Virus genome (UHGV): UHGV-0173986
Length of the DNA stretch: 46,299 bases
Reading direction: 5' to 3' (one strand)
Source: a virus
Part shown: positions 1 to 46,299 of the stretch, in pieces
Layout of the letters: each line of letters starts with the position of its first letter
Position numbering within the stretch: the first letter of the stretch is position 1
The notes under the pieces: generated by a model
What the model saw: only the letters and a program-made list of their open reading frames with translations
Told to the model about the DNA's origin: nothing
Databases searched by the model: none
Translations under genes and position numbers: made by a program

Positions 1-162
1 CTGCGCCACATGCAGTGGTTCGAAGCCGCAGACCTGATCGTCAAAGGCATGGAAGGCGCTATCGCCGCCAAGACCGTAACCTATGACTTCGAACGACTGA
101 TGGAAGGCGCTAAGCTGCTGAAATGTAGCGAGTTTGGCGACGCGATTATCGCGAACATGTAA
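1..162 (+). CDS. icd: 3' end of isocitrate dehydrogenase (partial CDS, C-terminal 53 aa plus stop); phage attachment target
   Basis: In-frame translation ...[45 protein letters not shown] matches the conserved Icd C-terminus. e14-type phages integrate in the icd 3' end. Confidence 0.9.
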
Positions 163-185
163 TCTGGCCCCCAGATTATGTCAGA

Positions 186-214
186 ACGGGAACCTGGTGG
201 TTCCCGTTTTTATT
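186..214 (+). terminator. Rho-independent terminator downstream of icd
   Basis: acgggaacc-tggt-ggttcccgt hairpin followed by TTTTTATT. Confidence 0.75.
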
Positions 215-228
215 ATTAGTTTTCGAAC

Positions 229-263
229 GGTTATCAAAATTTTATCAAAACAAGTTATCAAAA
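229..263. repeat. Three direct copies of (G)TTATCAAAA spaced about 12 bp apart, between the att/icd junction and int; candidate arm-type integrase or accessory-factor sites
   Basis: ggTTATCAAAAttt TATCAAAAcaag TTATCAAAAccc read directly from the sequence. Position next to the int 3' end is typical of attL P-arm sites. Confidence 0.4.
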
Positions 264-279
264 CCCCTCCCGAAAAACC

Positions 280-1407
280 TCATAAGGCCACAGTTGTCCA
301 CCCCTTCCCTCGATCATCATGGTACCTATCCGTTTGTTGTTGAGTTTTATGTCCAAGTAAATCTTTCGTGTTTATGCCCTGGGCTTTATATAACCGCTCG
401 GAAAGCGATCTTTGTTCATGGAAAGTTGCCGGTGTACCTTGTCCCCAGTCAATATCTGCACTGTCTCTTGCCTTGCTGAAATTCATGGTCAGTGTTCTGG
501 GTTTCACCTGTGCTCCTCGCTCAGCCTGTGAGGTGGTTCTAAAGAAATGAACCAAATAAGGGCTTACTGCATAATCCCGGCAACGACTGATTACATCTCG
601 GAGGCTCCAGTTGATTGCGTTGCAACGCAGAGCTAATGGTATAGCGATTTTGCTTCCGGTTTTCTCTTGCTCAACGTGTAGATGATCGTCCCAGATGTCC
701 GAGAATTTCATACGGGATATATCACCTAGTCGCTGTCCTGTTACTATGGCTAAAAGCATGGCGTTCCCCATGTATTTGTGATTTTCATCTGCTATATCAA
801 AAATCTTTTGCCATTCCTCCAGAGTGAGGCGCTGGCGAGTGATTTTTCTACGAGGTTGTTTAGTTGCTAGTGCAGGGTTATAACCAGGAGGTACTTCACC
901 CGCATGCTGAGCTTCTTTAAAAACATCTATTAGGACAGAGCGAATGACCTGAGCCATTCTGGGTTGTCCCTCCGCTAAATATTCATCAAGAATTTGCGCA
1001 ACATCTCGAACATTGACAGCGGATATTAATTTCATTCCTACCCGTTCCTTAAGCAGAGATACTGGTTTTGCTTTTTGTTTGATAGTGTTTTCTTTAATAT
1101 CTCCGGACTTTAATCTTTCCTGCTGAATCTTCCAGTAGCGCTCAAGCCAGGTGTTAGTTGATATTGCTTTTCCTGTGCTGGTGGAAATTCTGTCAGTGAT
1201 TGCCATTATCTGGCGGGTTTGTTGTTCCGCCAGTCTTTTATTTGCTTCAATAGCTATTGCCGAGGCCTCTGCTTCGTCTGTTCCTAGACTATGAAACTTA
1301 CCAGTTATCGGGTGCTTATAACGCCAGTATACTTTATTAACCTTTCTACTGAAGAGCGGGTATAAATTTGGAATTGATATGTTATTTTTACGTGGTCTGG
1401 CAGCCAT
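280..1407 (-). CDS. int: Phage tyrosine integrase (e14 IntE-like, icd-specific)
   Basis: 375-aa ORF with the C-terminal tyrosine recombinase catalytic region (...HLGHKTQQQTDRYHDD...). Adjacent to the icd 3' end and overlaps xis. Confidence 0.9.
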   Translation of the reverse strand: MAARPRKNNISIPNLYPLFSRKVNKVYWRYKHPITGKFHSLGTDEAEASAIAIEANKRLAEQQTRQIMAITDRISTSTGKAISTNTWLERYWKIQQERLKSGDIKENTIKQKAKPVSLLKERVGMKLISAVNVRDVAQILDEYLAEGQPRMAQVIRSVLIDVFKEAQHAGEVPPGYNPALATKQPRRKITRQRLTLEEWQKIFDIADENHKYMGNAMLLAIVTGQRLGDISRMKFSDIWDDHLHVEQEKTGSKIAIPLALRCNAINWSLRDVISRCRDYAVSPYLVHFFRTTSQAERGAQVKPRTLTMNFSKARDSADIDWGQGTPATFHEQRSLSERLYKAQGINTKDLLGHKTQQQTDRYHDDRGKGWTTVAL

Positions 1408-1657
1408 CGTTCAAAATCCTCTGCAAAAGAACAGGGTCGCTTTTCTTTACTACAGGAGTGGTCAATGTACCAACCAACTCAGCATCCTCCCTGACGCGCC
1501 AGAATCGACCTTCTTTTTTGGCTGGGGGAGAAAACATATTCTGTTTAGCATAATTCCTGAGAGTGGAAACACTTGGAGGATTGCTTCTGTATTTCTCGTT
1601 TGCCCACTCTTCAAGGGTTAACATCTGGAGCATATGTTTTACCTCATTATGATCCAT
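1388..1657 (-). CDS. xis: Excisionase (Xis-like DNA-binding protein)
   Basis: 89-aa ORF overlapping the int start by 20 nt. The ...MLTLEEWANEKYR...PPAKKEGRFWRVRE motif resembles lambda/e14 Xis winged-helix excisionases. Confidence 0.6.
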   Translation of the reverse strand: MDHNEVKHMLQMLTLEEWANEKYRSNPPSVSTLRNYAKQNMFSPPAKKEGRFWRVREDAELVGTLTTPVVKKSDPVLLQRILNDGCQTT

Positions 1658-1684
1658 TGCTGGGCCAGCATATGAAAATAAAAA

Positions 1685-2049
1685 ATCAGTTTTGTATCAA
1701 TTTTTGGAGTACCAGATTGCTCGCAATTATTCGCTGCCATATTGCTGATACATAGCGGGCCTTATGAATAGCATCAGCGAGGGCATTGTGACGATCGCCT
1801 TCTAACGGGATCGTTGTTTTGGGGTCGAAGCTAATGGCCTGGCCGAGCTCTACCATCGTTCGCACGTCCCGATCGTTCCAGTATTCCCACGGATAATCTT
1901 CAGTAATGCAATCGTAAGAAGAACGCAGAATAGAGTTATCGAATTTTGCGCTCGGCGCGAGAATCGGATTTAGCAGAGAACCAGCAGAAGAGACTTTTCG
2001 CTTCGTTTGCTTTTGCCTTCGCTTTAATGAGATACGGGTAGTTGTTCAT
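1685..2049 (-). pseudogene. DEDDh (DnaQ-like) 3'-5' exonuclease C-terminal remnant, interrupted by a frameshift at an A4 run
   Basis: ATG at 2049 (rc) follows an AAGGAG RBS and gives MNNYPYLIKAKAKANEAKS... then stops after 37 codons. The +1 frame continues ...YDCITEDYPWEYWNDRDVRTMVELGQAISFDPKTTIPLEGDRHNALADAIHKARYVSAIWQ, carrying the Exo III H-x4-D motif. No Exo I/II motifs are present, so it is N-terminally truncated. Confidence 0.35.
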
Positions 2050-2113
2050 TGCGTTTGGGCTCCTTTGGATTGTAAGATACCCGGCAGCTGATGGCAGCCG
2101 CCCTGGTGGTGGT

Positions 2114-2133
2114 CATTGGTCAAAACTCGATTC
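2114..2133. repeat. 20-nt exact direct repeat cattggtcaaaactcgattc (copy 1 of 2 flanking the Rrf2 gene; related copies at 5105 and 6627)
   Basis: Exact 20/20 identity with 2560-2579. On the minus strand it reads gaatcgagttttgaccaATG upstream of gene starts. Confidence 0.8.
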
Positions 2134-2190
2134 CGGAAAGCTTTGGTCGGCTGACCGGGTACTTAACCCGCCTTGCGCGGGTTTTGTGCT

Positions 2191-2535
2191 TTATGGGGCT
2201 GGCGAATCGCCCCGCAGCAGCTGTGATACGCGAACGTCGTCAAGCGCTCGCAGGATAGGCTCAAAAGTTTTATGGGCTGGCAGTTTAGATACCGCAGTGA
2301 TCACTTCTGTAACGGTGATGTCATCGCCGCGGGGGCTATAACCACCACCTGGGCCACGCTGTGAAATTACCAGGTTACCCGCCCGCAGCTTTTTGAAGAT
2401 CTGCTCAAGGTATGAAGTAGACAGCTTTGACTCTTTACTGATGGCCGTTAGTGAAACGGGCGAGCCGTCATAGAGCTTATTCAAAGTGGCGGCGGCCTGG
2501 ACAGATGCCAGAACGCGTTTCATTCCAAATTCCAT
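2191..2535 (-). CDS. Rrf2-family winged-helix transcriptional regulator (no Cys cluster, so not an Fe-S sensor)
   Basis: ...SLTAISKESKLSTSYLEQIFKKLRAGNLVISQRGPGGGYSPRGDDITVTEVI matches the Rrf2/IscR HTH and wing (...[31 protein letters not shown]...). Start chosen at MEFGMKRV for its GGAGAAG RBS. Confidence 0.7.
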   Translation of the reverse strand: MEFGMKRVLASVQAAATLNKLYDGSPVSLTAISKESKLSTSYLEQIFKKLRAGNLVISQRGPGGGYSPRGDDITVTEVITAVSKLPAHKTFEPILRALDDVRVSQLLRGDSPAP

Positions 2536-2559
2536 AATCACTTCTCCGGCCGTAACGGC

Positions 2560-2579
2560 CATTGGTCAAAACTCGATTC
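2560..2579. repeat. 20-nt exact direct repeat cattggtcaaaactcgattc (copy 2)
   Basis: Identical to 2114-2133. Lies 25 nt upstream of the Rrf2 start on the minus strand. Confidence 0.8.
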
Positions 2580-2772
2580 AAAAACTCACTGCAGGCTGTT
2601 GGTCGTCAGCCATGTTTTGTGCATTTCGGTAGGGGAGGCACTGGCCCTGTACTTTTTGTTCATCGGCGTTTCTGTTGCAACTGGCCTCTGATGGATAAAC
2701 ACCGATCAGAACATCAGAGCATTCACCAGTGAGAGCACAAACGCTGATGACAAGGGCAAACAGGGTATTCAT
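2578..2772 (-). CDS. Small secreted/lipoprotein-like hypothetical protein (64 aa)
   Basis: N-terminal signal-like segment MNTLFALVISVCALTGEC. GAGGCTGAGG RBS upstream. Confidence 0.35.
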   Translation of the reverse strand: MNTLFALVISVCALTGECSDVLIGVYPSEASCNRNADEQKVQGQCLPYRNAQNMADDQQPAVSF

Positions 2773-3162
2773 GCCTCAGCCTCAGGGTTTCCTTTCTGCG
2801 CCAGCAAGTAACACAGCTGGCGTAGTCTCACCTCGAACCAGTTCAGGCGGGTCGCCTGGTTCCCGGTAGGTACTCGGGCAAAATCCTTCATAGTTATCTC
2901 CAGTTAACTCAGTATTAGGATGTGGTTTTGCAATGCGGCGCCGGGTGCCTCCCGGTGACGGCAGCCAGTTAACAACTACCGCCGACAACTTTTTCCCCAC
3001 AACGTGTGAATAACCGCCATGTTTACTTTTTTAACTGTGTCGCGTGCGCATAGCCGCATTCACCGCATTGCAAAACCTACTAGTCGTGATGCCTGTCTTT
3101 TCACCACTTCAGGCTCGGTGGTATTCTTGGCGCTCTCACACAGCCAAATAAAAGAGAGCAAA

Positions 3163-3477
3163 ATGTCTCGTAGTCCTATACCTGTCTTCTGGTACGAAAA
3201 TCCCGCTCACTATGAAGAATTCCAAAAAATCCTTTCAGATGCTTACGTCCTTCCCTTTGACTACCACGACTGGCGTATCCGCACCGATAGCATGGTGGAG
3301 CGCTACGAAAACAGCGGTATCCAGGCTGTGAAGGTGGTAGCCAGCACTTACGATTTCATCACCTGGTGCCAGGCCCATGGACGTGATATCAGTACCAAAA
3401 GCTGCAATGATTACGCGGTCTCCGAATCGGGCCTCCAAATCCTGCGCGACAGAGAGTTTGATTGGGGAGACGAGTAA
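3163..3477 (+). CDS. Hypothetical protein (104 aa), rightward gene in the leftward module
   Basis: ATG with AAAGAGAGC RBS gives MSRSPIPVFWYENPAHYEEF... I recognise no family. Confidence 0.5.
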   Translation: MSRSPIPVFWYENPAHYEEFQKILSDAYVLPFDYHDWRIRTDSMVERYENSGIQAVKVVASTYDFITWCQAHGRDISTKSCNDYAVSESGLQILRDREFDWGDE

Positions 3478-3757
3478 AAAGTAAATTTTCCCTATCTTGG
3501 ATATATCTATTCTCATAGCGATGTCCTATCTCAGGCCTGTAACGCCGGCCGGCGGAACGTTATAACCTGCTGCGAATTCTTCTTATCGTCATCTCATCCG
3601 GTGTTTCGTATGCCGCCGGCAGCTACTTCGTGGGCTTCCTGCCTCGATGACTGAATTTGTAATATCAGACTACAAATAAATATGTCAATTATCAATGTTT
3701 TTATGACACAAAAAATGGATATGATTGTTTTTGTGTGAGATTTGGTGATTTTTGGGT

Positions 3758-3783
3758 ATAAAAAAAGCCGCTGTTAGCGGCCT
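3758..3783 (-). terminator. Rho-independent terminator downstream of the repressor gene (could act in both directions)
   Basis: Minus-strand reading ggccgctaacagcggc followed by TTTTTTT. Confidence 0.7.
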
Positions 3784-3798
3784 TCTCAGTGGCAAGAT

Positions 3799-4203
3799 TT
3801 AGTCTTTTTCGAATGGAGGGGGGATTTTTCGCTTACTCAGGAACTCAGCCATAAACCGATCTAACTCTTCCAGTCGCGTTCTCGCTAGTTCAATAAATCT
3901 GTCCTGCTCCACTTCAGGAAGTTGATCAAATACTTCTAATAACTCTAATTGCTTCTGATTTAGTACTGTTTTGCTGGCTGTGACAGCCTGTAATGAAGAC
4001 TCTTCTTCATCCGTCATAAAGAACCAATACAGTGGTTTTCCAAGTGCTTGCGGGAATAACTCTAACTTTTCCTTTCGCGGGAAGTTACCTGTATTGCACC
4101 AGTTACTGACTGTCTGAGAGTTTACACCCACTCGCCGGCCTAACTCAGATTGAGATATACCAGCCTCATCAAGAGCTCTTAACAGCCGTTCTTCGAAGTT
4201 CAT
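3799..4203 (-). CDS. DicA-like (XRE-family HTH) prophage repressor
   Basis: MNFEERLLRALDEAGISQSELGRRVGVNSQTVSNWC... HTH, and the C-terminal ...LNQKQLELLEVFDQLPEVEQDRFIELARTRLEELDRF resembles Qin DicA (...LSPKELELLELFNALPESEQDTQLAEMRARV...). Divergent from a cro-like gene. Confidence 0.7.
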   Translation of the reverse strand: MNFEERLLRALDEAGISQSELGRRVGVNSQTVSNWCNTGNFPRKEKLELFPQALGKPLYWFFMTDEEESSLQAVTASKTVLNQKQLELLEVFDQLPEVEQDRFIELARTRLEELDRFMAEFLSKRKIPPPFEKD

Positions 4204-4236
4204 ATTCGCATCCAAATCAAACCAGTAACCAAGCAT

Positions 4237-4324
4237 ACAAAGTTTCTTAGTACTTGTGACTGATTAAGTTTCTTGACATTGACAAATTATTTATCAAATA
4301 TGTGACAAATTTTTAGGAGGAAAC
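4237..4324. promoter_or_regulatory. Immunity-switch intergenic region with divergent promoters and repeated TTGACA/TGTGAC operator half-sites
   Basis: acttgTGACtgattaagtttcTTGACAtTGACAaattatttatcaaatatgTGACAaattttt AGGAGG aaac ATG. Several TGAC(A) half-sites, a TTGACA -35 and a strong RBS for cro. Confidence 0.6.
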
Positions 4325-4549
4325 ATGCAAGAAACCGTTCAAAAGAAAATCATTTCCCTTTGTGGCAGTCAATCTGAACTAGCTCGCCGTTTGGGGAAGA
4401 ATTCTCAAACAGTATCGGTTTGGTTTCGAACTCAGGTTGCAAGTACTGAGGTACTCAACGCATGCAGGGTTCTGGATTGGCAAGTAACGCCTCATGAGCT
4501 TAGACCCGATCTTTACCCAAACCCGACTGACGGACTTCCAAAGGACTAA
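4325..4549 (+). CDS. Cro-like regulator of the DicC/YdaS family
   Basis: 74 aa, ...SLCGSQSELARRLGKNSQTVSVWF... HTH. C-terminus ...LDWQVTPHELRPDLYP resembles the DicC/YdaS family. AGGAGG RBS. Confidence 0.7.
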   Translation: MQETVQKKIISLCGSQSELARRLGKNSQTVSVWFRTQVASTEVLNACRVLDWQVTPHELRPDLYPNPTDGLPKD

Positions 4550-4551
4550 AC

Positions 4552-5106
4552 ATGCAAACCATATCTTTCAAAAATCATACTTCTATGTTGGGTATGCAAC
4601 AGAAAACGGAAAATCAGTATTCACCACGGCGTCGGGACAGCGTTAAGTGCCGGACCATCTTTGCAGCAGTTCGTGAGTGGGAGGCAACCTTACCCGGGCG
4701 CGCGCAGGAGCACGTCGCACAGCTGGTGGCCGAACAGTGGGAGAAACAAGACGGTCGCGGCATCAGCGTTAATAAACAAAATCTGTACCGCTACCTGAAA
4801 AACGAATCTGGATCAGAGAAGTACACCAGTTACGTCATGCAGCTTTCAGGAGCGATCGCTGATGCAATGCCTATTGAGATTGCGCGCAAACACGGATTGA
4901 AACGTGGATTGACTGAAAGCGAGCTGGTGGCTCAAGCAATCAAAGAGTGTAGCGAAGCGCACCAGGCAAAATTGCTTGGCGCTCCGTTGCAAAAGTTAGA
5001 GCGTGAAATTCGGGAGGCAGCAATTGCACTTTTTAACATGCTTCCTGCAGATGCGGCGGGACCACTACTGGCGAGCATAAGCGCCGTAGCGCCACAGTTT
5101 TTTTAA
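4552..5106 (+). CDS. CII-position regulatory protein (YmfL-like, e14 family); function uncertain
   Basis: 184-aa ORF directly after cro, similar in size and position to e14 YmfL. No motif I could confirm. Confidence 0.4.
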   Translation: MQTISFKNHTSMLGMQQKTENQYSPRRRDSVKCRTIFAAVREWEATLPGRAQEHVAQLVAEQWEKQDGRGISVNKQNLYRYLKNESGSEKYTSYVMQLSGAIADAMPIEIARKHGLKRGLTESELVAQAIKECSEAHQAKLLGAPLQKLEREIREAAIALFNMLPADAAGPLLASISAVAPQFF

Positions 5107-5150
5107 TCGAGTTTTGACAATGAGTACCGTACAGAAAATAGGGGGGCTTC

Positions 5151-6170
5151 ATGAGCATTGATGCAATGCGATGGGCCAAAAAAGTCAAGACAGGGAAGTC
5201 CTCTGCAAAAGCTGTTCTGACCTGGATGGCCGACATGTGCGGAGCTGATCTCTGTGCTTTTCCATCCATTCCTGCGCTGGCTGAAGCAACTGAGCTGGAT
5301 AAGAAAACGGTCCAGTCGAGCCTGCAGTATCTGGTTTCGATCGGGCTTATTGAAGATACAGGTGAACGGCGTGGAAAGACTAAACAAATCCCGGTTTACA
5401 GGCTTCTTGGTGTGGAAGAAAGCGTTGCCGAAATTGAACACACCCAAAAACGGGAACATTACCAAAAACGGGATCGTTTAAACACACCCGAAAACGGGGT
5501 TGTTACAGCAGAAAAGGCACCCGAAAAAGGGACTGTTTCCTGTACACAAAAAAAACAAACGATCCCGTTTTTTCCGTCAAACGATCCCAAAAACGGGATC
5601 CGGAATCTACCAGAGGAACCAAAAGATATAACCCCCACACATAGGGTTTTGGTCGGACCAGTTGTGCCTGACTATCCGAATCAACCGGGAATAGTTCCTG
5701 GTGAAACACAAGCATTCGGAAAATTTGCGATGTATTTCGGGTGGAAACCTTCCGAGGATTTTCCCCGACTGGCAACGATTTGGGGAATGCCATTAAGACC
5801 GGGGATAAATCTTGCTGCCGAGTTAAGCAGCTTCATCGCGTACTGGCAGGCTGAAGGCAGGGCGTTTCACCAGGTCCAGTGGGAGCAAAAACTAGCAAGA
5901 CATCTTAACCGTGCGGAAGTCCGCCAGAAAAAACCAGTGAATGGGGGTAACGATCATGTGGGAGTACGAGCAGAGCCAGCAGCATCCAGAGCTGTTCAAC
6001 AGATTCGAGCCGCCCGTGAGCAACGGTTGCGAGTTGCAGGAACAGACGGCCGTAGAAACGGCGTGGCGCCTATGGGAAGTGATGGGCGAAATCTTTTCGA
6101 ACCGATGGATCCTGAAGAACGGAGAGGAACCATCAGAGCTCTGGATCGCTCAGATTGGGTCGATGAGTGA
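5151..6170 (+). CDS. Replication initiator O-like protein (N-terminal HTH replication-protein domain plus C-terminal DnaT-like ssDNA-binding domain); contains the ori iterons
   Basis: The N-terminus [31 protein letters not shown]...[28 protein letters not shown] matches the phage replication-protein HTH. The C-terminal [63 protein letters not shown] matches the DnaT-like domain. The R/G-rich tail after about residue 260 may be out-of-frame read-through. Confidence 0.75.
5443..5603. repeat. Replication-origin iterons inside the O-like gene: five or more copies of CC(A/G)AAAA(C/A)GGG(A/G)(A/T)C plus one inverted copy
   Basis: cccaaaaacgggaac, accaaaaacgggatc, cccgaaaacggggtt, cccgaaaaagggact, inverted aaacgatcccgtttttt, cccaaaaacgggatc. 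This is analogous to ori-lambda lying within O. Confidence 0.7.
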
Positions 6171-6627
6171 AGCCCAGATTACGCTGGTTTGCCGGCAGTG
6201 CATGGAGCGTTGCGCCGCGGGCAGCACATGGCCGCCGGATCTCGCTGAGTTCGTTGCGCTGGTATCTGCCAGCGGTGCTAACCCATTCAGTCTGACATCC
6301 GATGCAGTGATGGCGGAGTACAAACGCTGGAGAAACGAGTCTTACCGATATTCGGGAAGCGACAAATACCCATGGAAACAGGATGTTCTGTATCACATTT
6401 GCATTGAGATGCGCAGAACTGGAGTTGAGAGGAACCTGACGGAGGGAGAGCTGAAAAAACTGGCAGAAAACTTACTCACGAAATGGACCAAACACCTAGC
6501 TAACGGGTTTTCGATTCCCCCGATTCGTCGGCAGTTGGCAGCACCGAGGCATCCAGCAGGGCCGACGCCAGCGCAGGTTCTGATGGAAGAGTACAAACGC
6601 CGCAAGGCGGCAGGTTTAACCAAGTAA
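5956..6627 (+). CDS. Lambda P-like replication protein (helicase loader); 5' end overlaps the O-like ORF by about 215 nt in another frame
   Basis: ...[83 protein letters not shown] aligns with lambda P ...LPSPGQFVAWCREEASVTAGLPNVSELVDMVYEYCRKRGLYPDAESYPWKSNAHYWLVTNLYQNMRANALTDAELRRKAADEL. Start at MWEYEQ has a GGGGTAA RBS. Confidence 0.6.
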
Positions 6628-6640
6628 ACGAGTTTTGACC

Positions 6641-7081
6641 ATGACCAAACAATCAAAAACCAAAGTAACCAAAGCACAGATGGTGCTTGCTATCGTTAGT
6701 AGGACGCCAGAATGCGTCCTGCAGGATGTCTGTGATGCGCTGGACTTGCAAGCCAGTACGGCAGGTAACTTGCTGCGGCAGCTCCATGCCGCGGGAAAAC
6801 TCCATCGTACCCATAACGGTTGCCAGTATGTCTACCGAGTTGTTGCAGGCATTGAGGTTCCCGATGTTGCCCTGCCGCAGGCTGTAACACAATTATCTGA
6901 AGAGGATGTGAAAAAAATCCAGGACGCACTGGCCCTGGCGAAGACGCTGGAAGACAAAAAGCTGTGGCGCCGGGCTGCGACTGTTTACACATCGATGCTT
7001 GGGATGACTACAACAGCAAACGAACTCTGGTTGCTTGCCAAAATGCGCAACCGCTGCCTGCGCAATGCGACGAGGTGCTGA
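6641..7081 (+). CDS. Putative regulator with an N-terminal winged-helix-like region and a C-terminal PerC-like motif
   Basis: ...LEDKKLWRRAATVYTSMLGMTTTANELWLLAKMRNRCL matches the PerC-family WRRAA...W signature. The start codon is embedded in the recurring cgagttttgaccATG motif. Confidence 0.4.
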   Translation: MTKQSKTKVTKAQMVLAIVSRTPECVLQDVCDALDLQASTAGNLLRQLHAAGKLHRTHNGCQYVYRVVAGIEVPDVALPQAVTQLSEEDVKKIQDALALAKTLEDKKLWRRAATVYTSMLGMTTTANELWLLAKMRNRCLRNATRC

Positions 7082-7293
7082 TTATGCCTAAAATGGAATC
7101 AACAGCATCTGGTACGGGATGTCAAAGCTAAGTTCAAATATTCCGGGATGAGGCAAAGCTGAGATGTCCGCTGAGTGCCAGGAGCAGACATTAAGGAAAT
7201 TGTGATATTTTGAGTGATGACAAGCCGTTTCCACTCAATTTTTAATTCTCAACACGCCCACTGCTGCAACTCCAGAAAATGATAGATATAATG

Positions 7294-7552
7294 TTCACAC
7301 ATTTACTTTATTAATGCTTCTCGCTGAGCGTTGCCGCATAACGCTCGGTGGATAGGCATTGATGCGTTTCAAAGCTCTGCTAAACACTGCCTGTGAGGCA
7401 TAGCCGAGGCGGAGAGCGACTGTGTAAATTAAGTTCTTATCGTGAATAATTAAGTGGCCAGCGAGACGCATTCGTACTTCTCTTGCATAGCGTTGGACAC
7501 GCTGCTGAACGGAGTAATGGTTGTGACGGCCATTGCCACCTCAGTCGCGGCA
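7294..7552 (-). pseudogene. C-terminal remnant of an AraC/XylS-family regulator (HTH_18 half only)
   Basis: Minus-strand translation ...YAREVRMRLAGHLIIHDKNLIYTVALRLGYASQAVFSRALKRINAYPPSVMRQRSARSIN is the second AraC HTH. An upstream in-frame stop is present and no N-terminal domain. Embedded in AT-rich DNA. Confidence 0.5.
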
Positions 7553-8028
7553 CTGACCCCAAGAAGAAGTCATTTGTTGCGATGACAAGTGGCTTGGAAA
7601 ACTATATAGACGTGATGAGATCTCAATGGGTATTGCTCACAGCCTTGAAAGAGGAGGTCTTCTTCGAAAAAAAATCAATGGCCTAGTTTTGATTGATAGC
7701 TACGCCCTGATCAATAGGTTGGGCTTCGGTGAAGCCCGGAGTGATTTGTGCAATGGGTGTTTGCAGAAAATTGAGAATGCTTAGGCCGAATGACCAAAAA
7801 TCAGAAAGTCTTTTTGGGGGCGGGAGCGCCATCTTCTGTAAAGCTTGCGGTCCATATGATGGCATACTGGCTTGTGGCGCGACTCTTCTGTCACTAGGCA
7901 GCGTACTGTGTACTAAGCATTACGTCCAGACTCGTCTTAAGAAGATGGCACTCATTCCTCGAGGTCAAGAAGCGCGGAAAAAAGACGAAGCGATGCCAGG
8001 AGGACAATGGTCAGTGATGATCCAGTAG

Positions 8029-8295
8029 TCAGCTGGTTTGTATGCGATCATAATATTCGATGATTTGCAGCGCAACTGCAGCAATTTGCACAGCTTCTTC
8101 TCTGCTGGTACCGGCTGCTTTTCCCCCGAAACGGTCATGGAGAACGGCCTGATGAAACTCTCCCACTTCCTCCCCAAGGATAGCCCCCCAGATGAAAGGA
8201 TCCAGATTGCGGTCTGCTCCCCATTTTGCATCCTGCCGTTGCATTTCAGCTAACACATCTTTCAGTGCTTCGGTTTCTTGATGTTTATATTTCAT
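8029..8295 (-). CDS. MazG-like (all-alpha NTP pyrophosphohydrolase superfamily) small protein
   Basis: 88 aa. ...WGAILGEEVGEFHQAVLHD...REEAVQIAAVALQIIEY resembles the MazG EExGE and downstream acidic helix. Weak RBS. Confidence 0.4.
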   Translation of the reverse strand: MKYKHQETEALKDVLAEMQRQDAKWGADRNLDPFIWGAILGEEVGEFHQAVLHDRFGGKAAGTSREEAVQIAAVALQIIEYYDRIQTS

Positions 8296-8440
8296 GATTC
8301 CCGTTACGTACCCGTCATTTTATGCGCTATCTTAAACATTAAATCTATGCTGAGTCCATTGCGATGACGCATCGCATTTTGTGATTGAACGGTAAGTTTG
8401 CTATAAACGTAGCAATGACAAAAATTTAAAGTGGATAATC

Positions 8441-8767
8441 TTGTACATTACCTTTCAAAGCAAAAAGTTAAGAGCTCTTTGTGAGAGTATGCACAATGCG
8501 AATGAGAACCTTGGTGAGAAACTAGCATCCAAGCTACGCGCACGCCTTTCCGATATCACCGTGGCGGACAATATTTTAGCATTGCCCGTCGGTTCGCCGG
8601 AGGTATGCTTTGAGGAAGGGGAAGAGTGTATTACAATTACCCTTTTGGGCGATAAAAAAATGGGATTTGTTTGTGGGAATACGATTCAGCCAAAAAATCA
8701 AGACAATACGATTGACTGGTCCCAGGTCAGCCGGATACGGTTAGTGTTCATAGGTGATGTGAAATGA
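8441..8767 (+). CDS. HigB-like (killer-protein, RelE/ParE superfamily) toxin-like protein; TTG start
   Basis: (M)YITFQSKKLRALCES...KLASKLRARLSDITVADNILAL parallels the HigB N-terminus MIKSFKHKGLKLLFEK...VDRINDRLQAIDTATEIGEL. Its stop overlaps the next start (ATGA). Confidence 0.45.
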   Translation: MYITFQSKKLRALCESMHNANENLGEKLASKLRARLSDITVADNILALPVGSPEVCFEEGEECITITLLGDKKMGFVCGNTIQPKNQDNTIDWSQVSRIRLVFIGDVK

Positions 8768-9846
8768 TGGTAACGCAGGACTTCCAGCCTGACTGGGTAT
8801 CTCCACCCGGTGATACGATTATAGATCTGATGGATGAACACGGAATTTCTGATGAGGAGTTGAGTAAAAAAATAGGCTTGTCCCTTGATCGGGGTCAGCA
8901 ACTTCTTGAAGGGAAACTCCGACTGAATCCGTCCCTGGCCGACAAGCTTGAAGAGCTGTTCAGTGTGTCGACGGACTTCTGGATCAGGCGCGAAGATGCT
9001 TATCGCAGGCAAATAGAACATATCCAGAAAGTTAACAGCGACTGGCTGGAATCATTGCCCGTACGCGATATGATGGAGTTTGGCTGGATCCCGAAAACCA
9101 CAACGCGGGAAAGTAAATTCCGACACTGTCTGTCGTTCTTCGGTATACACTCCGTGAGTGAGTTTTATCACAAAATACATTCTGATGCTCCACTGGTCGC
9201 CTTTCGTAAATCATTGAATCTGACGACTGAGCCTGTCGCTGATCTGGTATGGCTGACCCGTGCAGAACAGTTGAGTGCAAAACAGGTCTGCGCAGAATGG
9301 AATAAAAAGGCGCTGCAGGCGCTTTTGCCGGAGCTTCGTAGAGCAACAAACGAACCTGATATGGGAATTTTTATCCCTCACATTCGGCGGCTTCTCGCGA
9401 CTGCCGGGGTTTCGCTGATCGTGTTGCCAACGCCCAAGGGATGCCGGGCCAGTGGTGCCACCTGCTTTTTCACTCCAGACCGCGCCACGCTGGTCATGAG
9501 TTTCCGCTATCTTACCGATGACCATTTCTGGTTTACGCTGTTTCATGAGATTGGGCATCTCATTCTGCACGAGGCAGTGCAGGTTCGTGCGGAAGGTAAA
9601 GAAGGCCTGTCGACAGAAGAGGAAAAAGAAGCCGATACATTTGCTGTAGACGTCCTCATTCCTGAGGAATACAGGCAGCAACTCAGGCGCTATGGTGTTC
9701 GGCACTGGAGGGACATCGTCCGCACGGCCCGTAAAATAGGCGTATCAAAAGGGATTGTTCTCGGGTACTTACAACATGAGGGCAACATTCCTTTTTCTCA
9801 CCTTAACCGGCTTAAGGTGAGATACAGTAAAGAAGACATTGTATAA
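8764..9846 (+). CDS. Fusion protein: N-terminal HigA/XRE-type HTH plus C-terminal ImmA/IrrE-family zinc metallopeptidase (DUF955/COG2856, HEIGH motif)
   Basis: N-terminus ...WVSPPGDTIIDLMDEHGISDEELSKKIGLSLDRGQQLLEGKLRLNPSLADKLEELFSVSTDFW (HigA-like HTH). C-terminus ...FWFTLFHEIGHLILHE...EEKEADTFAVDVLIPEE (HExxH plus downstream E). Translationally coupled to the upstream HigB-like gene. Confidence 0.7.
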   Translation: MMVTQDFQPDWVSPPGDTIIDLMDEHGISDEELSKKIGLSLDRGQQLLEGKLRLNPSLADKLEELFSVSTDFWIRREDAYRRQIEHIQKVNSDWLESLPVRDMMEFGWIPKTTTRESKFRHCLSFFGIHSVSEFYHKIHSDAPLVAFRKSLNLTTEPVADLVWLTRAEQLSAKQVCAEWNKKALQALLPELRRATNEPDMGIFIPHIRRLLATAGVSLIVLPTPKGCRASGATCFFTPDRATLVMSFRYLTDDHFWFTLFHEIGHLILHEAVQVRAEGKEGLSTEEEKEADTFAVDVLIPEEYRQQLRRYGVRHWRDIVRTARKIGVSKGIVLGYLQHEGNIPFSHLNRLKVRYSKEDIV

Positions 9847-9848
9847 GT

Positions 9849-10793
9849 TCAGCCGCCAAAATAGACGTAGCGATCAGGTGACTTCTGCCAGTTACACAGC
9901 GCGTCTTCAATGACCTGCATCCTGAGATATGGTGCAGGGATAATTTCGGCAAGTTCAGCCAGTTTATCATTCAGAGTCTCTAGCCTATCACCTGCGCTCC
10001 GGCTGTTACTAAACAGCAGCCGACTCCCCTGAAGAGGGCCAGTAGCTCCCTTCAAAAAAGCATGCCCCGGTTCTGCCTCGATGAGTCCGGTTTTTCTTAG
10101 CATAGTCAGGTAATCAAATCGGGCGGTTCGTCCGAATGAAACCACCGCATTCAGGCCTGAATACAGCAATTCGAAAAGAGTAGCAGGTGTTGCCGCGAGG
10201 CTCCTTGCTTCTGCAAACCGGGCCTCGTGGCTGTATGTTGCACCAATAAATCCGAGATATGAACGAAAAACGACAGGTATAGAACGACGTGAATGATATT
10301 TTTTCGTTTCATATTTGCGGTGGTTACCATACTGTCTTAGACTGCTATGTAGGGTCAGCTCATCAGAAACGCTGGCAAACCACTGTTCAAATGCATCAAA
10401 GTCATCAGTTATGGCATCCCATGTCCACGTCTGGGTACCTAGTCCACTGTAAATATCGCGGCACAAAACCCAGCCTGTTTTACTACTCCGGCCAAAATGC
10501 GTGGCCAGAAAAACCAGCCAGCAGGCTTCGTCATAGTTGTTTTCACGCAGATGCAGACACGCAGCACGAAGAGGATCAAATAAATCTGAGTTTGGCTCTT
10601 TTCTTAGCGGATTCATATAATCGGTTCGTGATGTCAGCGTTGACATATAGCGAATGCGGCGAATACTGTCAATAATCTGAAAGGCTAATACATTATAGTG
10701 AGCCGCAGAACTCAGTCCGTTTAGGATATGTTTATCGCGACTGAAGTTTTGAAGAGCGGCGACCAACTGGCTTGCCTGACTGTGTCTGTTCAT
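9849..10793 (-). CDS. Hypothetical 314-aa protein, translationally coupled partner of the TS-fold enzyme (function unknown)
   Basis: Start overlaps the stop of the upstream TS-like gene (TAATG). No P-loop or other motif I can name. Confidence 0.6.
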   Translation of the reverse strand: MNRHSQASQLVAALQNFSRDKHILNGLSSAAHYNVLAFQIIDSIRRIRYMSTLTSRTDYMNPLRKEPNSDLFDPLRAACLHLRENNYDEACWLVFLATHFGRSSKTGWVLCRDIYSGLGTQTWTWDAITDDFDAFEQWFASVSDELTLHSSLRQYGNHRKYETKKYHSRRSIPVVFRSYLGFIGATYSHEARFAEARSLAATPATLFELLYSGLNAVVSFGRTARFDYLTMLRKTGLIEAEPGHAFLKGATGPLQGSRLLFSNSRSAGDRLETLNDKLAELAEIIPAPYLRMQVIEDALCNWQKSPDRYVYFGG

Positions 10794-12028
10794 TATATTT
10801 TCCCGTCAAAAATAAATCGGTATTCCTGATTATTCAACGCAGTCAGCTCCTGACGGGCCAGCTCGTTGTGTGCCGACGTATGTGAACGTAACAAAAAATG
10901 GACTTTTATCACGCGCAGAAGATCCTTCCAGTAGTCACTCAAGGGCGTAGTATCGATATTAAATTCCTTGTTTTCCCGCAGAGCCTTTTCTGCTTCAAGG
11001 ATGACTGTAATGTCCTTTAAGGATTGAATTTCGGGCATATCACCCATCACCGGCAAGGTACTCATAAAGCCTTCTTGTCGTAGCGCTTTTACTTGTTCAA
11101 AATGTTCTTCATAGATATGGAGGCTTGAGACGAAGTGATGATAATACCCCAGTTTGCATCCGGTGAGGCGGGCGACCAGTTCCTGCAACATCGTGAAGGA
11201 GAACACATCATGGGGTAAGCCCATAAAGGCATCGTTAGAGCGCATACAGACAAAAAGATGCAATGCATCTTGTCTGACAATAAATTGCAACGATATAGTG
11301 CACGGAATATCGGCATATTCTGTCTGCTCTGGATTACCCGTCACCAGATCTGAGGCATCAAACAGTTGTATCAGCGCGCGTCGAGTAGTTCTTTTCTCCT
11401 GCAGCAGACTGATGACATTTTCCAACTGATTATACAGCCCGTGCATACTAAATAATCTCGGACCGTATCCCCCGTGTATTCTGCCGTCGGATTCAGCGTA
11501 TTTTACGTAGCGAGGTATGAAGTGCCGGATGAAATCGAGATCGTTCTGGGCTGAGAGGTACCATAGCAATTCCCCCAGACAGCTGACAATTTTACCGCGG
11601 GATTCTGTCCTACTTATTCTGCGGCGAGGATCGGTGAGAATCAGGTAGGCTCCCAGAATTTCAATATTTGCTCCTTTAGTGGGAGTATTCCAGAGTCCGC
11701 CAGTAAGGATCGCCTGATGGACATCGTTTAACAGATCGTCAACACATTCAGCCGTCACCAGAAGAGTCATAAACTGCCTGTTATATAATGAATGTAACAA
11801 ATCATTACCACTAGTGCGATAAATAGTCAACATGCCATTAGTAAAAACAGGGCTATAACCGCTATGACACATATCATCAGGTGCGAGGTTTGACACCCAT
11901 GTTTCCTCCATTCCCTCTGGAAGCAAAAAATGTTCACGTAGAATAAGAACTGAGGGACGCAGACGCATGCAGGCCACTCGCCAGGGTATTCCTCCAAATG
12001 AACTGGCCGGTTTCCTAATATCAGCCAT
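10793..12028 (-). CDS. Thymidylate-synthase-fold enzyme with a ~130-aa N-terminal extension (dUMP/dCMP methylase or hydroxymethylase-like)
   Basis: Motifs align with ThyA: KIVSCLGELLWYLSAQND (vs HELLWFLQGDTN), RRALIQLFDASDL (vs RRIIVSAWN), and the catalytic-Cys region IPCTISLQFIVRQDALHLFVCMRSNDAFMGLPHDVFSFTMLQELVARLTGCKLGYYHHFVSSLHIY (vs [66 protein letters not shown]). Confidence 0.75.
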   Translation of the reverse strand: MADIRKPASSFGGIPWRVACMRLRPSVLILREHFLLPEGMEETWVSNLAPDDMCHSGYSPVFTNGMLTIYRTSGNDLLHSLYNRQFMTLLVTAECVDDLLNDVHQAILTGGLWNTPTKGANIEILGAYLILTDPRRRISRTESRGKIVSCLGELLWYLSAQNDLDFIRHFIPRYVKYAESDGRIHGGYGPRLFSMHGLYNQLENVISLLQEKRTTRRALIQLFDASDLVTGNPEQTEYADIPCTISLQFIVRQDALHLFVCMRSNDAFMGLPHDVFSFTMLQELVARLTGCKLGYYHHFVSSLHIYEEHFEQVKALRQEGFMSTLPVMGDMPEIQSLKDITVILEAEKALRENKEFNIDTTPLSDYWKDLLRVIKVHFLLRSHTSAHNELARQELTALNNQEYRFIFDGKI

Positions 12029-12356
12029 TAAAATAGCGCTGTAAACTTCATTACCAAATGCGGCGCGCCTGTAAGGGCCTGACTACAGGTTTAAACACTG
12101 TGCAACCACAAGTCCTAGGTCCGCTCTTCGCTCATAGCGGACCTCCAAATCAGTTAGTTTGTCCGCTCTGTGCCAAGAGCGGAATCTGGAACGCCAGAGG
12201 TAGCAACGTTTCTTATCAAAGGTGTTGATCACCACAAAAATGACTGTATCCCTGTGATAGCGGATTTCGTCCTTTGTGGAGAAAAGATCAATCTAAACAT
12301 GAGCATGGGTTAGCGAAAAGTGGCATTAAACGCTTGAACATTTCACCTAACAAGTA

Positions 12357-12376
12357 TACTGTTTATTTATACAGTA
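12357..12376 (+). promoter_or_regulatory. LexA (SOS) box taCTGTttatttatACAGta upstream of the dinI-like gene
   Basis: Perfect CTGT-N8-ACAG palindrome 20 nt upstream of the RBS/start of the DinI homologue. Confidence 0.8.
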
Positions 12377-12395
12377 CTTGCGTGAGGAGCTAGTT

Positions 12396-12629
12396 ATGAA
12401 AGTGGAAATCACAATTGATCGCCAAAAAAAATTGCCGGATGGCGCTGTGCCTGCTCTGGAGAAGGAGCTACTGCGGCGATTGGATCAAAACTTTAATAAC
12501 TGCAGTCTTGTGATTCGTCGGGCCAGCTCCGATGGTTTGACCGTGCTTGGTGGAATGGACGGAGATAAAAAACGTATTGAGGAAATCCTGCAGGACACCT
12601 GGGAAAGCGCTGATGACTGGTTTTGTTAA
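12396..12629 (+). CDS. dinI: DinI-family protein (DNA-damage-inducible protein I homologue)
   Basis: MKVEITIDRQKKLPDGAVPALEKELLRRL...LTVLGGMDGDKKRIEEILQDTWESADDWF closely matches E. coli DinI (MRIEVTIAKTSPLPAGAIDALAGELSRRI...ISEILQETWESADDWF). GAGGAG RBS. Confidence 0.85.
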   Translation: MKVEITIDRQKKLPDGAVPALEKELLRRLDQNFNNCSLVIRRASSDGLTVLGGMDGDKKRIEEILQDTWESADDWFC

Positions 12630-12673
12630 GTTGAGGTCCAGTGGCTTGCCTGGTTTATTTTGAGGATTTGGCT

Positions 12674-12931
12674 GTGAGTAAAAAACAAGAAATGCCGAAC
12701 ACCGGCTATGCAATTATCAGATGCGACGATGGGGTGATCGTTGCTCGTCTGACATCCTTTCCTGTGTGTGAGCGCGCTCTGATGTACCGACGCGGCGATA
12801 CTGTTTCGTTTATGCCTTTGCAGCCGGATGAGATCGTGGGGACTCTCTCTCTATTTTCACAGATGATTGAAAAGGCTAAGTCTGGCGTTGGTTACCAGGT
12901 TCCCCCTGGTTCTGTTACAATCCCGTCATAG
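12674..12931 (+). CDS. Hypothetical protein (about 85 aa)
   Basis: ORF in an operon with dinI. GTG start with GAGGA RBS (alternative ATG at 12692). No recognisable family. Confidence 0.35.
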   Translation: MSKKQEMPNTGYAIIRCDDGVIVARLTSFPVCERALMYRRGDTVSFMPLQPDEIVGTLSLFSQMIEKAKSGVGYQVPPGSVTIPS

Positions 12932-12971
12932 GCCTGAACAACCTATACCTGCTGCGTCGCGGAGAGAAACC

Positions 12972-13364
12972 ATGACGCAAACCCCCGAAGTATCAAAATC
13001 CCATCAGACTGGTGCTCCTTCATCGAGCGCCGGTTTGCTTTCGTCTTCAAAACTAACTTTTCGCCAGCAGGAAGTTTTCGATCTGCTGGTGGCCTACATC
13101 AATCAGCATGGCTACCCACCTACGCTATCTGAGTTGGCCGATATGCTCGGCGTTAGCTCGTCTAATGCTGTCCTGTTGCATCTGCGTGCGTTAGAGAGAA
13201 AAAATTTTATAAAACTCTCTCGCCGTGTCTCAAGAGGAATTTCCATCGTCGGGCGAAAGGAGCCTATGCTCGCCGTGCAGCTGCTGCAGGAAATGATCGC
13301 TGAAGAACCCGGCGCGCGTGAAAGAGCGATTGAGTTTTTGCGACTGTTCGGTGATCAGCCATGA
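12972..13364 (+). CDS. LexA N-terminal DNA-binding-domain protein without the S24 peptidase domain (non-cleavable LexA paralogue)
   Basis: [66 protein letters not shown] aligns with LexA [66 protein letters not shown]. It is 130 aa and lacks the Ala-Gly cleavage site and Ser/Lys dyad region. GGAGAGA RBS. Confidence 0.7.
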   Translation: [130 protein letters not shown]

Positions 13365-13564
13365 AGAAAAGTTGGTTTTTACACGAGCAGCTTTCAGAGA
13401 CTGAGGCTACAGAGCTGGTGGAGCGATACCGTAAAAATAACTGTGTGGTTGAGAAGAGCTTATCCAGAGACTTTGCATCGTGGGAGATCCGCGTGTTGTT
13501 GCCGGAATCGAAGAAGCCGCCACGGATTGACAGAACCTACATACAGAAGATGTGGAGGGACTGA
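13361..13564 (+). CDS. Small hypothetical protein (67 aa), translationally coupled (ATGA/TGATG overlaps)
   Basis: ORF bridged by overlapping stop/start codons on both sides. Confidence 0.35.
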   Translation: MKKSWFLHEQLSETEATELVERYRKNNCVVEKSLSRDFASWEIRVLLPESKKPPRIDRTYIQKMWRD

Positions 13565-14595
13565 TGCGAGCTTTGCTTAACGTGGATATTGCACGCCATC
13601 TTGGAATTGTGCTGCTTAAGCCGGGTAGTGAATTAATGCCGTTATTCGGTGCCGGCCGAGTTCTTGTTGAAATGCCGCCGGCAAGCATGAAAAAGATACC
13701 CAGTGGACGTCTTCCTGATGCCCGGCAGCCGTTGCGGGATGATATGGGGATCAGACCTTTTTTCATGAAGAAGGCAGTTATCACTGCAGCTGGTGGGGTT
13801 AGTGCCCTCGAGTCATGGTTGCGTAGGCAGGTTAAAAACTGTCAGTGGACACATTCCGATTACCATCACCTTGAGCTCGTCCCGTTTCGCCATTCGACGG
13901 GTGTAATAATCGCATGCTGGCACTGTGATAATGAGCTGAAAAACCAAACAGAACAAACCCTCAATCAACTGGTAGGTGTTAACAACGCTGACTGGGTAAT
14001 CGACACTGCCCGCATCGCGCTTGGTCTGGACGCGCAGCGCTCATTGTCACTGGCGGAGCTATGCTGGTGGGCGGTAGGCGCCGGGATTGGCGATGAAATT
14101 ACAGAAGAAATGGCGCGCCGATCCCTGCGTATTAAAGGCGATGGCATTAAATCGGTTTACAGGGAGAGTGAGATTGTTCCGTCTGTACCGGCCACCAGTA
14201 TTCTTTCTCCCCGTCTCGAAAAAACAATCAAGCCAACGGCAATAACAACGCCGGGCAAACCTCTGGTTCCTGTGAACGTCGATCCTGTTGCTCCGGCGAC
14301 ACTATTCGCGAGACCTAAGCGGAGCCGATGGTTATCAGCTGACTTTATCTCATGGGTTAAAAAACAGCCGTGTATGTGCTGCGGGCAGCCTGCAGATGAT
14401 GCACACCATCTTATTGGCTGGGGGCAGGGCGGCGTAGGCACCAAGGCCAACGATATTTTTACGATCCCATTATGCCGCAAGCACCACCGTGCTTTGCACC
14501 ATGACCCTGCCGCTTTTGAGCGTGAATACGGCACCCAGCCGGTATTGATTATTAAATTGCTGGACCGGGCATACGCGCTCGGCGTTCTGGCGTAG
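13564..14595 (+). CDS. DUF968-domain protein (YdfU-like, lambdoid nin/late-regulation region)
   Basis: C-terminal Cys/His motif ...CMCCGQPADDAHHLIGWGQGGVGTKANDIFTIPLCRKHHRALHHDP typical of DUF968. It precedes the Q-like gene, as in Qin. Confidence 0.65.
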   Translation: MRALLNVDIARHLGIVLLKPGSELMPLFGAGRVLVEMPPASMKKIPSGRLPDARQPLRDDMGIRPFFMKKAVITAAGGVSALESWLRRQVKNCQWTHSDYHHLELVPFRHSTGVIIACWHCDNELKNQTEQTLNQLVGVNNADWVIDTARIALGLDAQRSLSLAELCWWAVGAGIGDEITEEMARRSLRIKGDGIKSVYRESEIVPSVPATSILSPRLEKTIKPTAITTPGKPLVPVNVDPVAPATLFARPKRSRWLSADFISWVKKQPCMCCGQPADDAHHLIGWGQGGVGTKANDIFTIPLCRKHHRALHHDPAAFEREYGTQPVLIIKLLDRAYALGVLA

Positions 14596-14611
14596 TAAGG
14601 AGAAGAACAGA

Positions 14612-15214
14612 ATGACACCACGTCAACGCCGTCTGCACCGTGCAGGATTAGAAACAGTGGCCGCCGTCCCGCGCAAAAGCTGGCTGGGCCGATTCACTCC
14701 CCTTAATGGTATTCAGTCCGCCTGGATAAAATCTCTGCTTACTGTTTGGGGGGAAGGGATGAGAGGAGGTGCAGCCCCGCGTAAACCATCAGGACATTCA
14801 TGCTGGCGAGGTATAAAGGGTGATCACTGGTCAGATAGAGCATTAGAGCGCTTTACGGCAGCAATCGAGCAGGCAAGGAGTGAAGGCTATCGCGGGCGGC
14901 AGGCACTAAGCAGGGCGCATGCCATTTTGTGGCCAAAACCTCCAACTGTTGCCATTGACGCTGCGATCACTGAGGATGATGTTGAATTTGTTGAACGATG
15001 TGTACTGGCGATATTTGAAACGGGTGATCCTGTTTATCTCGTTGGCGTTAACTATTACACCACCCGCAAAAAAATCTCAGACATAACACGGGAAATACAG
15101 CTGGTGGCTCCATGGTTAACAGACAGTGAGGCCCGGAAAAGAGTGCGCTGGTGCCTTGAAATATTCAGAGCAAAAGCTTTCCTTTCTGTTCATAAGGCGA
15201 TTCATGCGGATTAG
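14612..15214 (+). CDS. Candidate late-gene antiterminator (Q-like), assigned mainly by position
   Basis: 200-aa basic protein following DUF968 (as with ydfU-quuQ in Qin). A promoter plus short leader plus intrinsic terminator lie immediately downstream. I recall no direct motif match. Confidence 0.4.
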   Translation: MTPRQRRLHRAGLETVAAVPRKSWLGRFTPLNGIQSAWIKSLLTVWGEGMRGGAAPRKPSGHSCWRGIKGDHWSDRALERFTAAIEQARSEGYRGRQALSRAHAILWPKPPTVAIDAAITEDDVEFVERCVLAIFETGDPVYLVGVNYYTTRKKISDITREIQLVAPWLTDSEARKRVRWCLEIFRAKAFLSVHKAIHAD

Positions 15215-15242
15215 CAAAAAGTGCTATGTTGCCTTTTTGGTA

Positions 15243-15271
15243 TTGAAAATGGGCCAGAAAGTTAGATAATT
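15243..15271 (+). promoter_or_regulatory. Candidate late promoter (PR'-like): TTGAAA-17 nt-ATAATT
   Basis: TTGAAA at 15243-15248 and ATAATT at 15266-15271 with 17-nt spacing, about 30 nt after the Q-like stop. Confidence 0.4.
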
Positions 15272-15334
15272 CCTTCATGCTTGGCAGAGCTGCGCCACTC
15301 GGCAGCGACAAAAAGCGACAATCTGAATATAACG

Positions 15335-15361
15335 AAAACCCCGCCCGTGCGGGGTTTTTGC
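15335..15361 (+). terminator. Intrinsic terminator (tR'-like), about 65 nt downstream of the candidate late promoter; its symmetric A/T flanks could also terminate minus-strand transcripts
   Basis: aaaaCCCCGCccgtGCGGGGttttt. Confidence 0.7.
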
Positions 15362-15368
15362 TTTCCGG

Positions 15369-15422
15369 CGATACGACAGGGGTATTCGCGAGATGCGCTG
15401 CATCAATACCCCTGTCATATCG
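15369..15422. repeat. Long imperfect inverted repeat (18-bp arms, 17/18 complementary, 18-nt loop)
   Basis: cgatacgacaggggtatt ...cgcgagatgcgctgcatc... aatacccctgtcatatcg. Confidence 0.6.
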
Positions 15423-15457
15423 TCGTATTGCATACGCAATCTCACATGCTTCAGCAT

Positions 15458-15661
15458 TCACTGAGGATTTTTAGTGATTTTTTTGAAGATCTCTAGGGCT
15501 TCGGTTGTTAACTGATCATGTTCGCTAAAGTAACTGTCACATGCTGCCTGCTTTTGAGCAGGGGATAGATTAGGGTTGCTTGTTAATTCAGCAGTTTTAG
15601 CTGCTATTCCTGCCAAACGTTCAAAAATCTCTGAAATTCTTTGGTTATCAGTAGATAGCAT
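15458..15661 (-). CDS. Small hypothetical protein (67 aa)
   Basis: ATG preceded by a GAGGT RBS. It is the only minus-strand ORF in this region with a plausible RBS. Confidence 0.3.
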   Translation of the reverse strand: MLSTDNQRISEIFERLAGIAAKTAELTSNPNLSPAQKQAACDSYFSEHDQLTTEALEIFKKITKNPQ

Positions 15662-15837
15662 TTTACTTACCTCGTATTTACCTGATATCAGTGAGTGCTA
15701 CATTGAGTCAGGGCTTCGCAATAGCTTTAAGTATTAGAATGCATACAATTTAAGTGGGCGTTGTTGGCTTATATTATGGCAGAGGCGCTGGCGGTATGGT
15801 CAGATATTGACACTTTGAATGTTTGCATCATAAATTA

Positions 15838-15958
15838 TTGAGGTGGTGAATCCCCCTATGCGGAGGGGCGACCAGTCAGTTACAGAAACCTGTAAATGCA
15901 GCGCGGGCCATGCCGACTGGGGCATGCTCACCGGGAGGCACCCGGCACCACACTGTCA
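15838..15958 (+). ncRNA. Copy A of a roughly 120-nt conserved structured element (candidate sRNA or antitermination RNA)
   Basis: GGTGGTGAATCCCCCTATGCGGAGGGGCG ... CAGCGCG ... ACCGGGAGGCACCCGGCACCAC. Two GC hairpins (cccct-N6-agggg and ccggg-N5-cccgg). About 75% identical to copy B. Confidence 0.35.
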
Positions 15959-16112
15959 CTAAGCATATTGAATATTTCATAGTGGGTTTACTTTTGCGGT
16001 TGCCCTTCTATGTTTATAGAACGTAACGGCAAAAGTGAATGCTTCCTGGTAAATCGGTAGCTCGGACTATTAGGTGCACCTTCCTTTCGTTACAGCCTTG
16101 GTTGCCAATTTT

Positions 16113-16140
16113 CTTCCCGCTTCTCTGGCGGGTTTTTTTT
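16113..16140 (+). terminator. Intrinsic terminator between the two element copies
   Basis: cccgc-ttctctg-gcggg followed by TTTTTTTT. Confidence 0.65.
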
Positions 16141-16327
16141 ATTCATAATCTGCCCAAAAAAACATCAAAGCAAGGAAGGCGATGGATTCATTTGCAGGAA
16201 CTCCTTTCCCCTTCAACGGAGACAGGCTCAAAGCAATAAGAAGCGGAACAGAAGGATGCTTTGCGCCGAAAAATTAGGTCATAGCGACGCATGGCATTGA
16301 AGAGATGTTATTGAGATGTTAAGTTTT

Positions 16328-16478
16328 ATGGGTGGTGAATCCCCCTAGCGGAGGGGCGTAAACAGTTAGAAGCGAATCCTCAGCGCGAGTCACGGTGACT
16401 GACCAACGACTTACCGGGAAGCACCCGGCACCACCACTTCACCTCAAGCCCACGTTAACGCGTGGGCTGTTCTTTTCC
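16328..16478 (+). ncRNA. Copy B of the structured element with its own 3' intrinsic terminator (candidate ~150-nt sRNA unit about 150 bp upstream of the holin)
   Basis: GGGTGGTGAATCCCCCTAGCGGAGGGGCG ... CAGCGCG ... ACCGGGAAGCACCCGGCACCACC then AGCCCACGttaaCGTGGGCTgttctttt. Upstream ttattgaga/tttatg elements could be a promoter. Confidence 0.4.
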
Positions 16479-16626
16479 AGCGGATCTATTCAAAGGCTGC
16501 GCATTTGCGTGGCCTTTTTCATTTCAGGCTCACGGGAATCATCATCGATACGGCTCGTTGTTAAATCAGCCCGATGGGCCTGACCCCCTACACGCACAAA
16601 GCACCCCGTTAATCCGGAGGTGGAGT

Positions 16627-16842
16627 ATGTATCGAATGGACAAGCTAACAACAGGTATTGCCTACGGAACGTCCGCAGGTAACGCGGGGTTCTGGATGTT
16701 GCAATTGCTCGACAAAGTATCCCCATCCCAGTGGGCCGCTATTGGTGTTCTGGGAAGTCTGGTATTTGGCTTGCTGACATACCTGACGAATCTGTATTTC
16801 AAAATTAAAGAAGACCGGCGAAAAGCTGTGCGAGGTGAATAA
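16627..16842 (+). CDS. S: Class II holin of the phage-21 S21 (pinholin) family, dual-start motif
   Basis: [71 protein letters not shown] is near-identical in pattern to S21 ([68 protein letters not shown]). GGAGGTGGAG RBS. Confidence 0.9.
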
Positions 16843-17339
16843 TGTCTCCGACACTACGTAAAAGCGTTCGTGCTGCAGTCGGCGGTGGAGCCTTTGCGAT
16901 TGCCTCTGCACTCATTACTGGCCCGACGGGTAATGATGGGCTTGAGGGAGTGCGATACGACCCTTATCAGGATGTGGTAGGTGTCTGGACGGTTTGCTAC
17001 GGCCACACAGGTAAAGACATCATGCTCGGCAAAACCTATACCGAGGCAGAGTGTCGGGCGCTACTAAATAAAGACCTGAATACCGTCGCCAGGCAGATCA
17101 ACCCTTACATCAAAAAACCGATCCCAGAAACTATGCGTGGGGCTTTGTACTCGTTCGCCTATAACGTCGGAACTGGTAACTTCCAGACCTCCACACTGCT
17201 TCGCAAAATCAACCAGGGTGACCCTAAAGGAGCGTGCGATCAACTGCTCCGCTGGACCTATGCCAAAGGTAAGCAGTGGAAAGGACTTATTACCCGGAGG
17301 GAAGTTGAGCGTGAAGTTTGTTTATGGGAGCAAAGATGA
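16842..17339 (+). CDS. R: SAR endolysin (lysozyme, R21 type with an N-terminal signal-arrest-release domain)
   Basis: N-terminal [23 protein letters not shown] segment and a T4-lysozyme-like catalytic region (...[23 protein letters not shown]...). Start overlaps the holin stop. Confidence 0.9.
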
Positions 17340-17686
17340 GTCGCTTAACCGCCGTTATCATCGCTATAACAATCCTGCTGGCCTCTAACGTGATTTCGTG
17401 GCGCTCAGGCTGGAGTTCTCACGCTGATCACATCAATGCTCAAGCTTCAAAGAAGAGAGAGAAGGCCGAGAGTACCATTAAGCCTGTAGAGGAAAAGGCC
17501 GCTACTGCTAACGAAGCGGGTAAGGTCATCTACAAAACAATAACCCGTGACGTGGTGAAATATGTTCAGTCTCCGAATCGTATTGTATGCAGGTTTGATG
17601 ATGATGCTGTGCAGCTGCGTCAGCGCGCCATCGATGCTGCCAACTCCATCCCCGGATTTGATGAGCCCGCCGTGCAAAGCAAGTGA
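17336..17686 (+). CDS. Rz: Rz-like inner-membrane spanin (i-spanin)
   Basis: [23 protein letters not shown]-terminal TMD and a coiled-coil-rich periplasmic part. Immediately after the endolysin. Confidence 0.7.
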
Positions 17687-17804
17687 CGCCGCGAAGGACA
17701 GCGACGAAGATCTGCAGGCTGATATTGAAAGCACTCAGTGCTTGCGGCAACTGAGATTGGATAAGTACCGCTGGCAGGCTTATTATAAAGCGATAGCCCG
17801 ATAG
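17562..17804 (+). CDS. Rz1: Rz1-like outer-membrane lipoprotein spanin (o-spanin), embedded in the +1 frame of Rz and extending past it
   Basis: [37 protein letters not shown]: lipoprotein signal with Cys and a Pro-rich mature region. GGTGA RBS. Confidence 0.6.
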   Translation: MFSLRIVLYAGLMMMLCSCVSAPSMLPTPSPDLMSPPCKASDAAKDSDEDLQADIESTQCLRQLRLDKYRWQAYYKAIAR

Positions 17805-18048
17805 GTTATTTTCTTGTTGAATTCAGTCCCTGCCTTGCTTATACCCTACCCAAAAATGAGTAGGTTGGTTGTGATTAGAAAATGTTATGCAAGAATGTCT
17901 GATCCAGCTTCAGGTGACAAACTGTCATTGGAAGTACTTGTATCAGATGGTGGACTTAAGATTTTATCTATTATTTTAATAAAGGAGTGGGACTCTCTCT
18001 CATGGTATAAAAGATAAGCAAGGTAAGTATATTTTACGAGGTGAACAG

Positions 18049-18225
18049 AATGCTGGGAATATCAATCTTGTCAGAGATGACACGATTGATTACACTCTTT
18101 GGGTGGTTAATAATTACACCGATGGAAATGGTGATTACGATGAATCCTCCCCTATGCTTTGCGCATTGTGCGAGGGGCAGATACTCATTATCTAATGCAA
18201 AAATACTTTTATAAGAAAACCATTA
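18049..18225 (+). CDS. Possible small membrane protein (58 aa) in the post-lysis moron
   Basis: GAGGTG RBS 7 nt before ATG. MLGISILSEMTRLITLFGWLIITPMEMVITM... AT-rich context. Confidence 0.2.
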
Positions 18226-18765
18226 AGGCTTGATGAGCTCAGGTTTGAATATAACTAATCATCATACGCGCCTTATATGTTCGAAGGACATAACAACTCT
18301 TAGGTATCCTGTTTATGGATATCCTGGAAATGTGCTGCTGGTGGGCTTAGTTCTTGGAGTCTTTTGTCCAGCAGTTTCAGGTTATAAAAAACCCCGTGGA
18401 GTAAATCCGACAGATTGACGGGGTGCTGCAGGGGCAGCCAATGTAGGAGTATAGTCAGATTGCGGGATGTTTTTCTACTGGTTTTGAGAAAAAATGGAAG
18501 GCCAGATACTACAGGAAGTGGCTCATCCCTAAGCTCACAGGTAGAACGACGGACTTTGTCGTGGCAGAGCAAAGTCATTAGATAGTTTAGACAACACTCC
18601 GGATATAACAAGCGTAGCGGGTGTAAATCAGTTAACGGAGCTCAGCGGCTAAGGCATCAAGCATTCACTAAGTGGCTTTGATAATGCTATAGTTCGCCAG
18701 AAAGAACAGATTGCATGGTGTCATGCGATACAGCTCATATTTAGAACGTCAGGGTTAAGTTAGCG

Positions 18766-18954
18766 GTGAATATAACTATTAATAGTGGGTTTTTTGGTTA
18801 TTTGCTTTTTTTATTGACTATGTGGCCAGTTTTTATAACGATGTGTCTAGCAATGTCTATAGCATTTTACGGAGTGCTAATGAAGAAGACTGCACTTGCC
18901 TGGCTGCTTTCTGCTTTATTTTTTGGCATATTTGGGGGGCTGTATGGGTATTAA
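18766..18954 (+). CDS. Possible small hydrophobic protein (62 aa, GTG start)
   Basis: Two predicted TM segments (FFGYLLFLLTMWPVFITMCLAMSIAFYGVL / LAWLLSALFFGIFGGLYGY). Confidence 0.25.
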   Translation: MNITINSGFFGYLLFLLTMWPVFITMCLAMSIAFYGVLMKKTALAWLLSALFFGIFGGLYGY

Positions 18955-19057
18955 CTTACTGATATTGAGGTTTTTTTGAAGCCTGCAAGAATTCATTGCA
19001 GTCGTCATCCATCGAATTCATGTATGCTGATAAGGATTTTTAAAGGAAAAGGAATGG

Positions 19058-19282
19058 ATGATGAATACCCAGAAGCTTCTGGATACATACATGTTAGTTG
19101 GTGCCGGTCTTTCTCGCGTCAAATATGAGATTTTCACGGGAGATGAAGGGTCATATGCATTCATTACGATTTATGCATATGAGCCTCATTTCCATATTAA
19201 GGGCTATGATTCCTTAAAGTTAGACGAAACTGTTGATGTCAGATCTCAGATCGAAGGGCATTTCGCAGATACCTACCAGTAG
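19058..19282 (+). CDS. Hypothetical moron protein (74 aa) followed by its own terminator
   Basis: AAGGAAAAGGA RBS. ORF MMNTQKLLDTYMLVGAGLSRVKYEIFTGDEGSYAFITIYAYEPHFH... ends 25 nt before an intrinsic terminator. Confidence 0.5.
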   Translation: MMNTQKLLDTYMLVGAGLSRVKYEIFTGDEGSYAFITIYAYEPHFHIKGYDSLKLDETVDVRSQIEGHFADTYQ

Positions 19283-19306
19283 CCAAAACCATATTTCTGA
19301 ATCTAC

Positions 19307-19331
19307 AGCCCCGCTTATGCGGGGCTTTTTA
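19307..19331 (+). terminator. Intrinsic terminator
   Basis: gccccgc-ttat-gcggggc followed by TTTTT. Confidence 0.75.
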
Positions 19332-19425
19332 TTGGGGTGAATATGGCATCAAGTTCACCCTGGCATCATCCCTGTAACACAAAACGGTGTTAACGACTGC
19401 GTTATCACTAACTTCGGAAAAAGTT

Positions 19426-19775
19426 ATGCCTCCACGCGCTAAACGACCTTGCCGGCACAAAGGATGCACGGCAGTAACGAATGATGTCAGATCCATCGGC
19501 AGCAACACGCCGGTGATGGCTGGCGTAACTATCAGCCCGGAAAAACTCGGCATGCACGTGGTTATGGTCTTCCGTGGGAAATTAAACGGGCCCGTATCAT
19601 GAAGAGGGATAAATACCTTTGTCAGAACTGCAGGCGAGACGGTATTGCCACGAAAGCCTCAAGTGTCGACCACATCATTCCTAAAGCTCATGGCGGTACC
19701 GATGATGACTTTAATCTGGAGTCATTATGCTGGACCTGCCACAGCAAGAAAACAGCAACAGAGAGAACCCGATGA
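19426..19775 (+). pseudogene. HNH homing-type endonuclease (packaging-associated), interrupted by a -1 frameshift near 19490
   Basis: Frame A gives the conserved N-terminus MPPRAKRPCRHKGCTAVTNDV then nonsense. The -1 frame gives ...HARGYGLPWEIKRARIMKRDKYLCQNCRRDGIATKASSVDHIIPKAHGGTDDDFNLESLCWTCHSKKTATERTR* (HNH motif). Either a real pseudogene or a sequencing indel. Confidence 0.6.
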
Positions 19776-20044
19776 AGAGTTTCAAAATTGAATACGTTGA
19801 TGGCGTTTTGACCGTTCTGGAGACTGATGGTCAGTCACGAATGAATGAAGCCGTGCATGGCATCCATTTTGAGCATGTCCAGGGCGGCAGCCCACTGCTG
19901 AAACTGACGATTGCGCATGATATTGCACCGGCACCGGCTGCTGAGTCGGCTCAGGAACCTTTAGTGGGTGAGCTGGTACAGGATCAACAATCTCCGTTTC
20001 CCGGCGGTCGTCGTTCCCGCCATCGTAGGGGAGGTAAGCAATGA
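19772..20044 (+). CDS. Hypothetical protein (90 aa)
   Basis: ATGA-coupled to the HNH stop. MKSFKIEYVDGVLTVLETDGQSRMNEAVHGIHFEH... Confidence 0.45.
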   Translation: MKSFKIEYVDGVLTVLETDGQSRMNEAVHGIHFEHVQGGSPLLKLTIAHDIAPAPAAESAQEPLVGELVQDQQSPFPGGRRSRHRRGGKQ

Positions 20045-20463
20045 TGTATAAACGCACGGATCTAACGCTCTCCATGTTCTATGCATCCAGCGCTGATGCA
20101 GACGGGAACAAAGTGGCTACGTTGACGATGCAGGTAATTGCAGCAGAGGTTGGAGCCGTCCAGACCAGCCGGCTGCGATGTATAACCGATAGCGTGAAGA
20201 AAAAAACGTATAGCGTAGGTGAACAATCTGTCAGTAATGGTTCCGATCCGTTGCTGGTCGCGATTGAGAATTACTGGCGTCAGAGCACGGATGTCGTCGT
20301 TAAAGGATTGATCGCCGAGGTGACCGACTTCATTGCAGGGAACATCAACTCAGTTAGCACCTGGATCGGTCAGTTTGGGATGAAGGTTTTCGAGAATCAG
20401 CCATTAGCTGAACGGCTACCAGAAAGTGTACTGCAGGCCGATGGCAGTACGCCCGAAAGATGA
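20041..20463 (+). CDS. Hypothetical protein (140 aa)
   Basis: Coupled (ATGATG/TGA overlap) with the upstream gene. No recognisable family. Confidence 0.45.
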   Translation: MMYKRTDLTLSMFYASSADADGNKVATLTMQVIAAEVGAVQTSRLRCITDSVKKKTYSVGEQSVSNGSDPLLVAIENYWRQSTDVVVKGLIAEVTDFIAGNINSVSTWIGQFGMKVFENQPLAERLPESVLQADGSTPER

Positions 20464-20694
20464 GCATTCACAGAGGTCGTTCAATGAGCGGCCTCGATAA
20501 TTGCCCAGCAATTACAAACGATAATCATTATCTAATGGGTCCTCCTGGCGGGGTGGCCTTCCACGGGGCGGCGCGCTCGCGGGAATCGGCTGGTTTTCTG
20601 GATCCATGGTCATCATCATCATTTGCACAGGTTGTTGATTTTATTGATGCCTGTTTTGCAATGATGTCGAAACGGTTAAAAAGTGTTCACCATC

Positions 20695-21183
20695 ATGGAT
20701 CAGGAAATCGCTTCTCTGAAGCTGAATATCAATCAGCTGGCGGGCATAACCAATGTCCACCGTCAGACAGTGGCCGCCAGGCTGAAAAATGTTGAGCCGG
20801 CGCCAGGCAGCAACAGCAAACTAAAACTGTATTTAGTTACCGACGTTCTGGCTGAGTTAATGATCCCCACGGTTTCAACAAATCTTGAGGACATGCCGCC
20901 GGCTGACAGGCTGGCGCACTGGAAAGCAGAGAACGAGCGGATCAAGTTTGAGCAGGATACGGGGCAACTGATCCCGGCAGATGAAGTTGCCAGGGAGTTT
21001 TCAGTAATGGCAAAAGCTGTAGTGATGGTGCTGGAAACCCTCCCTGATGTACTCGAGCGCGATTGTGCGCTTCCACCTGCAGCGGTTTCCCGTGTTCAAA
21101 GTGTGATTGACGATTTGCGCGACCAGATGGCCCAGAAGGTCATGGAAGCCGAAGCAGAGGAGGATGAGCCAGAGGAGGACTGA
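20695..21183 (+). CDS. terS: Terminase small subunit (HTH DNA-binding)
   Basis: MDQEIASLKLNINQLAGITNVHRQTVAARLKNVEP N-terminal HTH and an acidic C-terminal tail. Its stop overlaps the TerL start. Confidence 0.65.
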   Translation: MDQEIASLKLNINQLAGITNVHRQTVAARLKNVEPAPGSNSKLKLYLVTDVLAELMIPTVSTNLEDMPPADRLAHWKAENERIKFEQDTGQLIPADEVAREFSVMAKAVVMVLETLPDVLERDCALPPAAVSRVQSVIDDLRDQMAQKVMEAEAEEDEPEED

Positions 21184-23285
21184 TGGCAAAGCGGGCATCC
21201 GCCAGGGGGATCCGTCGGGATGTCTCCGGAATTTTACGCGCGCCACGCCGCATGCTGGTTGCCGACGCGGTGGCCGAGTATATGCGTGTGCCAATGGGCG
21301 CCGGTAACTCGGTCCCGTGGGATCCTAATCTGGCCCCTTATGTTATCGAGCCAATGAATTGCCTGGCGTCACGCGAGTATGATGCTGTGGTGTTTGTCGG
21401 CCCGGCACGAACGGGTAAGACTATTGGCCTGATTGATGGCTGGATTGTATACAGCATCGTTTGTGACCCGGCTGATATGCTGGTAATCCAGGTCTCCGAA
21501 GAGAAAGCGCGCGAACATTCAAAAAAGCGTCTTGATCGCACATTCCGTTGCAGCCCGCAGGTTAAATCAAGACTGAGCCCTCGCCGTAACGATAACAACG
21601 TTCACGATCGCACATTCCGTGCAGGTAACTATCTGAAGCTAGGCTGGCCTTCAGTCAATATTATGTCCTCGTCGGACTATAAATTTGTTGCTCTCACCGA
21701 CTACGACCGCTTCCCGGAGGACATCGACGGGGAGGGGGACGGATTCTCGCTTGCCTCCAAACGTACCACCACATTTATGTCATCGGGGATGACCCTGGTC
21801 GAAAGCTCACCTGGCCGCGACATTCTCGATACGAAATGGCGGCAGAGTTCACCCCATGAAGCACCGCCCACAACGGGCGTGTTGTCACTGTATAACCGCG
21901 GGGACCGCCGGCGGCTTTACTGGCCTTGCCCGCATTGTGGGGAATATTTTCAGCCTGAAGTTGCCAACATGACTGGCTACCGTGACACGACGGACCTGGT
22001 CACAGCCAGCGAAGCGGCCTATCTGCAATGCCCGGCCTGCAAAGGAAAAGTGCTTCCTGCGATGAAGCGCGAGCTGAACATGAAAAGCGTCTGGCTACGT
22101 GACGGGCAGTCAATTGATCGGGATGGAAACATTAAAGGGGAGGGGCGGCGGTCACGCATTGCTTCTTTCTGGATGGAAGGGCCAGCAGCTGCTTACCAGA
22201 CCTGGTCACAGCTAATTTATAAATATCTGGCGGCTGAACAGGAATACGAAAAAACCCATAGCGAAGAAACACTAAAAACGGTCGTTAACACTGACTTTGG
22301 TCGCCCTTATCTGCCGCGGGCGAGTACCGAACAGCGTAAAAGCGAACTGCTCGAACAGCGGGCCGAGGATGTCCCGAAACGTTTTGTGCCTGATGGTGTT
22401 TGTTTCCTGGTGGCAACGGTTGACGTTCAGGGGGGACGTAATCGCCGCTTTGTCGTTCAGGTCACTGGCTACGGAAGCATGGGCGAACGGTGGCTGGTGG
22501 ACCGTTATAACATCCGCCAGTCACTCCGGTGCGACGCTAACGGCGAAAGCCTGCCCATCGATCCAGCCAGTTACCCGGAGGACTGGGATCTGCTGCTGAC
22601 CGATGTCTTTTACAAGACGTGGCGAATGGCATCCGATCCCCGCCGGTGTATGCGCCTGATGGCAATGGCAGTCGATTCCGGCGGTGAGGATGGTGTCACC
22701 GATAATGCCTACCGATTCTGGCGTAAATGCCGTCGGGAGGGAATTGGCCGGAATGTTTACCTGTTTAAAGGTGACGGTCATCGACGCGAAAAGCTGATCA
22801 CCCAATCCCTGCCAGATAACACCGGCCGTTCGGCGCGCCGGGCGAAAGCCGCGGGGGATGTCCCGCTATATCTGCTGCAAACCAATGACCTCAAAGACCG
22901 GGTAAACAATGCCTTGTGGCGCGAAACACCGGGGCCGAATTACATCCATTTCCCGAAGTGGCTGGGGAGCTGGTTTTACGACGAACTGACTTACGAGGAG
23001 CGTGATTCTGATGGCAAATGGAGCAAGCCGGGTCGCGGCGCCAACGAAGCTTTTGACCTGCTGGTTTACGCTGATGCGCTGGTTATCCTTCGCGGATACG
23101 AAAAAATTAAATGGCCTGATGCGCCGGACTGGGCGCGGCGGGAAACGTGGATGGAGAACGTGCCGCCGGAAACTGGCGAAGAAGCACCCCCGGCGCCAGC
23201 GCCGGTCCAGACCAAAAAGCGCAAACGCAAAAAAACCGTAACTGATGATGCTAACCCATGGGCCACCTCAGGAGGCTGGTTATGA
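21183..23285 (+). CDS. terL: Terminase large subunit, lambda gpA family
   Basis: 700 aa with Walker A ...VFVGPARTGKT... and a lambda-A-like nuclease C-terminal region. Confidence 0.9.
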   Translation: MAKRASARGIRRDVSGILRAPRRMLVADAVAEYMRVPMGAGNSVPWDPNLAPYVIEPMNCLASREYDAVVFVGPARTGKTIGLIDGWIVYSIVCDPADMLVIQVSEEKAREHSKKRLDRTFRCSPQVKSRLSPRRNDNNVHDRTFRAGNYLKLGWPSVNIMSSSDYKFVALTDYDRFPEDIDGEGDGFSLASKRTTTFMSSGMTLVESSPGRDILDTKWRQSSPHEAPPTTGVLSLYNRGDRRRLYWPCPHCGEYFQPEVANMTGYRDTTDLVTASEAAYLQCPACKGKVLPAMKRELNMKSVWLRDGQSIDRDGNIKGEGRRSRIASFWMEGPAAAYQTWSQLIYKYLAAEQEYEKTHSEETLKTVVNTDFGRPYLPRASTEQRKSELLEQRAEDVPKRFVPDGVCFLVATVDVQGGRNRRFVVQVTGYGSMGERWLVDRYNIRQSLRCDANGESLPIDPASYPEDWDLLLTDVFYKTWRMASDPRRCMRLMAMAVDSGGEDGVTDNAYRFWRKCRREGIGRNVYLFKGDGHRREKLITQSLPDNTGRSARRAKAAGDVPLYLLQTNDLKDRVNNALWRETPGPNYIHFPKWLGSWFYDELTYEERDSDGKWSKPGRGANEAFDLLVYADALVILRGYEKIKWPDAPDWARRETWMENVPPETGEEAPPAPAPVQTKKRKRKKTVTDDANPWATSGGWL

Positions 23286-23494
23286 ATAAAAGTGATATTG
23301 AGGCCATGATCCAGCGCTATGCCGAAGCGGAGATGGCGGTACTGGATGGCAAATCCATCAAATTTAACGGTCAGGAAATGACCATGGAAAACCTGTCCGA
23401 AATCCGTAAAGGGCGGCAGGAGTGGGAGCGGCGTCTTACTTCCCTGAATAATCAGCGCCGGGGGCGGCCTGGCTACAAACTGGCGAGGTTTTAA
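23282..23494 (+). CDS. W: Head-tail joining protein gpW-like
   Basis: 70 aa. MNKSDIEAMIQRYAEAEMAVLDGKSIKFNGQEMTMENLSEIRKGRQEWERRLTSLNNQRRGRPGYKLARF parallels lambda W (...RRRGPAGFYV). AGGAGG RBS. Confidence 0.6.
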   Translation: MNKSDIEAMIQRYAEAEMAVLDGKSIKFNGQEMTMENLSEIRKGRQEWERRLTSLNNQRRGRPGYKLARF

Positions 23495-24996
23495 TGTCTT
23501 TACTTGATGATGCGATAGGTGTCATTTCTCCCGGCTGGAAGGCTGCGAGGCTAAGATCCCGCGCCATGATACAGGCATATGAAGCCGTTAAGCCCACCCG
23601 TACCCACAAAGCCCGAAGAGAGAATCGTTCCGCTGACCAGCTCAGCAAGATGGGGGCCGTCTCTCTCCGTGAGCAGGCGAGGTGGCTTGATAATAACCAC
23701 GATTTAGTGATTGGCATTTTCGATAAGCTTGAAGAGCGGGTGGTAGGTAAAAGCGGGATTATTGTGGAGCCGCATCCGAAGCTCAAGAATGGCAAGATCG
23801 CTAAAAAGCTGGCGGCGGATATCCGGCAGAAATGGGGGGAATGGTCTATTCGACCGGAAGTGACCCATCAGTTTACCCGCCCCATGCTGGAGCGCCTGAT
23901 GTTACGCAGCTGGTTGCGCGACGGGGAGGTTTTTGCACAGATCGTCAGCGGCACAGGCAATGGCCTGACGCCTACCGCCGGGGTGCCGTTCTGGCTGGAA
24001 GCGCTTGAGGCTGATTTTGTTCCCCAGACCAGCAACGAGTCAGACAAGCTAAATCAGGGGGTATATACCGATAACTGGGGCAGGCCAAAGGGCTATCTGG
24101 TTTATAAAAGCCTGCCGATCTCTGGCAGGCAACTGGAAACGAAACGGGTTGATGCGGAAAACATGCTCCACCTGAAGTTTGTCCGCCGGCTGCATCAGAC
24201 GCGCGGAACGTCGCTTTTGTCCGGCGTTCTTATGCGACTCAGTGCTCTGAAAGAATACGAAGATGCTGAACTGACTGCAGCACGCATCGCCGCCGCCCTT
24301 GGGATGTATATCAAAAAAGGGGATGGGCAAAGCTGGGATGAAAACGCCGGTAAGGATGATGATCGTGAGCTGAATATTCAGCCCGGCATTATCTACGACG
24401 ACCTGCTGCCCGGCGAGGATATCGGCATGGTCAAATCCGATCGCCCGAATCCCAATCTTGAAACCTTCCGCAACGGCCAGCTGCGAGCTGTGTCCGCGGG
24501 CAGCCGTCTGAGTTTTTCCAGTACCGCCAGAAACTATAACGGCACTTACAGTGCTCAGCGGCAGGAGCTGGTGGAATCGACAGACGGATATCTCATTCTC
24601 CAGGACTGGTTTATTGGCGCCGTGACACGTCCGATGTATCGCGCCTGGCTGAAGATGGCTGTCGCCAGCGGCCAAATCACGTTACCACGCGGGCTGGATA
24701 TTGAGTCCTTATACACCGCTGTGTATTCCGGCCCGGTCATGCCATGGATTGATCCCGTCAAGGAGGCTAATGCCTGGAAGGCTCAAATACGCGGTGGCGC
24801 TGCGACGGAATCAGACTGGGTTCGTGCCAGCGGGCGTCATCCCGATGATGTGAAAGCACGCCGGAAGGCCGAAATCGATGAAAACCGTGAGCAGGGGCTG
24901 ATATTTGATACTGATCCTGCCAATGACAGAGGAGGCACCAGTGCCGATGCCAAAGAACTGGACGCTTCAACGTCCGAAAGCAAGCGTAAAAAGTAA
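23494..24996 (+). CDS. B: Portal protein (lambda gpB family)
   Basis: 500 aa, following W as in lambda. N-terminal MSLLDDAIGVISPGWKAARLRSRAMIQAYEAV... is lambda-portal-like. Confidence 0.85.
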   Translation: MSLLDDAIGVISPGWKAARLRSRAMIQAYEAVKPTRTHKARRENRSADQLSKMGAVSLREQARWLDNNHDLVIGIFDKLEERVVGKSGIIVEPHPKLKNGKIAKKLAADIRQKWGEWSIRPEVTHQFTRPMLERLMLRSWLRDGEVFAQIVSGTGNGLTPTAGVPFWLEALEADFVPQTSNESDKLNQGVYTDNWGRPKGYLVYKSLPISGRQLETKRVDAENMLHLKFVRRLHQTRGTSLLSGVLMRLSALKEYEDAELTAARIAAALGMYIKKGDGQSWDENAGKDDDRELNIQPGIIYDDLLPGEDIGMVKSDRPNPNLETFRNGQLRAVSAGSRLSFSSTARNYNGTYSAQRQELVESTDGYLILQDWFIGAVTRPMYRAWLKMAVASGQITLPRGLDIESLYTAVYSGPVMPWIDPVKEANAWKAQIRGGAATESDWVRASGRHPDDVKARRKAEIDENREQGLIFDTDPANDRGGTSADAKELDASTSESKRKK

Positions 24997-26968
24997 TACG
25001 TGGTTCCGTATGAAGGCGAGCGCCAACAACGAAGCGGATATCTATATCTATGACGAAATTGGTTATTGGGGAGTGACGGCCAAACAGTTTGTTAACGACC
25101 TTAAAGCGCTGGGTGATGTCAGCCATATTAATCTTCACATTAACTCGCCTGGTGGCGATGTCTTTGATGGCATCGCCATTTTTAATGCCCTGAAACATCA
25201 CGGTGCCGCAATCACCGTTCACATAGATGGCCTGGCTGCCTCCATGGCTTCTGTCATCGCAATGGTGGGTAATCCGGTCATCATGCCGGAAAACACCATG
25301 ATGATGATCCATAAGCCATGGGGCTTTGCCGGCGGCGATGCCAACGACATGCGCGACTACGCTGATTTGCTGGATAAAGTTGAATCGGTCTTAATCCCCG
25401 CCTATGCAGCAAAAACCGGAAAAACCTCTGATGAGATTGCCGCAATGCTGGAAGACGAAACCTGGCTGGATGGCGCTGAATGCCTTGCCATGGGTTTTGC
25501 TGACCAGGTGATCCCATCCCTTCAGGCAATGGCCTGTATTCATTCAAAACGTATTGAGGAATTTGAAAAAATGCCAAACAGCATTCGTAATATGGTCACC
25601 CCGCCGCGTAATTCCACCCAGTGCGAACCGCAGCAGCCTGTACCACAACCTCAGGCACACCAACCTACCGCCCCTCAGCCTGCCGCTGTGGATGAGAATG
25701 CTATCCGGGCGCAGGTTTATGCCGAACAGCGTAACCGTGTGAACGGGATTAATGATCTGTTTGCTATGTTCGGCGGTAAGCACCAGGAGCTGCAAAACCA
25801 GTGTATTGCGGACCCCGATTGCACTGTGGAGCAGGCGAAAGATGTTCTGCTGGCTGCTCTGGGCAAGGCTGCTACTCCATCGAACAAAAACGAACAGCCG
25901 CACATTTATGCCGGGAACGGGAATTTTGTTGGCGATGGCATCCGCCAGGCGCTGATGGCCCGTGCAGGGTATGAAAATCAGGAGCGCGATAACGTGTACA
26001 ACGGGATGACGCTACGTGAGTATGCGCGTATGGCACTGACGGAACGCGGTATCGGGGTCGCCAGTTACAATCCGATGCAGATGGTTGGCCTGGCATTGAC
26101 TCACAGTACCTCTGATTTTGGCAATATTCTGCTCGACGTGGCGAATAAGGCGCTTCTGCAGGGGTGGGATGAGGCAGCAGAGACCTTTGATCTGTGGACG
26201 AAGAAAGGTCAGTTGTCTGATTTTAAAACTGCTCACCGCGTTGGAATGGGCGGTTTTAACTCCCTCCGCAAGGTTCGCGAAGGGGCTGAATATAAATATG
26301 TGACCACGGGCGATAAAGGCGAAACGATCGCACTGGCTACCTATGGGGAAATTTTCTCAATTACCCGCCAGGCGATTATCAACGATGATCTGAACGCATT
26401 GACTGACGTCCCGGCGAAAATGGGACGTGCTGCGAAAGCTACCATTGGTGATTTGGTATATGCGATTCTGCTGGATAACCCGAAACTGTCCGACGGCAAA
26501 CCGCTGTTCCATGCCGATCACAAAAACCTCTCCTCTGGCGCCATTTCTGTTTCGAGCATTGATGATGCCCGCAAACTGATGCGCCTGCAGAAAGAAGGGG
26601 AACGATCGCTGAATATTCGTCCAGCTTACATGCTGGTGCCGGTAGGGCTCGAAACGATTGCCAGTCAGACCATTAAATCGGCAAGCGTTAAGGGCGCAGA
26701 TATTAACGCCGGGATCATTAACCCTATCCAGAACTTTGCCGAAGTGATTGCTGAAGCACGGCTGGATGACAAGGATCCGAACGCCTGGTACCTGGCCGCT
26801 GCGAAAGGCACCGATACCATCGAAGTAGCTTATCTGAATGGTGTTGACACGCCTTACATTGACCAGCAGGAAGGTTTCAATACCGACGGGATCGCCACGA
26901 AGGTGCGTATCGATGCGGGTGTTGCGCCGTTAGACTTCCGCGGCCTGGCGAAATCAACTGGCAAGTAA
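24947..26968 (+). CDS. Prohead protease (ClpP/S49-like) fused to a scaffold/major-capsid region
   Basis: N-terminal ClpP-like ...DIYIYDEIGYWGVTAKQFVNDLKAL...INSPGGDVFDGIAIFNAL...AASMASVIAM..., a Gln/Pro-rich linker, then a roughly 400-aa capsid-like region. GGAGG RBS at 24933. Confidence 0.8.
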   Translation: MPKNWTLQRPKASVKSNTWFRMKASANNEADIYIYDEIGYWGVTAKQFVNDLKALGDVSHINLHINSPGGDVFDGIAIFNALKHHGAAITVHIDGLAASMASVIAMVGNPVIMPENTMMMIHKPWGFAGGDANDMRDYADLLDKVESVLIPAYAAKTGKTSDEIAAMLEDETWLDGAECLAMGFADQVIPSLQAMACIHSKRIEEFEKMPNSIRNMVTPPRNSTQCEPQQPVPQPQAHQPTAPQPAAVDENAIRAQVYAEQRNRVNGINDLFAMFGGKHQELQNQCIADPDCTVEQAKDVLLAALGKAATPSNKNEQPHIYAGNGNFVGDGIRQALMARAGYENQERDNVYNGMTLREYARMALTERGIGVASYNPMQMVGLALTHSTSDFGNILLDVANKALLQGWDEAAETFDLWTKKGQLSDFKTAHRVGMGGFNSLRKVREGAEYKYVTTGDKGETIALATYGEIFSITRQAIINDDLNALTDVPAKMGRAAKATIGDLVYAILLDNPKLSDGKPLFHADHKNLSSGAISVSSIDDARKLMRLQKEGERSLNIRPAYMLVPVGLETIASQTIKSASVKGADINAGIINPIQNFAEVIAEARLDDKDPNAWYLAAAKGTDTIEVAYLNGVDTPYIDQQEGFNTDGIATKVRIDAGVAPLDFRGLAKSTGK

Positions 26969-26992
26969 TTCTCTGCCAACTCATATCTCATT

Positions 26993-27012
26993 AGCCCATC
27001 AGGGCTTTTTTT
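26993..27012 (+). terminator. Intrinsic terminator after the capsid gene
   Basis: agccc-atca-gggct followed by TTTTTTT. Confidence 0.7.
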
Positions 27013-27051
27013 ATACCTGAAATCAGCCCTGCGGGGCTGCCAGGAGATGTT

Positions 27052-27378
27052 ATGGCTAAAAACTTTGTGCAGGAAGGAAAGACGATTCATCTGGTTAATG
27101 CCGGACAGGAACCGATTCTGAGTGGGGCAGCTGTTGTTGTCGGTGAGCTGATTGCTATCGCGATCACTGATATTCCCGGCGGCGATACTGGCGATGGTCT
27201 TACTGAAGGGGTATTCCAGCTGCCGAAGCTGCCCGCTGATGAAATTAAAGCGGGAAAGAAGGTGTATTTCAAGGCGGGCAAGGTACAGCTGGAAGCAACA
27301 GGCGCAGTTTTTGCTGGGGTTGCCTGGGAGGATGCGGGCGCAAACAGTACCGTCATTGACGTCAAGATCAATGCCTAA
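27052..27378 (+). CDS. DUF2190-like small head protein (possible decoration/cement)
   Basis: 108 aa, Gly/Ala/Val-rich, MAKNFVQEGKTIHLVNAGQEPILSGAAVVVGELIAIAITDIPGGDTGDGLTEGVFQLPK... AGGAG RBS. Confidence 0.45.
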   Translation: MAKNFVQEGKTIHLVNAGQEPILSGAAVVVGELIAIAITDIPGGDTGDGLTEGVFQLPKLPADEIKAGKKVYFKAGKVQLEATGAVFAGVAWEDAGANSTVIDVKINA

Positions 27379-27646
27379 CCCTTTCGACAAGATGGCGGCC
27401 CGGATGGATGCCGCCACCCTCAAAAAAATGGGCAAGGAAGCGGTCATTAACGGCATAAGCGTTGACGTCGTGCCTGCTGAGTTGCTGGAGGAGATGGGCG
27501 CACTTTCCGGAGCCGCCACGGTGCTGGTCGTGTTTGCTGCTGGTTATCGGCCCGCCAGAAACGATGCCGTGGAATATGACGGTAAAGACTGGATCGTTAC
27601 CCGCTATCAGTTTTTTAACGGAAAGCCTCAAATCTGGCTGGAGTGA
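27371..27646 (+). CDS. Head-tail connector/completion protein (hypothetical, about 91 aa)
   Basis: Overlapping start (ATGCCTAA). MPNPFDKMAARMDAATLKKMGKEAVINGISVDVVPAELLEEMGALSG... Confidence 0.45.
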   Translation: MPNPFDKMAARMDAATLKKMGKEAVINGISVDVVPAELLEEMGALSGAATVLVVFAAGYRPARNDAVEYDGKDWIVTRYQFFNGKPQIWLE

Positions 27647-27649
27647 ATC

Positions 27650-28228
27650 ATGTCTCTGAAAGGTCTTGAGCGTGCTATCCAGAATCTGAACAGTCTGAGC
27701 CGACTGATGGTACCGACGGCTACCGCGCAGGCGCTTAACCGGGTTGCCGGGCGAACAATTACGCAAGGTAGCCGCAAGGTGGCGAAAGAAGCAACGGTTG
27801 GTGATAACCGCAAAAAAGGGTTGCCGGTGAGGCTGGTCCGGCAGCGGTCGCGTCTTAAGCGCGCGAAACCTGATCGTCTGGTGGCGGCCATTCGTATTAA
27901 CAGAGGGAACCTGCCTGCAATCAAACTGGGTGCTGCACGGGTGCAGCTTTCGAGGCGAAAAGGCGAAAAACGCGGGCGCGGGAGTGTGCTTCGTATTGGA
28001 CCGTACATTTTCAAAAATGCATTTATCCAGCAGCTTGCGAACGGGCGGTGGCAGGTGATGCACCGTCTGGGTAAATCCCGCTACCCGATTGATGTTGTGA
28101 AAGTTCCTCTCGAAACCCCGTTAACCCAAAACTTCACCGCTATATCAAAGCAGCTTATCGACAGTGACATGCCGAAGGAGCTGTCGTCCGCGCTGAAAAA
28201 TCAACTGAGGATCCACCTGAAGCGATGA
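27650..28228 (+). CDS. HK97 gp10-family head-tail protein
   Basis: 192 aa, basic, in the conserved position between head and tail-terminator genes. Confidence 0.5.
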   Translation: MSLKGLERAIQNLNSLSRLMVPTATAQALNRVAGRTITQGSRKVAKEATVGDNRKKGLPVRLVRQRSRLKRAKPDRLVAAIRINRGNLPAIKLGAARVQLSRRKGEKRGRGSVLRIGPYIFKNAFIQQLANGRWQVMHRLGKSRYPIDVVKVPLETPLTQNFTAISKQLIDSDMPKELSSALKNQLRIHLKR

Positions 28229-28626
28229 GCAAACACACCGCTATTCGTCTTGCTGTTCTGGACCAGTTAAAGACGTCCATTCCGGACCGTGTGACATGGT
28301 TTGACGGACGCCCTGTCTTTCTGGAAGAGCAGGATCTACCGGCGCTCGCAGTCTATCTGACGGATGCCGAATACACGGGAGAAAGCCTGGATGAGGATAG
28401 CTGGCAAGCAGTCCTTCATATCGAGGTATTTCTGAAATCCACCACGCCGGATAGCGCGCTGGATGCGTGGATGGAAGAGAAGGTGTATCCGGCTCTTGAA
28501 ACTATCCCGGCGCTATTTCCCTTAATCGAAACGATGATCCCCATGGGCTACGACTACCAGCGTGATGACGAAATGGCCACCTGGGGATCGGTCGATCTGA
28601 CCTATACCCTCACTTATTTTAGATAA
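28225..28626 (+). CDS. U: Tail terminator protein gpU
   Basis: [70 protein letters not shown]... closely parallels lambda U. Confidence 0.85.
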
Positions 28627-28634
28627 GGAATTTT

Positions 28635-29378
28635 ATGGCAACTCCTAATCCAATGGCCCCGGTAAAAGGGGCTGGTACCACGCTCTGGCTGTATACCGGA
28701 ACGGGGAACCCCTACGCTAACCCGCTTTCCGATGCTGACTGGCAGCGCCTGGCGAAAATTAAGGAACTGACGCCGGGCGAAATGACGGCGGAGTCCTACG
28801 ATGACACCTACCTTGACGATGAAAACGCAGACTGGACTGCGACAGCGCAGGGGGCAAAATCGGCAGGTGATACGTCTTTAACCCTGGCCTGGAAGCCAGG
28901 GGAAGAGGGGCAAAAGTCGCTGGTGGCCTGGTTTGTCGATGGCGATGTGCGGGCCTACAAAATTAAATACCCGAATGGCACCGTGGATGTGTTCAAAGGG
29001 TGGTGCAGTAGCCTGGGTAAAGCCATTCCCGCGAAGGAAGTGATCACCCGTACAGCCAAAATCACCAATACCGGGAAACCTGAACTGGCGGAAGAAAGCG
29101 GTAATCCGCCGATCGCGGTGACCGGGATCAAACTCGATAAGGCAACGGCCAGCGTGGCAGTCGGCACCACCACAACGCTAAATGTTACTTTCCTGCCTGC
29201 CAGCGCGTCGATGCAGTCGTTCCGCGCAGCGACCTCGGATAGCTCGAAAGCGAAGGTGGTCGTGAGTGGCAAATCTCTGATCGTCACCGGCGTGGCACCT
29301 GGTGCTGCCGACATTATTGTCATGAGTAATGACGGTAATTTTGTGGCGACCTGCAAAACCACCGTGACGGCTTCCTGA
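28635..29378 (+). CDS. V: Major tail protein gpV with a C-terminal Ig-like (Big_2) domain
   Basis: [86 protein letters not shown]... is near-collinear with lambda V. Confidence 0.9.
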
Positions 29379-29388
29379 TAACAGAGGA

Positions 29389-29817
29389 ATGAGCATGTTT
29401 CTGAAAAAAGACGAATTTACCCATAACGGCGCTACGGTGCCGATCACCGAATTGTCGGCATTGCAGCGCATTACTTATCTCGAATATCTGGCCGCAGAAG
29501 AAAAAGCCTTATCCGCCATTTCTGATGACGTGGATGACCAGAAAATGTCCGCCGGGCTGGTCAGTATGAGTATCCGCGCAGGCGCGCGCCTGATTGCGCT
29601 CTCGCTCTGGCATAACGATCCTAAAGGGCCCTCTGAAGAGGAGCTCCACCAGCAGGTGATGAGTACCTGGCCGCCGGAAGCGATTGGCAAAGCGGAAATG
29701 CAGATCAAGCTGCTCTCCGGCATGCTGGCGCCGGTTGCCGAAGAAGAGCAATCTACGGATGAAGATATTGATACCACCGTGCTGGGTGATGAACCTGTTA
29801 CAGCGGAAAAGCCCTAG
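29389..29817 (+). CDS. G: Tail assembly chaperone gpG
   Basis: [32 protein letters not shown]... parallels lambda G ([32 protein letters not shown]...). Confidence 0.8.
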   Translation: MSMFLKKDEFTHNGATVPITELSALQRITYLEYLAAEEKALSAISDDVDDQKMSAGLVSMSIRAGARLIALSLWHNDPKGPSEEELHQQVMSTWPPEAIGKAEMQIKLLSGMLAPVAEEEQSTDEDIDTTVLGDEPVTAEKP

Positions 29818-30152
29818 CCAGCGAGCTTGATTTTGTCCTGAAGCTGGCGCGTGAGTTCGGGCGACCTGACTGGCGCGCCATGCTTGCTGGCATGACGTCC
29901 TCCGAGCTGGGCGACTGGCATCACTTTTACCGGGAGCGTTTTTTTCAGGACGCGCAGCTCGATGCCCACTTCTCCGGGCTGCTTTACACCATTTCAACCT
30001 TCTTATACCGGGATCCGGACATCACCCCTGCACACTTCAGCCTGCTGTCTCCCTCCGCTGAGGCTGCAGCGGATAATATACAGGACGATGAAGCCATGAT
30101 GCTGGCCGCGGAGGGAATTACAGGAGGCACCAGATATGGCCCAGCAGATTAG
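29389..30152 (+). CDS. T: gpGT fusion product made by a programmed -1 ribosomal frameshift near 29805-29811 (slippery GGAAAAG just before the G stop)
   Basis: The -1 frame from ...GCGGAAAAGCCC continues [57 protein letters not shown]... to 30152. Same position and logic as lambda G/GT. Confidence 0.6.
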
Positions 30153-33100
30153 CGACCTTGTCATTAACCTGGATGTCGACAGCGCCACATTCACCGAACA
30201 GATTGCCAGGATTAAGGGGCAACTGTCCGGTGTGGCGAATGAGTCGGAAAAAGTGCAGACGCGCATGCGCAGTGCGGCAGAGGCGCAAATCACCGCGCTT
30301 AAAACGACCTGCGATGCCGGTGCCGGCGCCGTGTCCGATATGCAGAGGCGGCAGGCGGATGCCGCCGCCGGGCTTCAGAACGAATTGCAGCGGGTCTCCA
30401 AATCGGTCGATGAGACTTACCAGCGCGTCACCGGGTTAAACCAGCGTTATCGGGAGAACGACGCTCAGGCAGAGGCGCTGGCGCGGCGGCAGGATGCGCT
30501 GGCGGAATCGTTCTTTCGGCAGATAGATGGCGTTCGATCCCTCAGTGGTGAAACACGGTCGCTGGCCAGTGTACAGGAACAATTCCGCAAGGCCCGCGCG
30601 CAGGGGAACATCACTCAGGGTGATTATCTCTCCCTGATTTCCCGCACTACGGCACGGCAGAAAGAACTCCAGCAGGTTGAGGAAAAAGCGAACCAGGCTC
30701 GCCAAAAATTTCTTCGCCAGCTTAAGGCCCAGGTGGTCGAACAAAAACTATCTGGCACTGAGCTGCTGAGAATGAAAGCCGCGCAGGTAGGCGCCAGCGA
30801 TGCTGCTGAAGTTTATATCCGCAAACTGGAAGCGGCAAAGGTCGCAACGCACAGCCTTGGTTTCGAGAGCGCCGGCGCACGTCGGGAGCTTGGTGTTCTG
30901 GCTGGAGAGTTATTGCGGGGCAACTTCGGCGCTCTGCGTGGCTCCGGGATAACCCTGGCGAATCAGGCCGGGTGGCTCGAAAAAATGATGACGCTACGCG
31001 GACTGGGGATCGCTGGCGTGGTCGGTGGCATAGCCGCATCCGTCGTTCTGCTGGGAAAGGCGTGGTACGAGGGCGGGAAGGAAGCCGAGGAGTTTAACAA
31101 ACAGCTCATTCTCACCGGGAACTATGCCGGTAAAACCTCGGGACAACTGCAGGCGCTGGCACGGAACATCTCAGGAAATGGAGTCACTCAGCACGCCGCG
31201 GCAGCCGTATTAGCGCAGGTTGTGGGAAGCGGGGTATTCGGCGGCGCCGACGTCGAACGGATTGCCAATGTGGCTGCGAGGCTTCAACAGGCTACCGGCC
31301 AGGCTGTGGATGAAACCATTAACCAGTTTAAGCGGCTAAAAGAAGATCCGGTTAATGCGGTCGCAACGCTGAATGAATCTCTGCATTTTCTGACCGCAAG
31401 TCAGTTTGAGCAGATTTCAGCTGCTCAGGCGATGGGCGATTCTCAACGCGCTGCCGAGCTCGCGATGCGCGCATATTCAGATGCTGTTATCCAGCGCGCA
31501 AATGCAGTAAAGGACAACCTGGGAACGCTGGAAACGGCGTGGAACTGGGTTAAAAATGCCGCCAGCGGCGCCTGGGATGCCATGATGGACATTGGTCGTA
31601 ATCCTGATGCTGCCATGAAGCGGCAGGGGGCTTTTGCAGAATGGCAGGCCGCGGAAAAAGAACGCCGTCAACTGGCCGCCAATCTAAACGTCGATCCCAA
31701 CTATTCCGGTAATAACCCCCTCATTAAGGCTGATGCAGAACGTTTGCGTATTGCCACTCAACGTGCTGAGTTGCTGAAACAAACTTATGATGAGGCCGAT
31801 AAAGCATACGCTAAGGAAGGTTTAGCCGCGGCACGCGAGAAGCTGCGTAACGAACAACAACAGCAAGCCATCAGGAACCAGCAGCAGTTTAATCAACTTC
31901 TGGAAGCAGGCCTTAAGCCAGCAGAAAGACGGGCTCGCGCCCAGGCCGAATTTAATAAGCTCGTTGAGAAAAACAAGCAAGATGCGATCGATGGGATTGC
32001 CACCCGCTGGACAGCCAGCGATATAGAAAAAATCCGCGCAAGTATTGATGCCAGGTACAAAGACCCTAAAACCCCGAAAGGGAGGCAGTACACAACACCC
32101 GCCGGGAGTAAAGCAGAGGAAGGGGCCCAGGCCGAATTACTGACCCTGCAGGCTCAGTTGAAAACCCTCCAGCAGCATACAGACGTCAACGACGTGATCA
32201 GTAAGCAACGTCGGGATCTCTGGCAGGCAGAAAATCAGTATGCTGTTTTGCAGGAAGCGGCCGGCCGCCGCCAGCTCTCCGCCCAGGAAAAATCACTGCT
32301 GGCCCACAAAAACGAAACCCTGGAATACAAACGTCAGCTGGCAGATCTCGGTGATAAGGTCGCCCGGCAGCAGAAGCTGAATAATCTGGCAGATCAGGCC
32401 AATAAATTCGCTCAGCAGCAGAGTGCGATCCGGGCGGGGATCAAGGCTCAGGCCGACGGACTTTCCGGCAGGGAAGCGAACAGAAGAAGCACGCTTGAAA
32501 AGCTGAGTGAAACGTACGCCTTCAATCCTGATGCGCAGCGCAAGGTGCTGGAGGAACAGCAAGCCACCTATGAAGCCGAGGACGCATTGCGCGGTAACTG
32601 GCTGGCCGGCGCCAAACAGGGCTGGGCAGAGTATCAGGATTCCGCCACTAATGTATTTTCCTCTGTTCAACAAATATCCCAGGCTACCTTCGGGGGGCTG
32701 GCAAATCAGCTGACATTGCTCAATACCACCGGCAAAGCGAGTTTTAAGGAATTCACCACATCCATTCTGAAGATGATCGCTCAGGTCATCGATCAGCTTA
32801 TTGTGGCCTACACCTTTCAGGCTGCAATGGGGTGGATCAGCGGCGGGAGCAGTTCTTCAAATTCTGGTCAGTCTTTTGCCGTTCCTTCCTATCGTCCCTC
32901 TGGCTTTGATGGTGGTGGTTATACCGGGCATGGTGGTAAGTACGAGCCCGCGGGGGTTGTCCACCGCGGCGAATTCGTTTTCACCAAAGAGGCAACCAGC
33001 CGCATCGGCGTGAGCAACCTGTACCGGATGATGCGTGGTTATGCTTCAGGCGGGTATGTTGGTGCTGGTGGTGCGCCTGCAGGTGTATTCGCAGGCGGCG

Positions 33101-33279
33101 TGAATGTCTATGCGCCTGTCAGCGTGACAACACAGCAGACTGGAAACAATCTGCAGCAGGGTAATTCTGATTCTGTCGGAAAAGCTTATCAGCAGGTTGT
33201 AAATCGATCCGTGCAGGATGGGATAGCTAAAGCGCTGCGTCCGGGTGGACTTATCTGGAATGCAACTAACCGGAGGTAA
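30136..33279 (+). CDS. H: Tail tape-measure protein gpH
   Basis: 1047 aa, largely alpha-helical and coiled-coil, with a C-terminal Gly-rich segment. Position between GT and M. Confidence 0.9.
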
Positions 33280-33283
33280 TATT

Positions 33284-33631
33284 ATGGCAATTGAAACATT
33301 CGCCTGGCGTATTCAGGCAGCCAGTCAACCTACGTTAAAAAGCAAAGATAATATCCGGAGGGTTCAATTTGGTGATGGCTATGCACAGGTATCCGGGAAC
33401 GGCATAAATAATGAAACACTGAGTTATGAGTTCTCTTTTTCTGGCGACCCGGATACTGCTCTAGAAATTTATAAATTTTTGCGTCGTCACAAAACCAAGG
33501 CGTTTTCTTTTAAACCGCCAGGTGGTGAATTAGCGTTGTGGCGGGTTCAGGCCGACAGCCTGCAAAAAGTTATTCAGGGAAAGAAAGTCATCACCATTAC
33601 TGCAACGTTTGAACAGGCATTCGTACCATGA
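33284..33631 (+). CDS. M: Minor tail protein gpM
   Basis: MAIETFAWRIQAASQPTLKSKDNIRRVQFGDGYAQVSGNGIN... (lambda M: ...VRKVRFGDGYSQRAPAGLNANL...). GGAGG RBS. Confidence 0.85.
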   Translation: MAIETFAWRIQAASQPTLKSKDNIRRVQFGDGYAQVSGNGINNETLSYEFSFSGDPDTALEIYKFLRRHKTKAFSFKPPGGELALWRVQADSLQKVIQGKKVITITATFEQAFVP

Positions 33632-34383
33632 GTCTTCACGCTGATTATCAGAAACTGGAGCCGGGAGATGAAATCCGGCTATTCGAAATTGACGGAAGTG
33701 CTTTTAATATGGGTGATATTTTATATTTTCACGGATATAACATACCCCATACCGAAGCGGAAATTGTGGCTGCTGGTGGCGATGAATCGAAGCTACCGGC
33801 CAAAAGCATCTGGTGGCAGGGCATCGAATATAAAGCATGGCCTTGTGAATTAGAGGGGATCGAATCCTCGACTTCAGGAAGCGACGCGCAGCCGACACTG
33901 AGGGTAGGCAACATTGATGGTTCGATTTCCGCGCTCTGTCTTCATTACGACGATCTGGCTCTGGCGCGGGTTGTCATCCACGATACGCAAAAACAGTATC
34001 TCGATGCGAAGAACTTTCCGGACGGGAATGCTTCAGCTGATCCGACACAGGAGAAACGGCGCCTTTTCTTCATCGACGTAAAGCATTATGAAGACGATGA
34101 GAAGGTGGAATTTACTCTCTCCAGCCCGTTTGCCCTGCAGGGGATGATGATCCCCACTCGCCAGCTGCATGCGATTTGCAGCTGGTGTATTCGCAATCAG
34201 TACCGCAGTGGTAACGGGTGCGATTATGCCGGCACCCGGTATTTTGACAGGAACAATCAGCCAGTTGATGACCCGTCGCAGGATGTCTGCCCCGGCACGC
34301 TCACGGCCTGCAAATTACGTCATGGTGAGAATAGTGAACTGCCGTTTGGCGGGTTCCCTGGCACCTCATTAATCAGGAGCTGA
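33628..34383 (+). CDS. L: Minor tail protein gpL
   Basis: 251 aa with a C-terminal Cys cluster ...CSWCIRNQYRSGNGCDYAG...CPGTLTACKLRHG as in lambda L. Confidence 0.85.
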   Translation: MSLHADYQKLEPGDEIRLFEIDGSAFNMGDILYFHGYNIPHTEAEIVAAGGDESKLPAKSIWWQGIEYKAWPCELEGIESSTSGSDAQPTLRVGNIDGSISALCLHYDDLALARVVIHDTQKQYLDAKNFPDGNASADPTQEKRRLFFIDVKHYEDDEKVEFTLSSPFALQGMMIPTRQLHAICSWCIRNQYRSGNGCDYAGTRYFDRNNQPVDDPSQDVCPGTLTACKLRHGENSELPFGGFPGTSLIRS

Positions 34384-34384
34384 T

Positions 34385-35095
34385 ATGCGTCAGAAAACGA
34401 TTAAGGCCATCCAGGAACATGCCGCCGCAGAATATCCGCGCGAGGCCTGCGGCCTTGTCGCCCAGAGGGGCCGGGCGGAGCGTTATTTCCCCTGCCGGAA
34501 CCTGGCCACAGAGTCGAAAGATAATTTTGTGCTGGCGCCGGAGGATTATGCGGAGGTTGAGGAATGGGGAGCGATCACCGGTATTGTTCACAGCCATCCT
34601 GATGCCACCACCCAGCCGAGCGAACTGGATAAAGCACAATGCGACACGACCCTTCTCCCCTGGCATATTATCAGCTGGCCAGAAGGCGATCTCCGTACCA
34701 TTCACCCGCGTGGTGAGTTGCCGCTCCTCGAGCGACCATTCGTGCTGGGCCACTACGATTGCTGGGGCCTGGTGATGAGCTATTTTCGGCAAACCCACGG
34801 CATCGAGCTGCACGATTACCGCGTCGACTATCCGTGGTGGGAAAAGGAGTATCCCGATAATTTTTATCAGGACTGCTGGTATGAATGCGGGTTCCGTGAG
34901 TTTGATGGTCCACCGCAACCGGGTGATATGGTTATCATGCAGGTGCAGGCGGATAAGTGGAACCACGCCGGGATTTTGCTGGAAGGGAACATGCTACTTC
35001 ACCATTTGTATGGTCACCTGAGTCAGCGCGTGCCCTATGGCGGGTACTGGCAGGAAAGAACAATGAAAATCGTCAGGTATTTTTCACTATGTTAA
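34385..35095 (+). CDS. K: Tail tip protein gpK (MPN/JAB + NlpC/P60 domains)
   Basis: ...EACGLVAQRG... and HSHPDATTQPSELD (JAB motif) followed by ...HYDCWGLVMSYF... (NlpC/P60 Cys). Confidence 0.85.
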   Translation: MRQKTIKAIQEHAAAEYPREACGLVAQRGRAERYFPCRNLATESKDNFVLAPEDYAEVEEWGAITGIVHSHPDATTQPSELDKAQCDTTLLPWHIISWPEGDLRTIHPRGELPLLERPFVLGHYDCWGLVMSYFRQTHGIELHDYRVDYPWWEKEYPDNFYQDCWYECGFREFDGPPQPGDMVIMQVQADKWNHAGILLEGNMLLHHLYGHLSQRVPYGGYWQERTMKIVRYFSLC

Positions 35096-35126
35096 TGAAC
35101 CTCACGGTAAGTTTGGGAGCGGGATA

Positions 35127-35717
35127 ATGCATGAAGTTATGATGCGAATTGAACTGAACGGGCCGTTGGGGAAACGGTTTGGGAAAATTCATCACCGACT
35201 TATTTCCACCACTAAAGAGGCGGTGGTGGCGCTGGCAAAAACAATTCCTGGATTTGAAAAGTTCATGATCACCAGCGAAGACCGTGGATTAACCTATGCG
35301 ATATTTCAGGATGAAAAAAATATAGGGCTGGATGATCTTGGTTTTCCTGTGAATGGTGACGTGATACGGATAACGCCGGTTGTTATCGGGAGTAAAAAGG
35401 CGGGGCTTTTACAAACTATTCTCGGTGCAGTCCTTGTTGTTGTGGGGGTCATTTCCACATTCACTCCGGCTAATGCGGCCGCACCATATCTTTATAGTAC
35501 AGGAGCATCAATGATGCTCGGCGGCGTCGTTCAGATGCTTTCCCCACAGCCAGCAGGCCTGGCACGAAAAGAATCCGCTGACAATAAAGCGTCCTACGCC
35601 TTTGGGGGCGTGACGAATACTGCCTCTCAGGGATATCCGGTCCCTTTGCTTTATGGCAAACGCCGAATTGGCGGCGCCATTATATCTGCCGGTATTTACA
35701 CAGAAGATCAGCAATAA
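35127..35717 (+). CDS. I: Tail assembly protein gpI
   Basis: 196 aa with a C-terminal hydrophobic/Gly-rich segment. Conserved position between K and J. Confidence 0.75.
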   Translation: MHEVMMRIELNGPLGKRFGKIHHRLISTTKEAVVALAKTIPGFEKFMITSEDRGLTYAIFQDEKNIGLDDLGFPVNGDVIRITPVVIGSKKAGLLQTILGAVLVVVGVISTFTPANAAAPYLYSTGASMMLGGVVQMLSPQPAGLARKESADNKASYAFGGVTNTASQGYPVPLLYGKRRIGGAIISAGIYTEDQQ

Positions 35718-35744
35718 GTTTTATTCAGTAAACCATCCAGTTCA

Positions 35745-35768
35745 GGCCACCTTGCGGTGGCTTTTTTT
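35745..35768 (+). terminator. Intrinsic terminator-like hairpin between I and J
   Basis: gccacc-ttgc-ggtggc followed by TTTTTTT. Confidence 0.5.
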
Positions 35769-35779
35769 ATGGGCGTAAT

Positions 35780-38700
35780 ATGGCAAATAACATCATTAAA
35801 GGGCGCAAGGGTGGCGGCTCAAAGCAGCGTACACCGACGGAACAGCCGGATGATTTACAGTCCGTTGCGAAAGCCAAAATTCTGCTCGCATTAGGTGAGG
35901 GTGAATTTGCAGGTGGTTTAACCGGTAAAGATATTTATCTTGATGGCACCCCGCTTGAAAATGCTGATGGTTCGCAAAACTTCAGTGGCGTGTCCTGGGA
36001 ATTTCGCCCCGGCACGCAGGCTCAGACTTATATTCAGGGTATTCCCGGTACTGAAAATGAAATCAGTGTGGGATTGGAAGTTTCCAGCAAGACAGCCTGG
36101 ACCCATACCTTTACTAATACCCAGCTTTCTGCCGTTCGTTTTCGTCTGAAATGGCCGTCCCTGATGAAACAGGAAGATGACGGCGACGTGGTGGGCAATA
36201 CCGTCAGGTATGCGATTGACCTGCAGACCGACGGCGGCGCCTGGCAGACGGTGCTGGAAACCGCTGTCTCGGGTAAAACCACCACCGGTTATGAGCGGAG
36301 CCATCGTATTGATCTGCCCCAGGCCGGCAGTACTTGGACGCTACGTCTGCGTAAAATCTCTCCGGATGCAAACAGTGTCAAAACTGGCGACGTGATGACG
36401 CTGCAGAGCTATACCGAAGTGATTGACGCGAAGCTGCGTTATCCCAACACCGCACTGCTTTATATCGAGTTCGACTCCAGCCAGTTTAATGGCTCCATTC
36501 CGCAAATTTCCTGTGAGCCGCGTGGGCGCGTGATCCGGGTGCCGGATAACTACAATCCGGAAACCCGCGAATATACCGGCGTCTGGACCGGCGGGTTTAA
36601 ATGGGCCTGGACGGATAACCCGGCCTGGATCTATTACGACATTGTTATCGCTGACCGTTTTGGTCTCGGCAATCGTCTGAGCAGCGCCAATATTTCGAAA
36701 TGGACGTTGTACCAGATTGCACAGTACTGCGATCAGCTGGTTCCTGACGGGCGCGGTGGTGACGGCATGGAGCCGCGCTATACCTGTAACGTCTATGTCC
36801 AGGAACGCAACGATGCTTACACCGTGCTGCGAGATTTTGCCGCCATCTTCCGGGGCATGACCTGCTGGAACGGTGAGCAGATTGTTGTGCTGGCTGATAT
36901 GCCGCGTGATGTCGATTTTACTTATACGCGCGCCAATATTGTCGGCAAACCCCGTTATTCGAGCAGCAGCAGCCAGGTTCGGTACACCAACGCCCTGGTT
37001 TCCTGGTCTGATCCGGATAATGCTTATGCTGATGCGATGGAGCCTGCGTTTATCCCTGAACTGGTTTCCCGCTACAGTTTTAACCAGCTCGAAATGACCG
37101 CGATTGGCTGTACGCGCCAGAGCGAAGCCCACCGTAAGGGACTGTGGGGCATACTGACCAACAATAAGGACCGCATGGTCGAAATTGATGTGGGGCTGGA
37201 CGGTCGCATTCCTCAACCCGGTTATATCATTGCCCTGGCGGATGAGTTGCTGGCCGGACGGGTCAACGGCGGGCGAATCAGCGCGGTGAATGGCCGGGTG
37301 ATTACGCTGGATCGTGATGTGGATGCCAAACCTGGCGACCGCCTCCAGCTAAACCTGCCATCAGGGATCTCACAGAGCCGGACCATTCAGGCTGTTAATG
37401 GACGCCGGCAGATTACGGTCACAACGGCGTACAGTGAGACGCCGGAACGGGAATGCGTCTGGGCCATTGAATCCGATGACCTCTTCCTGCAGCAGTACCG
37501 GGTTACAGGGGTAAAAGAGAACAACGATGCCACCCTCACGATCACCGGCGTGGCACATGACCCGGATAAATTCGCCCGCATCGATACCGGCGCTATTATC
37601 GACCAACGCCCGGTTAGCGTATTGCCGGCGGGCAACCAGTCACCTCCTGACGATATTGTCATCACATCCCGCTCGGTCGTGAATCAGGGGATCAGCGTCG
37701 AAACGATGCAGGTTAACTGGTCAGCGGTCAGCGGTGCTATTGCCTACGAGGCGCAGTGGCGCCGTAACGACGGGAACTGGATTAATGTGCCGCGCAGCTC
37801 GACCACCTCGTTTGAGGTCAGCGGCATCTATGCCGGTCGTTACCTGGTTCGCGTCCGCGCGATCAATGCGGCGGAGATTTCGAGCGGGTGGGCGTATTCC
37901 GAAGAGAAAACCCTGACCGGCAAGGTCGGCGAGCCGCTGGCACCGCTGGCGCTGGCAACCCGTTCGCTGGTTCATGGGGTCCAGGTTAGCTGGGAGTTCC
38001 CGACCGGCTCCGGGGATACGCTGCGCACGGAACTGCAGTACAGCAAAAATCAGGACGGCAGTGCGCCGATGCCGTTATCAGACGTGGCCTATCCGGGGAA
38101 AAGCTATCAGCAGATGGGCCTCAGTATGGGCGCAGAATTCTGGTATCGGGCGCGCCTTGTTGATCGTCTGGGCAATGAAAGCCCGTGGACCGGCTGGGTC
38201 CAGGGGATGGCCAGCGATAACTTTGATGACTACTACGAAAACCTGACTGACGCGATCAAGGATACGGCTGCCTGGGAGGAAACGCAGCGTACCATTAGCG
38301 AAACGCAGGAAGGTATCCGCAATACGCAGCAGGAACTGGAGCAGACCGCTGAAGAGCTGCGTCAGGAAGCCGCAGATCAGGCGAAGCAGGTCAGCCAGAA
38401 TATTGATGCATCGGCGAAAAGCATCACTGCTGATGTGAATCAGCAGATAGCAGTTTTGAGCAAGTCGCTTGCCGACGGCGATGCCGCATTGAATGCGCAG
38501 ATTAAAACTGCCGAGAATGGCCTGAAGCAGTCGTTGTCTCAGGTCAACACCACGTTAACCAATGCGGTTAAGCAGGAAACTGCGGATCGTATCGCAGATA
38601 TTAACGCGAAGGCGGCACAGGCTGCTGATGAACTGCTGGCGGCAACGCAGGGGATTGAGGCGAGTATCGAGAGCCTGACTCAGGTAATGAAGAGTGCCGA

Positions 38701-41700
38701 TGAAAATCTGGCGCGGGAAATGTCCAGCCTCGCTGCCGGCGCCAATATCCAGTTCGATTCGCAGGTTATCTGGCATTTCAACAGTCAGACGACCGAGGGC
38801 TGGACCGGCAGCGCCGGCGTACCGGGTGTGTCCCGGGATGGCTGGTTACGCCCTGCGGACAGCGCCACCGATCCGTACATTACCTCTCCCGGCGGTCTGG
38901 CTGTCGATGGTGCAGCGTACCGCTTCATCATGCTGCGCTTTCGTAAAACCGGCAAACCAGTCTGGGCGGGTGAGATCCGTTGGGTGTCTGCCGGCGAAAA
39001 CTTTAATAACACGAAGCGATACATTGTTGCTGAGCCGGAATATGCCGATGGGGTGGCAACCCTGACGGTGCGTGATATTCCGTGGACAGGGAACATTGAT
39101 CGTATTCGCCTGGACCTGACGAACCAGCAGGATGCCAGCAACTTTATCGAATTCGACTGGATCGCCGTTGGCCGGCCAGCACCCGGCGCCAGTACGGCGG
39201 CTCTGCAGGATGTGCGCAGTACGCTGAGTAACGCGCTGACCTCCGAAGCACAGGCACGCAGCACGCTGGCGGCGCAGATGCGTGGCTCCTATGATGGCAG
39301 CGATCTGGAGAAAGTCACCTCCGGGCTGCTATACCAGGAAAAAACGGCGCGCGTTACCGCCATCCAGGCGGAAGTTAAGGCCAGAGAGTCCCTTCAGACG
39401 CAGTTTAACGACAACAAAGCTGCTGTTTCTGGTGAACTGAGTTCTCTGACGACAGAGCAGCGCGCGCAGGCGAGCCGTATCGGTGGTCTGGAAACCAGCC
39501 TCGGGAAAAAAGCCGATGCGACCGCGCTGACGTCCCTGACGCAGAAAGTTGAGCAACAGGGCGCCACGCTGACATCGCAGGGCGCCGCGTTAACATCACT
39601 CACTAACCGGGTGGGCCAGACGGAAACGGGCCTGGCTGGTACGAATGAGGCGCTGAGCGGGCTGCAGTCTGTTGTTACCCGTCAGGGCGACAGGATAACC
39701 AGCCAGGGTCAGTCCATCACAAAACTGACGAGCGATTTGGGCACGACAAATTCCGCGCTGGTGAAGAAAGCCGAAGCGGCTGCGGTCACTGCCTTAACGC
39801 AGCAGGTGGAGCAAAACGGGCGGGATATTCGCAGCAATACTGACAGTATCACCCGCCTGTCGAATCAGCTGGTCAATGGCCAGCCGAATAGCTGGTCCCG
39901 TCGGATCTATCCTGTGCAGCTGGCTAACGCCGTGACAGTCCCGTCATTCAGCGATATTCGCGCCGTGGCGCCAGTGGTCGTGGATGAGGTGGCCGACGCG
40001 ACCAGACTGGACTTTACGTCCGCCGGGAGCTATCTGATCGCGCTGTATTCCTGCCAGGTGAAAGTGGCGGCCGATACCACCATCACAATGACGCCCGGTA
40101 ACAGGGTTTTTGATGATACCGGTGCTGTATTTGTAAATGGCGTTCAGGTTGCCTGGGGAAACGCCAGCTGGACTACCGTCAGTTTTGATCTGAAAGCCGG
40201 CTGGAACACAGTTGAGTTTCTGGTGAATCAGTGGGCTGGCCAGGCGTATATCAACCTGGGACTGAAGCTGTCAGACAAGGTTGCTGAGATGTACTCCGGT
40301 CTCGGTGTTTCCGCGCTGGCAAACGCAGCCGGCGTACTCAGCTCGAATGTCAGCCAGATTGGCAACCATGTGGTCAGCAATTCGCAGAGCATCACCCAGC
40401 TCCGGAATGCGCTGACGCAGACAGACGCGAATGTGGCCAGCAAAGCGGATCAGACGGCGATGAACTCCCTAACCGGACGAGTGGAGAAGACGGAGTCCGG
40501 TCTGACGGCGGCGAACAGCAACATTACGTCGCTCAGCAGCTCTCTGAGCCAGCAATCCAAACGCGGCGCTAATCTGCTTCCTGATGGCACTTTTGAAAGT
40601 TACGCGGTTGGTCACAATCTGGCGAATAACCGTGCCATCGTGACCACTGACGACTCGCATGGCGGCAATAAATGCATTCGTGTGACGCGTCCGAATGACT
40701 ACAATGCCAATGCAACTGACAACACTGACACCCACATTTTCAGCGGATTCCAGGTTCGCGATAACGCAGTCTTCTATATGGAATGCTGGGTTAAGCTGGA
40801 TTCCAGGAGTACCGCTATGGCCGGGAACGTGCAGATTTCCGTCGGCTTATCGCTCCAGTATCAGGACAACTCCTGGCAGTGGCCGGCAGTTACCAAAGCG
40901 GCAAAGGATCTCTCTTCAACTCAATGGACGAAGGTTTCTGGTTACCTGAAATCAACGAAGAGCGGTATTAAGCAGGCAATGGTCAGGATTTCTATTCCTA
41001 ACGTTAGCAGCGTTAAGGCGGGTAACTCATTCCTCATTGATGACCTGGTCATTACCGAAGTGACTGATGCCTACAATGCGCAAAGTACAGCAGATGCTAA
41101 CGCTAATGCGATTTCAACACTGAACTCGACCGTATCCCAACAGGGCGGCCAGATCAACAGTCAGGGTAACAGCATCACTAAACTGATAAATGACCTGGCG
41201 ACGACTAATAATAACGTCAGCAATAAAGCAGACGCTAATGCTCTGACGGCACTGACCAACCGTGTTACCCAGACCGAAAAAGACATTAACTCAACGAGTT
41301 CTTCTGTCACGAATCTGAACAACAAGGTTGATGCAATTTCTGTCGGGGGTACAAACCTGATCAAGAACTCCGGCGATATGACCGGCTGGTCGAACGTTGT
41401 CAGCGATACGTATCGTGGTAACGCGGTAATTAGCGCAACTGTAAAAGCCGGCGCCGGTTACAGGGATTTGCGGGAAATCACGCTTGAGTCGCCGGTCGAT
41501 GCAGGGGAGTACGTTTACAGCTTCTATGCGAAAGGCGGCGTTGCTGGCCAGACGATGACGGCGTTCTTCTACAATCCGAACACCACAACGTCTATCGAGA
41601 CCAGCCAGGGTGCGAAAGGTAACAACACTGATGGTCGTGCGCAGTTCACGCTGACCACTTCATGGGCCCGTTATTGGGTTAAGTGGAAACAGACACCTAC

Positions 41701-44596
41701 CACGGGCACGAAGCGCCTGATTCTGTGCCGTATCGAGAGCAATACCTCCAAAGACCAGACGGTGTACATCAACAGTCCGAAGTTTGAGGTAGGTAACGTT
41801 GTTTCCGACTGGAACGAGTCTCCGTCTGATAGCGCCAGTGCGTCGGCTGTGGATTCGCTGACAACGAAAGTGAATCAGCAAGGCACTTCCATTAGCTCTA
41901 TCGGAAATCGCACTACATCGTTGGAAAACAGGTTATCGACAGCTCAGAACAACATTGCCAAGAAGGCTGATGCTTCTGCATTGCAGGATCTCCGGAACAC
42001 GGTGACATCTCAGGGGGGCGATTTAACCGCGGCGAACAGTAGCATTACCAGCCTGCAGGCCTCGATGAACCGTCGCACTGTGTTTACTGTCACTGCACGG
42101 GGGAATGGCAACAGCGTAACTCCTGGGGTTTTTGATGAAAGCGGCAAAAACCTGTTTACCCCTGGTCGCAGCTGGGCACTGGTCACTTTTGCAAAACACA
42201 GCAACGGATCAACGGTGATTGCGACATCCAAAACATACGATGTCTTTGGCCGCGCGAATAATGGCGCCACGATGTCGGCTGATATCGAGGCGTTGGCCAG
42301 TGGCACTTACGTTTGCGTCCTGACATTCGATGAGCCATCTGGCAACCGAGGTAAGATATTGTCTGCTCTGGAATCTCTTGGTGGTACATCCGAAGTCGTC
42401 AACTCCCTGCCGTATCGTGGTGCCTATATTCTCCTTGGCCGCAAAGGCATGAGGCCGGGCGATGGTCTGGAACTGCGTGCGCCAACCGGTGGTGACGCCA
42501 CTGCCCACATTTCGACCTCAGTCGAGTTTGTGAACGGGGTAATGATGGGACTGGGCGCCGCCGGCGGTGTGATGATGAAGGCTGATGCGAACGCGTCGGC
42601 AATTACCACGCTCCAGAACACAGTGAAGGCCCAGGGGGGTAATATTGACTCCCTGAGTTCCTCGGTAACGGCGCTGGAGAACAGCCTCAGGTCGACAAAC
42701 GATACGGTGAGTAAAAAGGCCGACACGTCCGCGGTGAGTTCACTGACCGGTCGCGTAAGCCAGGTGGAAAACACCATCACCAGCCAGTCGCAGAGCATCA
42801 CGTCGCTGACCAGCACCATCAATACCATCCGCACTCAGGGAGCTAATCCGTGGGTTGACGGTACGTTCGAAAGCTACGGAGATGGTCATGTGCTGGGCGG
42901 GAGAGGCACCGCCGTTGTGGTGGAGTCGCAGAAATTCACCGGCAATAAGAGCCTGCAGGTGAGCCGGGGGGCGAACAATAACGGCAACAGCGATAAACAG
43001 CTTGGGAGCTGGCAGTCAGTCCGTGAGGATGCGAAGTTCCGGTTTGAGTTCTGGGCCATGATGCCGTCGGATCAGAAACCCTCCTCCGGGTGGACAACGC
43101 TGGTCGGTATCAACTCACTGAATGCTGCTGGTCAAAACTCCTGGCAGTCGGCGGTCACTGTCAGCGAAGCCGCTCTTGGTGCGCGTGATAAGTGGGTGAA
43201 ATTTACGGGTATTGCCAGTAACAACGGGGGTGGCAGAACACGCGCGGTGGTCTGGATCTCCACCCGTGGCGCCTCCGGCAGCGGCACCCCCGGTTATTCG
43301 CTGTATATCGACGATCTGGTTATCACGGATGTTACCGATGCGAAAGCGGCACAGGATGCCTCTGACGCGACGGCGAGTGCCGTAAGCGGTCTGACGGCTC
43401 GCGTAACGGATGCCGAAGGGAAAATCACTGCCCAGGCGCAGCAGCAGACGGCACTGGCCACGAAAGTGGATAACGCCAACTCCCGCGTCGATAACATGGC
43501 GAAGACGCTGAGCGACAGCCAGAGCACACAGGCCAGCCTGAATACCTCGCTTCAGTCGCAGATTGACGCCCAGGCGGCCGCCAACATCAAAAACCAGACG
43601 ACGCTGGACAACACGATTAAATCGGTGGCCAGTATCACCAGTACCCAGCAGACGCATGCAACGGCACTGGAGGCGCTGGCAACGCAGCAGACGACCCTGA
43701 CATCCAGTGTCGGGGATCTCAGCGCTTCCGTTCAGAACACCGCTAAAACCGTGGCGGATGTGAATGGTACGGTGAGTTCGCTGTGGTCGATGAAGGTTGA
43801 GACGGTTAACGGGAAGAATGTTGGCGCGGGGATTACGCTGGGCAGCAATGGTCAAACGAGCGACATGATCCTCTACGCCGACCGCTTCTCGCTGTTTAAC
43901 CGTAACAATGCGACGGCAGTGCCGGTGATGATTGCCGAAGGCAATGAACTGTATATCGATACGGCACGTATCAAAAACAGTTCCCTGACCTCAACCAAAA
44001 TCGCGGACGGTTCCATCACGAACGCGAAGATCGGCAACGAGATCCGCTCGAATAACTTTGTTGACGGGTCGCAAGGCTGGCGTATCGCCAAGGATGGCTC
44101 TTCGCAGTTCAATAACGTGATCGTTCGTGGCAGGGTCGAAGCGAATAGCGGCGTGTTCCGTGGCACTGTCCAGGCGGATGCGTTCATCGGTGACATTGCG
44201 GTGGCAAAAGGTTACGACAGCCTGACCTTCCGCCGCAACCAGACGGTACAGCGGAACGGTGCGTATCAGAATAGGGGGTATAGCATGACAGTGGTTCTGG
44301 CCTGCACCCTGGTGTGCCAGACCTATGGGACGGGCAGTGGCCTGGGGTATACCTCTGATATTACGTTCAACATTGGTGGGCAGGAGGTAACCCGCCGTAT
44401 CTTCGTCGATGCCGGTAATATCACAGCTGGCACCACGGCCTTTGAATTGCGGTTTGCCGCGCGCCTGAATGCTGACTACAACAATGTCGGCTTCTTTATC
44501 AAGGCTACAGGTCGAAATGCCGCGATTGATTACACCTGCACAGTCGAGAACATCACCGCAACCGCCTTCCGAACGGACAGCAGTTCATTTAGCTAA
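35780..44596 (+). CDS. J: Central tail fiber / host-specificity protein J, greatly extended (2938 aa versus about 1130 in lambda)
   Basis: The N-terminal ~1100 aa is J-like (MANNIIKGRKGGGSKQRTPTEQPDD..., FN3-type repeats). A middle ~1700 aa holds three blocks of tail-fiber-type repeats (KADxxAL/VxxLTxRVxQxE...) each followed by a CBM-like beta-sandwich segment (GTFESYAVGHNLANNRAIV..., GTNLIKNSGDMTGWS..., NPWVDGTFESYGDGHVLGGRGTAVV...). A C-terminal ~250 aa distal domain closes it. Confidence 0.85.
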   Translation: MANNIIKGRKGGGSKQRTPTEQPDDLQSVAKAKILLALGEGEFAGGLTGKDIYLDGTPLENADGSQNFSGVSWEFRPGTQAQTYIQGIPGTENEISVGLEVSSKTAWTHTFTNTQLSAVRFRLKWPSLMKQEDDGDVVGNTVRYAIDLQTDGGAWQTVLETAVSGKTTTGYERSHRIDLPQAGSTWTLRLRKISPDANSVKTGDVMTLQSYTEVIDAKLRYPNTALLYIEFDSSQFNGSIPQISCEPRGRVIRVPDNYNPETREYTGVWTGGFKWAWTDNPAWIYYDIVIADRFGLGNRLSSANISKWTLYQIAQYCDQLVPDGRGGDGMEPRYTCNVYVQERNDAYTVLRDFAAIFRGMTCWNGEQIVVLADMPRDVDFTYTRANIVGKPRYSSSSSQVRYTNALVSWSDPDNAYADAMEPAFIPELVSRYSFNQLEMTAIGCTRQSEAHRKGLWGILTNNKDRMVEIDVGLDGRIPQPGYIIALADELLAGRVNGGRISAVNGRVITLDRDVDAKPGDRLQLNLPSGISQSRTIQAVNGRRQITVTTAYSETPERECVWAIESDDLFLQQYRVTGVKENNDATLTITGVAHDPDKFARIDTGAIIDQRPVSVLPAGNQSPPDDIVITSRSVVNQGISVETMQVNWSAVSGAIAYEAQWRRNDGNWINVPRSSTTSFEVSGIYAGRYLVRVRAINAAEISSGWAYSEEKTLTGKVGEPLAPLALATRSLVHGVQVSWEFPTGSGDTLRTELQYSKNQDGSAPMPLSDVAYPGKSYQQMGLSMGAEFWYRARLVDRLGNESPWTGWVQGMASDNFDDYYENLTDAIKDTAAWEETQRTISETQEGIRNTQQELEQTAEELRQEAADQAKQVSQNIDASAKSITADVNQQIAVLSKSLADGDAALNAQIKTAENGLKQSLSQVNTTLTNAVKQETADRIADINAKAAQAADELLAATQGIEASIESLTQVMKSADENLAREMSSLAAGANIQFDSQVIWHFNSQTTEGWTGSAGVPGVSRDGWLRPADSATDPYITSPGGLAVDGAAYRFIMLRFRKTGKPVWAGEIRWVSAGENFNNTKRYIVAEPEYADGVATLTVRDIPWTGNIDRIRLDLTNQQDASNFIEFDWIAVGRPAPGASTAALQDVRSTLSNALTSEAQARSTLAAQMRGSYDGSDLEKVTSGLLYQEKTARVTAIQAEVKARESLQTQFNDNKAAVSGELSSLTTEQRAQASRIGGLETSLGKKADATALTSLTQKVEQQGATLTSQGAALTSLTNRVGQTETGLAGTNEALSGLQSVVTRQGDRITSQGQSITKLTSDLGTTNSALVKKAEAAAVTALTQQVEQNGRDIRSNTDSITRLSNQLVNGQPNSWSRRIYPVQLANAVTVPSFSDIRAVAPVVVDEVADATRLDFTSAGSYLIALYSCQVKVAADTTITMTPGNRVFDDTGAVFVNGVQVAWGNASWTTVSFDLKAGWNTVEFLVNQWAGQAYINLGLKLSDKVAEMYSGLGVSALANAAGVLSSNVSQIGNHVVSNSQSITQLRNALTQTDANVASKADQTAMNSLTGRVEKTESGLTAANSNITSLSSSLSQQSKRGANLLPDGTFESYAVGHNLANNRAIVTTDDSHGGNKCIRVTRPNDYNANATDNTDTHIFSGFQVRDNAVFYMECWVKLDSRSTAMAGNVQISVGLSLQYQDNSWQWPAVTKAAKDLSSTQWTKVSGYLKSTKSGIKQAMVRISIPNVSSVKAGNSFLIDDLVITEVTDAYNAQSTADANANAISTLNSTVSQQGGQINSQGNSITKLINDLATTNNNVSNKADANALTALTNRVTQTEKDINSTSSSVTNLNNKVDAISVGGTNLIKNSGDMTGWSNVVSDTYRGNAVISATVKAGAGYRDLREITLESPVDAGEYVYSFYAKGGVAGQTMTAFFYNPNTTTSIETSQGAKGNNTDGRAQFTLTTSWARYWVKWKQTPTTGTKRLILCRIESNTSKDQTVYINSPKFEVGNVVSDWNESPSDSASASAVDSLTTKVNQQGTSISSIGNRTTSLENRLSTAQNNIAKKADASALQDLRNTVTSQGGDLTAANSSITSLQASMNRRTVFTVTARGNGNSVTPGVFDESGKNLFTPGRSWALVTFAKHSNGSTVIATSKTYDVFGRANNGATMSADIEALASGTYVCVLTFDEPSGNRGKILSALESLGGTSEVVNSLPYRGAYILLGRKGMRPGDGLELRAPTGGDATAHISTSVEFVNGVMMGLGAAGGVMMKADANASAITTLQNTVKAQGGNIDSLSSSVTALENSLRSTNDTVSKKADTSAVSSLTGRVSQVENTITSQSQSITSLTSTINTIRTQGANPWVDGTFESYGDGHVLGGRGTAVVVESQKFTGNKSLQVSRGANNNGNSDKQLGSWQSVREDAKFRFEFWAMMPSDQKPSSGWTTLVGINSLNAAGQNSWQSAVTVSEAALGARDKWVKFTGIASNNGGGRTRAVVWISTRGASGSGTPGYSLYIDDLVITDVTDAKAAQDASDATASAVSGLTARVTDAEGKITAQAQQQTALATKVDNANSRVDNMAKTLSDSQSTQASLNTSLQSQIDAQAAANIKNQTTLDNTIKSVASITSTQQTHATALEALATQQTTLTSSVGDLSASVQNTAKTVADVNGTVSSLWSMKVETVNGKNVGAGITLGSNGQTSDMILYADRFSLFNRNNATAVPVMIAEGNELYIDTARIKNSSLTSTKIADGSITNAKIGNEIRSNNFVDGSQGWRIAKDGSSQFNNVIVRGRVEANSGVFRGTVQADAFIGDIAVAKGYDSLTFRRNQTVQRNGAYQNRGYSMTVVLACTLVCQTYGTGSGLGYTSDITFNIGGQEVTRRIFVDAGNITAGTTAFELRFAARLNADYNNVGFFIKATGRNAAIDYTCTVENITATAFRTDSSSFS

Positions 44597-44598
44597 CA

Positions 44599-44625
44599 GA
44601 GGCCCCGCCAGGGGCCTTTTCTTTT
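44599..44625 (+). terminator. Intrinsic terminator-like hairpin after J
   Basis: aggcccc-gcca-ggggcct followed by TTTTCTTTTT. Confidence 0.5.
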
Positions 44626-44657
44626 TCCAGGGAAAACCATCCAGGAGCAACTTTATT

Positions 44658-46154
44658 ATGGCGATGTATGAAGTCGGCACCGTCACGGGTGCAGCGTCGC
44701 AAGCACGGGTGACAGGTGCGACAACAAAATGGTCACAGGTGGCGCTGGGGATACTGCCCGGGTCGATTCTGGTGGTCTACCGCAGCGGTAGTGCTGACCT
44801 GTATGCGATCAAATCTGTGGACAGCGACACGCAACTGACGCTGACCCGGAATATCACCACCGCATTTTCCGGTGCCTCTTACGGCATTATTACAGCTGAA
44901 ACCGCCAGCACCTCGTCGTTTGCTAACCAGCTGGCCAGCGCGTTTGCATTCTGGCGTAGTGTAGTGGAGGGCTGGTCGATGGCCCTGACCGGCAGCGGCA
45001 ATATTACCCTGACTGACCCGATCACAGGAAAGCAGGTGACCGTGCCGGCGATAGCCGGGATGGCGAAAGCATCGGATCTTAACGCGCTGGCAAAACTCAC
45101 CGGAGGAAACAACCTCGCCGGCTCGCAAATTATAACTAGCGATAATTCCGGTTTTATTTTGGGCAGGAACTCAGATCTGGCTCTGCTTAAAAAACAAGGG
45201 CAAGGCGGGACAATTGCCGTCGGCTCGGGAACACCGTTCAGGGTTCAGCGTTCAAGAGCGACCACTGTATCACCGTCAGAAACCTATGATGACATCCTCG
45301 TTATTGGCACCAATAACCAGACGACGTTGCCCGGAGATTTGGTTGTCGGTGGTGGTTTCGATAATACGGCAAAGGGCAAGCTGTATTCCCAGGCGTTAGA
45401 GCTGTCGATGGGCACTCCGTACATCGATTTTCACCATAACAAAAGTGCTAACGACTACACCGCACGCCTCATCACCACCTCTGCAGACCAGCTGAGTGTG
45501 CAGGGAAGCCATCTACGGGTAGACAGAGACCTGCGGGTGGGGCAAGCGGCCGACATCGGCAGTTGGATACAGTGTCGCTATGACTGTGTGTCGCAGCGGA
45601 GCGACTTCGGTTCCCCTGCCATTGGCTCGTTAGTTTCCGGGGGCAGAGTTCGGTCCCGCATATCAGGGCGCGGAGGAAACGGGGACACATCAGGAGCGTG
45701 GGGGGGATTCTACCTTGAGGAGTACGTAGGCACTGAGCACCGGATCGTTCTGTACATGGATGGGTTCGGCAGGACGGACGCGTGGACCTTCCGCTCTGGC
45801 GGTGCCGTCTCCACCCCGAAGGGGGATGTCATGACCACCGGCTCAGACGTGCGGCTGAAAGAGGATTTTACGGAATCCCAGGAAGGGGCCTCCAGGCGTA
45901 TTAACGCGCTGGGGATATGTGAGTTCAACATGAAAGGCGAAACACGCCGTAGGCGTGGATTTATTGCTCAACAAGCTGAAAAAGTTGACCCGATTTACAC
46001 CTTTCAAAGCGGCGATGTAGAAATTGATGGCGAGAAGATCAATATCCTTAACGTAGACCATACGGCCATCATCGCGGATCTTGTTCTTACGGTGCAGGAG
46101 TTAACAAAACAAGTGCGTGATTTGAACAAGCAGGTTCAAACAAAAGAGTACTGA
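44658..46154 (+). CDS. stf: Side tail fiber protein with a C-terminal intramolecular-chaperone (peptidase S74) domain
   Basis: MAMYEVGTVTGAASQARVTGATTKWSQVALGILPGS... fiber N-terminus. C-terminal ...SDVRLKEDFTESQEGASRRINALGICEFNMKGE...RRRGFIAQQAEKVDPIYT... matches the S74 auto-chaperone motif (DxRLKxxI...G.IAQE). Confidence 0.8.
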   Translation: MAMYEVGTVTGAASQARVTGATTKWSQVALGILPGSILVVYRSGSADLYAIKSVDSDTQLTLTRNITTAFSGASYGIITAETASTSSFANQLASAFAFWRSVVEGWSMALTGSGNITLTDPITGKQVTVPAIAGMAKASDLNALAKLTGGNNLAGSQIITSDNSGFILGRNSDLALLKKQGQGGTIAVGSGTPFRVQRSRATTVSPSETYDDILVIGTNNQTTLPGDLVVGGGFDNTAKGKLYSQALELSMGTPYIDFHHNKSANDYTARLITTSADQLSVQGSHLRVDRDLRVGQAADIGSWIQCRYDCVSQRSDFGSPAIGSLVSGGRVRSRISGRGGNGDTSGAWGGFYLEEYVGTEHRIVLYMDGFGRTDAWTFRSGGAVSTPKGDVMTTGSDVRLKEDFTESQEGASRRINALGICEFNMKGETRRRRGFIAQQAEKVDPIYTFQSGDVEIDGEKINILNVDHTAIIADLVLTVQELTKQVRDLNKQVQTKEY

Positions 46155-46274
46155 TTGAGAGAAAATAGGTTATCAAAACTCGGATAATTTATCATGTAAT
46201 CAGCATGTTAGAATTAACATAAAAATGGTTCTAGACAAGTGTTCAGAAACATATTTTTTCAAAAAATCAAAGGA

Positions 46275-46299
46275 TTAAGAGTAATGCAGAGAACTACTG
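46275..46299 (+). CDS. Start of a further gene (partial, runs off the window) in AT-rich DNA
   Basis: AAGGATTAAGAG RBS then ATGCAGAGAACTACTG... Confidence 0.2.

What the first reader, a model, noticed from the sequence alone, without database searches (positions are those of the whole stretch)
8441..9846. HigB-like toxin gene coupled to a single protein fusing a HigA/XRE HTH with an ImmA/IrrE (DUF955, HEIGH) metallopeptidase
Classical HigBA has a small HTH antitoxin. Here the second gene (360 aa) fuses the HTH to a COG2856/ImmA-type zinc peptidase, the domain that cleaves ImmR/CapH-type repressors on DNA damage or phage cues. This fused, ATGA-coupled arrangement is an uncommon TA-like design: an antitoxin-regulator that could proteolytically remove itself or a partner on a signal. 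That would fit an abortive-infection or prophage-induction sensor. It sits in AT-rich cargo DNA next to a MazG-like gene and an AraC remnant. The first ORF uses a TTG start, and only its N-terminal half resembles HigB.
Basis: partly seen in the sequence, partly recalled or inferred. Interest (0 to 1): 0.7.

Follow-up and report, generated by a model that had tools for sequence, protein, structure and literature searches.

The report
Dead-HigB/protease pair in nucleotide-modifying cassette
The two genes are real, but the "toxin" has a HigB fold without HigB's catalytic residues, and the pair is always one half of a widespread four-to-five-gene cassette whose other half looks like a cytosine-nucleotide hydroxymethylase plus a DNA-base-modifying enzyme, most likely an untested anti-phage system carried here by a prophage.

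Summary
ORF1 (8441-8767, TTG start, 108 aa) overlaps ORF2 (8764-9846, 360 aa) by ATGA. ORF2 fuses a HigA-type HTH to an M78/ImmA peptidase, and its HExxH is intact in all 119 relatives checked.

The interpretation needs three corrections.

1. The design is already known. PD-lambda-2 (validated), RosmerTA and the NetFlax "ImmA hub" all have it. In PD-lambda-2 the fusion protein is the toxic component and the HigB-like protein neutralises it.

2. ORF1 has a confident RelE/HigB fold (pLDDT 93; best match P. vulgaris HigB). It carries E54/V107/K108 where HigB needs His54/Tyr91/His92. Across the loci with an alignable upstream ORF, all 69 aGPT-linked ones are degenerate like this. The 6 with the full catalytic signature all lack that module.

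3. The pair is not autonomous. In 92 of 111 distinct relatives, from many phyla, it abuts tail-to-tail (median 2 nt) an operon of a MilA-like CMP-hydroxymethylase homologue (annotated "thymidylate synthase") and aGPT-Pplase3. Enterobacteria add a MazG-like gene. These 92 form one clade (30/30 bootstraps).

Best reading: a HigBA-derived sensor/regulator with a pseudo-toxin, coupled to nucleotide-modifying effectors, mobile between prophages and defence islands. Function is untested. It is a new variant of a known kind.

The parts
8441..8767 (+). ORF1: 108-aa HigB-fold protein with a degenerate active site (pseudo-toxin), TTG start
   Evidence: ORF listed. AF2 model pLDDT 93, pTM 0.85. Foldseek top hit P. 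vulgaris HigB, with the top 25 hits all RelE/ParE superfamily. Residues at the HigB H54/K57/R60/R73/D90/Y91/H92 positions are E/F/G/K/D/V/K. dN/dS 0.08-0.20. Family of 2608 clusters at 50% identity.
8764..9846 (+). ORF2: 360-aa fusion of a HigA-type HTH (residues ~11-83, DNA 8794-9012), a conserved middle region, and an M78/ImmA peptidase (residues ~240-332, DNA 9481-9759; HEIGH at 9544-9558)
   Evidence: Pfam HTH_3 and Peptidase_M78. Profile hits to solved HigA antitoxins, 2icp at 1.8e-9 and 4mcx at 1e-8, and to CapP 7t5t at 0.003. PADLOC PD-Lambda-2_B at 8e-29, nearly full length. H261, E262, H265 and E287 invariant and E289 nearly invariant in 30 sequences. HExxH present in 119/119 relatives.
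8398..8415 (.). Palindrome TTGCTA-N6-TAGCAA, 26 nt upstream of the ORF1 start; candidate autoregulatory operator (inferred only)
   Evidence: Invariant in 7 enterobacterial loci whose flanks differ. Single copy in the window, with no second site near the hydroxymethylase gene. The stronger palindrome at 8360-8376 is not conserved.
9849..10793 (-). aGPT-Pplase clade 3 protein (314 aa), convergent with ORF2; the two stop codons are 2 nt apart
   Evidence: Pfam PF18746 at 1.3e-89. Linked to ORF2 relatives in 92 of 111 distinct loci. Tail-to-tail spacing has a median of 2 nt, and 35 of 91 loci overlap.
10793..11770 (-). TS-fold pyrimidine-nucleotide hydroxymethylase homologue (325 aa; the ORF is open to 12028, but the conserved start is 11770), coupled to the aGPT gene by a 1-nt overlap
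   Evidence: Pfam Thymidylat_synt at 5.3e-28. Best solved relative is MilA CMP 5-hydroxymethylase at 2.5e-43, against 2.4e-21 for the best true TS. Cys157 and Asp188 align to the nucleophile and to the base-specificity position. The start matches the RefSeq 978-nt CDS.
8029..8295 (-). MazG-like small NTP-pyrophosphohydrolase-type gene (88 aa), divergent from ORF1; part of the enterobacterial version of the cassette only
   Evidence: RefSeq name 'MazG-like family protein'. Co-inherited within the 8038-11855 shared core. Found by tblastn in the enterobacterial loci and two related viral contigs only. No Pfam hit.

Best explanation
The two genes are the regulatory or sensor half of a compact mobile cassette, with its core at window 8038-11855. 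The cassette is best read as a candidate anti-phage system descended from a HigBA toxin-antitoxin module.

ORF1 keeps the HigB fold but has lost the RNase active site, so it is not an mRNA interferase. It most likely acts as the binding partner and restraint of ORF2, docking on ORF2's HigA-like N-terminal domain as HigB docks on HigA. ORF2 is a DNA-binding metallopeptidase whose catalytic site is universally conserved. By analogy with PD-lambda-2B it is the dangerous or active component, and ORF1 holds it in check.

The other half of the cassette is read convergently into the same 3' ends. It encodes a MilA-like cytosine-nucleotide 5-hydroxymethylase and an aGPT-Pplase3 base-modifying enzyme, plus a MazG-like pyrophosphohydrolase in enterobacteria. 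This half takes the place of the third, defence-essential gene of PD-lambda-2 and supplies the effector chemistry, either altered nucleotides or altered DNA bases.

A phage cue would release or activate the peptidase/HTH, and that would switch the effector module on or unleash it.

Shown here: gene structure, folds, motif loss and retention, obligate linkage, single origin, and mobility between prophage and island contexts.

Inferred: the ORF1-ORF2 contact, which protein is toxic, the trigger, the effector chemistry, and the defence function itself.
For: Fold and dead active site of ORF1: with the critical HigB residues taken from PMC5027501.

Perfect dichotomy among the 75 genome and metagenome loci with an alignable upstream ORF. 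69/69 aGPT-linked loci have a degenerate ORF1. 6/6 with the full H-x-R-R-D-Y-H signature lack aGPT/TS. The same pattern holds in viral contigs.

ORF2 is a HigA-type HTH plus M78 peptidase. HExxH is present in 119/119 relatives. Selection is strongly purifying, omega 0.06-0.07.

ORF2 is homologous to PD-Lambda-2_B (8e-29). In that validated system B is toxic, A neutralises it, and a third gene is needed for defence.

Linkage to aGPT-Pplase3 and the hydroxymethylase holds across Proteobacteria, Bacteroidota, Acidobacteriota, Chloroflexota, Planctomycetota, Verrucomicrobiota and others. The linked ORF2s form one clade, 30/30 bootstraps.

Tail-to-tail packing has a median gap of 2 nt.

Context: beside type I R-M genes and integrases in E. 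coli, beside HipA in Vibrio, and as prophage cargo here.

DefensePredictor validated a TS/kinase/hypermodification system (DS-4). It also lists an aGPT-Pplase system containing a homologue of a known defence gene as predicted but untested.
Against: There are no functional data for this cassette.

PD-lambda-2A belongs to a different HigB Pfam family (PF09907) from the one ORF1's relatives approach (PF05015). Transferring 'A neutralises B' to this pair is therefore an extrapolation.

Neither PD-Lambda-2_A nor _C is detectable here. The PD-Lambda-2_B model scores all HigA-M78 proteins about equally.

No operator is shared between the ORF1 promoter and the hydroxymethylase promoter, and the promoter scan is not above chance. 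Transcriptional control of the effector operon by ORF2 is therefore unsupported.

The enterobacterial and Vibrio versions lack any kinase and lack gene X, so the known hmU-kinase-transferase chemistry cannot simply be assumed.

I could not confirm that the aGPT system pictured in DefensePredictor is this cassette.
Confidence: 0.5

Rival explanations
1. Classical type II HigBA-like toxin-antitoxin. ORF1 is an mRNA-cleaving toxin. ORF2 is its antitoxin and repressor, and removes itself by proteolysis on a signal.
For: Toxin-first gene order, ATGA coupling, the HigB fold of ORF1 and the HigA-type HTH of ORF2. Sister loci with canonical HigB residues exist and probably do work this way.
Against: ORF1 has Glu, Val and Lys at the His54, Tyr91 and His92 positions needed for HigB activity. 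All 69 aGPT-linked homologues that could be aligned are degenerate at these positions, and the positions vary freely. In PD-lambda-2 the HigB-like gene is not the toxic one. The model does not explain the obligate hydroxymethylase/aGPT linkage.
Confidence: 0.1
2. A controller of a self-DNA or nucleotide modification module rather than an immune sensor. ORF2/ORF1 would time or limit expression of the hydroxymethylase/aGPT enzymes after horizontal transfer, like C-proteins of restriction-modification systems or ImmR/ImmA-type switches. The enzymes would mark host or prophage DNA, for example to evade restriction.
For: An HTH domain and a conserved palindrome upstream of ORF1. Convergent, abutting operons allow transcriptional interference. 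aGPT-Pplase relatives are DNA hypermodification enzymes of phages. The cassette is frequently adjacent to type I R-M genes and occurs in 22 of 31 viral or prophage contigs carrying ORF2 relatives.
Against: No second operator is found at the effector promoter. No megablast-level match was found in the 50,697-record phage collection. No 5-hmdU DNA kinase is present. A conserved metallopeptidase and a retained pseudo-toxin are more than a simple controller needs.
Confidence: 0.25
3. An addiction module that merely stabilises the adjacent cargo genes or the island. ORF2 would be the toxin and ORF1 the labile antidote, with no functional crosstalk with the enzymes.
For: The PD-lambda-2 B/A toxicity relationship. 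The mobile context.
Against: Linkage to the same two enzyme genes holds across many phyla and forms a single clade, with conserved near-zero spacing. Generic addiction modules swap neighbours freely, as the NetFlax work notes for ImmA-hub systems.
Confidence: 0.1
4. The prophage's own induction switch. ORF2 would be an ImmA-like anti-repressor that cleaves the short CI repressor at 3799-4236.
For: The CI here has an HTH but no autocleavage domain. ORF2 carries an ImmA-type peptidase.
Against: The identical cassette sits in non-prophage tRNA-Leu and R-M islands and in Vibrio chromosomes. It lies 4.5 kb from CI, inside a 4.9-kb block shared with those islands. The prophage also carries DinI-like and LexA-domain genes, which suggests another induction route.
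Confidence: 0.05

Closest known systems
PD-lambda-2 (Vassallo et al. 2022, E. coli ECOR42; PMC9519451)
   Same: A small HigB-like gene followed by a coupled gene that fuses a HigA/Xre HTH to an ImmA/IrrE peptidase. ORF2 matches the PADLOC PD-Lambda-2_B model over nearly its full length (8e-29). Extra gene(s) beyond the pair are part of the unit.
   Different: PD-lambda-2A is a PF09907 HigB_toxin. ORF1 gives no hit to PD-Lambda-2_A, and its relatives approach PF05015 instead. PD-lambda-2C, a P4-antitoxin-like gene on the same strand, is absent. Its place is taken by a convergent hydroxymethylase/aGPT-Pplase3 operon. The B model does not discriminate this clade from other HigA-M78 proteins.
HigBA type II toxin-antitoxin (P. 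vulgaris HigB/HigA, PF05015 / TIGR02607)
   Same: Toxin-first order and coupling. ORF1's fold is closest to P. vulgaris HigB. ORF2's N-terminus matches solved HigA proteins.
   Different: The catalytic His54, Tyr91 and His92 are replaced. ORF1 carries a ~16-residue insertion with a conserved P-x(7)-D-W motif. The antitoxin is extended by ~280 residues that include a metallopeptidase.
RosmerTA / NetFlax 'ImmA hub' D25 antitoxins (Millman 2022; Ernits 2023, PMC10440598)
   Same: An HTH plus Zn-peptidase protein paired with a small variable partner. Members act in phage defence, and gene order is variable.
   Different: RmrA models match only the peptidase core of ORF2 (E ~1e-10, partial). RmrT toxins are unrelated to ORF1. 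No enzyme operon is part of RosmerTA.
CapH/CapP, ImmR/ImmA and DdrO/IrrE repressor-protease pairs
   Same: An M78 peptidase with HExxH; weak match to CapP (7t5t at 0.003; PADLOC capP at 3.5e-10). The logic of signal-triggered proteolysis next to defence or mobile-element genes.
   Different: In those systems the HTH repressor is a separate substrate protein. Here the HTH is fused to the peptidase and the separate small protein has a RelE fold.
Phage thymidine-hypermodification clusters and the DefensePredictor DS-4 / predicted aGPT-Pplase systems (PMC8989533, PMC13092281)
   Same: A TS-fold hydroxymethylase together with an aGPT-Pplase-family protein, and a MazG-like gene in enterobacteria. 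DS-4 shows that TS, kinase and hypermodification genes can act in defence. An aGPT-Pplase system with a known-defence homologue is listed there as predicted.
   Different: There is no 5-hmdU DNA kinase. The aGPT protein is clade 3, whereas the characterised transferases are clade 2. The hydroxymethylase resembles the CMP enzyme MilA. The identity of the published predicted system with this cassette could not be verified.

Membership tests
PD-lambda-2 defence system | B component: HigA/Xre HTH fused to an ImmA/IrrE peptidase | tested here: met
   PADLOC PD-Lambda-2_B at 8e-29, covering residues 15-341 of the protein and positions 60-378 of the 402-position profile. However, the model scores distant HigA-M78 proteins equally well.
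PD-lambda-2 defence system | A component: PF09907-type HigB-like protein upstream | tested here: not met
   No PD-Lambda-2_A hit at E<=1. PD-lambda-2A is PF09907. ORF1 has no Pfam hit, and its relative P0011 approaches PF05015.
PD-lambda-2 defence system | C component: P4-antitoxin-like third gene, required for defence | tested here: not met
   No same-strand gene follows ORF2. A convergent aGPT-Pplase3 gene ends 2 nt after its stop codon. The four flanking cassette genes tested give no PADLOC hit, so none matches PD-Lambda-2_C.
PD-lambda-2 defence system | Protects against phage by abortive infection; B toxic, A neutralising | not testable with these tools
   Requires cloning, toxicity assays and plaque assays.
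HigBA type II toxin-antitoxin | RelE/HigB-fold protein encoded upstream of a HigA-type HTH protein | tested here: met
   AF2 model pLDDT 93. Foldseek top hit is HigB 4ypb, probability 1.00, TM 0.73 normalised to the target. The HigA match is 2icp at 1.8e-9.
HigBA type II toxin-antitoxin | HigB catalytic residues His54, Asp90, Tyr91 and His92 (PMC5027501) | tested here: not met
   The equivalent residues are Glu54, Asp106, Val107 and Lys108. The positions were placed by alignment with sister proteins that keep H...DYH.
HigBA type II toxin-antitoxin | Significant sequence match to the HigB family model | tested here: not met
   No PF05015 or PF09907 hit. A profile of the degenerate clade finds no PDB sequence at E<=10. 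hhalign probability is 14%.
RosmerTA | RmrA antitoxin: HTH plus M78, full-length match | tested here: inconclusive
   Fourteen RmrA models match, but mostly only around residues 200-330, with a best E of 3.6e-10.
RosmerTA | RmrT toxin partner | tested here: not met
   ORF1 matches no RmrT model in PADLOC.
ImmR/ImmA and CapH/CapP repressor-protease modules | M78 peptidase with an intact HExxH and a downstream Glu ligand | tested here: met
   H261, E262, H265 and E287 are invariant, and E289 is nearly invariant, in 30 sequences. HExxH is present in 119/119 relatives. CapP matches.
ImmR/ImmA and CapH/CapP repressor-protease modules | A separate HTH repressor gene as the protease substrate | tested here: not met
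   The HTH is fused to the peptidase, and the adjacent small gene has a RelE fold, not an HTH.
Phage thymidine hypermodification pathway | aGPT-Pplase-family protein | tested here: met
   PF18746 clade 3 at 1.3e-89. The characterised enzymes are clade 2.
Phage thymidine hypermodification pathway | 5-hmdU DNA kinase (P-loop) | tested here: not met
   No such gene lies in the 8038-11855 core. The optional gene X found in other loci has no kinase or any other Pfam match.
Phage thymidine hypermodification pathway | dUMP hydroxymethylase | tested here: inconclusive
   The TS-fold enzyme is present, but its closest solved relative is CMP hydroxymethylase MilA. An Asp sits at the position where TS has the dUMP-specifying Asn.

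The most novel reading that the evidence does not exclude
The cassette is a distinct, very widespread class of immune system. A HigBA-derived sensor (a catalytically dead HigB bound to a HigA-metallopeptidase) gates a two-enzyme pathway that hydroxymethylates a cytosine nucleotide and further transforms it, or transfers it onto DNA. The immune effector would then be a modified nucleotide or base, not a nuclease, pore or NADase. The pseudo-toxin would be an example of a TA toxin domesticated into a regulatory subunit.
Probability: 0.3. Interest if true: 0.8.

Novelty: new variant of a known kind. Interest (0 to 1): 0.55.

Why it matters
If the cassette is defensive, it adds a new effector chemistry to bacterial immunity. 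The module pairs a MilA-like pyrimidine hydroxymethylase with an aGPT-Pplase clade whose activity has never been measured.

It would also be a clear case of a toxin-antitoxin module rewired so that the toxin became a catalytically dead regulatory subunit while a protease took the active role.

The cassette is common. It occurs in 235 of 5,426 complete E. coli genomes, and the ORF1 family has 2,608 clusters at 50% identity across many phyla. Characterising one copy would therefore annotate thousands of genes now labelled 'thymidylate synthase', 'XRE regulator' or 'hypothetical'. It would also recover ORF1 copies that annotation pipelines often miss.

It gives PD-lambda-2 and RosmerTA research a natural comparison set: sister clades with live and dead HigB partners.

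Tried and rejected
1. Palindrome 8360-8376 (TGCGATG-N3-CATCGCA) as the operator. It is not conserved in the 80%-identity clade, and near-matches in the window are at chance level.

2. A shared operator linking the two promoters. TTGCTA-N6-TAGCAA is single-copy.

3. Sigma-70 promoter and terminator scans were not above shuffled expectation.

4. The first AF2 run on ORF1, with 9 sequences, was uninformative (pLDDT 58). It was superseded by the 113-sequence run.

5. Sequence-profile detection of HigB. The degenerate-clade profile finds nothing in the PDB, and hhalign gives only 14% probability. The HigB assignment therefore rests on fold plus transitive homology through the canonical sister clade.

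6. The Iyer/Aravind 2013 paper that defined the aGPT-Pplase clades is not held in the library. I could not check whether it already noted this gene neighbourhood.

7. I tried to prove that the DefensePredictor 'aGPT-Pplase predicted system' is this cassette. The supplementary tables are truncated. Only a 326-aa E. coli 'thymidylate synthase' of matching length (WP_000174035.1) was found as predicted-defensive.

8. Gene X and the aGPT protein against solved structures gave no meaningful hits. Gene X against Pfam gave nothing.

9. The phage GenBank collection gave no match by megablast.

Full report
**1. What is in the sequence**

The window is a lambdoid prophage. It has a lambda-type integrase (280-1407, -), a short CI-type repressor (3799-4236, -), O/P-type replication genes (5151-6627), and then terminase, tail and J genes. 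The closest proteins are from Klebsiella variicola.

The finding's two ORFs are exactly as described:
- ORF1 is 8441-8767, with a TTG start, 108 aa.
- ORF2 is 8764-9846, 360 aa.
- They overlap by ATGA.

ORF2 carries Pfam HTH_3 (residues 21-73) and Peptidase_M78 (residues 240-332), both above gathering score. A 30-sequence profile of its family matches solved HigA antitoxins over residues 11-83 (2icp at 1.8e-9; P. vulgaris HigA 4mcx at 1e-8). It weakly matches the CapP protease over residues 256-338. H261, E262, H265 and E287 are invariant, and E289 nearly so, from 39 to 87% identity. HExxH is present in all 119 full-length relatives collected. The peptidase motif is therefore not degenerate.

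**2. ORF1 is a HigB fold without the HigB active site**

ORF1 has no hit of its own in Pfam, NCBIfam or PADLOC. A first model from 9 sequences was poor. After collecting upstream genes from related loci and searching with their alignment (593 hits), a 113-sequence alignment gave a confident model (pLDDT 93, pTM 0.85).

Foldseek against the PDB puts P. vulgaris HigB first (probability 1.00, TM 0.73 normalised to the target). The top 25 hits are all RelE/YoeB/ParE-superfamily toxins. The 'no RelE/ParE fold' refutation criterion is not met.

[quoted passage not shown] Sister proteins that retain 'HPLKGDR...R...DYH-COOH' allow direct positional alignment. By that alignment ORF1 has Glu54, Phe57, Gly60, Lys73, Asp106, Val107 and Lys108 at the HigB 54/57/60/73/90/91/92 positions.

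Sequence-level similarity to HigB is weak and limited to the N-terminal three quarters.

ORF1 is nevertheless a real, constrained gene:
- dN/dS is 0.08-0.20.
- Six residues are invariant across 113 sequences.
- The family has 2,608 clusters at 50% identity with E<=1e-3.

**3. The pair is half of a larger conserved unit**

Immediately after ORF2's stop codon, on the other strand, lie an aGPT-Pplase clade 3 gene (9849-10793; PF18746 at 1.3e-89) and a thymidylate-synthase-fold gene (10793-11770). The two are coupled to each other by a 1-nt overlap.

I scanned one genome per species for ORF2 relatives. This gave 80 loci from Gamma-, Beta- and Alphaproteobacteria, Bacteroidota, Acidobacteriota, Chloroflexota, Planctomycetota, Verrucomicrobiota, Myxococcota and Chlamydiota.

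- In 85 of 86 loci a ~105-115-aa ORF is translationally coupled upstream of the ORF2 homologue.
- In the great majority, aGPT-Pplase3 and the TS-fold gene follow convergently.
- About half carry one further ~265-aa gene of unknown family between them.
- Nothing is conserved beyond the TS-fold gene.

The relation between ORF1 chemistry and the enzyme module is absolute in the 75 loci with an alignable upstream ORF. All 69 aGPT-linked loci have a degenerate ORF1. All 6 loci with the full catalytic signature lack aGPT/TS.

Viral and prophage contigs repeat the pattern. Relatives at 31% identity or above carry aGPT, the TS-fold gene where the contig reaches it, and, where an upstream ORF was recovered, a degenerate one. 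More distant relatives have 'DYH' partners and a same-strand third gene.

In a neighbour-joining tree of 111 distinct ORF2 sequences, the 92 aGPT-linked ones separate cleanly from the 19 others. Support is 30/30 bootstraps on a 59-sequence subsample. This indicates a single origin for the combined arrangement.

The two operons abut tail-to-tail. The median gap between stop codons is 2 nt, 35 of 91 non-redundant loci overlap, and 77 of 91 are within 10 nt. That leaves no room for terminators.

**4. Mobility and context**

The core 8038-11855, from the MazG-like gene to the TS-fold gene, is ~79% identical to a block present in 231 complete E. coli genomes. A wider block, 7257-12117, is ~92% identical in E. 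coli TC24, Raoultella and Citrobacter.

In E. coli the block sits beside type I R-M genes, integrases and a tRNA-Leu, not in a prophage. In Vibrio cholerae it sits beside a HipA module. The MazG-like gene belongs only to the enterobacterial version.

The cassette is therefore cargo that moves between defence-island-like sites and prophages. ORF2 is unlikely to be this prophage's own induction protease.

**5. The enzyme half**

The 'thymidylate synthase' is far closer to MilA, the CMP 5-hydroxymethylase of mildiomycin biosynthesis (5b6d at 2.5e-43 over residues 26-298), than to any true TS (best 2.4e-21).

In the printed alignments, Cys157 aligns with the TS nucleophile. Asp188 aligns with MilA's Asp and with the Asn of TS. 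From established TS enzymology (my own knowledge, not tested here), that Asn sets dUMP rather than dCMP specificity. A cytosine-nucleotide hydroxymethylase is therefore the better prediction.

aGPT-Pplases are DNA-glycosylase-fold proteins. Their clade 2 members transfer amino acids onto kinase-activated 5-hmdU in phage DNA (PMC8989533). That paper does not characterise clade 3, and no kinase is present here. The chemistry of this module is therefore unknown.

**6. Comparison with what is known**

The HTH-M78 fusion preceded by a HigB-like gene is the architecture of PD-lambda-2. That system was recovered by functional selection from E. coli ECOR42. In it, component B (the fusion) is toxic alone, A (HigB-like) neutralises it, and a third gene C is required for defence (PMC9519451).

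Zn-peptidase antitoxins also define RosmerTA. They form an 'ImmA hub' that pairs with many toxins (PMC10440598). The design is therefore not uncommon or new.

ORF2 matches the PADLOC PD-Lambda-2_B model (8e-29). That model scores all HigA-M78 proteins tested about equally (1e-26 to 7e-34). PD-Lambda-2_A, a PF09907 protein, and PD-Lambda-2_C are not detectable here. The window's locus is thus a relative of PD-lambda-2, not a member.

DefensePredictor (PMC13092281) validated DS-4, which contains TS, kinase and hypermodification genes. It also shows, as predicted but untested, an aGPT-Pplase system that includes a homologue of a known defence gene. This may well be the same cassette, but I could not verify it.

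**7. Mechanism**

My best-supported reading has confidence 0.5. A HigBA-derived pair has lost the toxin's catalysis. ORF1 persists as the partner and restraint of a DNA-binding metallopeptidase. The immune or biological output has been handed to the linked nucleotide- or DNA-modifying enzymes.

Shown: the folds, motif loss and retention, linkage, single origin and mobility.

Inferred: the ORF1-ORF2 contact, which protein is harmful, the trigger, and the effector chemistry.

A palindrome 26 nt upstream of ORF1 (8398-8415) is invariant in seven enterobacterial loci, but it is single-copy. At most it supports autoregulation. There is no evidence that ORF2 directly represses the enzyme operon. Convergent transcription across the 2-nt junction is an alternative coupling that remains untested.

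Rival readings are scored in the Rival explanations section: the classical HigBA TA, a modification-module controller, a plain addiction module, and the prophage induction switch.

**8. Verdict**

The pair as such is a known design. What goes beyond the literature I could reach is the systematic pseudo-toxin state of ORF1 and its exclusive, single-origin partnership with a MilA-like hydroxymethylase/aGPT-Pplase3 operon. I rate this a new variant of a known kind, of moderate to good interest, and directly testable by cloning a 3.8-kb fragment.

Noticed in passing
window 10793-11770 (-): The gene annotated 'thymidylate synthase' is much closer to the CMP 5-hydroxymethylase MilA (2.5e-43) than to any true TS (2.4e-21). 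It has Asp188 where TS has the dUMP-specifying Asn, so the product name in RefSeq is probably wrong.
   Followed up: partly
L014:9981-10826, L023:2444-3244, L046:10003-10815 and about 28 other loci: About half of the aGPT-linked cassettes carry an extra ~265-aa gene between aGPT-Pplase3 and the hydroxymethylase. It has strongly conserved motifs (GLNPSNREF, CHLDLIPYAT, NHNIQSSFG) and no Pfam or PDB match. It is absent from the window.
   Followed up: partly
L088:9033-9462, L120:2597-3062, L121:2597-3062, L122:2597-3062 (E. coli genomes): RefSeq/PGAP leaves ORF1 unannotated in the common E. coli version of the cassette. The reading frame was checked in three of these four loci and is intact and TTG-initiated; against two of them it is under purifying selection.
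   Followed up: yes
window 8441-8767 versus 8764-9846: Synonymous divergence of ORF1 (dS ~0.5) is less than half that of the adjoining ORF2 (dS ~1.25) in the same genome pairs. This could reflect an embedded regulatory or RNA signal, or a recombination mosaic. It is unexplained.
   Followed up: no
window 12120-12142 / 12161-12183: A 23-nt inverted repeat, 87% complementary with an 18-nt spacer, lies exactly where the 92%-identical block shared with E. coli TC24 and Citrobacter ends (12117). It may be a boundary or recombination element.
   Followed up: no
window 3799-4236 (-), 4552-5106, 12378-12629, 12867-13364: The prophage's CI-type repressor is short (145 aa, HTH only, no autocleavage domain). 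The phage also encodes a YdaT-like protein, a DinI-like protein and a protein with only the LexA DNA-binding domain. This is reminiscent of antirepressor-controlled (Gifsy-type) induction.
   Followed up: no
L011:8001-9084 (Citrobacter murliniae); P0043: Some copies of ORF2 are disrupted or truncated. In L011 the frame is broken, leaving a 173-aa ORF. P0043, which matches ORF2 at 99% identity over 51% of its length, is a 217-aa form with 7 member sequences. Cassette decay therefore occurs.
   Followed up: no
L003:2748-4931 (-), L074:11171-12385, L114:7082-8785, L116:7326-8837: Sister loci with a catalytically intact HigB-like gene plus the HigA-M78 fusion have other neighbours. These include a type III Res-like helicase, a GIY-YIG/T5orf172 protein, or 500-570-aa same-strand third genes with no PADLOC hit. 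They may be further uncharacterised three-gene systems of the PD-lambda-2 type.
   Followed up: partly
window 7295-7471 (-): The AraC-family C-terminal fragment (58 aa; HTH_18 at 3.8e-6, below gathering score) lies inside the 92%-identical block shared with the islands (7257-12117). It travels with the cassette rather than belonging to the prophage.
   Followed up: partly

Follow-up and report, generated by a model that had tools for sequence, protein, structure and literature searches.

The window, a 46,299-nucleotide stretch of the viral genome UHGV-0173986, carries a cassette of four conserved genes at positions 8441-11770, arranged as two tail-to-tail operons (Table 1). The original prediction had singled out only two same-strand ORFs, which in a longest-ORF listing of the minus strand span 9849-10793 (314 aa) and 10793-12028 (411 aa). 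Both ORFs are real, and a TAATG stop/start overlap joins the gene for a thymidylate synthase-like (TS-like) protein to that for its 314-aa partner. Their described setting, on the opposite strand inside a replication-to-late accessory island of the kind that hosts cargo and defence genes, also holds: the pair is antisense to the late genes, between lambdoid O/P-like replication genes (5151-6627) and DinI, LexA-like, DUF968, lysis and late genes. As a unit, however, the pair was drawn too narrowly, given that four and sometimes five genes are conserved together.

Table 1. The four-gene cassette and adjoining features (positions in the window)
Feature	Position	Strand	Remarks
MazG-like protein gene	8029..8295	-	88 aa; divergent from the 108-aa gene; lineage-specific neighbour
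Small protein gene	8441..8767	+	108 aa; TTG start; PD-λ-2A-like (HigB-like component) position
HigA/Xre-type HTH + ImmA/IrrE (M78) metallopeptidase fusion	8764..9846	+	360 aa
aGPT-Pplase clade 3 / amino-acid:DNA-transferase-like enzyme	9849..10793	-	314 aa; PF18746 + PF18724
TS-superfamily enzyme gene	10793..11770	-	325 aa, starting at Met87 of the 411-aa ORF
Probable promoter and 5' UTR of the TS-Pplase operon	11771..11833	-	σ70-like site, AGG, conservation

The N-terminal extension of about 130 aa previously ascribed to the TS-like protein is an artefact of taking the longest ORF. Homology to distant orthologues begins at residues 83-93 (411-aa numbering, used for this protein throughout), gene callers assign 313-337 aa to the orthologues of E. 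coli, Vibrio, Salmonella, Providencia and Bradyrhizobium, and the upstream frame stays open for a median of only 13 codons in relatives. Compared with the closest relatives, codons 1-86 display 6-7 synonymous and 21 non-synonymous changes with 2 stops or gaps, against 28-34 synonymous and 15-17 non-synonymous changes with 0 stops for codons 87-411. The ATG at 11770 is preceded by a σ70-like promoter sequence (TTGACT-18-AATGAT; minus strand, 11830-11801) and, 7 nt away, by an AGG Shine-Dalgarno motif; neither kind of signal precedes the ATG at 12028. Since residue 22 of the CMP hydroxymethylase MilA aligns to residue 112 of the ORF, the residues left before the Pfam match correspond to the normal N-terminus of the fold. 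Homology to an E. coli variant of the cassette with 78% identity stops at position 11833, and 11771-11833 is the portion of the claimed extension that is still conserved in that variant.

All of the TS motifs listed in the original prediction (GELLWYLS, TTRRAL, DIPCT, MRSNDAFMGLP and LHIY) were found, and the protein matches Pfam PF00303 (E = 3e-28 to 5e-28). The suspicion that it is not simply a ThyA was borne out, as the best NCBIfam ThyA model scored 87 bits, below its equivalog cut-off of 327, and an Asp replaces the Asn that specifies dUMP. Its best match in the PDB is MilA (5b6d/5jnh, E = 4e-43), with which it shares a C-terminal helical extension, compared to E = 3.5e-21 for the best ThyA. 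According to the residue-reading rules established for the TS superfamily, Asn177 of ThyA specifies uracil and Leu143 the methyl product, whereas dCMP hydroxymethylases carry Asp at position 177 and an acidic residue at 143, keep Asp169, and read the 2'-deoxyribose with Ser167 and Arg126 (PMC5175136, PMC13326640). In a survey of 75 orthologues, C243, S264, D266 (ThyA D169) and D274 (ThyA N177) were present in 75/75, R216 in 72/75 and D/E240 (ThyA L143) in 68/75; C243, R216, S264 and D266, along with H304 and Y306, make up the conserved catalytic set of the superfamily. The 75 orthologues thus bear the signature of a dCMP hydroxymethylase of the T4 gp42 or MilA type, with the key positions invariant, and not the Asn177 and Leu143 of a dUMP methylase. 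Like T4 gp42 and MilA, the cassette enzyme has Asp at the N177 position, an acidic residue at the L143 position, D169, the nucleophilic Cys and the conserved His and Tyr; in contrast to MilA, which has the ribose-type Ala/Lys, it has the deoxyribose-type Ser/Arg. Judged by its residues, the enzyme is of the hydroxymethylase type rather than an ordinary ThyA, and by analogy we predict a folate-dependent dCMP 5-hydroxymethylase. The earlier proposal of a dUMP or dCMP hydroxymethylase therefore stands for the type of reaction, while dUMP gives way to dCMP as the predicted substrate. A 5-hydroxy-dCMP synthase was also considered and was discarded because Asp169 is retained in 75/75 orthologues. 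Unlike in T4, neither a dNMP kinase nor a glucosyltransferase accompanies this predicted activity.

The 314-aa partner, in which no recognizable motif had been seen, belongs to a named family: it matches PF18746 (aGPT-Pplase3) with E = 1.3e-89 (residues 34-313, profile positions 4-278 of 279) and PF18724 (ADDT) with E = 1.7e-56. A fold search with its AlphaFold2 model (mean pLDDT 94.4) returned the 5-PmdU glycinyltransferase gp46 of phage PaMx11 as the closest solved structure, and the two share the HhH-glycosylase-like fold of this solved AADT. Of the PDB searches only the fold search succeeded, whereas sequence and profile searches gave no match; NCBIfam gave none either, and PADLOC has no model matching either this protein or the TS-like one. 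All 102/102 orthologues retain E296, D297, C300, N301, W302, Q303 and K304, and with them a Glu-Asp-x-x-Cys motif. In gp46, the essential Cys (C247) has a neighbouring Glu (E243), and hhalign pairs E296/D297/C300 with E243/T244/C247 of gp46, an alignment that is weak alone (probability 4%, E = 0.009). This closest structural relative flips a base out of double-stranded DNA, and the aGPT-Pplase family is basic (median pI of 9.2). Clade 3 comprises 4,121 homologues from at least 434 bacterial species. These families were defined by Iyer et al. (2013) and by Burroughs et al. (2015), who reportedly noted a linkage with TS.

The convergent operon resembles a toxin-antitoxin module. Its large product matches Pfam HTH_3 (2e-05) and Peptidase_M78 (2.9e-10) as well as the PADLOC model PD-Lambda-2_B (PDLC03982; 8e-29, residues 15-341, model positions 60-378 of 402), and the H, E and H of its HExxH motif (HEIGH, 261-265) are invariant in 97/97 orthologues. 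The small-protein gene and the HTH-M78 gene share 4 nt (ATGA). In E. coli ES7, PGAP likewise calls this CDS at 108 aa, a small ORF lies directly upstream of the peptidase gene in 72/81 loci, and F5, R11, C14, D38 and W93 of the small protein are invariant. Its resemblance to HigB is weak, with 1/16 orthologues matching Pfam HigB-like_toxin (0.003) and an hhalign E-value of 0.017 against P. vulgaris HigB. The protein of the window had no PADLOC or Pfam match, and for the HigB assignment the PDB profile search, the Pfam and PADLOC scans of individual members and hhalign were all weak or negative; homology to HigB or PD-λ-2A was not detectable at significant levels. The layout of the operon is nonetheless identical to that of the A and B genes of PD-λ-2, a validated abortive-infection system, namely a small upstream protein and an Xre/HigA-HTH-peptidase fusion encoded by overlapping genes, and the large subunits are homologous. 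Experiments on PD-λ-2 showed that B by itself is toxic, that A counteracts this toxicity, and that defence requires a third component (Vassallo et al. 2022, PMC9519451). Neither the window nor related loci have a gene for this P4-antitoxin-like component C next to the HTH-M78 pair; the convergent two-enzyme operon takes its place, and the small protein differs from its counterpart in having no significant match to PD-Lambda-2_A or HigB. When both promoter regions were searched for an operator or inverted repeat in common, no shared operator emerged, and the repeats that turned up were short and unconvincing.

The neighbourhood survey found the TS-like and aGPT-Pplase genes together essentially always, as expected from the coupling first proposed. 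TS, Pplase and peptidase genes co-occur in 73 of 80 genome loci distributed over many phyla, six of the seven others being cut by contig ends, and the same architecture was found in 22/22 IMG/VR viral loci. Peptidase and Pplase genes are convergent in 77/78 loci, with a median stop-to-stop gap of 1 nt; the 3' ends overlap in 33 loci, and the stop codons lie 2 nt apart in the window. Such convergence proves that the genes are inherited together; it does not prove any mechanism of regulation. The sole recurrent extra gene across the 80 loci codes for a UDG-fold protein, and tblastn places it within the effector operon at 31 of them (about a third). Scans of the cassette genes and of 30 distinct ORFs of the window detected no kinase domain, hence neither a dNMP kinase nor a 5-hmdU DNA kinase, and no other biosynthetic gene recurs in the cassette neighbourhoods examined. 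The 88-aa protein encoded next to the cassette matches PHROG 24212 (7.8e-36) and no Pfam family; its RefSeq orthologue is named "MazG-like family protein". Its gene adjoins the cassette only in Enterobacterales, at 10 of the loci searched (8 genome loci plus E. coli records) and on 2 viral contigs. We dropped it as a core component because of this restricted adjacency, and it may be an accessory gene outside the core.

Outside the window, the cassette lies among defence and mobile genes. At 92% identity, the same 4.9-kb module occupies tRNA-Leu islands of E. coli that also carry type I R-M, TIR and AAA genes. The 78%-identity variant is flanked by a type I R-M system on one side and by a dGTPase-family gene on the other. 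The cassette adjoins Shedu in Bradyrhizobium, occurs with an integrase and a type I R-M system in Providencia, and is found beside HipA and SMC-like genes in V. cholerae. Its distribution is patchy, with 237 of 5,426 complete E. coli genomes carrying it. The family was not found in 50,697 deposited phage genomes (megablast and tblastn) nor in PHROGs, and it appears in 22 of 2.9 million IMG/VR contigs, compared to genomes of 434 bacterial species.

The arrangement had been thought undescribed, yet RefSeq names both proteins of the pair (the TS-like orthologues as "thymidylate synthase"), and DefensePredictor (Science 2026) lists an E. coli orthologue of the TS-like protein. This entry, WP_000174035.1, is classified there as "Predicted novel defense gene" with a log-odds of 7.6 and corresponds to the TS gene of the 78%-identity version of the cassette. 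Fig. 6F and Fig. S12A of the same study present a predicted, unvalidated aGPT-Pplase system, in which the legend places an HTH along with a homologue of a known defence gene; as far as the legend describes it, that system is like the cassette. DS-4, which DefensePredictor validated, combines a TS with a dNMP kinase, a 5-hmdU DNA kinase, TIR and NMAD2. Since DS-4 holds a TS together with a 5-hmdU DNA kinase, bacteria do use this chemistry in defence. The cassette likewise sets a TS-superfamily enzyme alongside an enzyme of the thymidine-hypermodification type. However, the TS of DS-4 has the uracil-type Asn where that of the cassette has Asp, and DS-4 contains both kinases, TIR and NMAD but no aGPT-Pplase, whereas the cassette lacks those partners.

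Phage thymidine hypermodification combines a dUMP hydroxymethylase, a 5-hmdU DNA kinase (5-HMUDK) that makes the phosphorylated substrate, and a clade 1/2 aGPT-Pplase, as exemplified by PaMx11 gp51/gp46, M6 gp51 and ViI gp247 (Lee 2021, PMC8989533; PMC11472151). The cassette resembles these pathways in pairing a TS-superfamily hydroxymethylase with an aGPT-Pplase-family enzyme of the same Glu-x-x-x-Cys spacing. In contrast, PaMx11 gp51 has the uracil-type Asn, and its cassette counterpart has the cytosine-type Asp in 75/75 orthologues; the transferase motif is E-D-x-x-C instead of E-T-x-x-C; and the cassette is devoid of a DNA kinase, PLP enzyme, radical-SAM enzyme and oxidoreductase. Furthermore, clade 3 genes reside on chromosomes or islands, are essentially missing from phage genomes, and are linked to the HTH-M78 gene.

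On balance, we lean towards the view that 8441-11770 is an intact copy of a widespread, mobile four-gene cassette carried as prophage cargo and most likely a candidate anti-phage system, whose effector would divert or derivatise deoxycytidine nucleotides. We infer the defence role from the genomic context, one homologous component and a machine-learning score. Operon 1, with its HigB-positioned small protein and HigA-HTH-M78 fusion, would act as a sensor and regulator or as a toxin-antitoxin-like switch, to which operon 2 would be coupled. In a first step of operon 2, the TS-like enzyme would convert dCMP into 5-hydroxymethyl-dCMP using methylene-tetrahydrofolate; in a second step, the clade 3 aGPT-Pplase would act on this product by AADT-type chemistry. 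In phage amino-acid:DNA transferases, this chemistry begins with an attack at C6 of a pyrimidine substituted at position 5; the group carried by the C5-methyl carbon is expelled, and a nucleophile is added. Upon infection, deoxycytidine nucleotides would be lost to 5-hydroxymethyl-dC and to another product derivatised at C5, the reactions taking place in the nucleotide pool or, after base flipping, in DNA; phage DNA synthesis would be starved or poisoned as a result. As no 5-hmdU-type kinase is encoded, the transferase would need to act directly on the hydroxymethyl group. This absence counts against the favoured reading, which has to explain how 5-hydroxymethyl-dCMP enters DNA and how a hydroxyl serves as leaving group. 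Base flipping by gp46, the basic pI and the UDG-fold gene hint at DNA as the target, and the adjacent MazG-like NTP pyrophosphatase of Enterobacterales could hint at the nucleotide pool. The pairing of T4 gp56 with gp42 follows a logic parallel to that of the MazG-like and TS-like proteins. Both roles originally offered, a modification module and a nucleotide-pool immunity, are still live. Known nucleotide-depletion defences, dCTP deaminase and dGTPase, starve phages of nucleotides; the outcome proposed here, loss of usable dC nucleotides or base damage, would match that of these systems and of Brig1, although the enzymes and chemistry are unrelated.

A bolder reading, which we consider doubtful, is that phage hypermodification chemistry has been turned against phages. 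A kinase-independent, cytosine-directed AADT-family enzyme would use the 5-hydroxymethyl-dC supplied by its partner to load replicating phage DNA, or the precursors of this DNA, with a bulky adduct at C5 or a covalent enzyme-DNA link; the UDG-fold glycosylase of the five-gene variant would excise the modified base, and the PD-λ-2-type protease switch would govern the entire effector. The aGPT-Pplase would then be the first cytosine-directed, kinase-independent member of the AADT family.

It seems improbable that the pair instead replaces or decorates cytosine in prophage, island or host DNA to escape restriction, as phages do with thymidine. Both enzyme families serve that purpose in virulent phages, gp46 works on double-stranded DNA, and some loci include a UDG-fold partner, but genes for a nucleotide kinase, a DNA kinase and a polymerase are all missing from the cassette. 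The near-absence of the family from phage genomes and viral contigs and its constant tie to a toxin-antitoxin-like HTH-M78 switch beside restriction and defence genes also argue against self-modification.

We regard as similarly improbable a type IV-like attack, in which the AADT-like enzyme, with or without the UDG-fold protein, would adduct, cross-link or excise the 5-hydroxymethyl-pyrimidines of T-even or SPO1-like phages and the TS-like enzyme would be auxiliary or priming. The DNA-glycosylase-like folds of the aGPT-Pplase and UDG-fold proteins and the invariant nucleophilic Cys would suit this activity, and defences against modified cytosine have precedents in the glycosylase Brig1 (PMC11078745) and in CMoRE (PMC12923530). 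Yet it leaves unexplained the dCMP hydroxymethylase translationally coupled to the transferase, catalytically intact by its residues in 75/75 loci, and the presence of the cassette in phyla without known hmC or hmU phages. CMoRE itself was rejected as the same system, being an unrelated GIY-YIG nuclease (PMC12923530).

A MilA/MilB-type pathway that releases a free modified base or nucleotide (a toxin, signal or antibiotic-like compound), with the HTH-M78/HigB-like pair as an addiction or regulatory module and no direct antiviral role, also has little to recommend it. Among homologues of known structure, MilA comes closest to the TS-like protein, and mildiomycin and bacimethrin biosynthesis pair a hydroxymethylase with an N-glycosidase. 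Against this stand the deoxyribose-type Ser/Arg, compared to the ribose-type Ala/Lys of MilA and BcmA, the lack of recurring further biosynthetic genes nearby, and a Glu...Cys motif that speaks for transferase chemistry over glycosidic hydrolysis. Finally, an auxiliary thyA-like metabolic enzyme beside unrelated genes, as the RefSeq label and the PF00303 match might suggest, is effectively refuted by the sub-threshold ThyA score, the Asp in place of the uracil-specifying Asn and the acidic residue at the L143 position, the far better match to MilA than to any ThyA, and the near-absolute four-gene linkage.

Clade 3 aGPT-Pplases emerge as a large family without prior characterisation that is essentially always tied to a cytosine-type hydroxymethylase and a PD-λ-2-like switch, and that keeps the catalytic Glu and Cys of the phage transferases while lacking their kinase partner. 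If the defence role is confirmed, C5 derivatisation or sequestration of deoxycytidine would constitute a new effector logic, the amino-acid:DNA-transferase reaction would extend from thymine to cytosine, and the cassette would reveal what PD-λ-2-type HTH-peptidase modules control. A cytosine-directed transferase, if such it is, would also interest developers of 5hmC-labelling tools. The analysis also lends itself to testing, with a number of candidate point mutants and a native construct as compact as about 3.8 kb.

The window is a lambdoid prophage, in which the thymidylate-synthase (TS)-like gene and its 314-aa partner occupy the position and orientation originally predicted, between the O-/P-like genes and the DinI/late genes. 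Further right (12378-13364), a DinI-like gene, the gene of a 165-aa protein with a LexA-type DNA-binding domain only and then a DUF968/HNH gene make up an SOS-linked regulatory set of the prophage that adjoins the cassette. The early region holds two extra accessory genes: one for an Rrf2-family regulator, after the integrase gene and before the cI region, and one for a YdaT-toxin-like protein, downstream of cI. In the tail region, a single ORF codes for a 2,938-aa product, a length that is unusual among host-specificity and tail-fibre proteins of lambdoid phages.

Features of the prophage and of the cassette
Feature	Position	Strand	Remarks
Integrase	280-1407		lambda-type
Rrf2-family regulator	2191-2562
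CI-like repressor	3799-4236
YdaT-like, O-like and P-like genes	4552-6627
YdaT-toxin-like gene	4552-5106
Recurrent 4.9-kb block	7257-12117
AraC-type HTH fragment	7295-7471
MazG-like gene	8029-8295		88 aa
Small gene	8441-8767	+	108 aa; overlaps 360-aa gene by ATGA
HTH-M78 peptidase gene	8764-9846	+	360 aa
Convergent 3′ ends	9844-9851
Pplase ORF	9849-10793	-	314 aa
TS-like longest ORF	10793-12028	-	411 aa
TS-like gene, revised start	10793-11770	-	325 aa
σ70-like site	11830-11801	-
Tandem hairpin-forming repeats	12119-12183
DinI	12378-12629		after the region of interest
Protein with LexA DNA-binding domain	12867-13364		165 aa
DUF968, holin, lysozyme, late genes			downstream of the LexA-domain protein
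2,938-aa ORF	35780-44596

We fetched 80 loci out of 434 GTDB species genomes encoding a relative, including loci from Enterobacterales, Vibrio, Alteromonadales, many Alphaproteobacteria, Myxococcota, Planctomycetota, Acidobacteriota, Chloroflexota, Verrucomicrobiota, Bacteroidota and Saccharibacteria. Three genes, for the TS-like protein, the 314-aa protein (Pplase) and an orthologue of the 360-aa protein, occurred together in 73 of the 80 loci; of the remaining seven, six run into contig ends and one possibly has no TS gene. The 360-aa gene was convergent on the Pplase gene in 77/78 loci, with a median gap of 1 nt between the two stop codons and overlapping 3′ ends in 33 loci; in the window, the stops lie at 9846 and 9849. 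Since the two genes end about 1 nt apart or overlap, there is no room for terminators between them and the transcripts of the two operons must therefore overlap as antisense, possibly as an inherent part of the regulation. In 72/81 loci, the peptidase gene is immediately preceded by a small ORF of about 105-110 aa, and all 22 IMG/VR contigs encoding a relative have the same architecture. What had been proposed as a two-gene cassette is thus a conserved pair within a unit of four genes.

Two further genes accompany the cassette in some loci. TS and Pplase are both seen in 75 loci, and in 23 of these ORF calling placed a clean 265-336-aa ORF between them; tblastn found it, whole or partial, in 31/80 loci. 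This fifth gene, which has 2,448 homologues, matched no Pfam family, codes for a UDG-fold protein and has no copy in the window. Among the loci searched, a MazG-like gene adjoins the cassette only in Enterobacterales.

The two minus-strand ORFs are joined by the originally noted TAATG overlap (ATATAATGAAC), in which the last A of the upstream gene's TAA stop is the first base of the downstream ATG. The approximately 130-aa N-terminal extension attributed to the TS-like protein proved to be an artefact of the longest ORF. In E. coli orthologues, the PGAP start corresponds to Met87, giving 325-326 aa; other gene callers predict 313-337 aa in Vibrio, Salmonella, Providencia and Bradyrhizobium orthologues, and tblastn alignments with distant orthologues start at query residues 83-93. 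Among 75 relatives, the median open stretch of the frame upstream of the Met87 column is 13 codons. Compared with the closest relatives (~93% DNA identity), codons 1-86 contain 6-7 synonymous and 21 non-synonymous changes and 2 in-frame stops or gaps, versus 28-34, 15-17 and 0 stops for codons 87-411. The ATG at 11770 follows a σ70-like site and an AGG, and no Shine-Dalgarno sequence was found for the ATG at 12028. Because these lines of evidence point to Met87, we assigned the gene to 10793-11770. MilA residue 22 aligns to long-ORF residue 112, and the residues preceding the Pfam match are the normal N-terminus of the fold.

The TS-like protein matches PF00303 and falls far short of all ThyA equivalog cut-offs (87 bits versus 327), supporting the earlier view that it is not an ordinary ThyA. 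Among solved structures, the best match is MilA, which acts as CMP 5-hydroxymethylase in mildiomycin biosynthesis (E = 4e-43, the match taking in the C-terminal helical extension of MilA), compared with E = 3.5e-21 for the best ThyA. In E. coli ThyA numbering, Asp at position 177 accompanies cytosine substrates and Asn uracil, while Ser167 and Arg126′ mark 2′-deoxyribose, and Ala and Lys ribose (PMC5175136). An acidic residue at L143 accompanies a hydroxymethyl rather than a methyl product, and D169N marks flavin-dependent 5-hydroxy-dCMP synthases (PMC13326640). Across 75 cassette orthologues (long-ORF numbering), we found the nucleophile C243 (75/75), D274 at N177 (75/75), D/E240 at L143 (68/75), D266 at D169 (75/75), S264 at S167 (75/75) and R216 at R126′ (72/75). 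This set is the predicted signature of a folate-dependent dCMP 5-hydroxymethylase, the same as in T4 gp42. In contrast, both the TS of the DS-4 defence system and PaMx11 gp51 have Asn at the 177 position.

The partner, originally described as unknown and without a placeable motif, is a full-length member of the Pfam family aGPT-Pplase3 (1.3e-89) that also matches ADDT, an amino-acid:DNA transferase family (1.7e-56). Nearly all of its 4,121 homologues are 310-317 aa long. In gp46, the PaMx11 5-PmdU glycinyltransferase and closest solved structure, Cys247 makes a covalent C6 adduct, and Glu243 and Thr244 hold a metal touching thymine O4 (PMC11472151); a Cys and a neighbouring Glu are likewise essential in M6 gp51 and ViI gp247 (PMC8989533). 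The clade 3 motif E296-D297-x-x-C300-N-W-Q-K is invariant in 102/102 orthologues, and hhalign placed its E-D-x-x-C segment on gp46 E243-T244-x-x-C247, with statistics that are weak taken alone; the residue numbers of gp46 were confirmed. Where gp46 has E-T-x-x-C, clade 3 has E-D-x-x-C; the replacement of Thr by Asp parallels that of Asn by Asp in the TS partner and may serve to recognise the N4 amino group of cytosine. The family is basic (median pI 9.2), and residues 221-227 form a G-R-[TL]-[AG]-[KR]-F-D segment that looks like a helix-hairpin-helix motif.

The 360-aa protein combines an Xre/HigA-type HTH with an M78 (ImmA/IrrE) peptidase domain whose HExxH motif is invariant among orthologues, and it matches the PADLOC PD-Lambda-2_B model over its full length (8e-29). 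PD-λ-2 is an experimentally validated three-component abortive-infection system, in which the HigA-HTH-peptidase fusion B is toxic alone, the HigB-like protein A neutralises it and C is needed for defence (PMC9519451). The 108-aa protein is positioned like A, although its similarity to HigB is not significant. The two enzyme genes are strictly linked to this presumed switch of the PD-λ-2B type.

Judging from their residues, both effector enzymes are predicted to be catalytically intact. The TS-like enzyme would convert dCMP to 5hm-dCMP, after which the Pplase would act through its Cys at C5/C6 of a 5-substituted pyrimidine, and the effector would either take deoxycytidine nucleotides out of use or poison phage DNA. 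Action on DNA is favoured by the flipping of bases from dsDNA by the closest structural relative of the Pplase, by the basic character and helix-hairpin-helix-like segment of the family and by the UDG-fold gene of the five-gene variant. Action on the nucleotide pool is favoured by the Pplase fold of QNG1, which acts on a mononucleotide, by the adjoining MazG-like gene of Enterobacterales, which mirrors T4 gp56 and gp42, and by our failure to find a nucleotide or DNA kinase among the cassette genes and the window ORFs scanned. In that case water, not phosphate, would have to leave in the transferase step, a plausible reaction that is chemically the reverse of the hydroxymethylase's last step. 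Overall, the ORFs, overlap and position first observed were confirmed and the N-terminal extension was not; of the interpretation, a hydroxymethylase-type enzyme is supported as a prediction, unlike the unknown partner and the two-gene unit.

We infer that the cassette is a candidate anti-phage system. Its protein families are known and, although the original prediction presented neither of its possible arrangements as a described system, the cassette had already been flagged as a predicted defence system: in DefensePredictor, the TS gene of the E. coli variant (WP_000174035.1) is among the predicted novel defence genes, and an aGPT-Pplase system with a known-defence-gene homologue is shown as predicted and unvalidated (Science 2026, PMC13092281). 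The same study validated DS-4, comprising TS, dNMP kinase, 5-hmdU DNA kinase, TIR and NMAD proteins (PMC13092281). Our literature search turned up no experiments on clade 3 or the four-gene cassette. New here are the strict four-gene architecture with its tail-to-tail overlap, the uniform cytosine-type signature, the E-D-x-x-C motif and the UDG-fold variant.

The cassette resides in defence and mobile-element regions. Of 5,426 complete E. coli genomes, 237 carry it, most of them as the 78%-identity variant, which has a type I R-M system on one side and a dGTPase-family gene on the other; Shedu lies nearby in Bradyrhizobium, an integrase and type I R-M in Providencia, and HipA and SMC-like genes in V. 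cholerae. The family was not found in 50,697 deposited phage genomes or in PHROGs. The 4.9-kb block containing the AraC-type HTH fragment, the MazG-like gene and the cassette has a GC content of 0.47, compared with 0.52 elsewhere in the prophage. It is also present, at 92% identity, in tRNA-Leu integrative islands of E. coli, where it belongs to no lambdoid prophage and its neighbours are a type I R-M system, a TIR fragment and an AAA ATPase; the block therefore travels as a unit between mobile elements of different types. Directly outside its right end (12117), two hairpin-forming repeats of 23 nt each stand in tandem, GTCCGCTCTTCGCTCATAGCGGAC and GTCCGCTCTGTGCCAAGAGCGGA; they may be a pair of terminators or a boundary element of the REP type.

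Follow-up and report, generated by a model that had tools for sequence, protein, structure and literature searches.

A probable Gifsy-type SOS induction module in a Klebsiella pneumoniae prophage, with a LexA DNA-binding-domain-only protein as its third gene

The virus genome UHGV-0173986 (46,299 nt, here called the window and examined at its full length of 46.3 kb) carries an operon behind a LexA box in which the first gene encodes a DinI homologue and the third encodes a protein with the DNA-binding domain of LexA but without its protease domain. Does such an operon restrain the SOS response, or does the prophage use it to sense DNA damage and leave lysogeny? The initial annotation had favoured the former and described the two proteins as a module that buffers the host SOS response and damps the induction of its own prophage. 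We find instead that the region very probably serves a Gifsy-type lambdoid prophage of Klebsiella pneumoniae as the module that senses the SOS signal and sets off induction (Table 1). A module of this type consists of a LexA box, dinI, a small non-AUG antirepressor gene and nin genes (Lemire, Figueroa-Bossi and Bossi 2011, PMC3121763).

Table 1 Features of the SOS-controlled operon and of related regulatory genes in the window
Feature	Position	Strand	Basis
Immunity repressor, short, HTH-only, Gifsy/DicA type; presumed antirepressor target	3799-4236	-	GftR/GfhR/GfoR homology
Cro-like regulator, divergent from the repressor gene	4325-4549	+	phrog_35, E 1.1e-20
Pair of 23-nt inverted repeats in the divergent intergenic region, 5′ of the SOS promoter	12120-12183		Repeat search
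Putative promoter, TTGAAC, 15 nt, TATACT	12334-12360	+	Read from the sequence; homologous to Gifsy-2 TTGAAT, 15 nt, TATACT
Host LexA operator (SOS box)	12357-12376		Sole CTGT-N8-ACAG in the window; positionally conserved
dinI homologue, 77 aa, operon gene 1	12396-12629	+	PF06183, phrog_189
GfoA-family antirepressor candidate (orf85), 85 aa, GTG start, operon gene 2	12674-12931	+	phrog_1813, GfoA homology
LexA DNA-binding-domain-only protein, 130 aa, operon gene 3	12972-13364	+	PF01726, phrog_362, AlphaFold2/Foldseek, PDB profile search
RNA hairpin with U-rich tail, within codons 12-25 of the LexA-fragment gene	13005-13047 (13-bp stem 13005-13037)	+	Terminator scan, folding energy
STM1021.1n homologue, 67 aa	13361-13564	+	phrog_1212, E 1.7e-24; 37% identity to Gifsy-2 STM1021.1n, E 6e-14
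DUF968/HNH-like protein, 343 aa, nin-region gene	13564-14595	+	PF06147, E 6.7e-68; phrog_96
Q-like antitermination protein, 200 aa	14612-15214	+	phrog_753, E 1.8e-54
GC-rich symmetric hairpin with an A run on one side and a T run on the other; resembles a bidirectional terminator	15335-15358		Terminator scan

The sequence CTGTTTATTTATACAG at 12359-12374 lies inside TACTGTTTATTTATACAGTA (12357-12376), which by manual count agrees with the E. coli consensus TACTGTATATATATACAGTA in 18 of its 20 letters. The box, which the initial annotation had placed ahead of a DinI-family gene, was judged to be real because of its position and its conservation and not because of the bare 16-nt pattern, which alone is not significant (at least one CTGT-N8-ACAG match in 39 of 100 shuffles). 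Further LexA-like boxes with up to 2 mismatches were not enriched in the window, at which 18 were found and 13 expected. The left half of the box is overlapped by the TATACT −10-like hexamer, and the dinI ATG lies 19 nt downstream. The box is kept at the equivalent place in Gifsy-2, SPN3UB, mEp237, Chris1 and several Klebsiella, Raoultella and Enterobacter prophages, and its location 5′ of the first gene of the operon is conserved in more than 10 diverged prophages. Promoter and box together could be aligned as homologous across 8 phages; the consensus promoter scan did not report this promoter because its spacer is 15 nt. As in a Gifsy-type module, the transcription unit lies downstream of the replication genes and its box aligns with that of Gifsy-2, for which SOS control was shown experimentally (Lemire et al. 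2011, PMC3121763).

In the same alignment of the promoter region, a GC-rich terminator hairpin, AACCCGCTnCGGCGGGTTTTT, was present in Gifsy-2, SPN3UB, mEp237, Chris1 and Klebsiella sp. I138 at the site equivalent to the inverted repeats of the window, and was absent from the window. At the other end, the hairpin at 15335-15358 is the first strong terminator 3′ of the operon. The start of the 67-aa gene overlaps the stop codon of the LexA-fragment gene (ATGA), and the two genes are translationally coupled.

The gene between dinI and the LexA fragment, orf85, had been left uninterpreted in the initial annotation. It has GAGGA 7 nt 5′ of its GTG start, and its product matched phrog_1813 (E 1.9e-37). 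Direct BLAST of orf85 against GftA found no similarity, and orf85 could be tied to a proven antirepressor only after the GfoA sequence had been recovered from 50 IMG/VR loci via the published primer le117 (PMC3121763). The product of orf85 aligns with Gifsy-1-type GfoA over 84 aa at 37% identity (E 3e-12), and GfoA itself matches phrog_340 and phrog_1813, so that the two proteins have PHROG matches in common. SPN3UB gp59 was also considered as GfoA and rejected; the sequence upstream of the Gifsy-1 dinI is common to both phages, but gp59 is not GfoA itself. That GfoA is an antirepressor was proven by experiment in the study that likewise dealt with the LexA box, dinI, gftA/gfoA and the non-cleaved repressors (PMC3121763).

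Across the loci examined, orf85 homologues are always found directly after the first gene (dinI or recA) of LexA-box operons. In a first test, the box, dinI and orf85 were all upstream in 70 of the 80 best IMG/VR loci, and most of the other 10 had the box farther upstream or offered too little upstream sequence; the IMG/VR loci are mostly near-identical K. pneumoniae prophages, one contig scan comprised 8 loci, and diverged loci were added individually. With its small size, its non-AUG start and its place right after dinI, as in a Gifsy-type module, we regard orf85 as a GfoA-family antirepressor candidate and as the likely key gene of the operon.

The presumed target of this antirepressor is encoded on the minus strand at 3799-4236. 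It aligned over its full length with GftR (35% identity, E 8e-23), GfhR (33% identity, E 2e-17) and GfoR (28% identity, E 2e-12), and it matched NF007257 DicA (E 2.5e-17). The Pfam search of this repressor returned HTH domains only and no Peptidase_S24, which is what a Gifsy-type module has, namely a short repressor with no self-cleavage domain. As orf85 is a GfoA homologue and the repressor is of the GftR/GfoR type, the module is expected to trigger induction and not to buffer it, and the buffering role proposed earlier does not agree with the demonstrated role of its relatives, which is triggering induction, nor with the finding that recA alternates with dinI.

The match of DinI to PF06183 (E 1.3e-25) covers profile positions 1-63 of 63, and the protein is a member of phrog_189 with 64% identity to the DinI of Gifsy-2. 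Its score on the NCBIfam equivalog NF007893 (91.1 bits) falls below the cut-off of 111, which indicates a phage paralogue and not the chromosomal dinI. In the sibling prophages, the first slot of the operon is taken by dinI, by a full recA homologue or by nothing, and the third slot by the LexA fragment, by NinB/IrsA or by nothing. Thus, DinI and the LexA fragment, at first described as partners, are not a co-evolved or fixed pair and the slots are mosaic. The alternation of recA and dinI argues for the support of RecA filaments and against damping. In the Gifsy study, non-polar deletions of dinI or irsA had no induction phenotype (PMC3121763), and so the accessory roles that we propose here may be subtle.

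Taken with the Gifsy-2 experiment, the sequence suggests that in the undamaged cell host LexA would occupy the box overlapping the −10 of the 12334-12360 promoter and silence the operon. Upon DNA damage, RecA* would lead LexA to cleave itself and the operon would be transcribed, with a transcript of predicted extent. Judging from the Gifsy homology, the orf85 product would then bind the short, protease-less GftR/GfoR-type repressor and release lytic transcription. DinI would act as an accessory RecA-filament-binding protein, and since sibling prophages carry a complete recA in its place, the slot probably sustains the RecA* signal and does not damp it. The third gene, a LexA N-terminal domain with neither cleavage loop nor S24, would give a RecA*-insensitive DNA-binding protein that is made only once LexA is gone, probably an accessory regulator and not the core of the module.

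Inside this third gene lies an RNA hairpin with a folding energy of −20.4 kcal/mol (z −4.75). The 7 bp at the core of its stem are retained across 14 diverged loci, in which 93.9% of alignment cells were paired compared with 20–51% when the stem was slid, and 2 pairs of the stem show compensatory changes. No Rfam family was found at the hairpin. It is terminator- or attenuator-like, and with its U-rich tail it may partly terminate SOS-promoter transcripts after the antirepressor gene. We also considered a conserved "AG" in the N-terminal extension of the protein as a cryptic cleavage site; it is better explained by the 3′ arm of this hairpin.

The 130-aa protein consists of a disordered stretch (residues 1-25), a winged helix (30-92) and two C-terminal helices (97-126), the latter being conserved and modelled at a pLDDT of about 85. 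Residues 26-89 matched PF01726 LexA_DNA_bind (E 1.9e-20), and the AlphaFold2 model superposed on E. coli LexA (3jsp and 1jhh) at 0.6–1.8 Å over 66 residues with 52% identity. Foldseek also matched it to 3jso. This bears out the likeness to the LexA N-terminal winged helix that the initial annotation had noticed. In phrog_362 (E 1.5e-41), residues 26-128 correspond to profile positions 2-104 of 106, a full-length family match; this PHROG is annotated as a phage "transcriptional repressor". On TIGR00498, the protein scored 68.6 against a cut-off of 110.95, with a match extending to profile position 99. No S24 domain was detected by Pfam in the protein or by tblastn of the LexA C-terminal domain across the window, where the best match (E 0.022) was at an unrelated place, and the Ala-Gly cleavage loop is deleted in all 101 aligned family members. 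On the other hand, three separate comparisons agree that the two helices at the C-terminus have a weak alignment to the part of LexA immediately past the cleavage site. Thus, of the three elements reported missing, the Ala-Gly site and S24 are indeed absent and the hinge is partly present; as far as the sequence can tell, what the protein lacks relative to LexA is only the Ala-Gly loop and the catalytic domain.

LexA contacts bases through Ser39, Asn41, Ala42, Glu44 and Glu45 (PMC3091678), of which the 130-aa protein keeps the first three, with Leu at both 44 and 45. Within the family, Ser39 and Asn41 are invariant and Ala42 is found in 92 of 101 members; conservation extends to Arg52, Lys53 and, in the wing, Ser63-Arg64-Gly65-Ile66, but not to Arg28. 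Position 44 is never Glu and is mostly Ala. At position 45, 72 of the 101 members have Glu or Asp and this clade has Leu, and Glu45 has been replaced independently in several lineages (44-45 pairs LL, TL, VA, LA, LT and AV). With such residues, mimicry of SOS-box binding is possible. Covariation of the recognition helix with the operon box was uninformative, as all boxes are canonical whatever the helix. The 130-135-aa form stands behind a LexA box in 9 of the 10 diverged loci examined, an association tighter than pure mosaicism predicts, which allows for a functional link between this form and SOS control. The family members of about 106 aa are nin-region proteins of SfV, cdtI, Stx2 and mEp460-type phages, and no SOS box lies near their genes.

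By analogy with gp6 of GIL01, the target of the fragment could be a site of its own or one bound with relaxed specificity, to which we give a little less than an even chance. With a similar chance, the protein would act as a post-SOS winged-helix factor on its own palindrome elsewhere in the prophage and time later genes by activation or repression. The precedent, gp6, is made from a LexA-repressed promoter, binds GaCACAnnTGTGaC and not the SOS box, and activates a late promoter (PMC6182141). The divergence of the recognition helix at positions 44 and 45 is consistent with such a role, and since the family is also found outside SOS operons, an adjacent LexA box cannot be a requirement for its function. 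However, a search for an operator of the fragment among the palindromes common to nine gene-bearing loci gave only a coding artefact (CAGCA-N14-TGCTG in the RQQEVFDLL codons), and none of the extra LexA-like boxes counted above is conspicuous.

That the fragment truly settles on SOS boxes again, its own promoter included, is possible but somewhat unlikely. The protein would then be an uncleavable LexA mimic returning, after the destruction of LexA, to CTGT-N8-ACAG at its own promoter and at host SOS genes, so that the antirepressor pulse limits itself and the host SOS response is shut down, possibly together with the LexA-controlled antirepressor operons of competing prophages, with DinI modulating RecA*; on present evidence we judge this whole chain to be similarly doubtful. 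The near-identical fold, the identity to the E. coli LexA domain, the retained Ser39, Asn41, Ala42, Arg52, Lys53 and wing residues, and the LexA box in nearly all diverged loci of the 130-135-aa subfamily, beside DinI or RecA, are in its favour. The N-terminal cleavage fragment of LexA itself retains some repressor activity, for which reason E. coli clears it by ClpXP. However, Glu44 is kept nowhere in the family, Glu45 is Leu in this clade and repeatedly replaced elsewhere, and Arg28 is not conserved, while the spacing of LexA half-sites is set by a C-terminal dimer that the 130-aa protein does not have. The relatives of about 106 aa lack a nearby SOS box, the sole truncated LexA homologue with a characterised function is an activator acting at a different site, host LexA alone accounts for the boxes, and recA in the dinI slot does not suit a damping module. 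Feedback of the fragment on its own LexA box, which the initial annotation had expected, is thus a live minority hypothesis. Less likely still is the wider version, in which a RecA*-proof LexA surrogate would, after the loss of host LexA, again repress its own box, the SOS genes of the host and LexA-controlled antirepressor operons in co-resident prophages, so that the antirepressor signal becomes a pulse and competitors are silenced, with the hairpin and the dinI/recA slot tuning its amount. In a preprint on the "bully phage" 1720a-02, which carries a family member, interference was credited to Cro and not to the LexA-fragment protein. Other roles of the fragment take up the remaining probability.

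That the fragment is a functionless, decaying remnant of a captured lexA, or a frameshifted full-length LexA or repressor, is highly improbable and effectively refuted by conservation: its C-terminal tail, aligning weakly past the LexA cleavage site, fits descent from a full-length gene, but the 130-aa length is common to the two largest clusters (1,017 and 664 members, together more than 1,600 database sequences) and is uniform at 130-135 aa in Klebsiella, Raoultella, Enterobacter and Phytobacter at 52–98% identity, the wHTH core does not vary, the helices at the C-terminus are likewise conserved, the gene is translationally coupled to the next one, the whole of phrog_362 has the same LexA-domain-only architecture, tblastn found no S24 coding in any frame of the window, and the downstream frames encode the STM1021.1n homologue and the DUF968 protein.

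Prophages of this type are very common in K. pneumoniae, as the LexA-fragment cluster holds more than 1,600 sequences and 348 IMG/VR stretches encode a relative. Recognizing a Gifsy-type switch tells how DNA-damaging antibiotics would induce them and names the small gene whose deletion would be expected to lock them in. Proteins of the uncharacterised LexA-domain-only family occur widely among the lambdoid phages of enterobacteria, the Stx2, SfV and cdtI phages included. Should the family bind SOS boxes, these phages would possess a RecA-insensitive brake of their own that acts on the SOS response of the host and on rival prophages; should it recognise its own site instead, LexA would have been recruited as a phage timing factor a second time, independently. 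The alternation of dinI and recA in the first slot is a natural experiment on the use of DinI to the phage.

The initial annotation named no characterised system that pairs a truncated LexA mimic with DinI in this way; a truncated LexA homologue under LexA control is already characterised, as gp6 of the Bacillus thuringiensis tectivirus GIL01 binds a non-SOS palindrome and switches on the late promoter (Fornelos et al. 2018, PMC6182141). Compared at the level of Pfam domains, both proteins have the LexA winged helix only and no protease domain, and both genes lie behind a LexA-repressed promoter, as predicted here from the sequence; in contrast, gp6 is shorter and comes from a Gram-positive tectivirus, and the 130-aa protein has a disordered N-terminal extension and two extra C-terminal helices. 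Host LexA and its N-terminal autocleavage fragment share with the protein the fold, 52% identity, Ser39, Asn41, Ala42, Arg52, Lys53 and the wing, but the protein lacks the loop with Ala84-Gly85 and the protease/dimerisation domain with Ser119 and Lys156, and has Leu in place of Glu44 and Glu45. It also ends differently (…LFGDQP) from the short-lived natural fragment; the breakdown of cleaved LexA products is mentioned in PMC3159453. Closer are the phrog_362 members of SfV (orf42), cdtI (orf48), SfII, mEp460 and the Stx2 phage (about 106–108 aa), with a wHTH, two helices and 42–44% identity; unlike the 130-aa protein, they have no 25-residue N-terminal extension, and their genes are flanked by a dam/PAPS-reductase-like gene and rusA, with neither an SOS box nor dinI in the vicinity. 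The literature search found no characterised member among these LexA-family nin proteins.

An SOS-box-controlled antirepressor genetically linked to a DinI homologue, either as a fusion or as its neighbour, is also found in Tum of coliphage 186 and in the split tum of PSP3 and Fels-2, though there the antirepressor precedes DinI, the phages are P2-like and no LexA-domain gene is present (PMC3121763). The nearest known systems are the dinI-gfoA/gftA/gfhA-irsA operons of Gifsy-1, -2 and -3 in Salmonella. The layout of Gifsy-2, read directly, is the LexA box (11082-11097), dinI, gftA, STM1020, STM1021.1n, NinG and Q. Both operons have a LexA box overlapping a homologous promoter, dinI first (64%), a non-AUG antirepressor gene second (37% to GfoA), further downstream a gene of the STM1021.1n kind and a Q gene, and elsewhere in the prophage a short, non-cleavable HTH repressor of GftR/GfhR/GfoR homology. 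They differ in the third gene, at which Gifsy has irsA (NinB/DUF1367-like) and the present operon the LexA fragment; irsA was considered as a homologue of the fragment and rejected, as Gifsy-2 STM1020 is NinB/DUF1367-like (phrog_319 NinB/Orf). Here, too, DUF968 stands in place of NinG, a conserved hairpin lies in the 5′ end of gene 3, the host is Klebsiella and a divergent cargo cluster takes the place of the upstream terminator. Judged by its gene content, the operon is a variant of the Gifsy operon and not a copy of it.

The whole window represents a lambdoid prophage. Over the operon region, Klebsiella phages Kp4865-4 and ST846-OXA48phi9.1 share 96–98% nucleotide identity with it, and the proteins encoded there match those of a K. 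pneumoniae ATCC 13883 prophage at 97–99% identity. The LexA box that had been proposed upstream of a DinI-family gene was confirmed; the 20-mer TACTGTTTATTTATACAGTA is located at 12357-12376, and its core is the sole CTGT-N8-ACAG found by a pattern search of the window. Since the bare pattern is not rare by chance (at least one match in 39 of 100 shuffles), the significance of the box lies in its position. It overlaps a TATACT hexamer, found 15 nt 3′ of TTGAAC, and ends 19 nt before the dinI ATG, which has a GAGGAG ribosome-binding site. On the plus strand the box is followed by five closely spaced genes and, after a 16-nt gap, by a sixth one. Here we refer to the product of the third gene, which has the LexA DNA-binding domain, as the LexA fragment.

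Features of the prophage, and recA homologues replacing dinI in other compared loci (L-numbers)
Feature	Sequence	Position	Strand	Supporting match
Integrase	window	280-1407		
Immunity and replication genes	window	3.8-7 kb		
dinI	window	12396-12629	+	PF06183 E 1.3e-25
orf85 (85 aa, GTG start)	window	12674-12931	+	phrog_1813 E 1.9e-37
LexA_DNA_bind protein (130 aa)	window	12972-13364	+	PF01726 E 1.9e-20; phrog_362 E 1.5e-41
orf67 (67 aa)	window	13361-13564	+	
DUF968/HNH protein	window	13564-14595	+	
Q-like antiterminator (sixth gene)	window	14612-15214	+	
Lysis, head and tail genes	window	from about 16.4 kb		
recA homologue in place of dinI	L069	1599-2684		RecA_N + RecA_C
recA homologue in place of dinI	L070	1598-2683		RecA_N + RecA_C
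recA homologue in place of dinI	L071	1600-2685		RecA_N + RecA_C
recA homologue in place of dinI	L154	1075-2184		RecA_N + RecA_C
recA homologue in place of dinI	L155	344-1429		RecA_N + RecA_C

Other contents of the prophage include an Rrf2-family regulator in the early-left region (2191-2562, minus strand; PF02082 E 3.4e-14) and, 3′ of the replication genes, a PerC-like transcriptional activator (6635-7081, plus strand; phrog_1324 E 2.3e-47). This temperate Klebsiella prophage also carries, at 9849-12028 (minus strand) and divergent from the SOS operon, two genes of the kind associated with thymidine hypermodification, which encode an aGPT-Pplase3/amino-acid:DNA transferase protein (PF18746 E 1.3e-89, PF18724 E 1.7e-56) and a thymidylate-synthase-like protein of 411 aa (PF00303 E 5e-28). 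Between this pair and the replication genes (8441-9846, plus strand), a 108-aa ORF overlaps, stop to start, with the gene of a 360-aa HTH_3 and Peptidase_M78 (IrrE/ImmA-like) protein, and the two resemble a toxin-antitoxin or stress-sensor cargo pair. The Rfam sRNA family STnc100 is represented twice between the Q-like and lysis genes (15810-16015 and 16303-16474, plus strand; 79.9 and 70.7 bits, gathering score 47). A perfect SOS box occurs a second time in phage ST846-OXA48phi9.1 (L001, MK416021.1), as TACTGTTTTTTTGTACAGTA at 3996-4011, located 18 nt 5′ of two minus-strand hypothetical genes which are both absent from the window and look like SOS-controlled cargo.

The second gene of the operon, orf85, was overlooked in the initial annotation, and its sequence makes it a candidate antirepressor of the GfoA family, although a Pfam search gave no match. 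The GfoA reading frame was recovered from 50 IMG/VR prophage loci via primer le117 (PMC3121763 Table S1); it encodes 82 aa from a TTG start, and the C-terminus agrees with translated primer le163 as far as …RRLGYRVTPPSD. orf85 aligned with GfoA over the whole length (37% identity, E 3e-12), and both matched phrog_340 and phrog_1813. Homologues of orf85 in SPN3UB, pAEv1818, mEp237 and Chris1 are all directly 3′ of dinI and behind a LexA box. The repressor of the window (3799-4236, minus strand) is DicA-like with HTH domains only, and showed full-length homology to the Gifsy repressors GftR (35%, E 8e-23), GfhR (E 2e-17) and GfoR (E 2e-12). CTGT-N8-ACAG was also seen (GGCTGTAAGTAACCACAGAG) in SfV orf37 (L002 74-89) and cdtI orf44 (L005 600-615), inside the 5′ part of an antirepressor-like or regulator gene, and could be there by chance or as a regulatory site; both phages carry a 106-aa homologue of the LexA fragment.

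The LexA fragment is a genuine, conserved and uncleavable LexA derivative belonging to a large uncharacterised phage family. As first described, it consists of the LexA winged-helix domain without a cleavage site or S24 domain; all 101 aligned family members lack both the cleavage loop and the Ser/Lys dyad, and tblastn of the LexA C-terminal domain against the window gave no match. In the AlphaFold2 model (mean pLDDT 75; about 85–90 for residues 30-126), a disordered N-terminal stretch (1-25) precedes the winged helix (30-92), after which come two C-terminal helices. The model's top Foldseek matches were E. coli LexA structures (rmsd 0.6–1.8 Å, 66 residues, 52% identity), and a PDB profile search returned LexA entries only. 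A broken LexA was rejected, given the missing C-terminal domain and the uniform lengths of the homologues, which are 130–135 aa in Klebsiella, Raoultella, Enterobacter and Phytobacter, and about 106–108 aa in Salmonella, Citrobacter, E. coli and Shigella phages. The C-terminal tail aligns weakly to the LexA segment after the cleavage site, which suggests descent from full-length lexA. A lone copy of the 130-aa gene in K. aerogenes (L153, 2501-2893), next to a LysR gene and a SIR2_2 plus ParA-like pair and with no phage neighbours, probably marks a prophage remnant in which this gene was retained.

The LexA fragment may recognise a distinct or relaxed DNA target, in the manner of gp6 of the Bacillus thuringiensis tectivirus GIL01. 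This is the one characterised truncated LexA homologue, 44% identical to the host LexA domain; LexA represses its promoter, and the protein binds a palindrome that differs from the SOS box and activates the late promoter (PMC6182141). Neither the LexA-like boxes in the window nor the palindromes shared by nine gene-bearing loci yielded a candidate operator specific to the fragment. The alternative is that it occupies SOS boxes as a strict LexA mimic. Among the residues of LexA helix 3 that contact DNA (Ser39, Asn41, Ala42, Glu44 and Glu45; PMC3091678), the 101 family members retain Ser39 (101), Asn41 (100) and Ala42 (92), and Arg52, Lys53 and the wing Ser63-Arg64-Gly65-Ile66 are also retained. 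However, Glu44 is conserved nowhere and is mostly Ala; position 45 is acidic (Glu or Asp) in 72 of the 101 members and Leu in the window clade (…SNAVLLH…), and several lineages within the 130-aa subfamily have each replaced Glu45 independently; and the dimerisation domain, which sets the half-site spacing of LexA, is missing. From the mixed contact residues, the gp6 precedent and the lack of an own operator, we consider strict mimicry a minority possibility and a distinct or relaxed target somewhat more probable, though also tentative.

Within the LexA-fragment gene, a 13-bp RNA hairpin was identified at 13005-13037 (plus strand, codons 12-25; −20.4 kcal/mol, z −4.75), which is followed by the U-rich tail CUUUCGUCUUC to form a terminator-like element spanning 13005-13047. 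The hairpin is at the same offset in L012, L016, L069-L072, L149 and L152-L156. Across 14 diverged homologous loci, 93.9% of cells in the 7-bp core stem were paired, compared with 20–51% when the partner was slid, two pairs carried compensatory changes, and all 500 shuffles scored lower for covariation; with 14 related sequences, the evidence for conservation is moderate. The stem arms code for the sole semi-conserved residues (TG … AG-LSS) of an otherwise variable N-terminal extension, missing in the 106-aa forms outside SOS operons, and the AG-LSS peptide is semi-conserved because the hairpin is encoded there. The hairpin is plausibly a partial terminator/attenuator, or a processing or stabilising element, that would set apart the dinI-antirepressor message made on SOS induction from the nin genes further downstream, and translation through it could modulate its action.

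The pairing of DinI with the LexA fragment is not fixed; the first gene may be dinI, recA or none, and Chris1 has the box, dinI, orf85 and orf67 with no LexA fragment. In nine of ten diverged loci with the 130–135-aa form, the order is box, first gene, GfoA-like gene, LexA fragment, orf67, (RusA) DUF968 and Q; the tenth is an isolated remnant. Among the nine, Klebsiella sp. I138 and K. oxytoca start with dinI; a complete recA homologue (361–369 aa) comes first in K. michiganensis, Raoultella and three metagenome contigs; and two Enterobacter loci lack the first gene. Some recA-first loci have tandem boxes; in L069 two CTGT-N8-ACAG boxes adjoin 5′ of recA, and in L070 and L071 the first box is flanked by a second, imperfect box-like repeat. 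The ~106-aa form (SfV orf42, cdtI orf48, Stx2a_WGPS2, L013, L014, L017 and L018) lies among ordinary nin-region genes, and neither a box nor dinI accompanies it. The best 80 IMG/VR loci, nearly all close relatives, had box, dinI and orf85 in 70 cases by a first test, and the remaining 10 mostly had a box further upstream or truncated flanks. The LexA box and the antirepressor are the constant elements, and the alternation of dinI and recA points, in our view, to a first slot that favours the RecA filament instead of damping it.

The Salmonella Gifsy prophages have short, uncleaved repressors, and their induction requires a LexA-repressed transcription unit 3′ of the replication genes, with the order dinI homologue, small non-AUG antirepressor (GftA, GfoA or GfhA) and irsA homologue; the dinI-irsA region is also conserved in Klebsiella and further enterics, and deletions of dinI or irsA gave no induction phenotype (Lemire, Figueroa-Bossi and Bossi, PMC3121763). 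Read directly, Gifsy-2 has a LexA box (11082-11097), dinI, gftA, STM1020, STM1021.1n, NinG and Q. The window DinI is 64% identical to that of Gifsy-2, orf67 is 37% identical to STM1021.1n, and promoter and box are alignable across eight phages. Although the LexA fragment is in the slot of IrsA, it was rejected as IrsA since STM1020, the irsA homologue of Gifsy-2, is NinB/DUF1367-like. The initial annotation saw here a module in which DinI and an uncleavable LexA domain buffer the host SOS response and the phage's own induction; this interpretation is partly supported, as the component parts stand but the buffering role as proposed does not, and feedback of the fragment on SOS boxes is a minority possibility. 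Of five sequence-level features that mark the Gifsy module, the locus has four, and the fifth, irsA, is replaced; the locus is a variant of the known Gifsy-type SOS/antirepressor module, whose main job is to trigger induction.

Follow-up and report, generated by a model that had tools for sequence, protein, structure and literature searches.

Several small RNAs of the prophage interval between Q and the lysis genes have been described, including lambda 6S, StxS, and IsrK; all end at an intrinsic terminator and some bind Hfq. Each of these late-leader RNAs is the product of PR′, whose transcript stops at tR′ immediately 3′ of Q. The put RNAs of the lambdoid phage HK022 are likewise promoter-proximal and structured, with GC-rich stem-loops; put elements, which have two stem-loops, are located in early operons and cause polymerase to pass terminators in cis. 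In addition, Hfq-binding sRNAs have been reported in pairs in the interval that separates the late promoter from the lysis genes in enterohemorrhagic Escherichia coli (EHEC) phages.

The prophage small-RNA family STnc100 (Rfam RF02076) also belongs to the late region; its genes, often paired, typically follow the late promoter (or stx) and precede the lysis genes. EDL933 has 11 STnc100 copies, which are transcribed in the lysogen and one of which is confirmed by Northern blotting, and relatives in lysogens are terminated RNAs of ∼160 to 210 nt (PMC5331693). In Salmonella LT2, RpoD is bound at STnc100 promoters (PMC10794520), and EcOnc27/sRNA103 of EHEC Stx2 phages is Hfq-bound, as determined by Hfq-CRAC (PMC7873438). 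sRNA103 affects fimZ by a mechanism that is unclear (PMC7873438), and no STnc100 member is known to have a proven direct target. Variants of the family have been linked statistically to haemolytic uraemic syndrome (PMC12711010). PasD1 and PasD2 of enteropathogenic E. coli are Hfq-dependent prophage sRNAs encoded beside a Q gene and a holin/lysozyme operon; their stability needs Hfq and they have many RIL-seq partners (PMC8550237), and they are reported to be STnc100 relatives (bioRxiv 10.64898/2026.05.13.724894), with structure and ancestry reportedly in common. Here, we describe two STnc100 elements, copies A and B, in virus genome UHGV-0173986, the whole 46,299-nt stretch of which is referred to as the window.

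Copies A and B are members of the STnc100 family

A sequence-only reading of this DNA had proposed that two diverged copies of an element lie at 15838 to 15958 (copy A) and 16328 to 16445 (copy B), and both were confirmed at these positions. Their similarity is real, with 91/129 columns identical in a global alignment (70.5%, or 82.7% over ungapped columns) and an alignment score of 126, compared with 39.8 ± 7.8 in 500 shuffles. The common blocks that had been picked out, GGTGGTGAATCCCCCTA(T)GCGGAGGGGCG and ACCGGGA(G/A)GCACCCGGCACCAC, are present in both copies, and both GC hairpins (CCCCT/AGGGG and CCGGG/CCCGG) are kept. The elements had been matched to no RNA family, but an Rfam/Infernal scan places both in RF02076 above the cutoff: full-length matches to the Rfam covariance model score 79.9 bits for copy A (E value, 1e-15) and 70.7 bits for copy B (3e-13), the curated gathering score of 47 bits being the threshold for membership. 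Our own covariance model, R1, gives scores of 102.9 and 87.7 bits, respectively. Of the identities suggested earlier, that of prophage sRNAs is thus the correct one, both copies being in RF02076 and their relatives being discrete Hfq-bound transcripts of lysogens.

The resemblance to STnc100 extends over the conserved 5′ and 3′ blocks, the closing helix, and the hairpins CCCCU..AGGGG and CCGGG AGGCA CCCGG, which occur in the family order in both copies. It also extends to location, with a Q-like gene upstream and a P21-type holin, a lysozyme, and a spanin downstream. There are nonetheless differences. The host lineage is Klebsiella-type for copies A and B, and Escherichia or Salmonella for STnc100; copy A lacks the nearby terminator of STnc100 and has a conserved ∼165-nt extension instead; and in copy B the P2 loop is 5 nt long, the P5 loop contains an A, and P3 is lacking. 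Both copies are ordinary in kind, because STnc100 is a catalogued gene that is often paired between the late-gene activator and the lysis genes; the family is known, the location is usual, the function is poorly defined, and a standard Rfam search suffices to name them.

The A+B pair recurs in related Klebsiella-type prophages: it occurs in eight IMG/VR contigs with a spacing of 460 to 490 nt, and at 97% identity in locus L093. The contig IMGVR_UViG_2609459938_000002 carries a 97%-identical prophage. A recent local duplication was considered as the origin of the pair and rejected, as A and B are only ∼70% identical. The copy B unit (16141 to 16480) is absent from two close relatives, L001 and L032, and copy B has no relative closer than ∼73% in phage and E. 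coli collections, while recurring in IMG/VR; from these comparisons, copy B looks like a mosaic acquisition of a diverged family member. Elsewhere among relatives there are arrays of two to five copies, and the three-copy arrays of E. coli include a variant with GNRA-type loops. At least 12 of 38 loci have a lysozyme homologue no more than ∼1 kb downstream, and the family element is also found in the leader of an early operon, downstream of stx2B, and beside tRNA genes.

Each copy has its own promoter and terminator signals

A sigma-70-like promoter is predicted for copy A at 15807 to 15836 on the plus strand (TTGACA-18-TAAATT; 10/12 matches in a promoter scan), with the −10 ending 6 nt before the closing helix and 8 nt before a conserved GGTG. 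The copy A core (15843 to 15951, plus strand), placed by RF02076, R1, a base-by-base helix check, and covariation, is followed by a 3′ extension (15952 to 16115, plus strand), recognized from the aligned extensions of relatives, and an intrinsic terminator, CCCGCTTCTCTGGCGGG TTTTTTTT (16116 to 16140, plus strand; terminator scan and helix check). This terminator is ∼165 nt 3′ of the core, a position kept in L001, L032, and other loci, and homology in related Klebsiella phages spans one unit from promoter to terminator, 15800 to 16140. The promoter and terminator positions predict a copy A RNA of ∼300 nt. Within the extension, a 30-nt block at 16045 to 16074 (CCTGGTAAATCGGTAGCTCGGACTATTAGG) is nearly invariant among relatives with differing flanks; among the 12 sequences aligned out of 21 distinct extensions, it is identical save for two variable positions near its 3′ end, and it is a candidate effector region. 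For a possible second structured domain in the extension, covariation in the consensus fold is slight (covariation term of −0.22 kcal/mol).

The copy B promoter (TTGAAG-17-TAAGTT; 16297 to 16325, plus strand) has a TG one base 5′ of the −10. In the A-B alignment, every column of it matches up with one of the copy A promoter, but it is under the scan threshold and thus is weaker, and its −10 (TAAGTT) is weak, with 3/6 matches. The copy B core (16331 to 16435, plus strand; RF02076, R1, minimum-free-energy fold, and helix check) is followed by a tail, ACTTCACCTCA, and an intrinsic terminator, AGCCCACGTTAACGCGTGGGCT, with a T run (16436 to 16476, plus strand). The single-stranded tail is 11 nt and the predicted RNA is ∼145 nt. 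The sequence-only reading had credited only copy B with a promoter and terminator. Those of copy B hold up, with the terminator hairpin at 16447 to 16468 followed by the T run, but copy A has both too, and its promoter is the better one.

These signals are present at both copies in a register that is kept among relatives. Of 94 distinct upstream regions of relatives, 49 score at least 8/12 promoter matches (shuffles, 13 ± 3), and the −10 ends 8 nt before GGTG in 28 of these 49. The distance from core to terminator varies greatly in the family (median, 28 nt; 10th to 90th percentile, 20 to 163 nt), and the terminator sequences are unrelated between members.

The common core is a five-helix fold with a pseudoknot

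The core common to the two copies folds into five helices and a pseudoknot that covariation supports, as tested on ∼70 distinct relatives across Enterobacterales. In copy A, the helices are P1 (15843-48/15946-51), P2 (15853-57/15864-68), P3 (15880-85/15890-95), P4 (15905-13/15922-29), and P5 (15931-35/15941-45), and the pseudoknot pairs 15872-77 (CCAGTC) with 15915-20 (GACTGG). Copy B has P1 (16331-37/16429-35), P2 (16342-46/16352-56), no clear P3, P4 (16387-91/16408-12 plus 16394-95/16403-04), and P5 (16414-18/16424-28), with a pseudoknot between 16363-68 (CAGTTA) and 16396-401 (TGACTG); its minimum-free-energy fold gives P1, P4, P5, and the terminator (z = −3.4).

Covariation across homologous prophages, to which the sequence-only reading had pointed as a check, supports the pairings of P1, P4, and the pseudoknot. 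P1 and the base of P4 covary, with 96% of cells paired in 35 relatives versus 44 to 52% when the 3′ partner is slid, and the observed covariation is reached in 0/500 shuffles. At pair 5 of P1, U-A (88) alternates with C-G (6), and at pair 6, G-C (54) alternates with A-U (37). Compensatory changes in P2 and P5 are seen in divergent copies (CUCCU/AGGAG, CCUGU/GCAGG, UCGGG/CCCGA, and CCUGG/CCAGG). For the pseudoknot, the linker after P2 is 2 to 5 nt, such that only 19 of 82 alignment rows share one register; with so few rows in register in the MAFFT and model-fitted alignments, an alignment-free partner-permutation test was used instead of column counts. Over 66 distinct strand combinations, the best helix has a mean of 6.42 for strands of the same molecule and 4.91 ± 0.14 for permuted partners (z = 10.8; 0/5000), and a related test yielded 48 different best-helix sequence pairs. 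With a fixed register, in a subset picked by a rule on the 5′ strand only, there are 5.00/6 pairs versus 4.40 ± 0.18 permuted (1/5000), and the third pair is A-U in eight sequences and G-C in seven. RNAfold was rejected as a means of delimiting the P4 loop, since several sequences, including those of copy B's type, were misfolded and gave false negatives. We found no published description of the STnc100 pseudoknot, and it is absent from the structure line printed for RF02076; covariance models cannot represent pseudoknots, and the curators may annotate it all the same.

The most conserved parts of the core are helices, loops, and the pseudoknot rather than a single-stranded seed, an observation that speaks against an sRNA reading. 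Such a pattern is not typical of a simple base-pairing sRNA and suits a module that binds a protein or ligand just as well.

A separate late promoter candidate lies directly after Q

The Q-like open reading frame (ORF; 14612 to 15214) matches phrog_753, "anti-termination protein Q-like" (E value, 1.8e-54). Directly 3′ of it is a promoter-like site (TTGAAA-16-GATAAT; 15243 to 15270, plus strand; 10/12 matches), which is not part of the repeated element and is the best candidate for the late promoter PR′. A strong GC hairpin followed by Ts (CCCCGCCCGTGCGGGG TTTTT; 15335 to 15362, plus strand; terminator scan) is a candidate tR′ that would end a late-leader RNA of ∼85 nt; the only isrK-like match here is weak, at 18 bits, and is subthreshold. 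The first gene 3′ of copies A and B is a holin of the phage 21 S type (16627 to 16842, plus strand; Pfam PF04971; E value, 5.9e-35); a lysozyme (PF00959) comes next, and then an Rz-like spanin. A terminator-like hairpin between copy B and the holin (16492 to 16525, plus strand; terminator scan) is part of a conserved lysis-cassette leader and accompanies the holin even without copy B; in L001 it comes immediately 3′ of a lone A-type unit. Where relatives share this Q, it is followed by one unit or by different cargo.

A third copy of the fold corresponds to the dicF-dicB spacer

Copy C, a third and divergent copy of the fold, is present at 2924 to 3077 on the minus strand (R1, 41.9 bits; E value, 2.6e-8); its score against Rfam STnc100, 34.6 bits, is under the cutoff of 47 for family membership. 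It has a 17-bp P1 (3077-3061/2940-2924), a P2 replaced by TGCG/CGCA (3058-55/3048-45), a P4 (2983-76/2964-57), the same P5 as copies A and B (2955-51/2945-41), and a pseudoknot of CAGTTAA (3037-31) with TTAACTG (2972-66). Copy C has no terminator, and is followed by a Shine-Dalgarno (SD) sequence and a 40-amino-acid (aa) ORF. As with the pseudoknotted five-helix fold and the recurrence of the A+B pair, it adds to what had been read from the sequence previously.

Copy C is homologous to the spacer that separates dicF from dicB in the Qin/mEp460 dicBF operon of E. coli and is at the equivalent position, both being in the early-left operon before a small ORF and a YdfD-like gene. The spacer has the copy C fold, with a long P1, a P5 with an AGGCA loop, and a CAGUUAA/UUAACUG pseudoknot, and through copy C the likeness extends to copies A and B. 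In contrast to these, the spacer is an internal leader without its own promoter or terminator and its P2 sequence differs; the spacer does not reach the Rfam cutoff (40.1 and 34.6 bits). A paper on dicBF makes no mention of a structure here. As copy C and the spacer are leaders without a terminator of their own, the core appears to have a role independent of a free-standing sRNA.

Discussion

We consider it probable that copies A and B are separate STnc100-family sRNA genes that act in trans, are transcribed from their own promoters, and are subject to Q read-through in lytic growth. The genes would be part of a cargo ("moron") stretch that, in a Klebsiella-type lambdoid prophage, separates the lysis cassette from the Q-dependent late promoter, each gene with a sigma-70-type promoter from which the transcript would start at the 5′ strand of the closing helix P1. 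The first 105 to 110 nt would form a compact core of P1, an invariant P2, an optional and variable P3, P4, and an invariant P5 placed directly against the P1 3′ strand, with the fold locked by pairing of the strand just after P2 with the P4 loop; a single-stranded tail of 11 nt (B) or ∼165 nt (A) and an intrinsic terminator would follow. In the lysogen, the terminators would stop host RNA polymerase to give products of ∼300 nt (A) and ∼145 nt (B), and in lytic growth Q-modified polymerase from PR′ would pass all of the terminators into the holin gene. By analogy with characterized relatives, the RNAs would bind Hfq via the U tail and terminator, and host or phage mRNAs would be their targets in trans; for this organism, we infer the transcript ends, Hfq binding, and trans-acting base pairing. 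STnc100 relatives have RpoD-bound promoters and Hfq-bound, Northern-verified RNAs, and PasD1 and PasD2 are similar to copies A and B by description, although the PasD copies are reported to be far apart in the genome and copies A and B are in tandem.

A different explanation, which we regard as unlikely but deserving some weight, is that the pseudoknotted core is itself the functional unit and binds a protein or ligand, acting as a decoy or sponge, a tRNA-like mimic, or a sensor, with Hfq being secondary and the tandem or multicopy arrangement serving dosage. The core is a covariation-supported five-helix structure with a pseudoknot, ∼50 nt of its helices, loops, and junctions are invariant from Pantoea and Erwinia to Klebsiella and Escherichia while the rest varies, there are arrays of two to five copies and 11 copies in EDL933, and the fold is reused as a leader before dicB-like genes. 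However, it has no known binding partner, and relatives form many Hfq-dependent RNA-RNA chimeras (PMC8550237). As judged from the sequence, P5 abuts the P1 3′ strand without a spacer, like a tRNA T arm on the acceptor stem, but tRNA mimicry was rejected: ARAGORN finds no tRNA-like gene in the window, and there is no RF00005 match at E values up to 10 in 15200 to 16700, with true tRNAs being detected beside relatives. A riboswitch-type switch was also rejected, although the core is aptamer-like. The antiterminator idea arises from E. coli members in which the terminator stem resembles P2 (CGGAGGGGC), which is not so in A, B, or most others; moreover, there is no riboswitch family match at E values up to 10 (15200 to 16700), and a core-to-terminator distance ranging from ∼12 to >160 nt, with no conserved alternative pairing between core and downstream terminator when checked by eye, argues against an expression platform.

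It is very improbable that the copies act in cis on the late transcript, either by put/qut-like antitermination or by directing the processing or stability of the lysis mRNA. Both point the same way as the late operon and occupy the interval from Q to the holin, many relatives have a downstream lysis cassette that is likewise co-oriented, and copy C and the dicB spacer establish that leader-type use exists. However, each unit has its own predicted fixed-register promoter and terminator, the accumulation of terminated relatives in lysogens (PMC5331693) is the reverse of the outcome expected from a cis antiterminator, and constitutive read-through into the holin would presumably be lethal. L001 and L032 have the same Q and the same holin with one unit only, indicating that copy B is dispensable for late expression. 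The sequence-only reading had offered a put/qut-like antitermination RNA or a late-leader unit, but the region from 15243 to 15362 is the better PR′/tR′ candidate and fits the role of the late-leader RNAs, whereas copies A and B are predicted to begin 570 and 1060 nt further downstream from their own promoters and have no Rfam similarity to isrK (15 to 18 bits versus a cutoff of 50); the element's occurrence downstream of stx2B, near tRNAs, and in an early-operon leader also argues against both roles. Compared by features with put, the STnc100 relatives are terminated, have five helices and a pseudoknot, and are in the late region. The copy B tail can form 9 bp with the holin SD region on paper (CUUCACCUC, 16437-45, with GAGGUGGAG, 16618-26), but such a holin lock was rejected as chance: tails of 68 relatives do not prefer their own downstream start regions (−13.3 versus −14.1 ± 0.3 kcal/mol permuted), and 4935/5000 permutations are at least as good as observed. 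An antisense partner like AgvB/AsxR was rejected too, there being no minus-strand promoter-like site in 15150 to 16700 and no match to RF02702 or RF02703. We give almost no credence to the similarity reflecting something other than functional RNA, whether a duplicated coding remnant or a DNA-level repeat (a protein-binding site or a recombination scar, for example). Short ORFs do overlap the cores, and typical members all have the same P2 and P5 stem sequences, as could be the case for a DNA site. However, the earlier statement that no ORF explains the conservation is borne out, as the only ORFs over the cores are ≤45 aa, lack ribosome-binding sites, and do not keep frame; the A-B gap runs of 1, 1, 1, 2, 4, and 7 nt are not multiples of three and maintain no reading frame. 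STnc100 family members are transcribed, and the compensatory changes in P1, P4, the pseudoknot, and P2 and P5 of divergent copies make sense only at the RNA level; the covariation already contradicts this explanation.

The STnc100 family is worth attention, being among the most abundant EHEC prophage RNAs and adjoining stx2 with no established target or mechanism, and the helix map and pseudoknot provide a frame for reading family variants and designing mutants. The dicF-dicB link suggests that the fold has a role beyond free-standing sRNAs. We raise, as an unlikely possibility, that the STnc100 core is a discrete pseudoknotted five-helix RNA domain with its own function, which lambdoid phages set before host-dangerous genes. 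If so, a single prophage would use this domain twice in promoter-and-terminator units before the holin and once as a dicB-type operon leader, the same domain would sit unrecognized between dicF and dicB in E. coli, and the Hfq-dependent "sRNA" behavior would be just one output of a domain whose functions could include protein binding, ligand binding, or a processing signal.

Identification of the Q-holin elements

The interval of ~1.4 kb between the Q-like antiterminator gene (14612-15214; phrog_753, E 1.8e-54) and the phage-21-type holin gene (16627-16842; PF04971) contains two related elements, copies A and B. Alignment of 15838-15958 with 16328-16445 gives 91 identities in 129 columns and a score of 126, against 39.8 ± 7.8 for shuffles, confirming the sequence-only reading that two diverged copies lie here. 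Its view that no ORF underlies the conservation also holds, as gap runs of 1, 1, 1, 2, 4, and 7 nt leave no reading frame intact across the copies, and an ORF scan of the plus strand of the interval found no convincing protein gene. That reading could match the elements to no RNA family and called for an Rfam scan; at curated thresholds (cut-off, 47 bits), the whole window has exactly two matches, both to RF02076 (STnc100), at 15810-16015 (copy A, 79.9 bits) and 16303-16474 (copy B, 70.7 bits). A permissive Rfam scan of the interval revealed nothing credible beyond STnc100, and ARAGORN found no tRNA in the window.

STnc100 is a curated family of sRNAs from enterobacterial prophages, so these elements are a Klebsiella-lineage instance of a known family at its usual site; their identity is secure, and it is the prophage sRNA option among those initially offered that stands. 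Escherichia coli O157:H7 EDL933 has 11 STnc100 copies that are transcribed in the lysogen, one of them Northern-verified (PMC5331693), and in Salmonella LT2 the STnc100 promoters are bound by RpoD (PMC10794520). The Hfq-bound sRNA EcOnc27/sRNA103 overlaps the copy that lies immediately 3' of stx2B, and clinical outcome has been associated with variants in this copy (PMC12711010). STnc100 is also present in outer-membrane vesicles (PMC12370729), and the Hfq-dependent EPEC sRNAs PasD1 and PasD2 have been tied to it by structure and synteny (2026 preprint, bioRxiv 10.64898/2026.05.13.724894).

A conserved fold with a pseudoknot

Relatives were gathered with an exact-match pattern on two conserved blocks, yielding 37 loci from one-genome-per-species bacterial assemblies (among them Klebsiella, Raoultella, Kosakonia, Enterobacter, Citrobacter, Escherichia, Superficieibacter, Pantoea, and Erwinia) and 119 IMG/VR loci, with 73 distinct cores in all. 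Across an alignment of 35 sequences, pairing in the nested helices stands at 96%, compared to 44 to 52% when the 3' partners are slid, and none of 500 shuffles reaches the observed covariation. Pairs in the closing helix P1 change from U-A to C-G and from G-C to A-U, and each of the four basal P4 pairs is changed on both sides. The invariance of hairpins P2 and P5 in the gathered set is built in by the search pattern, but a covariance model derived from that set recovers divergent copies with compensatory changes in both hairpins (CUCCU/AGGAG, CCUGU/GCAGG, and UCGGG/CCCGA), and a dicB-type element has a further one (CCUGG/CCAGG).

In nearly every member, the P4 loop is complementary to the strand immediately following P2, with sequences that are very different between members. 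The pairs are CCAGUC/GACUGG in copy A and CAGUUA/UGACUG in copy B, and in other members include AAGUCACA/UGUGACUU, AAGACAGG/UCUGUCUU, ACUGGAUA/UAUCCAGU, CCAGGUCG/UGACCUGG, CAACUA/UAGUUG, and GUUCCAGAA/UUCUGGAGC. In an alignment-free test on 66 distinct combinations, the mean for the best helix is 6.42 within the same molecule, compared to 4.91 ± 0.14 with partners permuted (z = 10.8; 0 of 5,000 permutations). In a subset with one fixed register, selected by a rule that considered only the 5' strand, 5.00 of 6 pairs form versus 4.40 ± 0.18 (1 of 5,000), and the third pair alternates between A-U and G-C. The structure line of the Rfam STnc100 model lacks this pseudoknot, and the preprint comparing PasD with STnc100, which used RNAalifold, does not mention it; it may be annotated elsewhere.

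Transcription units and neighboring features

Copy A is preceded by the sigma-70-like promoter TTGACA-18-TAAATT (15807-15836, plus strand; 10/12 matches), and copy B by TTGAAG-17-TAAGTT with an upstream TG, also on the plus strand and in alignment columns shared with the copy A promoter. Promoters with at least 8/12 matches occur in 49 of 94 distinct upstream regions of relatives (13 ± 3 in shuffles), and in 28 of these 49 the -10 ends 8 nt before a conserved GGTG; transcription should therefore start at the closing helix. Predicted plus-strand terminators follow at 16116-16140 (copy A) and 16447-16476 (copy B), and a further plus-strand hairpin (16492-16525) travels with the holin. The core-to-terminator distance has a median of 28 nt among 139 distinct relatives; copy B is typical at 11 nt, and copy A is among the longer ones at about 165 nt. 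The copy A 3' extension includes a 30-nt block, CCTGGTAAATCGGTAGCTCGGACTATTAGG (16045-16074), that is nearly invariant in 21 distinct extensions with strongly different flanks; this block may serve as the effector (seed) region or form a second structured module.

Immediately past the Q-like gene lie a promoter-like site, TTGAAA-16-GATAAT (15243-15270), and a strong bidirectional hairpin with a T run (15335-15362), both on the plus strand. This is a better PR'/tR' candidate than the repeated elements, which the sequence-only reading had offered as possible late-leader units, and 15243-15362 is likely, from its signals, to be a PR'/tR' unit whose short leader RNA would measure about 85 nt; an isrK-like match to it is weak (18 bits). 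Just past the candidate tR' is a 28-nt inverted repeat (15359-15432; 82% complementary, arms 18 nt apart). A 67-aa minus-strand ORF (15458-15661) between the late leader and copy A has no match in Pfam or PHROG and is kept at 98.5% in Klebsiella pneumoniae ATCC 13883. Between the copy A terminator and copy B promoter, a 31-aa ORF (16182-16277) without a family match has its ATG 2 nt after a good ribosome-binding site (AAGGAAGG). The single-stranded tail of copy B, CUUCACCUC (16437-16445), could pair over 9 bp, one of them G-U, with the Shine-Dalgarno region of the holin gene, GAGGUGGAG (16618-16626), and a family-wide test showed no enrichment of such pairing.

Origin and arrangement of the copies

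The closest DNA matches of the window are Klebsiella temperate phages. K. pneumoniae ATCC 13883 (L032) is 96.7% identical over 13000-16154 and diverges beyond, Klebsiella phage ST846-OXA48phi9.1 (L001) has one A-type unit with the holin leader immediately behind it, and the IMG/VR contig IMGVR_UViG_2609459938_000002 (L093) is 97.4% identical over both copies. A B-specific 29-mer is present in ten IMG/VR contigs, eight of which have an A-type copy 460 to 490 nt upstream, and neither the GenBank phage collection nor that of complete E. coli genomes has a relative of copy B closer than about 73%. On these comparisons, the pair is best read as a lineage feature assembled by mosaic exchange, and not as a fresh local duplication. 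Enterobacterial STnc100 elements also occur in a 1.6-kb contig of a MAG labelled Mucilaginibacter (core identical to that of copy A, Q fragment 99% identical; L011) and a 0.9-kb Xanthomonas pisi contig (L035), and are probably contamination of those assemblies.

Tandem copies are normal for STnc100: at the Rfam threshold there are two in loci L043, L017, L025, and L093, three in L007, and four in L012, and our covariance model adds weaker copies, giving up to five in Superficieibacter loci. Arrays of three to five STnc100-type elements are seen in Superficieibacter (L006, L030, and L012) and Escherichia (L043, L017, L049, L061, and L073), the latter ordered as three tRNA genes, then two full copies flanking a weak variant. 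This variant has a different P2 sequence, a GAAA P5 loop, and, in L017, also a GNRA-type P2 loop (GGAA), and matches no Rfam family at threshold. In Phytobacter and Pantoea-type loci, same-strand tRNA genes (Arg-UCU and Thr-UGU) lie within about 50 nt of the STnc100 terminator (L022, 2241-2317; L027, 1321-1396; L028, 5748-5823; L029, 6389-6464).

Proposed behavior of the RNAs

From the relatives, we infer that in the lysogen RNA synthesis on each unit would start at that unit's own promoter and end at its own terminator. The RNA would have a rigid pseudoknotted 5' domain starting at +1, then a tail and a U-rich terminator suited to Hfq, and would act in trans; after induction, Q-modified polymerase would pass all of the terminators into the lysis genes. 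Two other explanations, that the elements act in cis as put/qut-like antitermination signals on the late transcript, or that their similarity has a coding or DNA-level origin, are disfavored by the promoter and terminator signals of the elements themselves, the accumulation of relatives as terminated RNAs, the dispensability of copy B in close relatives, and covariation that makes sense only at the RNA level. The structured core is also unusually conserved and is reused as a leader, which allows for a second reading, considered rather unlikely, in which it would be a binding or processing module in its own right.

A related structure upstream of dicB

A third, divergent element in the window (copy C; minus strand, 2924-3077) matches our model at 2929-3071 with 41.9 bits (E 2.6e-8). 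It scores 34.6 bits against Rfam STnc100, below the cut-off, and standard annotation would therefore miss it. In copy C, P1 spans 17 bp and the pseudoknot 7 bp, the P2 hairpin is a different one, P5 is the same as in copies A and B, and there is no terminator. Directly downstream come a Shine-Dalgarno sequence with a 40-aa ORF (phrog_22279), followed by a YdfD-like gene (DUF1482) and an Rrf2 regulator, and this whole cluster lies downstream of a cI-like repressor.

The DNA relatives of copy C adjoin dicB. In Escherichia phage mEp460_ev081 (L158), an element at 1495-1640 sits in the spacer that separates DicF (RF00039, 76.7 bits) from the start codon of dicB, scoring 40.1 bits with STnc100 and 44.9 bits with our model, and this spacer is predicted to adopt the five-helix pseudoknotted fold as well. 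No structure at this site is mentioned in a recent study on how dicBF is regulated. The family and its location are known, and the interest lies in what STnc100 does, in the pseudoknot, and in the connection to the dicB leader.

Follow-up and report, generated by a model that had tools for sequence, protein, structure and literature searches.

Results and Discussion

Identification of the J gene

The window analysed here, i.e. the 46,299 nucleotides of the virus genome UHGV-0173986, carries at positions 35780-44596 of the plus strand an open reading frame without internal stop which covers 8.8 kb and encodes 2938 amino acids, whereas the J protein of phage lambda has 1132. [quoted passage not shown]

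The order of the genes (TMP, M, L, K, I, J; Table 1) is the lambda J-type gene order. In Pfam, the protein matched FNIII-A_GpJ (PF24801) at aa 91-217 (E=5.5e-46, 156 bits versus a cutoff of 27) and Phage_Tail_Tip/DUF1983 (PF09327) at aa 2651-2792 (E=1.7e-30, 106 bits versus a cutoff of 22), and the PDB matches of its core included the F2 pyocin fibre (E=6e-280) and lambda J (8iyk, E=4e-124). These matches confirm the J orthologue of 2938 aa announced by an earlier, sequence-only reading of the window. By homology, the ORF encodes J, the protein of the tail tip and central fibre, and the phage is an integrative lambdoid prophage of Klebsiella. The score of 499.8 bits obtained with the NCBIfam model lambda_TipJ (NF049904) is below the whole-protein cutoff of 1950; since this is an 'exception' model for near-lambda proteins, the score only means that the protein is not lambda's own J.

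Residues 4-841 of lambda J align with aa 12-845 of the window J, and residues 843-1001 with aa 2649-2810. The presence of two blocks separated by a gap indicates that about 1800 extra residues are located at a single point of the lambda protein: lambda gpJ (8iyk, 8xck) has nothing between residues 841 and 843, whereas the window J has 1803 aa there. An insertion between the J core and the distal domain had been proposed, and the alignment supports this position but not the proposed size of about 1700 aa. Apart from the insertion, both proteins are encoded at the same position after M-L-K-I, have a homologous hub/FN3 core and central straight fibre, and presumably form a trimer ending in a receptor-binding domain. 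The lambda central fibre 8xck was also among the Foldseek matches of the model of the C-terminal half.

Table 1. Location of the features of the J locus in the window (CC, helical linker; D, all-beta domain; aa, J residues).
Feature	Position	Strand	Basis or remark
Tape measure protein (TMP)	30136-33276		PHROGs
M-like	33245-33631	+	ORF list
L	33628-34383	+	756-nt ORF, size equal to relatives' annotated gene
K / C40 peptidase	34385-35095	+	711-nt ORF, size equal to relatives' annotated gene
I (gpI)	35127-35717	+	591-nt ORF, size as in relatives; E=2.7e-75 with the tail assembly protein family PHROG 32 (35127-35714)
J conserved core, aa 1-815 (hub domains, FNIII-A, FN3 repeats)	35780..38224	+	Pfam, PDB matches
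CC0, aa 816-989	38225..38746	+	2.9% P+G, 1.7% aromatic; periodicity 3.65, z=10.4
D1, aa 990-1135	38747..39184	+	all-beta; homologous to Megatron 'carbohydrate-binding' domain
CC1, aa 1136-1365	39185..39874	+	helical; KAD at 1244, 1330; z=4.2
D2, aa 1366-1507	39875..40300	+	all-beta, PA14-like (tentative)
CC2, aa 1508-1594	40301..40561	+	helical; KAD at 1555; z=3.7
D3, aa 1595-1765	40562..41074	+	CBM_4_9-like beta-jelly-roll; GTFESY at 1603
CC3, aa 1766-1855	41075..41344	+	helical; KAD at 1816; z=4.3
D4, aa 1856-2015	41345..41824	+	GTA head-spike-fibre domain
CC4, aa 2016-2096	41825..42067	+	helical; KAD at 2062; z=5.7
D5, aa 2097-2262	42068..42565	+	ILEI (FAM3/PANDER-like) domain
CC5, aa 2263-2353	42566..42838	+	helical; KAD at 2267 (looser copy), 2313; z=8.0
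D6, aa 2354-2522	42839..43345	+	second CBM_4_9-like domain, D3 paralogue; GTFESY at 2361
CC6, aa 2523-2650	43346..43729	+	continuous helix in AF2; periodicity 3.5 residues, z=9.8
Central straight fibre (Phage_Tail_Tip / DUF1983), aa 2651-2792	43730..44155	+	PF09327; lambda J 843-1001 alignment
Distal receptor-binding domain, aa 2793-2938 + stop	44156..44596	+	exchangeable cassette
Separate tail fibre gene, 498 aa, C-terminal intramolecular chaperone	44658..46154	+	PHROG 1980, Pfam Peptidase_S74

Integrity of the assembly

The giant ORF could be a collapsed, expanded or chimeric product of assembly, the true J being lambda-sized or otherwise arranged. Most database relatives are indeed flagged 'partial', which implies that such genes often break short-read assemblies, and J is truncated or frameshifted in the 48ST307 and Kpn74 records. 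Against this explanation, the reading frame is uninterrupted over its entire length, phage Kp4865-4, deposited independently, shares the architecture with 99.4% identity over 8348 nt, and collinear J proteins of 3264-4234 aa are encoded by chromosomes and plasmids sequenced to completion. Moreover, the DNA of the J gene contains no significant internal direct repeat able to collapse, the sole pair being 47 nt long at 70% identity. Misassembly, including the collapse of tandem repeats considered by the sequence-only reading, is unlikely, and we give almost no credit to an artefact of this kind. The scarcity of repeats at the DNA level also makes the internal repeats poor substrates for intragenic recombination, contrary to the role that had been attributed to them.

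Architecture of the insertion

The insertion consists of seven alpha-helical linkers alternating with six all-beta domains that belong to at least five unrelated families (Table 1). The linkers represent approximately 880 of the roughly 1800 inserted residues. All seven present a hydrophobic periodicity of 3.4-3.65 residues (z=3.7-10.4 versus shuffles), absent from the beta-domain controls submitted to the same test, and long helices were also predicted by AF2 in these regions. The heptad-type repeats reported earlier thus correspond to a coiled-coil-type periodicity, and the KAD...LT..V repeats to a real motif, KAD..A...L..V, present in six strict copies and a looser one. In contrast, the division into three blocks, each made of fibre repeats followed by a CBM-like segment of GTFESY type, is not in agreement with the six globular segments, the seven linkers and the number of families, and GTFESY is found only in D3 and D6.

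The only match of the whole protein to itself in BLAST was the identity match, and a fragment-wise search was needed to see the true internal duplication, which is limited to block 1507-1792 versus 2263-2549 (about 40% identity). Profile-profile comparison (hhalign) found D3/D6 unrelated to D1, D2 and D4, which rules out an origin of all six domains by divergence from a single CBM. The CBM-like glycan-binding modules proposed before are therefore retained as beta-sandwich domains of carbohydrate-binding type, on the basis of the matches of D1 and D3-D6, but as six modules rather than one repeated unit; with such domains present, the insertion is not a coiled coil only.

The six beta domains

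The alignments used for the structure models were shallow (16-24 sequences), and the folds of D1, D2 and D4 were assigned from secondary structure and sequence profiles. Scanned as single sequences, D1, D4 and D6 had no Pfam match. Against the PDB, the shallow profiles of D2 and D4 returned weak matches alone, and the D3/D6 profile no match at the sequence level.

In all giant J examined, D1 opens the series of modules. Its AF2 model is all-beta (pLDDT about 80-89) and its profile (A2) matched residues 490-622 of 8gtc_M (E=8.8e-11), where a domain of the roseophage Megatron protein (PDB 8gtc chain M, 482-629) has been named 'carbohydrate-binding' by structural inference (PMC10276861). D2 was also modelled as all-beta (pLDDT 55-78), and its deeper profile (A9) matched the PA14-type lectins 5j6y/6x7j (E about 5e-4) and the lectin 6t0q (E=1e-4) via a common DD..YVNG motif. 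In the D2 family, 3 of 25 members matched PA14 (PF07691, best E=1.5e-6) and 13 of 25 the Cadherin-like beta-sandwich in Pfam; the window copy itself had no PA14 match in this database, and D2 may tentatively be described as PA14-like.

D3 matched CBM_4_9 (PF02018) with E=3.8e-5 and 24.5 bits, just below the gathering cutoff of 25.9, and relatives of D3 carry a precomputed PF02018 annotation. The AF2 model of D3 has a pLDDT of 86-91, and Foldseek related model 1 to CBM22 (4xuo), CBM16 (2zey) and CBM4-2 (2y6k) with a target TM of 0.6-0.72; these matches, of about 170 columns, were assigned to D3 by inference as no query ranges were given. D6 is 38% identical to D3 (pLDDT 70-85) and the same three CBM families were found with model 2 (target TM about 0.45-0.5, region assigned in the same way).

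D4 matched the NCBIfam model NF048003 (37.7 bits versus a cutoff of 36, E=2.9e-9), as did all seven members of its alignment A4 (best E=1.3e-11), and its AF2 model is all-beta (pLDDT 64-85). Related domains are found in Streptococcus PblB and Enterococcus phage fibres; for PblB and EFDG1, the only Pfam signal is a faint similarity to CBM_4_9 (E=0.019). The RcGTA head-spike fibre, with which the D4 family was founded, was shown experimentally to bind capsule (PMC10218006). D5 matched ILEI (PF15711) with E=1.6e-10 and 41.8 bits versus a cutoff of 27. For D5, the tail-tip domain and the distal receptor-binding domain, the AF2 models were poor (pLDDT <50) and do not establish the folds.

D1 and D4 thus have counterparts, the Megatron region and the GTA_spike_fibre model, in roseophage R4C and RcGTA, where the Megatron domain and the head-spike fibre serve capsule attachment (PMC10276861, PMC10218006). 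However, these domains belong there to a baseplate protein and a capsid spike, whereas in the window they are strung on the central tail fibre, and the proteins are otherwise unrelated. The top Foldseek matches of the J model in the viral and PDB libraries were Streptococcus PblB, the tail proteins of Acinetobacter phage ME3/XC38 and gp20 of mycobacteriophage Douge (8zdp), which, as the window J, combine a helical shaft with CBM-like beta-sandwiches; PblB also has the D4 type in common with it at the sequence level. In contrast to J, these are separate or non-J central fibres from unrelated phages, with 10-20% identity outside the common domain.

Relatives and mosaicism

A comparison of J length across related prophages, suggested by the sequence-only reading, places the window J as the shortest of the giant J set compared. 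Relatives of 3193-4234 aa are carried by phiKO2-like telomere phages and SSU5-like phage-plasmids (48ST307, 3193 aa; KpLi5, 3792 aa; plasmid NZ_CP195223, 4234 aa; pJN2-26, 4045 aa; PHROG 2589). When one genome per species was sampled, which gave 73 complete J-core relatives, a J above 2000 aa was limited to Klebsiella, Pluralibacter, Superficieibacter and one Enterobacteriaceae MAG. The giant J of phiKO2/N15-like telomere phages and SSU5-like phage-plasmids belong to the same family, with 94-97% nucleotide identity in the common segments and the same module types and linker motif, but they reside in telomere phages or plasmids, whereas the window J is in an integrase-bearing lambdoid prophage, and their module number and order differ.

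The set and order of the modules vary among relatives in general, and mosaic breakpoints were mapped at aa 886 (CC0), 1321 (CC1), 1555 and 1585 (CC2), 1799-1810 (CC3) and 2298-2330 (CC5). Host-range mosaicism operates through transfer of segments from one phage to another, the breakpoints falling within the helical linkers and at the tip junction. The latter is well illustrated by the window J, composed of a Kp4865-4 body and a NAR688-type distal domain: identity with Kp4865-4 ends at nt 8348 of the J gene, and the exchangeable tip cassette starts near aa 2783 (window nt 44127).

The window J is a real, intact member of a gene family already in databases, and constitutes for this reason a well-resolved example rather than a system of a new kind. 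The literature searched contained no account of such giant J proteins.

The distal domain and the downstream fibre

The distal domain is unrelated to the LamB-binding domain of lambda and belongs to a Klebsiella-phage tip family. Its identity reaches 99.4% with the domain of telomere phage NAR688 and about 73% with the J tips of approximately 100 T1-like Klebsiella phages, and it is common to Webervirus J tips. As cited in PMC13463945, the Weberviruses NPat and BMac require capsule epitopes and the porin OmpK36; by analogy, the distal domain may be linked, indirectly, to OmpK36.

The separate side tail fibre previously assigned to the next gene is well supported, with matches to PHROG 1980 (tail fiber, E=5e-114) and, at aa 396-445, to Peptidase_S74 (PF13884, E=4.9e-10, 40 bits versus a cutoff of 22). 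This fibre is 98% identical to that of Kp4865-4 and 65% to Webervirus tail fibres. The location of an S74-chaperone fibre gene directly after J indicates that a two-fibre adsorption apparatus is encoded. The N-terminus of the fibre is weakly similar to a depolymerase anchor.

Putative function of the giant J

On the basis of the sequence matches and the models, we consider it probable that the J neck, expanded to about 1800 residues, forms an array of lectin-type domains on a helical shaft, which would provide multivalent contact with capsule or O-antigen. The starting point would be the short helical neck of lambda type between the hub/FN3 core and the straight fibre. If J is a trimer, as expected from lambda J, 18 lectin-type domains would be displayed per fibre, along a shaft that could reach roughly 100-130 nm, its straight geometry and length being deduced from lambda J and residue counts. 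Electron microscopy of NAR688 described 'a central tail spike and multiple long tail fibers', with no obvious fibre >100 nm. Sugar binding by D1-D6 is considered plausible: the domains would bind capsule or O-antigen in a weak, multivalent and reversible manner, and these contacts could hold and orient the virion while the distal domain reaches an outer-membrane protein beneath the thick Klebsiella capsule; as for lambda, this last contact would trigger the ejection of the DNA. A second, independent adhesin could be provided by the S74-chaperone fibre encoded next to J, and dual receptor engagement may result.

The insertion could otherwise be mainly a length spacer, or ruler, allowing the distal domain to reach the outer membrane through the capsule, with the beta domains as structural knobs for the stability or register of the trimer, devoid of specific sugar binding. 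The proportion of helical linker in the insertion, the confinement of giant J to heavily encapsulated genera and the helix of about 100-130 aa already there at the insertion position in solved J-family proteins are in agreement with such a role, and no ligand-binding residues were identified in the domains. However, one would hardly expect inert knobs to come from five different domain families which all have lectin or CBM relatives. Moreover, phages shuffle and replace these modules as they do specificity determinants, and capsule binding is established for the head-spike fibre that founded the D4 family. We regard a spacer as rather unlikely compared with the lectin array.

An enzymatic function of the inserted domains, J itself degrading the capsule as a depolymerase or esterase, could be evoked, as depolymerases are common in Klebsiella phages, some weak profile matches concern sialidase or esterase entries, and the start of the downstream fibre has the resemblance mentioned above. 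However, these matches fall on non-catalytic accessory regions, and each domain is merely a beta-sandwich of 140-170 aa. Since no catalytic domain (beta-helix lyase/hydrolase, SGNH or sialidase propeller) was found in Pfam, NCBIfam, PHROGs or the PDB, a depolymerase function of the insertion was rejected, and we judge any enzymatic role very improbable.

The host range of Klebsiella phages is usually attributed to capsule depolymerases. The lectin array proposed for the window J suggests a second, enzyme-free route, in which the capsule or O-antigen would be sampled by a long multi-lectin central fibre, and an outer-membrane protein contacted by an interchangeable tip. A broader and more speculative idea, which we put forward as possible though doubtful, is that the giant J is a plug-and-play lectin array. 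The conserved helical linkers, each ended by KAD..L..V, would then be recombination joints by which individual glycan-binding modules are traded among integrative prophages, telomere phages, SSU5-like phage-plasmids and lytic T1-like Klebsiella phages, and the fibre of about 100 nm with its 18 lectins would be adapted to thick-capsule hosts and set the capsule-type host range independently of depolymerases. The mapped boundaries, i.e. the linker breakpoints and the tip junction at aa 2783, could serve as cut sites to engineer the host range of temperate phages or phage-plasmids of this priority pathogen. The architecture also accounts for the frequent fragmentation of such genes in Klebsiella assemblies, or their annotation as a number of 'hypothetical' or 'DUF1983' proteins.

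Architecture of the neck insert

In the window, J (the lambda gpJ orthologue) is a single open frame of 2938 aa without interruption. It falls in PHROGs under 'central tail fiber J' and also in PHROG 2589 ('tail protein', profile length 3686 positions), its N-terminal ~850 aa match the PDB sequences of F2 pyocin (E=6e-280) and lambda J (8iyk, E=4e-124), and the neighbouring L, K and I ORFs are equal in size to the annotated genes of relatives. Since lambda J 4-841 aligns with window J aa 12-845 and lambda J 843-1001 with aa 2649-2810, the 1803 extra residues correspond to one site of lambda J, at the junction of the FN3-bearing core with the central straight fibre. The solved J-family proteins other than lambda J already carry a helix of ~100-130 aa at this position, and the insert is therefore an enlargement of a pre-existing neck.

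Sequence reading, composition and two AlphaFold2 models (model 1, aa 985-2020; model 2, aa 2090-2938) resolve the insert into six all-beta domains (D1-D6), separated and flanked by seven helical linkers (CC0-CC6). This arrangement replaces the three blocks of tail-fibre repeat plus CBM-like domain proposed by the sequence-only reading, and the all-beta domains among the linkers also dispose of an insert made of coiled coil only. The linkers are low in Pro/Gly and in aromatics and show a hydrophobic periodicity of 3.4-3.65 residues (z=3.7-10.4 relative to shuffles), which was not found in the beta-domain controls. The KAD..A...L..V motif occurs in J as six strict copies and a loose one, five copies being located ~35-45 aa upstream of D2-D6. 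The GTFESY pattern reported earlier is real, but only two copies exist (aa 1603 and 2361). The sole true internal duplication in J opposes aa 1507-1792 to aa 2263-2549, with ~40% identity.

Features of the window and of J (aa, residues of J)
Feature	Position	Strand	Assignment and basis
Integrase	280-1404	-	
Replication initiator	5151-6167	+	lambda O-like
Tape measure gene	30136-33276		PHROGs; 5' of J
M-, L-, K-sized ORFs	5' of J		sizes as lambda M, L, K
gpI homologue	35127-35714		PHROGs; 5' of J
J	35780-44596	+	
FNIII-A_GpJ	aa 91-217		Pfam
D1	aa 990-1135		Megatron 'carbohydrate-binding' domain; profile match to PDB 8gtc chain M 490-622, E=8.8e-11
D2	aa 1366-1507		PA14-like, tentative
D3	aa 1595-1765		CBM_4_9-like; Pfam E=3.8e-5, 24.5 bits vs cutoff 25.9
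D4	aa 1856-2015		GTA head-spike-fibre domain; NCBIfam NF048003, 37.7 bits vs cutoff 36
D5	aa 2097-2262		ILEI; Pfam 41.8 bits vs cutoff 27
D6	aa 2354-2522		CBM_4_9-like, D3 paralogue; 38% identity to D3
Phage_Tail_Tip	aa 2651-2792		Pfam

Identity of the six domains

The Megatron stretch matched by the D1 profile (five sequences) falls within the domain (residues 482-629) that the R4C authors named 'carbohydrate-binding' (PMC10276861). The first searches gave weak matches for D2. When 1.84 billion representative proteins were searched exhaustively, relatives came up in only 97 clusters at 50% identity, nearly all within proteins of 1000-6500 aa (up to 6542 aa) and in several copies in some of them; the D2-type domain is very rare and seems to be an uncharacterised module particular to fibre-like proteins of great length. 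Because a 25-sequence profile drawn from these relatives matches PA14-type lectin structures of the MpIBP series (5j6y/6x7j, E about 5e-4) and fungal lectins (E=1e-4), in both cases through a common DD..YVNG motif, and because Pfam PA14 is found in 3 of the 25 family members (best E=1.5e-6), D2 is tentatively labelled PA14-like.

D3 is the best-modelled domain (pLDDT 86-91), and its close relatives are annotated with PF02018 and named 'carbohydrate binding domain-containing protein' by NCBI; D6 was modelled at pLDDT 70-85, whereas modelling was poor for D5, for the tail tip and for the C-terminal receptor-binding domain (RBD, aa 2793-2938). Foldseek searches of the PDB returned CBM22, CBM16 and CBM4-2 for model 1 (target TM-scores 0.6-0.72) and for model 2 (0.45-0.5, together with the lambda gpJ central fibre); the output gives no query ranges, and we infer that these matches belong to D3 and D6. 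Profile-profile comparison detected no relation of D3/D6 to D1, D2 or D4, so that the insert holds at least five domain families. NF048003 is matched by all seven members of the D4 family, and binding of capsular polysaccharide by the RcGTA head-spike fibre is experimentally established (PMC10218006).

A helical shaft with CBM-like beads is a design common in phage fibres: among the Foldseek matches from the viral library are tail proteins of Acinetobacter phages, Streptococcus PblB and CenC-like CBM proteins, and the central fibre gp20 of mycobacteriophage Douge (PDB) matches the J models over many columns.

Integrity of the J gene

An assembly artefact, named earlier as a possible source of the giant ORF, is unlikely and poorly supported. 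Most database relatives of J are labelled 'partial' and two phage records hold truncated or frameshifted J genes, but the independent Klebsiella phage record Kp4865-4 is 99.4% identical over gene nt 1-8348 with the same module map, collinear J genes of 3193-4234 aa are found in complete plasmids, phages and chromosomes, and long DNA repeats able to collapse are absent from within the gene, a search at the DNA level having found no significant internal direct repeat. In the 48ST307 GenBank record (4001-15333) J is cut off within D6 at 3193 aa and followed by a 'hypothetical protein', and that of Kpn74 (3001-13797) divides it among several CDS ('tail fiber protein' and, twice, 'DUF1983 domain-containing protein'); frameshifts or sequencing errors in a long gene are the likely cause of both.

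Module exchange and host distribution

The window is an integrative lambdoid prophage, with integrase, O-like initiator, large terminase and tape measure, whereas most close J relatives belong to telomere phages of the phiKO2/N15 type that have ParA/ParB downstream; it follows that the tail-fibre module has passed between temperate phages that integrate and those that are extrachromosomal. Gene nt 4663-6908 (CC2 to CC5, including D3-D5) recurs at 93-97% identity in ~110-kb phage-plasmids of the SSU5 type, which have a divergent J core of their own. In intact relatives, all megablast breakpoints lie in helical linkers (aa 886, 1321, 1555, 1585, about 1805 and about 2300-2320) or at aa 2783, directly before the distal domain; breakpoints elsewhere occur only in the frameshifted Kpn74 record.

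A survey anchored on the J core, with one genome per species, gave 73 complete ORFs, the majority of 1050-1290 aa. Sizes above 2000 aa were limited to Klebsiella (3264-3447 aa), Pluralibacter (2889 and 2665 aa), Superficieibacter (2291 and 2151 aa) and one Enterobacteriaceae MAG (2322 aa). Two more giant loci outside the complete set (>4148 aa) extend past the retrieved DNA, in K. pneumoniae ATCC 13883 and in NZ_BMZO01000013.1, filed under Limoniibacter endophyticus KCTC 42097. The latter contig (52,353 bp) has a J core 99% identical to that of the window and the Klebsiella module set, resembles a phiKO2-like Klebsiella phage-plasmid in size and content, and probably entered the assembly of this unrelated genus as a contaminant. 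Another phiKO2-like phage-plasmid, with a J of 4234 aa, is filed as a 54.9-kb circular 'plasmid' (NZ_CP195223.1) in a RefSeq E. coli assembly whose strain is named CRKP-1; of 5426 complete E. coli genomes, no other matched most of the J gene.

In all giant J proteins the insert opens with D1 and closes with the tail-tip domain; between these two, the kind of module, the number of modules and their sequence vary. J proteins of Xanthomonas Xp10 and Stenotrophomonas phages likewise contain CC0-D1-CC1.

The giant J family is already public, as PHROG 2589 and under NCBI names including 'TipJ family phage tail tip protein' and 'host specificity protein J', a sequence near-identical to the window J is already deposited, and CBM-decorated phage adhesion devices are a known concept. 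A literature search found no published dissection of these giant J proteins; a map of six modules, breakpoints that fall in linkers and a confinement to the Klebsiella clade are useful as details but do not amount to a new kind of system.

Distal tip, downstream fibre and proposed mode of action

The window RBD is unlike that of Kp4865-4, agrees at 99.4% identity with the one in telomere phage NAR688 and shares ~73% identity with the J tips of ~100 T1-like (Webervirus-type) Klebsiella phages. [quoted passage not shown] The separate fibre gene reported earlier is indeed present downstream of J and encodes 498 aa with a Peptidase_S74 chaperone; its mechanical ORF (44469-46154) overlaps the end of J, and since homologues align from the ATG at 44658, this is likely the true start.

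Beyond the architecture, domain homologies, exchange points and host distribution of J established here, a mode of action can be proposed. By analogy with lambda J, the protein would form a trimer, hence a fibre with 18 lectin-type domains, on a shaft of up to ~130 nm (an upper bound, from ~880 helical residues at ~0.15 nm each). The proposed role of D1-D6 is weak, multivalent binding to capsule or O-antigen, that of the distal domain would be to reach a receptor in the outer membrane and set off ejection in the lambda manner, and the downstream S74 fibre may act as a second adhesin. Electron microscopy of NAR688 reported 'a central tail spike and multiple long tail fibers' (PMC12042878), and this counts against the long-fibre picture, an obvious very long central fibre not being described. 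The main rival to glycan contacts by D1-D6 is an insert acting as a pure spacer; a depolymerase function is poorly supported.

Apart from the structural genes, a cluster at 8764-12025 contains a 360-aa HTH and metallopeptidase-like regulator (+), a 313-aa ORF (-) that matches no PHROG and a protein of 410 aa resembling thymidylate synthase (-), and may be a moron or defence island. The early/middle region also encodes a 347-aa HNH endonuclease (13552-14592, +; PHROG 96, E=4e-137).
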